Under the pieces are notes generated by a model. That model saw only the letters and a list, made by a program, of their open reading frames with translations. It ran no database searches and was not told the origin of the DNA. 22,665 nucleotides of DNA, from positions 1 to 22,665 of IMG/VR virus record IMGVR_UViG_3300029846_000266. One strand, given 5' to 3'. Of the stretch, positions 1-22,665 are shown piece by piece; positions within the stretch are counted from its first letter, which is position 1; every line of letters begins with the position of its first letter. The DNA is from a virus. A program made the translations under genes and the position numbers.

Positions 1-918
1 TTAATCTTTCGAGATGTTTTTGAGATATCTTGCGTAGTCCGCCCTGATCTCGGCCTCAGTCGCCTTGGGGTTTATGGCGCGGTAATATTCCAGCACCTCA
101 GCAGATATGGCGGGAACGTCGCCGCCCTTCCCCCGGGATTTTGTGGCCTCCAGATGGGCCTTGCTCTGGGCCGCATTTATGGCGGCCTGTTTCGTCGCCG
201 CAGCCGCCCGCTCCGAGAGCCGCTCCATGTTGGCCAGCCTGTAGGCCTCCACGAGGCTGAGGCGGTTCTGCTTCACGAATCGGTAGAACTCCGCGTAGTT
301 CGGCATCTTCGCGAGGTCCTCGACCGTGTTGATCGCAGGGTCGAGCTCGTGTATCTGCCTCAGCTGCTCGTTCATCGCCGCGGCCGCGGCCTGCCGTTTC
401 GCCTCCCTCGCCTCTTCGAGCTGGGCCTTGATCTCAGGCTGCTCAGCCGCGAGTTTGGCGAACTCCTCCTCGGTCATGCCGGCCTTTTTCAGCAGCTTGG
501 TCCGCCTGTCCTCGTCCAGTTTGGCGCGATAGGCGTCGTAGTCGGCCTTGTTCTTGATGGGCTCCTTGGTGTAGGGGTTCGTGAGACCCAGCGCCGCGAT
601 GCTCTCGTCCAGCTGCTTCGCAGCGCGGGCCCGTATCTCGCGCGCTATCTGCTCGCGGGTCTGTGGATCTATCCCCGCGCCGGCGTTTCCCGCGCCGTTT
701 TCCTCAGGCGTCTGTCCGTCCGGCTCTTCGCCGCCGGGCTCTTCGCCGCCGGGCGGCGCCGTCTCCGGGGCGCCTCCCGCCGCAGGCTGCTGTTCGCTCG
801 GTGCATTTGCCGCGCCGGCATCCGCTTCCTGCTCACGTTCGCCCTGAGGTCCTGCCGGCCCGGGGTCTCCGGTCGGCTCTCCGCTCGTGTCTACGCCGAA
901 TATTTTGTCGTAGTCCAT
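1..918 (-). CDS. Putative head scaffolding protein (305 aa)
   Basis: The ORF is complete (ATG 916-918, TAA 1-3) with SD AAGGA 9 nt upstream. It sits downstream of the portal. It has an N-terminal Gly/Pro/Glu low-complexity region followed by a long Ala/Glu/Lys/Arg-rich helical region, typical of scaffolds. Confidence 0.5.
   Translation of the reverse strand: MDYDKIFGVDTSGEPTGDPGPAGPQGEREQEADAGAANAPSEQQPAAGGAPETAPPGGEEPGGEEPDGQTPEENGAGNAGAGIDPQTREQIAREIRARAAKQLDESIAALGLTNPYTKEPIKNKADYDAYRAKLDEDRRTKLLKKAGMTEEEFAKLAAEQPEIKAQLEEAREAKRQAAAAAMNEQLRQIHELDPAINTVEDLAKMPNYAEFYRFVKQNRLSLVEAYRLANMERLSERAAAATKQAAINAAQSKAHLEATKSRGKGGDVPAISAEVLEYYRAINPKATEAEIRADYARYLKNISKD
721..750 (-). repeat. 15-bp tandem duplication (cggctcttcgccgcc / gggctcttcgccgcc) encoding GGEEPGGEEP
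   Basis: Read directly from the sequence; one mismatch between the two units. Confidence 0.9.
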
Positions 919-931
919 TTTTACCGTCCTT

Positions 932-1120
932 TCACTTTCTGCCGTTGCCGGTGCGGAGATCGTTGCCGCGCTTTACTATCTCCTTGCCGCGCTTGCCGTT
1001 GGGGTCAATGGGCGCCTCGACGCGCTGAGCGCCGTCGTTGCTGATCCGGCCGATGTAGCCGTGGCCGTTGCGACTGCCGTAGTCGCGGCCCCTGTTCCTG
1101 CTGTTATCGGGCATAGCCAT
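932..1120 (-). CDS. Small basic Gly/Arg/Asn-rich phage protein (62 aa, MAMPDNSRNRG...)
   Basis: An internal ATG at 1118-1120 of the listed 133-aa ORF is preceded by a strong SD (AAGGAGGTG). The longer N-terminal extension overlaps the portal 3' end and looks non-coding. Confidence 0.5.
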   Translation of the reverse strand: MAMPDNSRNRGRDYGSRNGHGYIGRISNDGAQRVEAPIDPNGKRGKEIVKRGNDLRTGNGRK

Positions 1121-1181
1121 TTGTGGCACCTCCTTTCGATGTGTTGTGGCGGATGATAACGCTCTCTCCTGCGCATAGGTA

Positions 1182-3302
1182 TCACATAGCGCCACCGCCC
1201 GTCTGTGCGTTGCCGAGCGCAGCCGCCTCCACCTGACCGGCGAGTTCCGCCGCCTGCTGGGCGGCCGCCTGGCGCGCCTGCATCTGTATCTGAACGGCCT
1301 GCAGCTGTTCCTGCCGGCGCTGCTCCTGCTCAAGATAGCCGAGCGTTTCGCCGGCCCCCGGATAGTGCAGGAGATTCATCTTCCGCCAGAAGAGTATCAG
1401 TGTGCTCAGGCTTTGCGGGTTGCCGAAGGCCCCGGTCTGCAGGTTCATCCGCGTCTCCTGCCACATCGCCTCCCGGTTTGAGGCCAGCGGCGCGGAGGTA
1501 TCGCAGGTGAAGAGGAAGGCATCGTTCCAGTACCACTCCCCGCTCGCGTCCTGCTGGAGGAAATCGAAGCGGTCGAAGGTCTTGTACTCGGCATTGCCCC
1601 GCTCGTCCATCGTTCGCACAGCGCGAGGCTCGTCCGCATAGGCCAGCTTGAACTTGAACATGAGCTCGAACAGCGCAGCATACGCCGCGTCGCGCATCAC
1701 CCGTTTGGACTCAAGCCGCCCCGCAGTCTGCGCCGCGGCGAACTCCTTGGCCGTGCCGCTCGTCGCCGTCGTGTCCCGCCGCCCCTGGAACGAATCGGTT
1801 ATGCCAATGATCTGCCGGGCCTCCTCGTATATGTGGTCGAGGTATTCGCGGTCCTGGCTCACATCGCCCTCGAGGTTATATACGCCTATCATGTTCGCGT
1901 CCGCGGGGTTTGCCGGGCGGTAGACGCGCATATCATTCTCGTCTATGCCCACACATGCATCCGCGGGCAGCGTGACAAAGGAGCCGCTCGAGATGAGCTT
2001 GTCGATGATCTTTTTTTCGAGCCTGTTTGTAGTGTTCTGCTGATCCGTGATCTTGTCGATATCGCTGTCGCCGAGGAACTGGCCGTATACGCTCACGTTT
2101 TTCTGGAGCACAACAGGATAGCGGAGGGGCTTGTAATACGGCACACGGAACGGCACGAGCCTCACGGCCGGCACAGGAAGGCCCGTGATTTCGTCGATCT
2201 CGCCGGTGAGATAGACCTCCTCGTGTGCGCCCGGTATGCGATGGCTGAGGCTCGTCGTTATGGGCGACCAAATCTCCTCGAACTCCTCCTCGCTGTACTC
2301 CCAATCCGTCGAGCCGCAGTAGGGGCAGCGCCGCGCCTCGTGCCCGTCCGGCTCTTCCTCCGGCTCTTCCTCGCCCTCGGGCCAGAGCTCGCCGTCTATC
2401 CAGCGCATAGCTCCGCTCCAGCCCTCGTCGTCCGGCGGGAGCCCCGGGCGGCCCGAAACCCCCTCGGCCTGTTCCTCGTCCGGCTCTTCCTCCTCTTCCT
2501 CGAGCGCGTGCTGCTTATCATCGCCGTCGTCGGCCGTGGGCTCGAGCTGGCCGCATACGGCGCAGCGCCGCAGCCGCCTCGCCTGGTAGTCCTCGAGGTC
2601 CTCGAGCTCAACATCCCCGCACCAGCTGTACATGCCTATCCCTCCGGCGTCGTTCCGGTAGTAGGCGATATACTGCGTCACCATGTCCTCGGCCGTGCCG
2701 CCGTCGCCGCCCTTGATATCCGGCTCAGCCTCGCCCTCGAAGGAAACGTCCTTCCCGTACCGCCGGTATATGTATTCCCGGGTCTGCGGCATCTTGAGGA
2801 TGATGTAATCCATGTCCTCGATGCCGCTGTACACGCCGTCCTGCGGCACCATCTGCCGCGGGTGGATGGGCACGACGTTCAGCTCGCCGATCGTGGTGTG
2901 CGTGCGCGCCGTGTTGTCCCACTCAACGAGGTAGGCCCCGCCGCCCTGGATGGGGACTATCCGCTCCATGAGGTCGTTAATCTCAGCAAAGGGCAGGCGG
3001 TCCATCTCATTGCGCAGCATGTCCTCGATTATCTTGGCAAGCGGCTCGTCCTTCTCGTGTACCGCCGTGACCTTCGGCGAGGGGATGTTGCTGTCCACCT
3101 GGGCCTCTATGAGCTCGCTGCATATGTTCCGCACGTGCGGCGTTTTTGCGTTGCTCGGCCGGTATTTGTTCACGAGGGGGAAGATGTACCTGGAGCCCTG
3201 ATACAGCCGCTCGCGCTCATCCATGCGCGCATACCAGTTTTCGTATTGCGAATCGTTCCGGGCAAGCCTGTCCTGCCACAGGTGCAGCCTGTCTCTGTTC
3301 AT
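1182..3302 (-). CDS. Phage portal protein (706 aa) with an internal CxxC...CxxC/acidic insertion
   Basis: SD AAGGAGGAG lies upstream of ATG 3300-3302. Size and position immediately after terL fit a portal, and the N-terminal region resembles SPP1 gp6-type portals as far as I recall them. Confidence 0.75.
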   Translation of the reverse strand: MNRDRLHLWQDRLARNDSQYENWYARMDERERLYQGSRYIFPLVNKYRPSNAKTPHVRNICSELIEAQVDSNIPSPKVTAVHEKDEPLAKIIEDMLRNEMDRLPFAEINDLMERIVPIQGGGAYLVEWDNTARTHTTIGELNVVPIHPRQMVPQDGVYSGIEDMDYIILKMPQTREYIYRRYGKDVSFEGEAEPDIKGGDGGTAEDMVTQYIAYYRNDAGGIGMYSWCGDVELEDLEDYQARRLRRCAVCGQLEPTADDGDDKQHALEEEEEEPDEEQAEGVSGRPGLPPDDEGWSGAMRWIDGELWPEGEEEPEEEPDGHEARRCPYCGSTDWEYSEEEFEEIWSPITTSLSHRIPGAHEEVYLTGEIDEITGLPVPAVRLVPFRVPYYKPLRYPVVLQKNVSVYGQFLGDSDIDKITDQQNTTNRLEKKIIDKLISSGSFVTLPADACVGIDENDMRVYRPANPADANMIGVYNLEGDVSQDREYLDHIYEEARQIIGITDSFQGRRDTTATSGTAKEFAAAQTAGRLESKRVMRDAAYAALFELMFKFKLAYADEPRAVRTMDERGNAEYKTFDRFDFLQQDASGEWYWNDAFLFTCDTSAPLASNREAMWQETRMNLQTGAFGNPQSLSTLILFWRKMNLLHYPGAGETLGYLEQEQRRQEQLQAVQIQMQARQAAAQQAAELAGQVEAAALGNAQTGGGAM
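2349..2372 (-). repeat. 12-bp tandem repeat cggctcttcctc x2, with a third copy at 2481-2492, encoding EEEPEEEP / EEEEEEP
   Basis: Read directly from the sequence inside the portal insertion. Confidence 0.9.
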
Positions 3303-3311
3303 GTCTCCTCC

Positions 3312-4703
3312 TTATCTGCCGGGCGGCCCCCAGCGCTGCTCCAGGAAGCGCTTCCCCGCGGGGGACGCGCGCCGGTAATCCTCCAGCATGTCCCTGGTCC
3401 ATTGCATCCGGGCCGGCGCCTCCTGTATGTGCGCCGCTCGTACCCAATATACGCAGAAGCCGCGTATAGCGTCGGCCGCGTGCGTGAGCTCGTGAGGCTC
3501 CTGCGCCACGTCGTTCACGCGCTTGTCGTCGTACCGCAGTTGCGGGAGCGTGCGGATGAGGTTGGCGCAGCCCGGGAATATCCGCAGCTTTGCCGCCCGC
3601 CGCCCCTGCTCGTCCTCAAACACATGCAGCCGCTCGTGCATCGCCATCCAGCCGTCCAGCCTGTCGTTGCTCGTTTTGGTGAGGGCAATACCGTGCTCAG
3701 CAAATATATCAGCCACGCTCCGCCCGGTCTCCTGCCGCGCAGCCCAGAGGTCCGGCGGCGCGAGGTAGGCCGTGATTTTGTCCTCGCCCACCATGTCAAG
3801 CACGGCCTGGGCCGCCTCGCTCACTATGAGTCCCTTTGCGCCCTCACCAAGGTCCCGTCCCTGATATACCTCGCGTACGGCGTAAGCCATGTCGTGCTCG
3901 TCCACCACGATGAGATATGCCGCCAGCATGTCGAGGCCGTAGTCGATTGTCACGTAGCGCCGCCACCAGGCCGGCGGCTCGAAGGGCGCCACGACATGCA
4001 CGTCCCGGTCCCACTCGCTGAAATACTGGCCTGCGAACACGTCCCAGGAGCCGTTGAGCCAGGCCTCTCGCAGCTCATAGGGCAGGGATTCGAGCATGCG
4101 GATATATTCGGGGTCCCGCTCCATGAGCACGGGATTGTCAGTTACTTTAGCCTGGATGAATTCGTAGTCGTCCGCCCGCTCGTCGCCATGGTATAGGCGG
4201 TCGATAAAAAGCCGCTTCACCCAGGCATGGCCCACGCCGCCCGGGTTGCAGGTGAGGTACATGCGCTTTGGGAATCCGCTCACGCCGCGCAAACATCCCT
4301 TGAAGGTTTGGAACTGGTACTCCGTAAGCTGTGTCGCCTCGTCGATGAAGATGATATCGTACTCCTGCCCCTGATACCTGAGCACATCCCGCTCCGCGGA
4401 GCAGTAGCCGAACCAGATGTTGGAGCCGTTCGGGAATATAAATCGCTTCTGCTTGTCGTTCCAGTGCGCGAGACCCGAGAGCTCCAGCTGCATCGGGAGA
4501 ATGTGATTTTGCAGCAGCTCGGGGTATGTCCGGCGGACGATGAGGATGTTTATGCCGGGATAACGGTGCGCCAGCACGTCGGCCTTCTCGCGCACCGCCC
4601 AGGTCTTACCGCCGCCGCGCGCACCGCCGTAAGCGATGAAGCGCCGGCGGGCCTTGAAAAAGAGTTTCTGCCGCTCATTGAGCTCGAGCACCCTATTCGG
4701 CAT
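3312..4703 (-). CDS. terL: Terminase large subunit (463 aa)
   Basis: Walker A GGARGGGKT is near the N-terminus and a Walker B-like IIFIDEA follows. The ORF has a C-terminal nuclease-sized domain and SD GAGGAGG, and its start overlaps the terS stop by 11 nt. Confidence 0.9.
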   Translation of the reverse strand: MPNRVLELNERQKLFFKARRRFIAYGGARGGGKTWAVREKADVLAHRYPGINILIVRRTYPELLQNHILPMQLELSGLAHWNDKQKRFIFPNGSNIWFGYCSAERDVLRYQGQEYDIIFIDEATQLTEYQFQTFKGCLRGVSGFPKRMYLTCNPGGVGHAWVKRLFIDRLYHGDERADDYEFIQAKVTDNPVLMERDPEYIRMLESLPYELREAWLNGSWDVFAGQYFSEWDRDVHVVAPFEPPAWWRRYVTIDYGLDMLAAYLIVVDEHDMAYAVREVYQGRDLGEGAKGLIVSEAAQAVLDMVGEDKITAYLAPPDLWAARQETGRSVADIFAEHGIALTKTSNDRLDGWMAMHERLHVFEDEQGRRAAKLRIFPGCANLIRTLPQLRYDDKRVNDVAQEPHELTHAADAIRGFCVYWVRAAHIQEAPARMQWTRDMLEDYRRASPAGKRFLEQRWGPPGR

Positions 4704-5202
4704 AGCCGGCGGCCTCCTCGTCAGTCGCCCCGCGGAAGATTATCTGCATCTCGTTTGCACCCGGAGGGAGCACAGCCTCGACCTTGTTCCGCCAGCGCTC
4801 AGGCTCGCGGTTGGTGAGCCAGAAAATTTGCGCCTTCACGTTGGGCTGGATGTAGACCTCCTCGTCGGCGTAAACGATTTTCTCCTTCTCCACACGCCGA
4901 CCGCGTGCGTCGAAGCTCGTGCTTTTGAGCTTCATCGGCTTTTTGAGCACCCGAACGCCTCCGAGCGCGGTTTCGAGCAGGCTCCGCTCGACCCGTTCAT
5001 TGACCGCGCGCGCATCCGCGCCCGTGCGTGCGCGCGTCACCGCCTCCGACATCTCCGAATGCTTCTTGAGCCAGTCGTAGTACGTCGAGGGGCTGATGCC
5101 CATCTCCTTAGCCATTTCGGAGTCAGTCAGCCGCGGTGCCATCTCGGCGAGCCGCTCAAGCCCCTGTTCTGTCAGCCATTCCGCATATTTGGCCCGCGCC
5201 AC
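4693..5202 (-). CDS. terS: Terminase small subunit (about 169 aa; HTH-containing)
   Basis: The ORF lies immediately upstream of and overlapping terL, with HTH-like LTDSEMAKEMGISPSTYYDWLKK. I prefer the GTG at 5200-5202, which is 8 nt after GGGAGG. The listed start at 5211 lies inside the SD itself. Confidence 0.65.
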   Translation of the reverse strand: MARAKYAEWLTEQGLERLAEMAPRLTDSEMAKEMGISPSTYYDWLKKHSEMSEAVTRARTGADARAVNERVERSLLETALGGVRVLKKPMKLKSTSFDARGRRVEKEKIVYADEEVYIQPNVKAQIFWLTNREPERWRNKVEAVLPPGANEMQIIFRGATDEEAAGYAE

Positions 5203-5293
5203 GACCAACACCTCCCTGCGCGCGTACTATCTCTCAATCTGCAATCTATCAGCCTTACCCCCTCTGTTACCGTCAACTTTCACTTTCAGGCAT

Positions 5294-5329
5294 AAAAAAA
5301 GAGCCCTCCCCAGCAGGGGGGAACGCTCT
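5294..5329 (-). terminator. Intrinsic terminator between the 89-aa gene and terS
   Basis: On the minus strand there is a GC-rich hairpin (GAGCGTTCCCC-loop-GGGGAGGGCTC) followed by TTTTTTT. It overlaps the stop codon of the 89-aa ORF. Confidence 0.7.
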
Positions 5330-5597
5330 ACCACAACTCGAAAAATCGTCGTCTCACTCTATCCAGCGTCGAGGGCGAAACGAAATATTCCGTCGTCACC
5401 GCCTCCCAGCTCGCAGGCGTGCAGAGATAGGCCCGGAGCGCGTCAGCATACTCGCCCCCGGCCTCGCGGCACAGTCTGTCTATTTTACTTTGCACCTCCG
5501 CAGTCTGCCGCGCATAGTTCTGGCACGCAAAAAATATCATGCCCTGCTCGGCATAGCCCTTATGTACTGAGGGGAGATACTTGAATTTCCTCGCCAT
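5328..5597 (-). CDS. Hypothetical 89-aa protein; possible late-gene regulator
   Basis: SD GGAGG lies 5-6 nt upstream of the ATG and overlaps the end of the upstream gene. The C-terminus (FVSPSTLDRVRRRFFELW) looks HTH/sigma-region-4-like. The gene sits just before a terminator and terS. Confidence 0.5.
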   Translation of the reverse strand: MARKFKYLPSVHKGYAEQGMIFFACQNYARQTAEVQSKIDRLCREAGGEYADALRAYLCTPASWEAVTTEYFVSPSTLDRVRRRFFELW

Positions 5598-5606
5598 CCC
5601 GCCCTC

Positions 5607-6392
5607 CTAACTGCGCATCGGTGCGAAGGGCAGCGCATAGCGGATATACTGCCCCGCTCGTTTGCCCGAGTAGGCCGTACGGTACAGCAGCTCGCAGCCC
5701 TTTGGCACGCGCAGCTCCGCCCCGCTCCATACGACGCGGCACTTCGGCTGAGGCCTCACAAGGTTGCGGGAGGGCTTGTACTTCTTCTCGTCGGGCAGGC
5801 GGCGAACCTGGTTCAGCAGATACTCCGCCAGCGGCGTGTAATCCTTTTGCGCGCTGAGCGCTTTGGCGTAGGCGCCCCCGTGCGGCCAGGCTTCCAGGCA
5901 GGCCTGCCACGCGGCCCGGTTGGCTATGATGTGGTGATGTATGCGGACTGCCTCGCCCGTCTCCCCGTCCATATCGGAGGTCACGGCTATGTATTTGAGC
6001 TCCGCTCCCGGAGGAAGACGGCGCTTGACCCGGCGGATGTAGTTGTCCAGCTCGCGGTTAGCCTCCTTGCGGAGATAGTCTTCGAGTATGCCCGGCTCCT
6101 GCCCGGCGGCCCGGTCTGCCTCCTGCCTGGCTTCCGCCCTGCGAAGGAGCTCGGAGTATTTCTTCGGCCCATAGTCCAGCCCGAGGAACAGATCCCCGGC
6201 TGAGAAGTTCGCGTGTATCTCCCGATTGAGTCTGCGCGCCGCGTCGTTCTCGTTCTGCCGCTGCTTCCGCTCCGAACTGCGCCCGAGCTTCCGCCCCCTG
6301 GCCGGAGGCTCACCGGGGACCCAGTATTTCGTTTTCTCCCCGAGAGCCCCGCACTCATATGTGCGGATCTCCCAGTACCCGGTCGAGCCCAT
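5607..6392 (-). CDS. Putative HUH-superfamily (rolling-circle Rep-like) endonuclease (261 aa)
   Basis: The motifs appear in Rep order: RRLNREIHANFSAGDLFLGLDY (motif 1, like the xN..D.FxTLTY consensus), VRIHHHIIAN (HUH) and GAYAKALSAQKDY (Tyr/Lys motif 3). This was matched by eye only. Confidence 0.4.
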   Translation of the reverse strand: MGSTGYWEIRTYECGALGEKTKYWVPGEPPARGRKLGRSSERKQRQNENDAARRLNREIHANFSAGDLFLGLDYGPKKYSELLRRAEARQEADRAAGQEPGILEDYLRKEANRELDNYIRRVKRRLPPGAELKYIAVTSDMDGETGEAVRIHHHIIANRAAWQACLEAWPHGGAYAKALSAQKDYTPLAEYLLNQVRRLPDEKKYKPSRNLVRPQPKCRVVWSGAELRVPKGCELLYRTAYSGKRAGQYIRYALPFAPMRS

Positions 6393-6482
6393 ATATTTCC
6401 CCCGCGTCCGTAAACTTAGGCCTTTACGAACCTTTGATAACGCGCGTGCGCGCGCGTATTAAAATAAAGTATATGCTCTCAC

Positions 6483-6505
6483 AAAAGGGCCCGCCGCGCG
6501 GGCCC
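6483..6505 (-). terminator. Intrinsic terminator ending the early operon
   Basis: On the minus strand, GGGCCCG-CGCGG-CGGGCCC is followed by TTTTGTG, 5 nt after the stop of the 98-aa ORF. Confidence 0.7.
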
Positions 6506-6510
6506 TGTGG

Positions 6511-6807
6511 TCAGAACACATCCTTGTCCTCGCCGCTCTCGTCCGGCGCATCATATCCGTGATCACGCATGAGGCGATCAAAGTTTGCATCCACGATGCC
6601 GTACAGGCCATCGCTCATTATGTGCAGCGCCGCCAGCAGCTTGTCCTGTACGCCGCTTTTGTAGTAGCCTGTCAGTACTTCGCCTCCGCCAATGTCTGCT
6701 GCAAGCGCCAGCCACCCAAACCGCTCAATGTCCAGCCCTTCAAGCGAGCGCGTGATAAACTCCGCCAGCTCGCGCTCGTTCTCGTCAGTGTAGATTACTG
6801 ATATCAT
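6511..6807 (-). CDS. Hypothetical phage protein (98 aa)
   Basis: The ORF has a GAGG SD, coding-like composition and is packed in the operon. Confidence 0.5.
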   Translation of the reverse strand: MISVIYTDENERELAEFITRSLEGLDIERFGWLALAADIGGGEVLTGYYKSGVQDKLLAALHIMSDGLYGIVDANFDRLMRDHGYDAPDESGEDKDVF

Positions 6808-6973
6808 TTACCGCCTCTGGTTCTCTATCTATGATGCAGTTATCCTCGAGGGTCTCCGGCCCGCTGCATACCCCGGCCAACGCGCACTTGCCGCAGCCGT
6901 CATATCCCTCCCGAGCCTTCATGCAGTTCCGGACAATAGTCGCATAGTCGTACTTGTTCAATGTGATTTTCAT
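6785..6973 (-). CDS. Small Cys-rich hypothetical protein (62 aa from MKITLNKYDY)
   Basis: ATG 6971-6973 lies 5 nt after AAGGTGA. The protein has five Cys, including CGKC. Confidence 0.45.
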   Translation of the reverse strand: MKITLNKYDYATIVRNCMKAREGYDGCGKCALAGVCSGPETLEDNCIIDREPEAVNDISNLH

Positions 6974-6978
6974 AGCAT

Positions 6979-7491
6979 TCACCTTTCATACAATGGATTT
7001 AAAGGCCCCGCGCCAGGAGGCCCCTCTGTTCCTGGGTCGCCTGTAGGGTCAGCATGTACGTTGTCAGGACTGGCCGTCACTACAGCCACATTCAGCCTTG
7101 CCTGCCAGATAACGGCGTCTCGCGTCTCCTGTTTGCTGTATGTGATTTGCTCATCTATCGCCCGCATCAGCGACTCCCTGAGGCCCGTTTTGAAATACTC
7201 GTCCGGCGCAAACTCAAGGAGCAAAGCATCCTCGAGTTTGCGCGCCCGCGCTTCCGCTACATAAGGTCTGATCGTATAGCCGGGCAAAGGCGGCCGGGCC
7301 TCGAGGGCTTTGAGATATTTTTCATAGAGGTTTTTATGATCTCTTTTAAGGATGAGCCGCTCTTGCAGTTCATCATTGTATGCCAGGCGAAGACCCTCCA
7401 GATCTGAGTTCGGCACATATCCAAGGCGCTTAAAGGCCGTCTGCGCCCGCCGGGCCGCCGCCGCCTTGAGCTTTTTCAGCAGTTTCTTCAT
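6979..7491 (-). CDS. Hypothetical phage protein (170 aa from MKKLLKKLK); C-terminal PTGDPGTEGPPGAG collagen-like tail
   Basis: An internal ATG at 7489-7491 has a purine-rich SD. The upstream extension of the listed ORF is Arg/Cys-rich and overlaps the coding part of the neighbouring gene. Confidence 0.5.
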   Translation of the reverse strand: MKKLLKKLKAAAARRAQTAFKRLGYVPNSDLEGLRLAYNDELQERLILKRDHKNLYEKYLKALEARPPLPGYTIRPYVAEARARKLEDALLLEFAPDEYFKTGLRESLMRAIDEQITYSKQETRDAVIWQARLNVAVVTASPDNVHADPTGDPGTEGPPGAGPLNPLYER

Positions 7492-7819
7492 GCCGTCCTC
7501 TCTCCCTATCCAGTTTCTCGCGGATGGCGTCTCGGACGAAATCGGGGCTGACAATGTATGCCTCACGCACCCCACGCCTTTGCATCTCGTCATATATCGC
7601 GTTGACAAGGCTCTCTTCTTTGATATCGGCCATCAGCAGCCCGAACTCTCCAACGTCCACCAGGCAGCCGTCAGCCGGTCCCTGCAAGATCGCCCCGCTC
7701 ATTTTGATGCACGCCATAGGTATAGGCTCATCCTGAGGCTCAAAGCATTCCTCATTGAATAAACATGGCTGCTGACTTTTTGTGCAGCGGTCCATCACTC
7801 TAAATTTGCAGAACGCCAT
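7430..7819 (-). CDS. Hypothetical protein with an N-terminal four-Cys cluster (about 129 aa)
   Basis: The ORF spans 7430-7828. The ATG at 7817-7819 lies 8 nt after GGAGAG. The start is ambiguous between 7819, 7825 and 7828. Confidence 0.45.
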   Translation of the reverse strand: MAFCKFRVMDRCTKSQQPCLFNEECFEPQDEPIPMACIKMSGAILQGPADGCLVDVGEFGLLMADIKEESLVNAIYDEMQRRGVREAYIVSPDFVRDAIREKLDRERGRHEETAEKAQGGGGPAGADGL

Positions 7820-7849
7820 TCTCATCACTCTCCAAGCCTTTACACAAGT

Positions 7850-9337
7850 TTAACTGCACCACTCAGGCAGGTTTGCGCGCACGAGGGCCTCTGCGAAGGG
7901 CGGCGGCACGGCGTTGCCGCAGCGGGCGGTCTGTTTGAACTTCGGATATTCCCGCCCAGTGTAGTCCCGGTCGATTATGTAGTCGTCCGGGAATCCATTG
8001 GCACGATACAGCTCCCTCGGTATCAGCATGCGTAGGCCGATATCGGCTATGAAATACCACGCGCCTCCAAGCTCAAGCAGCAGCACCTCGTCATCCGCCA
8101 GCGCGTACCCGCAGTGAATATTGAGCAGGCCGCGGATCTTCAGCCAGTTGTGCAGCACTGCGCCCGGCTCCGCTTTCCGCACCTCTGTAGTGACCACGCC
8201 ATGATGACCTCCGCCCGCGGTGATGGTCTGCACCGGCTCATAAACCGCTCCGCCGAGGTTTGTGCCCTTCATCTTGACCAGGCTTGCAAGCGTCAGGCCA
8301 GCGCGGTCTCGCGCTGTAACAGTGCGCAGAGGGACCGTCACGTTCTGCCCATGGCGCTCAGCGCCGTAATATGCAGTCAGCGATGCCGCCGCCAGCCCGT
8401 AACGGTTGGCGGCGTCTATTGTCATCAGTGGCTCTGTCACGTTCTGCCCCCGGATATGCTCGTGCCGCTCCGTGTGATACTGGATGATGTAAGGCCGGCA
8501 GGCTCCACGTTCCCCAGGCCTTTCCGCAGCAGGCACTGCATACAGTGCCGACGACCTAATCACAAACTTGTCCACGCCGCGGATGACACGCCGCATGGTG
8601 TTTGGGCTGAGTGGTCGCTGTGCGGTGAGGCCGTACTTATCTCGCACTTCCTTCCGCGTGTCAAAGATGGACGGGCATGGCAGCGACCAGTCGATGATTT
8701 CCGCCGCGCTCCTCCACGGCTTTCTCACCCCCGCCTTCGCCTCCGGGCTGTCAGCCGGCGCGTGGGTAGGCTCCGGCCACGCGATGGGCCGCCCGTCGCA
8801 GCGGGCAATGAGGAAAAACCTCTTGCGCGTTGTTGGCGCGCCATAGTCCGCGGCTACCAGCTCGCGCCACTCGACGTCATACCCCAAGTCCCGGAGCTGC
8901 CCCAGCCACTTTGTGAATGTCTGACCGGCCTTTGATTTTACCGGGCGTCCACGACGCACCGGTCCCCAGGTCTGGAACTCCTCCACGTTCTCCAGGATGA
9001 TCACCCGCGGCCGCACCGTTCCCGCCCAGCGCAGGACGATCCAAGCGAGGCCCCTGATATGCTTGTCCACGGGCTTCCCGCCCTTGGCTTTGGAGAAATG
9101 CTTGCAATCCGGGGACGCCCACAGCAGGCCCACCGGCCTGCCGGCGCAGACCTCCACGGGGTCAACATCCCACACGCTGGCCTGAATGTGCTCAGTGCGC
9201 GGGTGGTTCGTCTTGTGCATGAGTATTGCGTCCGGGTCGTGGTTGATAGCGATATCGACCGGCCGCCCGGTCGCGAGCTCAATGCCCGTAGACGCTCCGC
9301 CGCCTCCGGCAAAGCTGTCGACTATGAGCTCTCTCAT
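7850..9337 (-). CDS. DNA (cytosine-5)-methyltransferase (495 aa)
   Basis: Motif I is DSFAGGGG. A catalytic-Cys motif SPDCKHFS, an ENV motif (IILENVEEF) and motif X GNAVPP near the C-terminus are also present. Confidence 0.85.
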   Translation of the reverse strand: MRELIVDSFAGGGGASTGIELATGRPVDIAINHDPDAILMHKTNHPRTEHIQASVWDVDPVEVCAGRPVGLLWASPDCKHFSKAKGGKPVDKHIRGLAWIVLRWAGTVRPRVIILENVEEFQTWGPVRRGRPVKSKAGQTFTKWLGQLRDLGYDVEWRELVAADYGAPTTRKRFFLIARCDGRPIAWPEPTHAPADSPEAKAGVRKPWRSAAEIIDWSLPCPSIFDTRKEVRDKYGLTAQRPLSPNTMRRVIRGVDKFVIRSSALYAVPAAERPGERGACRPYIIQYHTERHEHIRGQNVTEPLMTIDAANRYGLAAASLTAYYGAERHGQNVTVPLRTVTARDRAGLTLASLVKMKGTNLGGAVYEPVQTITAGGGHHGVVTTEVRKAEPGAVLHNWLKIRGLLNIHCGYALADDEVLLLELGGAWYFIADIGLRMLIPRELYRANGFPDDYIIDRDYTGREYPKFKQTARCGNAVPPPFAEALVRANLPEWCS

Positions 9338-9663
9338 TCACCCCGCCCTCCCATTTTCTGCTCATATTTCTCGCGCGTTCCTTTATATTTGCGCACCATT
9401 GCCCGCTCTTCCTTTAGCATCTCCATCTGCCCCGGCGTCAGCAGCGGGGCACGGCGGTTCCAATCGGCCAATGCCGTCTTTTCCGAACTGTGCCACTCAG
9501 CCATCGTCCCGCAGTCGCTGCACCTATATCCAAACTCTCCGCAGGCATACATACTTTTTATGTCTGCACCGGCGCATGAAGGGCACGGTATTGCCACCCC
9601 TTGATCCGTCAGCCTCTCTGCTGCGTCGTGGTCTCCAAGCATCGCGCGTTGTATGTCAGTCAT
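9334..9663 (-). CDS. Lar-family restriction-alleviation-like protein (109 aa)
   Basis: The protein has a zinc ribbon (CPSC...CSDC) followed by the family hallmark ALADWNRRAP. ATGA overlaps link it to both neighbours. Confidence 0.65.
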   Translation of the reverse strand: MTDIQRAMLGDHDAAERLTDQGVAIPCPSCAGADIKSMYACGEFGYRCSDCGTMAEWHSSEKTALADWNRRAPLLTPGQMEMLKEERAMVRKYKGTREKYEQKMGGRGE

Positions 9664-10460
9664 CTGAATTCCTCCATCCTGTAGTTAAGTTCGTCATCGA
9701 GCATCGCCCAGCGGAACACTTTGTCGTCTGGAGATAGGAGGCCCATGTCCTCAAGCTCGAAGCGGCGGTCAAAGTCGTGTGCGGTGTGCCCGTCAGCCTT
9801 TAACGTTACAGGGCTATCTCTATCCCATTTGAGCATCAGCGCCCAAAGCTCAGGGTAATTGTGTCGCAGGATACGTAGCTGATTAACGCTTTGATTGTGG
9901 CAATACCAGCACCCGCCGCGCGCCGATGAGGTATATATTGGCGATAGTAGGTTATTTTCTTCGCACCAGCGTCGGCAGTCTGCCTCTGTCCATCCTGCTT
10001 CTAATAGCGGGGAGCGTTTCTTGTCAGACAATACATGAAACCTGCTAGGTTCGTCTGCGGCTATGCCAACATACTGCATTGCGTCCTTCGGCAGTTTCCC
10101 AAGTACATGCTGTTTAAGTCGAGAGTTACACCATGGGCCGCGCTGAAAGGGCCAGCCATAAATGCTCCCAGCACATTTGCTTTTTGCCGCCCGCCCATTG
10201 TTGCCGCATATCATATAAAAACAATCTTGATATGTGTATTTACTGCGAATATGTTCGACAGTGATGCCCCAGCGGTCTTTGATAGTCTTATCGGCGTATG
10301 CCTTAAACTCCACCATCGGCGGCAAATCCGCTGGTATTGTATCCGTTGCCCATACCTCAGCGTGGACTATGCGGTCAAGCGGCCATCCCAACTGTTCGAT
10401 GGCTCCGAGACACGCAAGGCTGTCTTTACCATGGCTTAGGCACAGTATGTGCTCCGACAT
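9660..10460 (-). CDS. PAPS reductase / PP-loop ATP-pyrophosphatase family protein (266 aa)
   Basis: It has a PP-loop-like LSHGKDS at the N-terminus and a C-terminal GGCWYCHNQ. The start at 10458-10460 follows GAAGGAGGAG. Confidence 0.7.
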   Translation of the reverse strand: MSEHILCLSHGKDSLACLGAIEQLGWPLDRIVHAEVWATDTIPADLPPMVEFKAYADKTIKDRWGITVEHIRSKYTYQDCFYMICGNNGRAAKSKCAGSIYGWPFQRGPWCNSRLKQHVLGKLPKDAMQYVGIAADEPSRFHVLSDKKRSPLLEAGWTEADCRRWCEENNLLSPIYTSSARGGCWYCHNQSVNQLRILRHNYPELWALMLKWDRDSPVTLKADGHTAHDFDRRFELEDMGLLSPDDKVFRWAMLDDELNYRMEEFR

Positions 10461-10773
10461 TGTCCGCTCCTCCTTCAACAAATCCCAGCTCCCGCAGCAG
10501 CTCGTGTGGGACAGGGATCACTTCATAACGTGACTTGATCCGCCGTGTCTCGTCGCGCTCCGTCCACTCGTGGCTGAGCAGCACACGTTCCCCTGCTGTG
10601 CCGAGGTGCAGATAATGCCGCTCCCCCTCGAGCGAGAACTGAAGCAGGCACGCCCCGCTCGGGTATCGTACAAAGCGTTGCCCGCCTTTCTGCCCTGTCT
10701 TAATGCCGTAATGCTTAGCCAGGCGCAGCATCCTCGCCGGAGTGATATTAAGCCTCCGCCCCGCCGCATCCAT
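10426..10773 (-). CDS. Hypothetical protein (115 aa), possible N-terminal HTH
   Basis: ATG 10771-10773 lies 6 nt after GGAGG. The sequence ITPARMLRLAKHYGIKTGQ looks HTH-like. Confidence 0.45.
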   Translation of the reverse strand: MDAAGRRLNITPARMLRLAKHYGIKTGQKGGQRFVRYPSGACLLQFSLEGERHYLHLGTAGERVLLSHEWTERDETRRIKSRYEVIPVPHELLRELGFVEGGADNVGAHTVPKPW

Positions 10774-11338
10774 GCCCGTCCTCCGTATCAAACCAGTTCC
10801 GGCTCTCAAGCCAGGTCCATATTGGCCCAGGCTCATCCGGGCGGCTCAGCCTCACCGCCAGCGCCGACTCGCTGTCACTCAGCACTACGCAGCCGGTCTG
10901 TAGGTATGACACATAAGCAGTGTTCCGCTCTCGCAGAGCCCAGCCGGGACCGATGCCGTATATATGTTCGTCCAACGTCTGAACAAGCTGCTGGGCCCCG
11001 AGCCGCAGCGGCAACAGCGCGCAGGGCCGCTCCGCATAGCTGCGATTGAAATATGTACTGTACTCAGTCTCGAAAACCTCGTCCTGCATGCCCTGTGCGC
11101 TCCAGCCGCTCTTCCCTTTCGAGACGCTCAGGCAGTCTCCGGGACCGGGCACATAGCCGAGCATTTCCACAAGCGCGGCAAGGACGATCTTCGGCGGCTC
11201 GTCCATCGCATCCAGCTGCAAGCTCGCGGCCCAGCCAGGGCCGAGCAGATCCATGCGCCCGCCTAGTACCCGCAGCCGTAAGCCCACAGTTCCCGAGCTC
11301 TTGAGCGCACGAGCCAGCCTCTTTTCATTTATTATCAT
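10748..11338 (-). CDS. Hypothetical phage protein (196 aa from MIINEKRLARAL)
   Basis: ATG 11336-11338 is preceded by GAAGGAGAA. Confidence 0.5.
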   Translation of the reverse strand: MIINEKRLARALKSSGTVGLRLRVLGGRMDLLGPGWAASLQLDAMDEPPKIVLAALVEMLGYVPGPGDCLSVSKGKSGWSAQGMQDEVFETEYSTYFNRSYAERPCALLPLRLGAQQLVQTLDEHIYGIGPGWALRERNTAYVSYLQTGCVVLSDSESALAVRLSRPDEPGPIWTWLESRNWFDTEDGHGCGGAEA

Positions 11339-11849
11339 TTCCGTTCTCCTTCGCCACCTTGTTTGGCGGCCATCCATTGTAATTTCGCCAGTTGCTTATC
11401 TTGGCAGGCGGCACTCCCAACCTGTCTGCTATTTGCCTGTCCGTGAGCCCCTGCTTGTACAGTTCCCTGCGCAGGTCATATTCCGGGACCCGTGCGCTGT
11501 TTATGGGCAGCTCGTTTACCCTGCGCCATCGCTGTACCGATCTGACTCCCGTGCCGCAGCGCTCGGCGATTTCGGCATCGGTGCAGCCGGCCTTATAGAG
11601 TTTCAGGCGATGTGCGTTCAGCTTGGCCCGCTTTTCCAGTGCTTCCGCAAATCTCAGCCGGCCGCGGACCTCATCGGCTATCTGCTTGCGCATCTTATCT
11701 CCGCGCGGCCCCAGCTCCCGGCACCGGCAGCCGTCCCCGCTGGGTTCGCCCATTGTATATGCCCTGCTCACTCGCCGGTTCAGGCAGTACAGGCAGGCGA
11801 CAAGGTCCTCATCGAGATGTATGCACCCGATACAGTACTCAGTTATCAT
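11325..11849 (-). CDS. DNA-binding protein with an N-terminal Cys cluster and two tandem HTH units (174 aa)
   Basis: An internal duplication is visible: LYKAGCTDAEIAERCGTGVRSVQRWRR and LYKQGLTDRQIADRLGVPPAKISNWRN. CIGC...CLYC lies at the N-terminus. Confidence 0.55.
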   Translation of the reverse strand: MITEYCIGCIHLDEDLVACLYCLNRRVSRAYTMGEPSGDGCRCRELGPRGDKMRKQIADEVRGRLRFAEALEKRAKLNAHRLKLYKAGCTDAEIAERCGTGVRSVQRWRRVNELPINSARVPEYDLRRELYKQGLTDRQIADRLGVPPAKISNWRNYNGWPPNKVAKENGNDNK

Positions 11850-12168
11850 CGCCCGTTTCCCCGAGCATCTTCATCCGCTTGCCTGTATAGCGGCAGTATT
11901 CATGCTCGATCCTCGCCCCGGCGGATGACTCCCACCCCGGCAGGAAAGCGACCAGGTCCGCGCTGTCGATCATGGCGAGGCATATGCGCATATAGTCCGC
12001 GCTCTTCATGCCCTCGGGCAGGTGTGCCGGGTTCAGCACTATGTGTCCCTCGTTCTTCTGCTCCATGTGCGCGGAAAGAAACTTGCGCTTGTACTCGGGG
12101 TCTCCTGTGATTTTGCCAGCTATGTATACCTTCAGCGGCGCCACCGCCGCGGTCTGTATCGCAGTCAT
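11839..12168 (-). CDS. DUF4406-type protein (nucleoside 2-deoxyribosyltransferase-like fold), about 109 aa
   Basis: The pattern VYIAGKITG...GHIVLNPA...YMRICLAMIDSADLVAFLPGWESSAGARIE matches the DUF4406 pattern as I remember it. The start is either ATG 12166-12168 or GTG 12178-12180. Confidence 0.7.
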   Translation of the reverse strand: MTAIQTAAVAPLKVYIAGKITGDPEYKRKFLSAHMEQKNEGHIVLNPAHLPEGMKSADYMRICLAMIDSADLVAFLPGWESSAGARIEHEYCRYTGKRMKMLGETGDDN

Positions 12169-12183
12169 GCTATTGTCCACTCC

Positions 12184-12606
12184 TCAAAATAATCTTGTCT
12201 GGCGTTCTTCGACTTCGCGCAGCGCCGCCTGCTCGGCGGCCCGCGCCTCTGCCCGTTCCCGCCGTGCCTGGGCCTCAGCCCGCTCCCGGAGCACCTGTTC
12301 ATGTATGCGCTGCTCAAGTGGAGTCCGTTTCCGTTCTCCCGGCGGCGCCTTGTCCCTGCGCCGGCCGGGGCAGCGGCCCCAGTGCGGCACGTAGCCGCTC
12401 TCCTGCGGTACTGCGGGATGTCCGACCAGCGTCCCCCGCTCATATGAGCCGTCGCGCTGATAGAACAGCAGCGGCCCGTCGGCATCCGGCCAGTAGAGCA
12501 CTGGCTCCGCCTCGCAGGGCATGTTCTTCCCCGCCCGCGTGCGGATGAATATCAGAGGCTTGCCGCACTCGCGGCAGGGTATCTCAAACCGCTCCTGTCT
12601 TGCCAT
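12184..12606 (-). CDS. Hypothetical zinc-ribbon protein with an Arg/Glu/Ala-rich helical tail (140 aa)
   Basis: ATG 12604-12606 follows AAAGGAGG. CRECG...C is near the N-terminus. Confidence 0.5.
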   Translation of the reverse strand: MARQERFEIPCRECGKPLIFIRTRAGKNMPCEAEPVLYWPDADGPLLFYQRDGSYERGTLVGHPAVPQESGYVPHWGRCPGRRRDKAPPGERKRTPLEQRIHEQVLRERAEAQARRERAEARAAEQAALREVEERQTRLF

Positions 12607-12784
12607 AGCCTTCCGCCTCCTTTGCCGGGCCCAGCTTCTTTGTCCGGCACTCATGCGCAATGGGCAGCCAGCGCACGCCCCAAACCTTCGCCGCCGCGAT
12701 GATGGCGCGCAGCCTGTCCTCCGCCGTTACCTCCACGTCCTCATAGAGATCGTGCCGTACTTCCCACCTGTCCACGCCGCTCAC
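12584..12784 (-). CDS. Hypothetical protein (66 aa, GTG start)
   Basis: A GTGA start/stop overlap with the upstream gene suggests translational coupling. Confidence 0.4.
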   Translation of the reverse strand: MSGVDRWEVRHDLYEDVEVTAEDRLRAIIAAAKVWGVRWLPIAHECRTKKLGPAKEAEGYGKTGAV

Positions 12785-13080
12785 CTGCCAAAGAGCCGCG
12801 AGAAAAGAGAGGCGAAAGGTTTTTTAATTTCCATTTCTACAACGTCTGCGTCCTTGGCCGCCTCAATAGCCTCATCCATAAGTCCGGGGAATTGTGTCTC
12901 CAGCGTTTTAAGCCCCATAAGGGCGCTCGCATATGTGCTTATCAGCGTTTCCCGGTCGCCCTGTATACTGGTCAAAAAGTGTGCTTCTCCTGCGCTGCCA
13001 AACGCGCCCAGCGCGCAGTCGCACTCCCGCTCAAGCAGCGGCTTGTCCTTGCCCTTTTCTCTGATAGTAACGATGTACAT
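12781..13080 (-). CDS. Hypothetical protein (99 aa from MYIVTIREKG)
   Basis: ATG 13078-13080 lies 7 nt after GGAGG. Confidence 0.5.
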   Translation of the reverse strand: MYIVTIREKGKDKPLLERECDCALGAFGSAGEAHFLTSIQGDRETLISTYASALMGLKTLETQFPGLMDEAIEAAKDADVVEMEIKKPFASLFSRLFGR

Positions 13081-13121
13081 GTCCATTCCTCCGTCGTCAT
13101 ATTTGCAAGCGGCCCAGCCGC

Positions 13122-13751
13122 TCACCACACATATCCATAGCAGAACACATGCGCCCCTATCCGCCCCCACACCCTGTCATTCTCGGCGCCGCGGGAGAAG
13201 TACAGCACCTCATACGGCACGACCTCAGTCTCAAACGCCGCGTCCACGGCCTCGTAGTTGGCCTCATTCGGCACCACGCTCCCAAGGATGGGCGCAGTTG
13301 AAAACTGCCGTTCCTGGTATATGACCTCGCTCACCGTGTCCGGGAAGCTCTCGGAGCGCACGCGGTTGAGCACCACCTGGGCCACCGCGATCTGCCCCTC
13401 AAGCGTTTCCGTGTTTGCCTCGGCATACACCACGCGGGCGAGCAGCTCCCGCTCCTCCGCTGTGATTTCCTCATACCGCGGCTCTGGTTCAGGCTCAGCG
13501 GGCGGTTCAGGTATCTGCGGCTCATGTGCCGCCACGTCCGGCGCTACCGCCAGATGCGCCGCCAAGGCGGCGGAGCTGTAAACAGGCGCGGGCAGCTCAC
13601 TTGCCGCCCGCGCCTCCTGCGCACTCAGGCGCAGCGATATGATGGCGGCGAGGATGATGAGCAGCACGCACAGTGCTATGTACCCGGCCAATACGGCCTT
13701 CCCCCTCCAATTTCTCATCTTTCCCCGCCGCCTTTCTTTTGTGTTCTTCAT
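13122..13751 (-). CDS. Membrane-anchored SleB-like cell-wall hydrolase (Hydrolase_2-type domain)
   Basis: LLARVVYAEANTETLEGQIAVAQVVLNRVRSESFPDTVSEVIYQERQF matches the SleB/CwlJ-type domain pattern. An N-terminal TM segment (AVLAGYIALCVLLIILAAIISL) is present. The start is 13751 or 13718. Confidence 0.7.
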   Translation of the reverse strand: MKNTKERRRGKMRNWRGKAVLAGYIALCVLLIILAAIISLRLSAQEARAASELPAPVYSSAALAAHLAVAPDVAAHEPQIPEPPAEPEPEPRYEEITAEERELLARVVYAEANTETLEGQIAVAQVVLNRVRSESFPDTVSEVIYQERQFSTAPILGSVVPNEANYEAVDAAFETEVVPYEVLYFSRGAENDRVWGRIGAHVFCYGYVW

Positions 13752-13765
13752 GTGAGCGCGTTCCC

Positions 13766-14149
13766 TTAGTGGATGTCCACTATCATCACCTTGCCGCCGC
13801 TCAGTGTTGCCGCGAGCTGCAGCTGCTCCAGGCATTCAAGGCTCTCACAGCGCTCCAGCATAGCCGCCAGCTCCATGAGCAGCAGCGCCGCCCCTCCGCG
13901 GTCCCTGTCCGCCCGGCCCGGCGCTTCCGGTGCCAGTGCGTTGACCTCCCGCGCAGCTTCCGACTCCGCCGCCGCCTTCTGCTTGGGCTTTGGCCCCGGC
14001 TTCACATATCCGCTCTCCGGATTGCGCAGGAGGATATCCTTTATCCAGTCCGCCTTTACCGCATTCAGCTCCGCCAGCACCTTGATTTGCTTGGGCTTGT
14101 TCTTCGCCGTCCGGTACTCCCGGACGATTTCGCTTTCGGACATAACCAT
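13766..14149 (-). CDS. Hypothetical protein (127 aa; N-terminus SESEIVREYRTAKNKPKQIKVLAELN)
   Basis: SD GAGGGG lies 7 nt upstream of the ATG. The gene is packed in the operon. Confidence 0.5.
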   Translation of the reverse strand: MVMSESEIVREYRTAKNKPKQIKVLAELNAVKADWIKDILLRNPESGYVKPGPKPKQKAAAESEAAREVNALAPEAPGRADRDRGGAALLLMELAAMLERCESLECLEQLQLAATLSGGKVMIVDIH

Positions 14150-14162
14150 GTTTGTACCCCTC

Positions 14163-14360
14163 TCAGTCCGCCAGCACGTAGCCGTACGGGCGTATTATCC
14201 TGTTGATACCGCTGCGCATGCGCGAGCGTTCCTCCTCCGTCGTCGGCCGCCGGTGTACGATACAGGTCGTGACGCCCTGCTTTGGGCCATAGTCGTACCG
14301 TAATATGTACCCGTCCTCGGTCTCCTCTTTCGTGATTATCGGATATACAGGCTCCGCCAC
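14163..14360 (-). CDS. Hypothetical small protein (65 aa, GTG start)
   Basis: SD GGAGGTGA lies 6 nt upstream of the GTG. Confidence 0.45.
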   Translation of the reverse strand: MAEPVYPIITKEETEDGYILRYDYGPKQGVTTCIVHRRPTTEEERSRMRSGINRIIRPYGYVLAD

Positions 14361-14419
14361 AGCCCCTCACCTCCACCTTCAAGCCTATGTGTGCCCGCAG
14401 TTGCCCTATGCCTTGCCGT

Positions 14420-14944
14420 TCAGGCGCTCCCGTTCATAGCCTCGAACAGGTCGCAGCTGTCCTTCCAATTTGGGTACTTGAATCCTCTGCCTCTTGGGCA
14501 GCAATGTCCGCGACTAATGGGGCTGAACGCGCCTGAAGCCGTAATAACGTAGTGTTGGTGGAAATTACGACAGTTTGCGCACACTTTATCGTTGTTGGAA
14601 ATTTTGAAGCATTCTCGGGCCTCTTTCAGGGCCTTTTCTGCCGTTCCGAGAACAATGAACCGCGCTATTACTGCCAGTGCTCTTACGTTTAGTGAACAAG
14701 TATCGCCCGTTCTCTTTGTCTCCTCTTTTTCAGTCTCCTCGTCCCAGCCCATCAGATGAGCCGCGTTTGTTTCCAAGGCGTGTGCAATCGGTTCCAGATA
14801 CTTGGAAGGGATTTTCTCAATGTCGCCGTTTTCATATCGGTACACAGTTGCGCGCGACACTCCTAGCACCTTGGCAACCTCATCGACGGATATCTTTAAG
14901 CTTTTGCGCCGCTCCTTCATTCGTTCTCCAAATGTCTTTGGCAT
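14420..14944 (-). CDS. XRE-family HTH regulator with a C-terminal Cys-rich domain (174 aa)
   Basis: The N-terminal HTH is ISVDEVAKVLGVSRATVYRYENG. The C-terminus contains CANC...HCC...C. SD is GAGGAGG. Confidence 0.75.
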   Translation of the reverse strand: MPKTFGERMKERRKSLKISVDEVAKVLGVSRATVYRYENGDIEKIPSKYLEPIAHALETNAAHLMGWDEETEKEETKRTGDTCSLNVRALAVIARFIVLGTAEKALKEARECFKISNNDKVCANCRNFHQHYVITASGAFSPISRGHCCPRGRGFKYPNWKDSCDLFEAMNGSA

Positions 14945-15026
14945 GGGCTTGTGAACCTCCTCTTGCTCTCTCGCCTTTTTTACTGCGCTAAGCTTTTACA
15001 GCGCGGAGAACCGCATATTAAAACAT

Positions 15027-15055
15027 TTGCCAACTTGTCCCATGAATGGTATTAT
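15027..15055 (+). promoter_or_regulatory. Sigma-70-type promoter with an extended -10 (TTGCCA-N17-TATTAT, with TGg before the -10)
   Basis: Read directly: -35 at 15027-15032, TG at 15047-15048, -10 at 15050-15055. Confidence 0.55.
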
Positions 15056-15061
15056 TATTTG

Positions 15062-15517
15062 TTGATAAAAGCACCCAGGCAACGCCGAGCCAAGCCCCGC
15101 AAAAAAAGGGGGGGGGAAGGTGTAACGACTGGACACGGGGCATCCCACGTGGATGAAGGCACAGTCTGAACTCACGGGCGACCGTGAGAGGCAGGCAGAA
15201 ATGACTTGCCCGCGCCGTCAGGCGAAGTAACAATATGGATGTCTAGCGTAAGTATGAACGATGACATTGGTTACATTTCCGGCATGCTTTCTGGTATTAG
15301 CACTGTCAACACACTTACAGCCAGCATTATCAACCCCATAGATATTACTGGTGTAACATTAGCGAGCGAGGTGGTCACATCGCCCTGCTGCCCGGCGACG
15401 GGCGGTATGCACTCCGTAAATTCGGCGAAAATCTGGGTGCTCTTATCGACAAACTGGGCAAGCCTTGCTTAAATTTGTTCCATCCCGCCCGCGCTCATCC
15501 AGCGCGGGCTTTTTATT
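15062..15517 (+). ncRNA. Candidate ~450-nt plus-strand transcript without a convincing ORF (a possible structured RNA or a decayed gene)
   Basis: The unit is bounded by the promoter above and an intrinsic terminator. It contains hairpins at 15141-15155, 15171-15188 (GCGA loop) and 15390-15403 (GCGA loop). No in-frame ATG has an SD. Confidence 0.35.
15488..15517 (+). terminator. Intrinsic terminator (CCCGCGCT-CATCC-AGCGCGGG + CTTTTTATT), plus strand only
   Basis: An 8-bp perfect stem is followed by a T-run. There is no T-run on the opposite strand. Confidence 0.75.
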
Positions 15518-15543
15518 ACCGCCGCTCACGTCCTCACCTCCTC

Positions 15544-15572
15544 TTGTCCGCCTCCGCGCCCGGTGGTAAAAT
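15544..15572 (+). promoter_or_regulatory. Second extended -10 promoter (TTGTCC-N17-TAAAAT, with TGg before the -10)
   Basis: Read directly from the sequence. It lies 25 nt upstream of the ATG of the 70-aa ORF. Confidence 0.5.
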
Positions 15573-15597
15573 CATCCGGAAGGGAGGTGACGATATG

Positions 15598-15810
15598 GCA
15601 TCTATTCGCCAGTACGATAAACCTTGGACTTGCGCCAAATCCGGACATGAAGAAAAGTTCGCCGTATACCTGTTGGCAGCGGATGACGGCACAATTCTTG
15701 ATGTCAAAGAGAATGGCTGTGAGAACATGGACGGAAGTGACGAATGCAACTCATGTCGCGCTCATGTTCTCCAGCAGCTCTATGAGCTCCACCTCGGTCA
15801 TCGGCTCTGA
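15598..15810 (+). CDS. Small Cys-containing protein (70 aa, MASIRQYDKPWTC...)
   Basis: A strong SD (GGAAGGGAGGTGA) lies 5 nt upstream of the ATG. The gene has its own promoter. The listed ORF starting at 15475 is an artefactual extension. Confidence 0.55.
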   Translation, partial: ASIRQYDKPWTCAKSGHEEKFAVYLLAADDGTILDVKENGCENMDGSDECNSCRAHVLQQLYELHLGHRL

Positions 15811-16029
15811 TAAGCGGATCGTGTGCGCCCGGTCATATGCCGCTGGCAAAAGTCCGCGGCGCACAAGTATTTCCGACAGGCAGACAATGGCGCCGTAAGC
15901 TTCTTCCGCGTGCGGCGTGTCCCTTGTGAACGCCTCCAGTGCGAACAGATACGCCTCTATGTATCTCCTGTCCCGTGTTTCGGAGTTCGGATACTCCCTG
16001 TCAAAGCCGACAAGTTCAAGTGCGCTCAC
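15751..16029 (-). CDS. Hypothetical early protein (92 aa, GTG start)
   Basis: SD TAAGGAGGTGAGGAC lies directly before the GTG at 16027-16029. The gene follows the second XRE gene in the early operon. Confidence 0.55.
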   Translation of the reverse strand: MSALELVGFDREYPNSETRDRRYIEAYLFALEAFTRDTPHAEEAYGAIVCLSEILVRRGLLPAAYDRAHTIRLSEPMTEVELIELLENMSAT

Positions 16030-16041
16030 GTCCTCACCTCC

Positions 16042-16245
16042 TTACTGCGCCGTCTGTTCCACAGGCAGTTCAAATAGCTTCTCGATGTTACACCCAAGCA
16101 CATTGGCAAGTTTGGGAAGCACCGCGCTTTTTGGCGAACTTATACCGCGCTCCCATTTGGCAATGGTCGAGCGATCTACTCCCATTGCTCGTGCTAAGTC
16201 AACTTGCCTTAACCCCGCCTCTTGTCTGAGCCGTGCTATATTCAT
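16042..16245 (-). CDS. XRE-family HTH protein (67 aa from MNIARLRQEAGL)
   Basis: The HTH is LRQVDLARAMGVDRSTIAKWERG. ATG 16243-16245 lies 7 nt after GAAGGAGG. Confidence 0.75.
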   Translation of the reverse strand: MNIARLRQEAGLRQVDLARAMGVDRSTIAKWERGISSPKSAVLPKLANVLGCNIEKLFELPVEQTAQ

Positions 16246-16253
16246 TGCAATTG

Positions 16254-16346
16254 CCTCCTTCGCTATGTGAAAATGTGCGATATTGGAAACTTTTACGCTA
16301 TGTCCTCTTTCGCTATGTAAAAATGTGCGATAATGGAAACTTTTAC
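16254..16346. repeat. Direct repeat, 2 x 43 bp at 50-bp period (40/43 identical), containing three copies of CGCTATGT
   Basis: The two units are 16254-16296 and 16304-16346. The repeat sits between the two XRE genes and includes the SD of the downstream gene and the stop of the upstream gene. Confidence 0.9.
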
Positions 16347-16561
16347 TGCGCCTGTATCGGAGCAAACAGCTCGTCAATGCTTACATTCAGTGCCCCCGCA
16401 AGCGTGGGTATTTCATCTCCGTACACAGGGCGCTTGCAGTTGAGGATCCTGGAAAGGGTGTCTTTTCTCATTCCGGTTCGCTCTGCAACAACTTTTTGCA
16501 TTCGCCCTTCTTGCTCGATGATTCTCTTAAGATTTCTATTAACGATGTAGCTCTTTTCCAT
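16343..16561 (-). CDS. Cro-like XRE-family HTH protein (72 aa)
   Basis: This is the first gene of the leftward operon, divergent from the CI-like gene. The HTH is QKVVAERTGMRKDTLSRILN. Confidence 0.75.
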   Translation of the reverse strand: MEKSYIVNRNLKRIIEQEGRMQKVVAERTGMRKDTLSRILNCKRPVYGDEIPTLAGALNVSIDELFAPIQAQ

Positions 16562-16601
16562 TTAATCGCCCCCAACTCAACATACAATAGAATTTGTATC
16601 T

Positions 16602-16630
16602 AATATACTCTACGTTCCGTTGAGTGTCAA
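16602..16630 (-). promoter_or_regulatory. Leftward early promoter (TTGACA-N17-TATATT)
   Basis: Read on the minus strand: -35 at 16625-16630 and -10 at 16602-16607. Confidence 0.6.
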
Positions 16631-16661
16631 GCTATATTTTTTGCGTTAGCTCAATTTCCCG

Positions 16662-16689
16662 TTGACTTTTGCCCAACTACATGTATAAT
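16662..16689 (+). promoter_or_regulatory. Rightward repressor promoter (TTGACT-N16-TATAAT)
   Basis: Read on the plus strand. It lies 21 nt upstream of the ATG of the CI-like gene, which has SD AAGGAG. Confidence 0.6.
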
Positions 16690-16709
16690 CAATCCAAGGA
16701 GTTGATTGC

Positions 16710-17201
16710 ATGAGTGTCACCGAAATAGGGCGGAGGCTCAAAAAAGCACGCCTTGACGCGAAAATGACGCAAGCCGAGGCTGCCAGGAATCTAGGAGTAT
16801 CGTTTCAGACAATAAGCAGTTATGAGCGCGGGATAAACCGCGTCGATAGTGACACACTTATGAAACTGTGCGCTATATATAAGACCTCCGTGGGCGAATT
16901 GCTGAGAACTCCGGCATGGTCAAAAGATATGCGCGAGGAATATGAACGTGCTTCCGAAGAACGTAAAGACCGACTTATCGAGTTATGGGGCTGTCCCGAC
17001 TTCCTCATTGAACGGGAAAATCAGAAGCGTGAACCGGACACGTCACATCTATCTGCTTTAGATGAAGCCATCCTTTATGCTTATCATAGAGCCACGAAGG
17101 AGGACCGGGAAATGTTCGATAATTTAGTCCGTCGCTATGTGCCCTCCTTTGAAGGTGAGCAAGAGGACCCCGCAGATCAGGCACCGGCAAGTGCAGGCTG
17201 A
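16710..17201 (+). CDS. CI-like prophage repressor, XRE-family HTH (163 aa)
   Basis: The HTH is MTQAEAARNLGVSFQTISSYERG. A C-terminal non-HTH domain is present, and the gene is divergent from the early operon. Confidence 0.8.
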   Translation: MSVTEIGRRLKKARLDAKMTQAEAARNLGVSFQTISSYERGINRVDSDTLMKLCAIYKTSVGELLRTPAWSKDMREEYERASEERKDRLIELWGCPDFLIERENQKREPDTSHLSALDEAILYAYHRATKEDREMFDNLVRRYVPSFEGEQEDPADQAPASAG

Positions 17202-17224
17202 TTGACTTCAACGAATACAAGAAA

Positions 17225-17248
17225 AAGCGCGGCCTGTAGCCGCGCTTT
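17225..17248 (+). terminator. Hairpin after the repressor gene (AAGCGCGGC-CTGTA-GCCGCGCTT); a weak terminator
   Basis: The stem is a perfect 9 bp. Only TTT follows on the plus strand. Confidence 0.4.
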
Positions 17249-17287
17249 GGGAGGAGGTGTTATGCAACGTCCGCTGCTCTAGAAGTT

Positions 17288-17677
17288 TTGGGTTTAACCT
17301 TTGCGCTATATGTCGTAGGCAGGCTACTGGCGAACTATGAAATGTATCGAGAGGATCAGGAAAAAGATGATTTTCTAAACAAGCTGCTTGCAGGGGCTGC
17401 TTGTTTATGCTTCTATTTAGGTATTATATCGACCGGCATTGTGTATCTGGTCCAGATATACCCACGAAAAAGACTAGAGAAAATCGTTAGCCGTGAAACC
17501 CGGGAGGAATGCGAAAAACACCATGAAATCGAAATTAATGCTCTAAAGCGAGAGCTGCACAGCATAAAAAAAGAGATGGGCTTTCAAGAAGCGCTCTGGA
17601 AAGACCGCGAAATCCGCTACAAGTATAAAATCGAGGCATTGCAGTACGAGCTCTCTCAGCGCTGTGGGCGCCAATAA
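17288..17677 (+). CDS. Membrane protein with a C-terminal coiled coil (129 aa, TTG start); possible superinfection-exclusion or lysogenic-conversion function
   Basis: It has two hydrophobic segments (LTFALYVVGRLL and LLAGAACLCFYLGIISTGIVYLV) followed by a charged heptad-like region. It lies downstream of the repressor on the same strand. Confidence 0.5.
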   Translation: MGLTFALYVVGRLLANYEMYREDQEKDDFLNKLLAGAACLCFYLGIISTGIVYLVQIYPRKRLEKIVSRETREECEKHHEIEINALKRELHSIKKEMGFQEALWKDREIRYKYKIEALQYELSQRCGRQ

Positions 17678-17704
17678 AAAAGCCGCCCCTCCCGAGGCGG
17701 CTTT
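17676..17704. terminator. Bidirectional intrinsic terminator between convergent genes
   Basis: AAGCCGCC-N8-GGCGGCTT is flanked by an A-run on the left and TTTGGTT on the right. The T-run is strong when read on the minus strand. Confidence 0.7.
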
Positions 17705-17710
17705 GGTTGA

Positions 17711-18187
17711 CTATTTTCTTCGTTCAAGCAGCTTGTCCCTAATCATTATTCTCCCTGCTGTGTCTGATAACCTGCCAGATTTGAGAAGCTGCAAATACCT
17801 CATAGCTTTACTGCGTACTTTGCGAATCTGGTTTTGGTTTCTGCTTATGTAATGGCGTCGGTCGATAAGAAACGGCTCTTTAATGTATGATTCATCAATG
17901 GGTATCATTTCACTTATCAGAAACACTCTTTCGCGCGATGCTATTTCTCCAATGTGGTAATAAATACAGTTGCCTTCGCCACGCTTCTGCTCCTCTCTGG
18001 CAATTTTCTTCTTGTAGTTTTCTACTTGGCTGCTCAAAGGGATGGCCCAATCTATTCCGTCGTGGTCTTTCAAAAGATAATAGAACGGCCTGTTTTCGCA
18101 TTTATTTTGAATGAGATACTTATTGGAAAACTCAACAAAGTACCTGTCCTGCACCTTATAAAGTCCGTTTTCTATCAGCCGCTCCAT
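17711..18187 (-). CDS. ToxN/AbiQ-family (type III toxin-antitoxin) endoribonuclease-like toxin (158 aa)
   Basis: By-eye similarity to ToxN: LYKVQDRYFVEF..NK.ENRPFYYLL...WAIPLSSQ versus FYTISSKYIEYL...KAFIGIVL...YLAPLTSPK, plus a shared MIPI motif. The size is typical and SD is GGGGAG. Confidence 0.65.
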   Translation of the reverse strand: MERLIENGLYKVQDRYFVEFSNKYLIQNKCENRPFYYLLKDHDGIDWAIPLSSQVENYKKKIAREEQKRGEGNCIYYHIGEIASRERVFLISEMIPIDESYIKEPFLIDRRHYISRNQNQIRKVRSKAMRYLQLLKSGRLSDTAGRIMIRDKLLERRK

Positions 18188-18196
18188 TCTCTATCT

Positions 18197-18231
18197 CCCC
18201 AAAAAAGAAGCCCTCCGCATGGGCAGAGGGC
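18197..18231 (-). terminator. Intrinsic terminator immediately upstream of the toxin SD
   Basis: On the minus strand, GCCCTC-N10-GAGGGC is followed by TTCTTTTTT, ending 10 nt before the ATG. Confidence 0.75.
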
Positions 18232-18373
18232 CTTTCTAGCCTGGTTCTTATACCCCGCACTCAGGCAAGCGGCCGTCGTAAGCAAGTCGCACTTTTATAG
18301 GCCGCTGGCGACAGGCGGCATAAGGCAATGACGGCGAACTTTGTTCGTGTCTGTGGAAAGCAATTGCTTCCCT
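18232..18373 (-). ncRNA. Candidate ~140-nt leader / antitoxin-position RNA (no tandem repeats)
   Basis: The segment lies between the predicted promoter and the terminator and has no ORF. Short helices occur at 18330-18335/18272-18277 and 18301-18319. Confidence 0.4.
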
Positions 18374-18379
18374 ATTGCC

Positions 18380-18408
18380 ATCATACGCTATTGTATTTCA
18401 AATTGCAA
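18380..18408 (-). promoter_or_regulatory. Promoter for the leader-toxin unit (TTGCAA-N17-TATGAT)
   Basis: Read on the minus strand. Palindromes lie nearby: ATTGCAAT at 18402-18409, ATGAATTCAT at 18411-18420 and AAGCAATTGCTT at 18358-18369. Confidence 0.5.
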
Positions 18409-18483
18409 TAATGAATTCATGTTTTTCTGAGCTTTCTGCTCTAGACAGTAATTTCTTTTACAGCATGTCAGTTCAGATATTTC

Positions 18484-20010
18484 ATGTTATTTAAAACAAT
18501 TCAAATTCAAGAAGGTGATGCTGTGTCCAACATGATGTATCTCCGCAAGAGCCGCGCGGAGGAGGGGCAGAGCACGGAGGAGGTGCTCTCGAAGCACCGG
18601 GCCGCGCTGGAGGAACTGGCCGACCGGCTCGGCCTGCCCGTGGACGGGGTGTATGAGGAAGTGGCGTCCGGTGAAAAGCTCTATGCGCGCCCGGAAATGC
18701 TCAAGCTGCTCGAGCGCATCCGGGCCGGCGAGGTAGAGGCCGTGCTGTGCATGGACATCGACCGCCTCGGGCGCGGCGGCATGGCTGACCAGGGCACCAT
18801 CCTGGACGCCTTCCGCGAGTCCGGCACGCTGATAATCACGCCTGAGAAAACCTATGACCTCACAAATGACGTCGATATCGAGATGACGGAGTTCAAGGCG
18901 TTCTTCGCCAGAGCCGAGTGGCGCGCCATCCGCAAGCGCATGCGCCGCGGCCTGATGCAGACCATAGAGGCAGGCGGCTACACGGCCAACGCGCCCTACG
19001 GCTACCGCCGCTGCCGCATCGGCAAGCTGCCATCGCTGGAGGTCATTCCCGAGGAAGCGCGTTTCGTGCGCTATATCTATGAGCGTTACCTCGCCGGTAT
19101 CGGCGCGCAGACCATAGCGCAGGAACTCAACGCCATGGGGAGCACCCCACGACGCGGGGCCGAGTGGAGCCGGAACACGGTGCGGCACGTACTGCGCAAT
19201 CCCACCTTCGCCGGTAAAGTCGCCTGGAACCGCGTGAAGCACTACCGCCCCGGAGCTCACGGGAAGGAAACGCACCACGTCGTTTACACCCCGGTGGGCG
19301 AGTGGCTGATGGTGGACGGCGTGCATGAAGCGATCATCCCATGGAGCACCTGGCTTGAAGCTCAGGAGCGCCGGAAGCAGCGATACATACCGCCCAGCAA
19401 CACTGGCCAGCGCGCAAACCCCTTCGCCGGCATCATCCGCTGCTCGAAGTGCGGAAACAATATGCAGCGCATGGGGACTAACAAAGGCGAGCCGTATCTG
19501 CTGTGTACCACAAAGGGCTGTACCGCCGGTGCGAAGTTCGAGTATGTAGAGGAGCGCATGGTCGAGCTGCTGTATGACGAGCTTGCCCGGCTCCGACTTC
19601 TCATAGACTCGGGCGCCGCGCCAAATGTTGACGCGCTGGAAGCCGCCCTTGCAGCCGCGCAGCGCGAGCTGGAGCGCGTACAGGCCCGCATCCCGCGTCT
19701 GTATGAATTCCTCGAGGACGGCACCTATGACCGCGCCACGTTCCGCTCAAGGCTCGACGCCGCCGAAAAAGAGCTTTCCGAGCTTGCGAGCAAGCGGACA
19801 GACCTCGAGCGCCAGATAGATGAGCGCCGCCGCAGCGACCCGCGCAAAGTCGCCGCCGCATTGGAGAATCTGGTCCAGCTCTACCCCACTATGTCCCCGG
19901 CCGACAAGAACAGTGCCCTAAAAGCACTCGGTGTGGAAGTAACCTACACCAAAGAGAAGAAAACCAAACCCCGCGACTTCACCCTGGAGCTCCAGCTCCG
20001 CGATTTTTAA
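18484..20010 (+). CDS. Large serine recombinase (phage integrase)
   Basis: The N-terminal resolvase domain has YLRKSRAEE (Ser nucleophile) and DIDRLGRGG. A recombinase domain (ARFVRYIYERYLAG..TIAQELN), a zinc ribbon CSKCGN...CTTKGC and a C-terminal coiled coil follow. The true start is probably GTG 18523 (after GAAGGTGA) or ATG 18532. Confidence 0.9.
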   Translation: MLFKTIQIQEGDAVSNMMYLRKSRAEEGQSTEEVLSKHRAALEELADRLGLPVDGVYEEVASGEKLYARPEMLKLLERIRAGEVEAVLCMDIDRLGRGGMADQGTILDAFRESGTLIITPEKTYDLTNDVDIEMTEFKAFFARAEWRAIRKRMRRGLMQTIEAGGYTANAPYGYRRCRIGKLPSLEVIPEEARFVRYIYERYLAGIGAQTIAQELNAMGSTPRRGAEWSRNTVRHVLRNPTFAGKVAWNRVKHYRPGAHGKETHHVVYTPVGEWLMVDGVHEAIIPWSTWLEAQERRKQRYIPPSNTGQRANPFAGIIRCSKCGNNMQRMGTNKGEPYLLCTTKGCTAGAKFEYVEERMVELLYDELARLRLLIDSGAAPNVDALEAALAAAQRELERVQARIPRLYEFLEDGTYDRATFRSRLDAAEKELSELASKRTDLERQIDERRRSDPRKVAAALENLVQLYPTMSPADKNSALKALGVEVTYTKEKKTKPRDFTLELQLRDF

Positions 20011-20025
20011 CCGCCATATTTATAA

Positions 20026-20060
20026 AACGGTCAGTCTTATGACAAAGACTGCATAGAAGA
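20026..20060. other. Candidate phage-host junction (hybrid att site) with the inverted repeat CAGTCTT-N6-AAGACTG
   Basis: The inverted repeat arms are at 20032-20038 and 20045-20051. Codon third-position GC changes around 20055-20060. Confidence 0.35.
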
Positions 20061-20724
20061 CCTCCGGGTTTACCCCACCGTCGGGTCCCAGACCTACATA
20101 GACAACGCCTTCAGCGTCCGGCCCAAGAGCGCGGAGCTGCTGTATGCCGAGGTGAACGTCGAGGCCATCACCTTCAACAAGGGCTATTACACCGTAGACG
20201 TCACATATTTCTACAAGATAACGGGCGAGACCTTCCCCGGCGGGAACACCGTCACGGGACTCGCCATCTTCGACAAGCGCGTCATGCTCTGCGGCGGCGA
20301 GGGCACGGTAAAGACGTTCTCGTCCGACCTGTGCGACTGCAGCTGCGTGGACGACGGCATGCCCACCGCCTACGTCGAGGCCGTCGACCCCATAGCGCTG
20401 CACCTCAAGCTCGTAGACGCCAACTGCAACGTCTGCTGCGACAACGACAGACACGACATCCCGGCCTGCATCCTCGCCCGCTTCGGTGAGGCGCTGGTCA
20501 CCACCGACACCGGCCGCAGGCTGTATGTCACCCTCGGCCAGTTCTCCATCATCCGCCTTGAGCGCGACACCCAGCTGCTCATCCCGGCCTACGATTACTG
20601 CGTGCCCGAGAAGGAATGCGCCGGCGGCCGCTGCAACGACGACCCCTGCGAGATCTTCTCCCAGATCCGCTTCCCCGTCGAGGAGTTCTTCCCCTCCGGC
20701 GACTGCACCACGACCACCAGCTGA
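20026..20724 (+). pseudogene. 3' portion of a Cys-rich gene apparently split by the prophage. The frame is open from 20026, and the first possible start codon is GTG at 20152.
   Basis: 42 in-frame sense codons precede the first ATG/GTG/TTG. They have high GC3 from about 20059 onward and no SD anywhere. The frame opens 16 nt after the integrase stop. Confidence 0.5.
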
Positions 20725-20773
20725 AACCCAAAGCAGCCCCGGGACCAAATCGGCCCCGGGGCAAAAGCGTTAT

Positions 20774-20935
20774 TTACAACTCTTCAGACTCCTGCGAATT
20801 TTCTGTCGGCGAGGCTTGAGACTCTACGCCATTCATATACATCTCCTCACACTCGCGCTGCGCCTTGATTATTATGTTCATTGCCTCTTCGCTGGCGCGG
20901 AACAGCCGCAGATACATTTCCTTATAGTCCGCCAT
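20774..20935 (-). CDS. Small hypothetical protein (53 aa, MADYKEMYLRLFRASEEAMNIIIKAQRECEEMY...); not in the supplied ORF track
   Basis: ATG 20933-20935 is preceded by AGGTGAGGA. The gene is divergent from an XRE gene, and a hairpin lies at about 20735-20760 downstream. Confidence 0.45.
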   Translation of the reverse strand: MADYKEMYLRLFRASEEAMNIIIKAQRECEEMYMNGVESQASPTENSQESEEL

Positions 20936-20958
20936 ATCCTCACCTAGGCAATTAGTCT

Positions 20959-21003
20959 AACCTGTTTCAGGTTATTTGTCAATAATCTGTTTCAGGTTAT
21001 GAA
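20959..21003 (+). promoter_or_regulatory. Operator/promoter region: CTGTTTCAGGTTAT x2 (20962-20975 and 20987-21000), with the palindrome AACCTGTTTCAGGTT
   Basis: A 14-nt exact direct repeat has 25-bp spacing and lies between divergent genes. A possible TTGTCA-N16-TATGAA promoter is present. Confidence 0.5.
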
Positions 21004-21026
21004 ATACTGTGTCCGAGGTGACACGG

Positions 21027-21227
21027 ATGTATCCAAGGCTCAGGGACCTGCGCGAGGACGCGGATATGACGCAGGCGCAGGTGGCGAAGTATTTGCAGAT
21101 GTCGCAGACGGGCTACTCGAAGTACGAGACCGGCGAAAACGACATCCCGACGCAGACGCTGATAAAGCTCGCCGCGCTATACAAGTGCAGCGTCGACTAC
21201 CTTCTCGGCGTGAGCGACAAGCGGTGA
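21027..21227 (+). CDS. XRE-family HTH regulator (66 aa from MYPRLRDLRED)
   Basis: The HTH is MTQAQVAKYLQMSQTGYSKYETG. ATG 21027 lies 5-6 nt after GAGGTGA. Confidence 0.75.
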   Translation: MYPRLRDLREDADMTQAQVAKYLQMSQTGYSKYETGENDIPTQTLIKLAALYKCSVDYLLGVSDKR

Positions 21228-21259
21228 AAAAAGTCCGCCCCGCATACTGCGGGGCGGAC
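21227..21259 (-). terminator. Intrinsic terminator of the oxidoreductase gene (11-bp stem GTCCGCCCCGC/GCGGGGCGGAC)
   Basis: A perfect hairpin spans 21233-21259. The A6 on the plus strand gives T6 after the stem on the minus strand. Confidence 0.75.
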
Positions 21260-21270
21260 ATCATTCTATC

Positions 21271-22665
21271 TTACGCGAGCTCGCGTCCCATGAGGACGCC
21301 CATGGCGGAGGCCATCATGAGGCCGCGGGTCCAGCCGGAGGAGTCGCCCAGGGCATGGAGGCCGGGGACATTGGTGTTGAAGCTGGTGTCCATCTTGACC
21401 TTGTTGGAGTAGAACTTCAGCTCCGGGGAATACAGCAGCGTCTCGTAGGACGCGAAGCCGGGGACGACTTCGTCCATGGACTTGATGAAGTTGATGATGT
21501 TTATCATCGCGCGGTAAGGCATGGCGGCGGTGATATCGCCCGCGACGGCGTCCACCAGGGTGGGACGGACGTTGGAGTAGGCCAGCTCCTTCTCCCAGGT
21601 GCGCTTGCCGTCGAGTATGTCGCCGAAGCGCTGGACAAGGATGTGGCCGTTGGCCAGCATGTTGGTCAACTCGCCGACCTTCTGCGCGTAGGCGATGGGC
21701 TGGTTGAAGGGCACGGAGAAGTTGTGCGAGCAGAGGATGGCGACGTTGGTGTTCGGGCTCTTGAGGTCGGCGCCCTTGAAGGCGTGGCCGTTGACGACGG
21801 CGAGGTCGTTGTCGTAGTTCTCCTGGCTCACGACGCCGCCGGGATTCTGGCAGAAGGTGCGGACCTTGTTCTTGAAGGGCTTCGGATAGCCGATGAGCTT
21901 GGACTCATAGAGGACGTCGTTTATCTCCTCCATGATCTCGTTCCTGACCTCGACGCGGACGCCGATATCGACGGTGCTGGGCTGGTGCTCCACGCCGTGC
22001 TCGGAGCAAATCTTCTCCAGCCAGTCCGCGCCGCGGCGGCCGGTGGCGACGACGGTGTGCTCCGCGCGGATCTCAAAGTCCTTCTTGCAGTCCGTGAGGT
22101 ACACGCCGCGGCAGACGTCGCCCTCCATGATGAGGTCGCGGCACTCGGTGTCGAAGTACATCTCGACGCCATGGTCCATGAGGTAGTGCTCTATGCCGAG
22201 GTAGACGTCGTGCGCCTTCTCGGTGCCCATGTGGCGGATGGGGCAGTCCACGAGCTTGAGTCCGGCCTTGATGGCGCGGGCGCGGATGCGGCGGACCTTC
22301 TCATCGTTGCCGATGCCCTCGATGTGCTCATCGGCGCCGAACTCGAGGTAGATCTTGTCGGCGTAGTCGATGGTCTCCTGGGCCAGGCGCTCGCCAATTA
22401 GCGTGGGCAGGTCGCCGCCGACCTCGCAGGCCAGGGAGAGCTTGCCGTCCGAGAACGCGCCGGCGCCGGAAAAGCCCGTGGTGATATGGCAGATGGGCTT
22501 GCAGTTCATGCAGACGCCGGTCTTGGCCTTGGGGCAGCTGCGCTTTTCAAGGGCGCGGCCTTTCTCGACCATCACTATCTTCTTCTTGCTGCCCCGGCGC
22601 AGCATCTCGAGCGCCGTGAATATACCGGCAGGTCCCGCGCCGACGATGACGACATCTGCATTCAT
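21271..22665 (-). CDS. NAD(P)/FAD-dependent oxidoreductase (464 aa; COG2509-like)
   Basis: The N-terminal Rossmann motif is VVIVGAGPAGIF. A Cys cluster CPKAKTGVCMNCKPIC is present. The ORF is full length, with its ATG at the window edge. Confidence 0.8.
   Translation of the reverse strand: MNADVVIVGAGPAGIFTALEMLRRGSKKKIVMVEKGRALEKRSCPKAKTGVCMNCKPICHITTGFSGAGAFSDGKLSLACEVGGDLPTLIGERLAQETIDYADKIYLEFGADEHIEGIGNDEKVRRIRARAIKAGLKLVDCPIRHMGTEKAHDVYLGIEHYLMDHGVEMYFDTECRDLIMEGDVCRGVYLTDCKKDFEIRAEHTVVATGRRGADWLEKICSEHGVEHQPSTVDIGVRVEVRNEIMEEINDVLYESKLIGYPKPFKNKVRTFCQNPGGVVSQENYDNDLAVVNGHAFKGADLKSPNTNVAILCSHNFSVPFNQPIAYAQKVGELTNMLANGHILVQRFGDILDGKRTWEKELAYSNVRPTLVDAVAGDITAAMPYRAMINIINFIKSMDEVVPGFASYETLLYSPELKFYSNKVKMDTSFNTNVPGLHALGDSSGWTRGLMMASAMGVLMGRELA

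What the first reader, a model, noticed from the sequence alone, without database searches (positions are those of the whole stretch)
17711..18408. ToxN/AbiQ-like toxin with the type III TA layout but no repeat-array antitoxin
The 158-aa ORF resembles ToxN/AbiQ endoribonucleases in its N-terminal Y..(D/S).Y...(L/F) and RP(F/Y) block, a PLSS/PLTS block and a central MIPI. Upstream on the same strand I read a promoter (TTGCAA-N17-TATGAT), a ~140-nt untranslated leader, and an intrinsic terminator ending 10 nt before the toxin ATG. This is the canonical promoter / RNA antitoxin / terminator / toxin layout. However, known type III antitoxins (ToxI, AntiQ, CptI, TenpI) are tandem repeats of roughly 34-45 nt, and I found no tandem repeat here. 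The leader instead carries short helices and a 12-nt palindrome (AAGCAATTGCTT) at the predicted transcript start. It could therefore be a single-unit or structurally different RNA antitoxin, or an antitoxin-less Abi toxin under attenuator control. The locus is lower-GC cargo next to the integrase, a typical defence-moron position.
Basis: partly seen in the sequence, partly recalled or inferred. Interest (0 to 1): 0.75.

Follow-up and report, generated by a model that had tools for sequence, protein, structure and literature searches.

The report
Prophage CptIN toxin with hidden RNA antitoxin
This is an ordinary type III (CptIN-family) toxin-antitoxin cassette carried by a gut prophage. Its RNA antitoxin was thought missing, but it is there as two tandem pseudoknots whose sequences have drifted too far apart for repeat finders to see.

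Summary
The 158-aa ORF (17711-18187, minus strand) is a CptN toxin, not a ToxN/AbiQ one. It scores 108.5 bits on NCBIfam CptIN (cutoff 90) and E 4.5e-25 against the E. rectale CptN crystal structure 4RMO. The AlphaFold model matches 4rmo_A at TM 0.82. Pfam ToxN falls below its cutoff.

No sequence repeat is detectable.

The leader still contains two adjacent H-type pseudoknot units, 46-47 nt apart (about 18325-18282 and 18281-18235). Both have the fold of the crystallised 45-nt CptI unit, including the A-rich loop. The two units are only 52% identical, the same as shuffled sequence, which explains the miss.

Nearly every intact homologous locus has the same two-unit array, terminator and toxin. 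Covariation is strong: 92.6% of cells pair against 27-51% in slid controls, and 15 of 20 pairs show compensatory changes. Units are conserved by position across loci.

So this is a canonical CptIN locus with a cryptic, diverged two-unit CptI. It sits as a moron between the integrase and the CI-like repressor of a prophage. The "no array" reading is not supported. The 12-nt palindrome is a 5'-terminal RNA hairpin that recurs in relatives.

The parts
18380..18408 (-). Sigma-70-like promoter of the cptIN operon (-35 TTGCAA 18408-18403, 17-nt spacer, -10 TATGAT 18385-18380)
   Evidence: Consensus scan matches 9 of 12 positions. A TATAAT-like -10 box lies at the equivalent place in nearly all related loci. 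Promoter function is inferred, not shown.
18355..18372 (-). 5'-terminal RNA hairpin GGGAAGCAAUUGCUUUCC.
   Evidence: The MFE fold pairs it. In 30 of 45 related loci a hairpin of at least 5 bp starts within 8 nt of the -10 box, against a shuffle mean of 4.6 and maximum of 11. The hairpin sequences are unrelated between loci. The palindrome occurs once in the window. A role as a stabiliser is inferred.
18282..18325 (-). CptI antitoxin unit 1. Pseudoknot core 18319-18286: S1 GCCGC/GCGGC, L1 CU, S2 GUCGC/GCGAC, A-rich L2 CUAUAAAAGU, 3' tail UUGC.
   Evidence: Found by the pseudoknot scan. Covariation for helices 1-2 gives 89.6% and 96.8% of cells paired, with 7 of 10 pairs changed on both sides. 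The CM hit at 18281-18325 has E 5.5e-12, but this is a training sequence. Unit boundaries are inferred by analogy with CptI of E. rectale.
18235..18281 (-). CptI antitoxin unit 2. Pseudoknot core 18272-18239: S1 CCGC/GCGG, L1 UU, S2 GCCUG/CAGGC, A-rich L2 GGUAUAAGAAC, 3' tail UAGA.
   Evidence: Found by the pseudoknot scan. Covariation for helices 3-4 gives 85.2% and 98.8% of cells paired, with 8 of 10 pairs changed on both sides. The CM hit at 18234-18279 has E 1.9e-10, again a training sequence. Identity to unit 1 is 52%, against a shuffled mean of 48% (sd 3.7).
18201..18233 (-). Intrinsic terminator between antitoxin and toxin (11-bp stem, 7 G-C pairs, U-tract)
   Evidence: Terminator scan. 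A terminator sits at the same place in the related loci. Its role in setting the RNA:toxin ratio is taken from the literature (PMC3401426).
17711..18187 (-). cptN toxin gene (158 aa). A GGAG-type Shine-Dalgarno sequence lies in 18188-18200.
   Evidence: NCBIfam NF047359 CptIN scores 108.5 bits against a cutoff of 90. PDB 4RMO CptN gives E 4.5e-25. The AF2 model has pLDDT 90, and Foldseek matches 4rmo_A at TM 0.82/0.84, E 4.8e-11.
17673..17704 (-). Terminator after cptN, shared with the convergent 129-aa ORF (17288-17677, + strand)
   Evidence: Terminator scan: 11-bp stem with a T-run.

Best explanation
The locus is a prophage-borne CptIN type III toxin-antitoxin cassette.

1. A constitutive promoter drives a transcript of about 170 nt. 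The transcript begins with a protective 5' hairpin and carries two tandem CptI pseudoknot units of about 45 nt each.
2. Most transcripts stop at the intrinsic terminator, so the RNA antitoxin is made in excess. Read-through transcripts express the CptN endoribonuclease.
3. By analogy with E. rectale CptIN (PDB 4RMO), CptN cuts the precursor next to the invariant G in each unit's 3' tail (UUG-C after unit 1, UAG-A after unit 2).
4. CptN then stays bound to the processed pseudoknots in an inactive ribonucleoprotein. The E. rectale complex has two toxins and two RNAs.
5. When transcription of the cassette stops, for example on phage takeover or loss of the prophage, the labile RNA decays. Free CptN then cleaves cellular or phage RNA and arrests growth. 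The outcome is either abortive infection or prophage addiction.

Shown here: the toxin's family and fold, the two pseudoknots and their evolutionary conservation, the terminator, and the prophage context. Inferred from the E. rectale and Pectobacterium paradigms: RNA processing, neutralisation, complex stoichiometry and the trigger.
For: - **Toxin:** the NCBIfam CptIN equivalog scores above its cutoff. PDB 4RMO gives E 4.5e-25 at 34% identity. The AF2 model matches at TM 0.82-0.84. The PLSS Ser-Ser pair and the NRP motif are conserved.
- **RNA in the window:** two adjacent H-type pseudoknots 46-47 nt apart. They have the same stem and loop plan as the 45-nt CptI_Er unit reconstructed from the primer in PMC4627078.
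- **A-rich loop:** both units keep a UAUAA loop whose A and U align with A29 and U30. Mutating those two bases abolishes antitoxicity in E. rectale.
- **Chance:** two such adjacent pseudoknots arose in 3 of 1000 shuffles, or 0 of 1000 with the loop motif required.
- **Covariation, 50 two-unit arrays:** 92.6% of cells pair against 27-51% in slid controls. Double-change cells number 111 against 12-31. Fifteen of 20 pairs show compensatory changes, and 0 of 500 shuffles reach the observed values.
- **Covariation, 90 distinct single units:** the result is the same.
- **Held-out arrays:** a covariance model built only from this clade finds just the two units in the 22.7-kb window. It also hits arrays it was not trained on, including E. 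rectale-type ones.
- **Layout:** 62 of 67 distinct upstream regions of homologues carry array, terminator and toxin. The five exceptions are an IS-disrupted locus, a pseudogene, a 39-aa fragment, a mis-anchored locus and a frameshifted duplicate.
- **Published ranges:** period and copy number lie within the CptI ranges of 40-48 nt and 1.9-3.4 copies.
- **Context:** the cassette lies between the integrase and the CI-like repressor in this prophage and in unrelated ones.
Against: - There is no experimental evidence for toxicity, processing or neutralisation at this locus.
- The two units share no more sequence identity than shuffled sequence does. That departs from the near-identical repeats reported for cptI (PMC12283969).
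- The three residues that specify the scissile adenine in CptN_Er (Asp81, Ser85, Tyr104) align to a gap, Arg87 and Phe106 here. The unit 1/unit 2 junction reads UUGC|UUA rather than UUGA|AAG. The cleavage rule may therefore differ, and the proposed unit boundaries are uncertain.
- No conserved cleavage motif was found 5' of unit 1.
- Matches of the clade model to true E. rectale-type units are marginal (E 0.007-0.15).
- The two CptIN loci tested so far gave no phage resistance in E. coli, so a defence role is unproven.
Confidence: 0.87

Rival explanations
1. Obligately heterotypic antitoxin. Units 1 and 2 are not redundant copies. One of each assembles with two CptN protomers into an asymmetric N2:U1:U2 ring, so both units are needed for neutralisation.
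For: There are exactly two units in nearly all loci. Units are conserved by position: 98 of 100 have their nearest neighbour in another locus at the same position. U1-U1 and U2-U2 identity to the window is 70-90% where toxins are 45-60% identical, while U1-U2 identity is 50-60%. The 3' tails differ systematically (CUUGCUUA against CUUGAAA). The known CptIN complex holds two RNAs (PMC4627078).
Against: In E. rectale a single unit gives full antitoxicity. Some relatives (L031, L033, L058, L094, L092) have near-identical units, so homotypic arrays clearly work. Positional conservation could simply reflect vertical descent of an old duplication, with divergence favoured to avoid misfolding or recombination between repeats.
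Confidence: 0.3
2. Only one of the two units is a working antitoxin. The other is a decaying relic or merely supplies a processing site.
For: The units are only 52% identical. The same question was raised for non-identical tenpI repeats (PMC12283969). In L012, unit 1 is visibly degraded while unit 2 is intact.
Against: Both units show compensatory base-pair changes in both stems across loci: helices 1-4 each have 3-5 pairs changed on both sides. Both also keep the invariant loop adenines and the 3' G. A relic would not retain these.
Confidence: 0.1
3. One reading: an antitoxin-less Abi toxin whose structured leader plus terminator acts only as a cis attenuator or riboswitch.
For: A terminator lies directly upstream of the toxin. 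The leader is more stable than shuffles (z = -2.9). No sequence repeat is found.
Against: Rfam finds no riboswitch or leader family at gathering threshold, and only sub-threshold chance-level matches otherwise. The leader's conserved elements are two CptI-type pseudoknots. The crystallised CptIN locus has the same layout of array, terminator and toxin. No antiterminator alternative was evident.
Confidence: 0.03

Closest known systems
CptIN of Eubacterium rectale (PDB 4RMO; Rao et al. 2015, PMC4627078) and the cptIN family of Blower et al. 2012 (PMC3401426)
   Same: The toxin is homologous and has the same fold (34% identity, TM 0.82). Two RNA units of about 45 nt lie upstream on the same strand. 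Each is an H-type pseudoknot with a short L1 and an A-rich L2 (UAUAA), and has a G just before the unit's 3' end. A terminator separates RNA from toxin. The hosts are Firmicutes of the gut.
   Different: The units are 52% identical, compared with roughly 84% in the E. rectale-type array L084, and TRF does not detect them. Units are conserved by position across a clade. The adenine-specifying residues Asp81, Ser85 and Tyr104 are replaced, and the junction reads UUGC|UUA. An extra leader of about 55 nt with a terminal hairpin lies 5' of unit 1. The cassette is prophage-borne, lying between the integrase and the repressor, whereas the 33 cptIN loci in the 2012 survey were all listed as chromosomal and none as phage.
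tenpIN loci with non-identical tenpI repeats (Sci Rep 2025, PMC12283969)
   Same: A type III antitoxin made of two non-identical tandem units that TRF misses, that had to be curated by hand, and that can still form pseudoknots. Also found in viral sequences.
   Different: The toxin family differs: NCBIfam TenpIN scores only 22 bits against a cutoff of 90. The tenpI variation reported is up to 35%, against about 48% here. That paper states that cptI repeats are nearly identical.
ToxIN / AbiQ (Pfam PF13958)
   Same: The same general type III logic and a distantly related fold in the Kid/MazF/CcdB superfamily. The layout is promoter, RNA, terminator, toxin.
   Different: The sequence match is below threshold (16.2 bits against 25). 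The structural match to AbiQ 4GLK is poor (TM 0.35, probability 0.47). ToxI units are 34-36 nt, form triplex pseudoknots and build heterohexamers.
AbiF/RCd22 of a Clostridioides difficile prophage (bioRxiv 10.1101/2025.04.15.648962)
   Same: A prophage-encoded toxin preceded by a non-coding RNA with two motifs and a terminator. The RNA neutralises the protein directly.
   Different: The toxin is unrelated (Abi_2/AbiD/F, HEPN-like). The RNA motifs are stem-loops that are not cleaved apart.

Membership tests
CptIN type III toxin-antitoxin | Toxin is homologous in sequence to CptN | tested here: met
   NCBIfam NF047359 (equivalog) scores 108.5 bits against a cutoff of 90, E 2.6e-31. phmmer against 4RMO chain A gives E 4.5e-25 over residues 4-138.
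CptIN type III toxin-antitoxin | Toxin has the CptN fold | tested here: met
   The AF2 model has pLDDT 90.2 and pTM 0.86. The top Foldseek hit is 4rmo_A at E 4.8e-11, TM 0.82/0.84, rmsd 2.5 Å. The next hits are CcdB and MazF at TM about 0.4-0.65.
CptIN type III toxin-antitoxin | Conserved RNase active-site residues (Ser-Ser/Thr-Arg cage; Asp81, Ser85 and Tyr104 specify the scissile adenine in CptN_Er) | tested here: inconclusive
   Ser52-Ser53 (PLSS) and Asn32-Arg33-Pro34 are conserved. Asp81, Ser85 and Tyr104 align to a gap, Arg87 and Phe106 (alignment; residue roles from PMC4627078). This fits an active RNase with altered base specificity, but activity was not tested.
CptIN type III toxin-antitoxin | Near-identical tandem nucleotide repeats upstream, detectable with Tandem Repeats Finder (the operational criterion of Blower 2012) | tested here: not met
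   TRF finds nothing at three settings. Unit 1 against unit 2 is 52% identical, against a shuffled mean of 48% (sd 3.7). Only 8 (default settings) or 15 (relaxed) of 62 related loci pass this criterion.
CptIN type III toxin-antitoxin | About 2 (1.9-3.4) upstream units of 40-48 nt, each folding as an H-type pseudoknot with an A-rich L2 | tested here: met
   Two pseudoknots lie 46-47 nt apart. Covariation is strong. A and U equivalent to A29 and U30 are conserved in both units. The ranges come from PMC3401426.
CptIN type III toxin-antitoxin | RNA unit is homologous to crystallised CptI_Er | tested here: inconclusive
   The stem and loop plan and the key loop bases are the same. The clade-only covariance model hits E. 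rectale-type units at the correct positions but with marginal E-values (L090 0.007, L089 0.016, L084 0.15). Intermediate loci score better (L087 4e-5, L094 1e-4).
CptIN type III toxin-antitoxin | Rho-independent terminator between antitoxin and toxin, same strand, with a promoter upstream | tested here: met
   Terminator at 18233-18201 and promoter-like site at 18408-18380. The layout is the same in relatives.
CptIN type III toxin-antitoxin | Toxin cleaves the precursor into units and is neutralised by them as an RNP (heterotetramer) | not testable with these tools
   This needs kill/rescue assays, RNA end-mapping and structural or biophysical work.
ToxIN/AbiQ (Pfam PF13958 ToxN_toxin) | Toxin matches the ToxN_toxin profile at the gathering threshold | tested here: not met
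   16.2 bits against a cutoff of 25. PADLOC AbiQ scores 18.3 bits, E 5e-4. AbiQ 4GLK matches at TM 0.35.
TenpIN | Toxin matches the TenpIN equivalog | tested here: not met
   NF047358 scores 22.2 bits against a cutoff of 90, over 38 residues only.
Known riboswitch or leader RNA families (Rfam 15) | Leader matches a curated covariance model | tested here: not met
   There are no hits at gathering threshold in the window. Only sub-threshold matches with E of at least 0.48 appear in 17600-18600.

The most novel reading that the evidence does not exclude
A whole clade of prophage-borne CptIN systems uses a fixed pair of two different pseudoknot RNAs. Unit 1 and unit 2 form orthologous lineages with distinct stems and 3' tails. 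One of each assembles with two CptN protomers into an asymmetric complex. The toxin's cleavage specificity has shifted away from the adenine rule of E. rectale CptN. Because these arrays are invisible to repeat finders, most of the CptIN family has been overlooked.
Probability: 0.3. Interest if true: 0.5.

Novelty: new member of a known kind. Interest (0 to 1): 0.3.

Why it matters
It removes an apparent exception. This toxin does have the standard type III RNA antitoxin.

The practical lesson is methodological. Type III loci have been defined by TRF-detectable repeats (PMC3401426). By that criterion only 8-15 of the 62 distinct CptN loci collected here would be recognised. The rest, including this common human-gut prophage cassette (the index lists its exact protein in 517 blocks of the collection), need structure-aware searches for pseudoknots or covariance models.

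The natural covariation also gives an independent evolutionary validation of the CptI pseudoknot fold. In addition, the fixed pair of non-identical units is a ready-made test of whether the two RNA positions in the CptIN heterotetramer are interchangeable.

Tried and rejected
- **Repeat finders.** TRF at the tool's lowest score and at the two Blower-2012 settings found nothing for the window. The repeat finder with a 6-nt seed gave only short chance pairs.
- **Rfam.** Nothing usable at gathering or E-value thresholds.
- **Nested MFE folding of the leader.** This gave a stable (z = -2.9) but different nested structure. It pairs parts of units 1 and 2 with each other. I rejected it because ViennaRNA cannot represent pseudoknots and the comparative data support the pseudoknots.
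- **ToxN/AbiQ and TenpIN membership.** Both are below threshold.
- **Palindrome as a protein operator.** It occurs once in the window, at chance level. The hairpin recurs in relatives with unrelated sequences, so an RNA hairpin is preferred.
- **A third unit or a conserved cleavage motif 5' of unit 1.** None was found.
- **Intact antitoxin-less homologues.** The only loci lacking an array were an IS-disrupted, 5'-truncated gene (L057), a pseudogene (L083) and a 39-aa fragment (L097).
- **GenBank phage genomes.** A single distant, unannotated hit (27% identity), so no annotated phage precedent was retrieved.
- **First automatic pairing of pseudoknots.** My first pass picked the terminator as a false third unit. 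This was corrected.
Full report
**Observation.**
- The ORF at 17711..18187 on the minus strand encodes 158 aa.
- A sigma-70-like promoter, TTGCAA-N17-TATGAT, lies at 18408..18380.
- An intrinsic terminator has an 11-bp stem at 18233..18208, and its U-tract ends at 18201. That is 13 nt before the ATG.
- A second terminator follows the gene at 17704..17679.
- The palindrome AAGCAATTGCTT is at 18358-18369.
- GC falls to 44-47% across 16000-18600, against 58-65% in the integrase and flanking DNA.
- No tandem repeat is detectable by sequence. TRF finds nothing at the tool's lowest score or at the default and relaxed settings of the original type III survey. A 6-nt-seed repeat search gives only short chance pairs.

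**The toxin.**
- Pfam ToxN_toxin scores 16.2 bits against a gathering score of 25, and PADLOC AbiQ scores 18.3 bits.
- The protein is a CptN. The NCBIfam equivalog NF047359 (CptIN family toxin) scores 108.5 bits against a cutoff of 90.
- phmmer against PDB sequences finds one hit, CptN of Eubacterium rectale (4RMO), at E 4.5e-25.
- An AlphaFold2 model (pLDDT 90.2) superimposes on 4rmo_A at TM 0.82/0.84 and 2.5 Å. The next matches are CcdB and MazF, and AbiQ is far down the list.
- It also belongs to a PHROG of unknown function (phrog_33519, E 6e-42).
- The PLSS Ser-Ser pair and the NRP motif are conserved.
- The three residues that Rao et al. describe as specifying the scissile adenine in CptN_Er (Asp81, Ser85, Tyr104; PMC4627078) align to a gap, Arg87 and Phe106 in the alignment.

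**The leader.** I reconstructed the 45-nt CptI_Er unit from the cloning primer in PMC4627078: AAGUUUACCACUGACCGAUAUGUGGUAUAUAAAUGGUCGGGUUGA. Reading the leader against it shows two units of the same plan.
- Unit 1 is GCCGC-cu-GUCGC-ca-GCGGC-cuauaaaagu-GCGAC-uugc, with its core at 18319-18286.
- Unit 2 is CCGC-uu-GCCUG-agu-GCGG-gguauaagaac-CAGGC-uaga, with its core at 18272-18239.
- The units start 46-47 nt apart.
- Each is an H-type pseudoknot with two stems of 4-5 bp, a short L1 and an A-rich L2 of about 10 nt containing UAUAA.
- The period and the copy number fall within the published cptI ranges of 40-48 nt and 1.9-3.4 copies (PMC3401426).
- The stem-2 sequences of the two units differ by fully compensatory changes.
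- In a global alignment the units are 52% identical, indistinguishable from shuffled sequence (48%, sd 3.7).
- In 1000 dinucleotide-preserving shuffles of the leader, two adjacent pseudoknots of this quality appeared 3 times. With ATAA required in both L2 loops they never appeared.

**Comparative evidence.** I collected 97 loci that encode relatives of the toxin: 13 from genomes, 25 from IMG/VR viral contigs and 59 from metagenomes.
- These gave 67 distinct upstream regions of at least 200 nt. Sixty-two show the same order: promoter, two adjacent pseudoknots 43-50 nt apart, terminator, toxin.
- The five exceptions are an IS-disrupted, 5'-truncated gene, a pseudogene, a 39-aa fragment, a mis-anchored locus and a frameshifted duplicate. 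No intact antitoxin-less homologue was seen.
- On a plain MAFFT alignment of 50 distinct two-unit arrays (A2), the four helices taken from the window sequence form standard pairs in 92.6% of cells. When the 3' partners are slid by 1-3 columns, the figure is 27-51%.
- Fifteen of 20 pairs show changes on both sides. There are 111 double-change cells against 12-31 in the slid controls, and none of 500 shuffles reaches the observed values.
- An alignment of the 90 distinct single units (A3) gives the same picture: 91.9% paired and 124 double-change cells against 8-38.
- That alignment has five invariant columns: the closing C-G pair of stem 1, two loop adenines, and a G in the 3' tail.
- The invariant loop A and the adjacent U/C align with A29 and U30 of CptI_Er. 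Mutating either abolishes antitoxicity.
- The invariant 3' G corresponds to G44, which stacks on Tyr104 next to the scissile A45.
- A covariance model built only from this clade (R1) finds just the two units in the 22.7-kb window (E 5.5e-12 and 1.9e-10, training sequences; next hit E 0.91).
- The same model finds arrays it was not trained on: L079, L012, L087 and L094 clearly, and E. rectale-type arrays L090, L089 and L084 marginally at E 0.007-0.15. All hits lie at the correct positions.

**A clade of cryptic, position-specific arrays.**
- With the TRF settings of Blower et al., only 8 (default) or 15 (relaxed) of the 62 distinct loci show a repeat with a 38-56-nt period.
- Within-locus unit identity is below 70% in 44 of 50 arrays.
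- Unit 1 resembles unit 1 of other loci, and unit 2 resembles unit 2. Identity to the window is 70-90% where toxins are only 45-60% identical, while cross-position identity is 50-60%.
- For 98 of 100 units, the nearest neighbour in another locus sits at the same position.
- The units differ systematically in stem 2 and in the 3' tail: CUUGCUUA after unit 1, and CUUGAAA or similar after unit 2.
- A few relatives (L031, L033, L058, L092, L094) have near-identical units.
- A 2025 survey reported non-identical, TRF-refractory repeats for tenpI, with up to 35% variation. It stated that toxI and cptI repeats are nearly identical (PMC12283969). Diverged units are therefore a known phenomenon in type III antitoxins but had not been described for cptI in the papers I could read.

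**The palindrome.** The 12-nt palindrome is the core of an 18-nt hairpin, GGGAAGCAAUUGCUUUCC, at 18372-18355. It begins about 7 nt after the -10 box, at the predicted 5' end of the transcript.
- In 30 of 45 related loci with enough leader, a hairpin of at least 5 bp starts within 8 nt of the -10 box. Shuffles give a mean of 4.6 and a maximum of 11. The hairpin sequences are unrelated between loci.
- The palindrome occurs only once in the window.
- I read it as a 5'-terminal RNA stem-loop, probably protecting the precursor from 5'-end-dependent decay. That function is an inference from general knowledge of Firmicute mRNA stabilisers. An operator is less likely.

**Context.** The window is a prophage end.
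- It carries a portal gene, a C5 methylase, a cell-wall hydrolase, several Cro/CI-type HTH genes, a large serine recombinase (18484-20010) and then a host FAD-dependent oxidoreductase.
- The cassette lies between the CI-like repressor module and the integrase.
- The same placement is seen in near-identical human-gut contigs. It also occurs in unrelated pig-gut prophages that use a tyrosine integrase and an S24-peptidase repressor.
- Twenty-five relatives lie on IMG/VR viral contigs, many close to contig ends.
- The index lists the exact protein in 517 blocks of the assembly collection.
- The 2012 survey listed all 33 cptIN loci as chromosomal and none as phage.

**Mechanism (inferred).** The proposed mechanism follows the E. 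rectale and Pectobacterium paradigms.
1. The promoter makes a precursor of about 170 nt that mostly ends at the terminator, which gives excess RNA.
2. Read-through yields CptN.
3. CptN cleaves next to the invariant G of each 3' tail and remains bound to the processed pseudoknots as an inactive RNP. In E. rectale this is a heterotetramer.
4. When synthesis of the labile RNA stops, the RNase is freed.

Whether the biological pay-off is abortive infection or prophage and plasmid-style addiction is open. CptIN_Er stabilised plasmids but did not protect E. coli from the coliphages tested. The replaced adenine-specifying residues and the UUGC|UUA junction suggest a shifted cleavage rule. The exact unit boundaries, and especially the 5' end of unit 1, could not be fixed.

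**Verdict.** The toxin call and the layout are right. The family is CptIN rather than ToxIN/AbiQ. The feature that made the finding look novel, the absence of a repeat-array antitoxin, is an artefact of looking for sequence identity. This is a new member of a known kind.

One modest point of interest remains. A widespread prophage-borne CptIN clade carries two long-diverged, position-specific pseudoknot units that repeat-based searches miss. This raises the testable question of whether the two RNA positions in the CptIN complex are interchangeable.

Noticed in passing
window 18355-18372 (-); related loci L004-L096, just downstream of their -10 boxes: A hairpin sits at the predicted 5' end of the cptI transcript. 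It is conserved in position but not in sequence: 30 of 45 loci have one, against a mean of 4.6 in shuffles. It is probably a 5' stabiliser of the antitoxin precursor.
   Followed up: yes
window 17711-18187 (-), residues about 83-87 and 106: The adenine-specifying residues of E. rectale CptN (Asp81, Ser85, Tyr104) align to a gap, Arg87 and Phe106. The unit 1/unit 2 junction has C rather than A after the invariant G. This hints at a different cleavage specificity.
   Followed up: partly
L098-L104; window 16343-20010: The cptIN cassette occupies the same slot, between integrase and CI-like repressor, in prophages with a serine integrase (this one) and in unrelated ones with a tyrosine integrase and an S24-peptidase repressor. 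This suggests a mobile moron cassette. The index lists the exact toxin protein in 517 blocks of the assembly collection; the near-identical contigs retrieved are from human-gut metagenomes.
   Followed up: partly
L031, L033, L058 (also L092, L094): A minority of relatives have near-identical units (83-87%). In L031-type arrays both copies carry the unit-1-type 3' tail (CUUGCUUACA), as if the array had been re-homogenised by duplication or gene conversion of unit 1.
   Followed up: partly
L057 (about 1-1200) and L083: In L057 an IS-type transposase C-terminus (…VVERTFGWLEKCRRLWKNCERK…) abuts a 5'-truncated cptN homologue, and the RNA array is gone. L083 is a cptN pseudogene with internal stops. 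No intact array-less toxin was seen.
   Followed up: partly
window 17288-17677 (+): A 129-aa ORF with no Pfam match converges on cptN and shares the terminator at 17673-17704. Its counterpart varies in size (111-198 aa) or is absent in near-identical prophages. It may be a second moron.
   Followed up: no
window 18335-18347 (-) and equivalent leaders (e.g. L004, L025, L028, L037, L043): A second small hairpin lies between the 5' hairpin and unit 1 (window CGAACaaaGUUCG). Several relatives have AAUGACG…CGUCAUCU followed by a C/U-rich stretch. Its function is unknown and it does not look like a third pseudoknot unit.
   Followed up: no
window 18484-18532 (+): The mechanical ORF for the serine recombinase is 508 aa, but gene calls in near-identical contigs are 492-495 aa and the Resolvase domain starts at residue 18. 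The true start is therefore probably around 18523-18532. That would leave roughly 115-125 nt of divergent intergenic space between int and the cptI promoter.
   Followed up: no
L079 about 1336-1442: This relative has an insertion of about 15 nt (a small hairpin, GCCUAUUUAUUAGGC) between unit 1 and unit 2, so the inter-unit linker tolerates extra structure.
   Followed up: no

Follow-up and report, generated by a model that had tools for sequence, protein, structure and literature searches.

The DNA analysed here (the window; 22,665 nucleotides, IMG/VR record IMGVR_UViG_3300029846_000266) contains the right-hand half of a prophage that splits a host gene. In our reading, to which we assign a probability of about 0.85, the element is a functional temperate phage that was integrated by its serine integrase into a conserved attB site within a gene for a 259-aa Cys-rich protein. 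The prophage, ~40 kb long, resides in an uncultured Oscillospiraceae bacterium of the gut. Each of the four attachment sites was found: the window contains attR, strains with an empty site contain attB, a related prophage provides attL, and attP is present in two ~41-kb contigs.

The prophage and the split gene

The main features of the window are as follows.

1..20040, both strands: right-hand half of an integrated temperate phage (PHROG and Pfam matches; relatives with the same right junction)
18532..20010, plus strand: large serine recombinase (phage integrase); open frame from 18484 onwards, start at 18532 in public gene calls
20041..20724, plus strand: promoterless 3' fragment of the Cys-rich gene without a start codon, codons 33–259 and the stop codon (alignment with intact homologues)
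21271..22665, minus strand: host FAD-dependent oxidoreductase, a marker of the host flank (Pfam; same protein in lysogen and non-lysogen contigs)

Prophage genes with PHROG and Pfam matches include those for the portal, large terminase, replication initiator, DNA methylase, endolysin and a Cro-like regulator on the minus strand, and for the repressor and the integrase on the plus strand. The packaging, replication, lysis and lysogeny modules look complete. Related IMG/VR prophages of ~43 kb have the right junction in common with the window, and a source-type contig (L005) is 100% identical to window positions 1–10918. The latter breaks in an IS110-family element 1.5 kb to the left of position 1, so that the window's own attL is not reached. 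The IS110 transposase gene (L005 11033–12211, about 115–1300 bp left of the window) lies inside the prophage and adjoins a 305-aa head-module gene.

Several other loci of the prophage were noted. The lysis module encodes a protein (13122–13751, minus strand) with a Hydrolase_2 domain of the SleB/CwlJ spore-cortex-lytic type, according to a precomputed Pfam match of the identical L171 gene. The divergent region between the Cro-like and repressor genes contains three copies of ACATAGCGAA (about 16250–16310, minus strand), which are probably operator sites of the lysis-lysogeny switch. Beside the integrase is a toxin of the CptIN family of type III toxin-antitoxin systems (17711–18187, minus strand; NF047359, 108 bits, cutoff 90). 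It is preceded on the same strand by a sigma-70-like promoter (18408–18380) and a terminator (18233–18208), located where the repeats of an antitoxin RNA are expected; neither a tandem repeat nor an Rfam family was found in this region (18208–18408).

The integrase matches Resolvase (PF00239, 3e-21, residues 18–165), Recombinase (PF07508, 1.6e-25) and Zn_ribbon_recom (PF13408, 3e-07), and its residues 366–464 give weak matches of the coiled-coil type. The nucleophile motif Y-x-R-x-S is present as YLRKS at residues 19–23 of the 508-aa ORF; the gene call in lysogen contigs is 492 aa long. The protein thus has the resolvase domain with its motif, followed by the Recombinase, zinc-ribbon and C-terminal coiled-coil parts of a large serine recombinase. 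Its sole relative in PDB is SprA/YokA of SPbeta (E 7e-36, aligned over residues 17–492). DNA of the integrase region has no match among isolated phage genomes. At the protein level, the nearest integrases from isolated phages (35–37% identity) include that of PhiS63, which integrates into sigK (PMC3442830), and those of the C. tetani phages phiCT453A, 19406A and C2A. The names of the latter suggest that they are the sigK-resident site-A prophages of PMC5553647, whose text does not name them.

Immediately downstream of the integrase, the sequence-only reading had described a 190-aa Cys-rich ORF (20152–20724) whose frame stays open for 42 codons ahead of it, and had proposed that a serine-integrase prophage splits the gene at an inverted repeat. 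Each of its sequence observations proved accurate: the open frame begins at 20026, behind a TAA at 20023–20025 and 16 nt beyond the integrase stop; the 42 extra codons include no ATG, GTG or TTG; and the ORF encodes 13 Cys. The third-position GC content of the fragment, which had been called host-like, is 0.91; the neighbouring host gene has 0.92 and the integrase 0.78.

A homology search with the 232-aa extended frame yielded 5,837 homologues, almost all of 259–265 aa, at 94–97% query coverage. The homologues begin with MADRVLPGPVDxxACIREAVCVHTKKI(F/Y)DSCR followed by DKDCIEDLRVYPT, and the window matches them from DKDC onwards (nt 20041). The 37 codons at 20041–20151 are 90–100% identical to residues 33–69 of the intact proteins, and the homology ends abruptly at the att crossover; the residues encoded by 20026–20040 (NGQSY) have no match in the homologues and are phage sequence that is in frame by chance. 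As a split gene would require, the intact homologues extend upstream of the annotated ORF, by 32 residues before nt 20041 and by about 69–74 residues before the GTG at 20152.

Contigs that encode the identical FAD oxidoreductase fall into two classes. Lysogens (L171, L174) have the integrase and the 190-aa gene call next to the same flank, and empty-site contigs (L172, L173) have no phage, their intact 259-aa gene being followed by genes for DUF4364 and AsnA. Since the non-lysogen L172 equals the window at every position of 20041–22665 (0 mismatches in 2,625), an otherwise identical strain with an empty site exists. The gene is split by the prophage, exactly at the inverted repeat, as both the intact homologues and the isogenic empty-site gene demonstrate.

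Between the target gene and the FAD oxidoreductase gene lies a ~540-bp cassette (20725–21262) with a 66-aa HTH protein (21027–21227, plus strand) and a 53-aa ORF (20774–20935, minus strand). Lysogens and non-lysogens (L171–L177) have it, and L001 has a ~50-bp hairpin in its place; the cassette varies between strains and has no relation to the prophage.

Attachment sites and related integrases

attL was located by a search with the predicted 5' fragment of the gene, and attP by a search of metagenome contigs with the predicted site. Matches to the pattern of the attP arm in two further contigs, L010 and L170, were rejected as chance, being in unrelated contexts. The elements of the sites are listed below.

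20021..20040, plus strand: phage-derived P arm of attR, TATAAAACGGTCAGTCTTAT; the same in IMG/VR lysogens L006–L009 and in attP of L178 and L179
20041..20042, plus strand: predicted crossover dinucleotide GA, first two bases of the Asp33 codon of the target gene
20041..20051, plus strand: 11-bp core GACAAAGACTG common to attB and attP (comparison of attB of L001 and L172, attP of L178, attL of L011, and attR)
20032..20051, no strand: inverted repeat CAGTCTT / AAGACTG with a 6-nt spacer, accounted for by the palindromic attP
attB (L001, L172): ...ATCTATGATTCTTGCAGG-GA-CAAAGACTGCATAGAAGACC; short form ...TTGCAGG-GA-CAAAGACTGCAT
attR (window, 20021 onwards): TATAAAACGGTCAGTCTTAT-GA-CAAAGACTGCATAGAAGACC
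attL (L011, L012): ...GATTCTTGCAGG-GA-CAAAGACTGACCGTTTTAAAAAAC; short form ...TTGCAGG-GA-CAAAGACTGACCGTTTTA
attP (L178): TTATAAAACGGTCAGTCTT-ATGACA-AAGACTGACCGTTTTATAA, with perfect palindromic arms of 19 bp

The attR sequence is the same in four IMG/VR prophage contigs. The matching 5' fragment, predicted to lie at the other prophage end, was found on a single contig of a closely related prophage, rather than on the window's own contig. This 41,037-bp IMG/VR contig (UViG_3300045988_153289) encodes a portal protein 90% identical and an integrase 96% identical to those of the window, the integrase gene ending at the last base of the contig. Its attL contains the promoter of the gene, the ribosome-binding site and 35 codons, followed by a TGA contributed by the phage arm; there the host promoter is directed towards a terminator and convergent phage genes. 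Measured from attL to the position expected for attR, the prophage on this contig is ~40.3 kb long, in agreement with the lengths of the attP contigs.

Intact attP is found on L178 and L179 (41,280 and 40,602 bp), between the 3' end of the integrase gene and the end of a giant gene for a MuF_C-domain protein. These contigs could derive from virions, lytic replication or excised circles, and they are silent on the timing of excision. The giant gene encodes a polyvalent protein of 3,103 aa (587–9898 in L002–L004; about 840–10000, minus strand, in L011). It occupies the phage end opposite to the integrase, directly beside attP, and makes up nearly one quarter of the phage genome.

Three observations place the crossover at the GA of positions 20041–20042: the dyad of attP, with its spacer ATGACA, is centred on GA; phage-specific bases in attR extend up to 20040, with a T directly before GA; and attL of L012 has phage-type variant bases (GAAAGAGACTG) from the third base of the core, the attR of L009 from the same metagenome having a host-type core. 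Short attP and attB sites with imperfect dyad symmetry and exchange at a central non-palindromic dinucleotide are expected of a large serine recombinase, and the sites described here, with GA as the predicted dinucleotide, agree with this. The inverted repeat reported at the junction in the sequence-only reading (20032–20038 and 20045–20051) is indeed present and is the sole one in the region. It is not a chance feature, since its left arm is the end of the attP arm and its right arm lies in the GACAAAGACTG core common to attB and attP; it is the inner end of the P arm paired with a part of attB that mimics the P' arm. In the host, the stretch that contains attB is the best conserved of the gene, with ~100% conservation of codon positions 1 and 2 (79 genomes).

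The same codon of the orthologous gene is occupied by at least seven other elements with integrases 43–62% identical to that of the window, in either orientation. In two species-representative genomes (L030 and L074) an integrase with 62% and 54% identity, respectively, is directly upstream of the orthologous 3' fragment, which is cut at the same codon. Of the IMG/VR records whose integrases are 43–53% identical, two (L190 and L191) have the integrase followed by the 3' fragment, and in three others (L188, L189 and L193) the 5' fragment converges on the integrase, that is, the orientation is opposite. It is also flipped in the lysogens L002–L004, where the giant gene is beside attR. A different core is seen in L192 (IMGVR_UViG_3300029769_000069, about 4470–4540), which has an intact palindromic attP (ATAAAGCGGTAGGTGTTACTCATAACACCTACCGCCTTAT) after an integrase of 43% identity and so points to a sister lineage that uses another target.

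L074 (DIRC01000045.1, Clostridiales bacterium UBA5446, positions 1–6700) has a peculiar arrangement. The 5' stub with the promoter is inverted, and 5.4 kb with host genes for DUF4364, AsnA and tRNA-Gly separate it from the integrase, attR and the 3' fragment, which lie downstream. The cut in the stub falls at the same codon, and the phage arm of the stub forms an inverted repeat with the attR arm; recombination at such an arrangement would give inversion, not excision. Because a scaffold gap of 161 N lies inside the tRNA-Gly gene, a repeat-induced misjoin is likelier than a real inversion. The L074 integrase is the sole member of the clade with a strict match to the sigma-K-type promoter, 111 nt upstream (ACGCAATTTATGGCTAACTCATATACT).

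The target family and its predicted role in sporulation

The target fragment belongs to no Pfam or NCBIfam family. Neither 74 close members (E<=10) nor 10 more distant ones (E<=1) had a Pfam match, including the SPOCS domain PF12673, and a sequence-profile search of PDB found no relative. Foldseek comparison of an AlphaFold2 model (pLDDT 76, long beta-strands) with PDB gave no hit at E<0.01 or TM>0.2, which is a weak test of the fold and covers PDB only. Homology searches, including a second one from a distant member, returned only the name "hypothetical protein". The family is large: at 50% identity it forms 1,413 clusters, and species-representative genomes contain at least 597 matching loci, of which the best 80 are nearly all labelled as Oscillospiraceae or Clostridiales MAGs. 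The 232 residues encoded here contain 14 Cys, and runs of Cys are present in more distant members.

The upstream regions of the target gene share a conserved promoter motif, cACa-N16/N17-gcGCATA(G/C)ACTGTAnTGAAG (N16 in 53 cases, N17 in 12), found 36–57 nt before the ATG in 75 of 76 intact orthologues from 76 species; the consensus of the -10 region is gcGCATA(G/C)ACTGTA. In C. difficile, sigma-E and sigma-K promoters have the same -10 element and differ in the -35 element, which reads ATA in sigma-E promoters and AC in those of sigma-K (PMC3789822); on this basis the motif is of the sigma-K type. Transcription would be expected to start ~7 nt after CATAGACT. The strict pattern AC-N16-17-CATAnAnT followed by an ORF with a ribosome-binding site occurs 86 times in 0.97 Mb of related host DNA, and 79 of these occurrences are the promoter of the target gene (74 with the correct ORF, four mis-framed calls at the same promoter, and the 5' stub of L074).

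An inverted repeat conserved in sequence, TGAAG-N4-6-CTTCA, directly follows the -10 element in most of L013–L092 (also in L001, 1905–1935). Its place in the transcript would be the extreme 5' end, where it might form an mRNA-stabilising hairpin or serve as a regulator site.

A host contig encodes BofA, the inhibitor of pro-sigma-K processing (TIGR02862, 61.8 bits, cutoff 53.35; PF07441), together with a YaaL-like protein. Given the sigma-K-type promoter motif, the BofA of the host and the Cys-rich composition of the product, the target is a probable late mother-cell gene for a spore-envelope protein (coat or exosporium-like) of a family not previously described. A literature search found no prior description of this gene as a phage insertion site.

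Lysogenic disruption, possible programmed excision and known systems

We propose the following mechanism. Integration, with predicted strand exchange at the GA of codon 33 (20041–20042), leaves the gene in two pieces during lysogeny. The far (left) piece, as seen in related prophages, has the promoter, the ribosome-binding site and a stub of 35 codons; the piece in the window is a 3' fragment of 227 codons. As this fragment lacks a promoter, a ribosome-binding site and a start codon, the protein is presumably not made while the phage is integrated. Precise recombination of attL with attR by the integrase and a putative directionality factor would restore the gene exactly. Both end states of such a reaction exist in nature, as strains with an empty site and as phage contigs with intact attP. 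By default this may be ordinary lysogeny, a reversible knockout that would have no cost in vegetative growth and would be undone when the phage excises. Because the element is a complete and apparently active phage, plain reversible disruption is at least as likely as programmed excision.

Programmed excision would make the element a sporulation intervening element: in the mother cell it would be excised by the integrase with a sporulation-induced directionality factor, rebuilding the gene for sigma-K-dependent expression, and the forespore would keep the prophage. We regard this as a serious possibility, though one that we tend to doubt. It would fit the sigma-K-type promoter of the target in a host with BofA, and the devotion of a whole integrase clade to one codon across species. 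Kinship points in the same direction, the nearest integrases of isolated phages (35–37% identity) being those of the sigK-integrating PhiS63 and, by name, of the C. tetani site-A phages, and the sole solved relative being SprA of SPbeta; moreover, all tested prophage-like elements in mother-cell sporulation genes excise during sporulation (PMC10747680). The phage DNA itself speaks against it, or at any rate lends it no support. Strict and relaxed scans for promoters of sigma-E and of sigma-K in the window prophage and in related prophage segments revealed nothing conserved: neither AC-N16-17-CATAnAnT nor ATA-N16-18-CATAnAnT occurs in the 20 kb of the window prophage, no match is conserved among the related segments L011, L150, L101, L093 and L094 (left 10.5 kb and middle 22 kb), and the relaxed matches in intergenic regions are unconvincing. 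Nor is a sporulation-type promoter conserved upstream of the integrases of the clade, the strict match being restricted to L074; no directionality factor was recognised in the prophage, and the host promoter at attL runs into the terminator and convergent genes described above. Thus, of the earlier suggestion of an intervening element, the split, the 5' fragment and a late-sporulation-like target stand, and a sporulation promoter or a directionality factor in the prophage was not found.

It is improbable that the element is a defective, domesticated remnant of the skin type, unable to form phage and persisting as a gene interrupter only. An IS110 transposase inside the prophage just left of the window (on the source-type contig) and the very little phage DNA beside the L074 integrase could be taken as signs of decay. 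On the other side are the complete-looking gene modules, mosaic but full-length relatives of ~40–43 kb in many metagenomes, and the two ~41-kb contigs with intact attP. Furthermore, lysogens and non-lysogens share a background that is identical but for the phage, a sign of recent and active integration. That the gene is not split at all, but starts at the GTG at 20152 or at a non-canonical start behind a chance open frame of the kind expected in high G+C DNA, is refuted by the alignment of codons 20041–20151 with intact homologues, the break of homology at the crossover, and the isogenic empty site with the full gene.

The reading that we prefer, a functional temperate phage in a conserved coding attB, has several implications. 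To our knowledge, the documented examples of sporulation genes interrupted by phages come almost exclusively from cultured species of Bacillus and Clostridium. The present case extends phage-interrupted predicted sporulation genes to the abundant, uncultured Oscillospiraceae of the human gut. It offers a recombination system whose parts are all defined (the integrase of 492 aa, the palindromic attP, the attB in a highly conserved coding motif, and the central GA), with related integrases on hand for comparison, and it draws attention to a widespread Cys-rich family, so far unannotated, as a probable component of the spore envelope made late in the mother cell. As lysogens and non-lysogens differ at the locus only by the phage, spore-surface and transmission phenotypes tied to phage carriage are testable in metagenomes and enrichment cultures.

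We speculate, tentatively, that in gut Oscillospiraceae and related Clostridia a clade of large-serine-integrase phages has specialised in a single codon of a previously unrecognised, sigma-K-dependent gene for a Cys-rich spore-envelope protein, which would be rebuilt by excision in the mother cell; we hold this extended scenario to be rather doubtful. If true, phage carriage would be coupled to the assembly of the spore surface, and hence to transmission, in uncultured commensal spore-formers, and the target family would be a major unannotated component of the spore coat or exosporium.

The Cys-rich proteins CsxA and CsxC of C. sporogenes and CdeC of C. difficile are spore-envelope proteins of Clostridia with a SPOCS/DUF3794 fold (10.64898/2026.09.03.749163). 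The target resembles them in being Cys-rich, beta-rich, expected late in the mother cell and limited to Clostridia, which is analogy and not membership. A SPOCS/CsxA-type identity found no support, as the 74 close and 10 distant members scanned have no match to PF12673 and the model has no Foldseek match in PDB.

Judged from sequence, the element would have the structure of an intervening element. It is of prophage nature; it lies inside a gene whose sigma-K-type promoter (75 of 76 orthologues), BofA-encoding host and Cys-rich product point to sporulation, with no annotated relative; and the end states of precise excision, the intact isogenic gene and the intact attP, are present in public assemblies.

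The closest parallel is SPbeta in spsM of B. subtilis, with SprA and SprB. In both cases a temperate phage, active and equipped with a large serine integrase, interrupts a host gene, which is a mother-cell spore-envelope gene (predicted here) whose frame is restored by precise excision (as would be expected here). In contrast to the Cys-rich protein considered here, SpsM is an enzyme of polysaccharide synthesis; the phages are unrelated and differ in size (134 kb versus 40 kb), no SprB-like factor with a sigma-E/K promoter was found in our prophage, and its host is an uncultured gut Oscillospiraceae bacterium.

The residents of sigK, namely PhiS63 of C. perfringens, the site-A prophages of C. 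tetani and the skin elements of B. subtilis and C. difficile, likewise have a serine recombinase, lie inside a late mother-cell sporulation gene (predicted here) and vary in orientation relative to the gene. Their target is the sigma factor itself, whereas the gene split here is of a structural type, so that its disruption should alter the spore surface rather than block late sporulation; the kinship of the integrases is distant, at 35% identity.

The same general class includes yin in yabG of C. botulinum, vfbin in spoVFB and gin in gerE, prophage-like elements in sporulation genes with an attB conserved in empty strains and with circular excision (PMC10747680). For these elements growth-phase- or sporulation-dependent excision was measured, whereas here excision is read from the end states. 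The arrangement described here is of the same kind as SPbeta in spsM, PhiS63 in sigK and yin in yabG; the target gene, the phage lineage and the host group are new.
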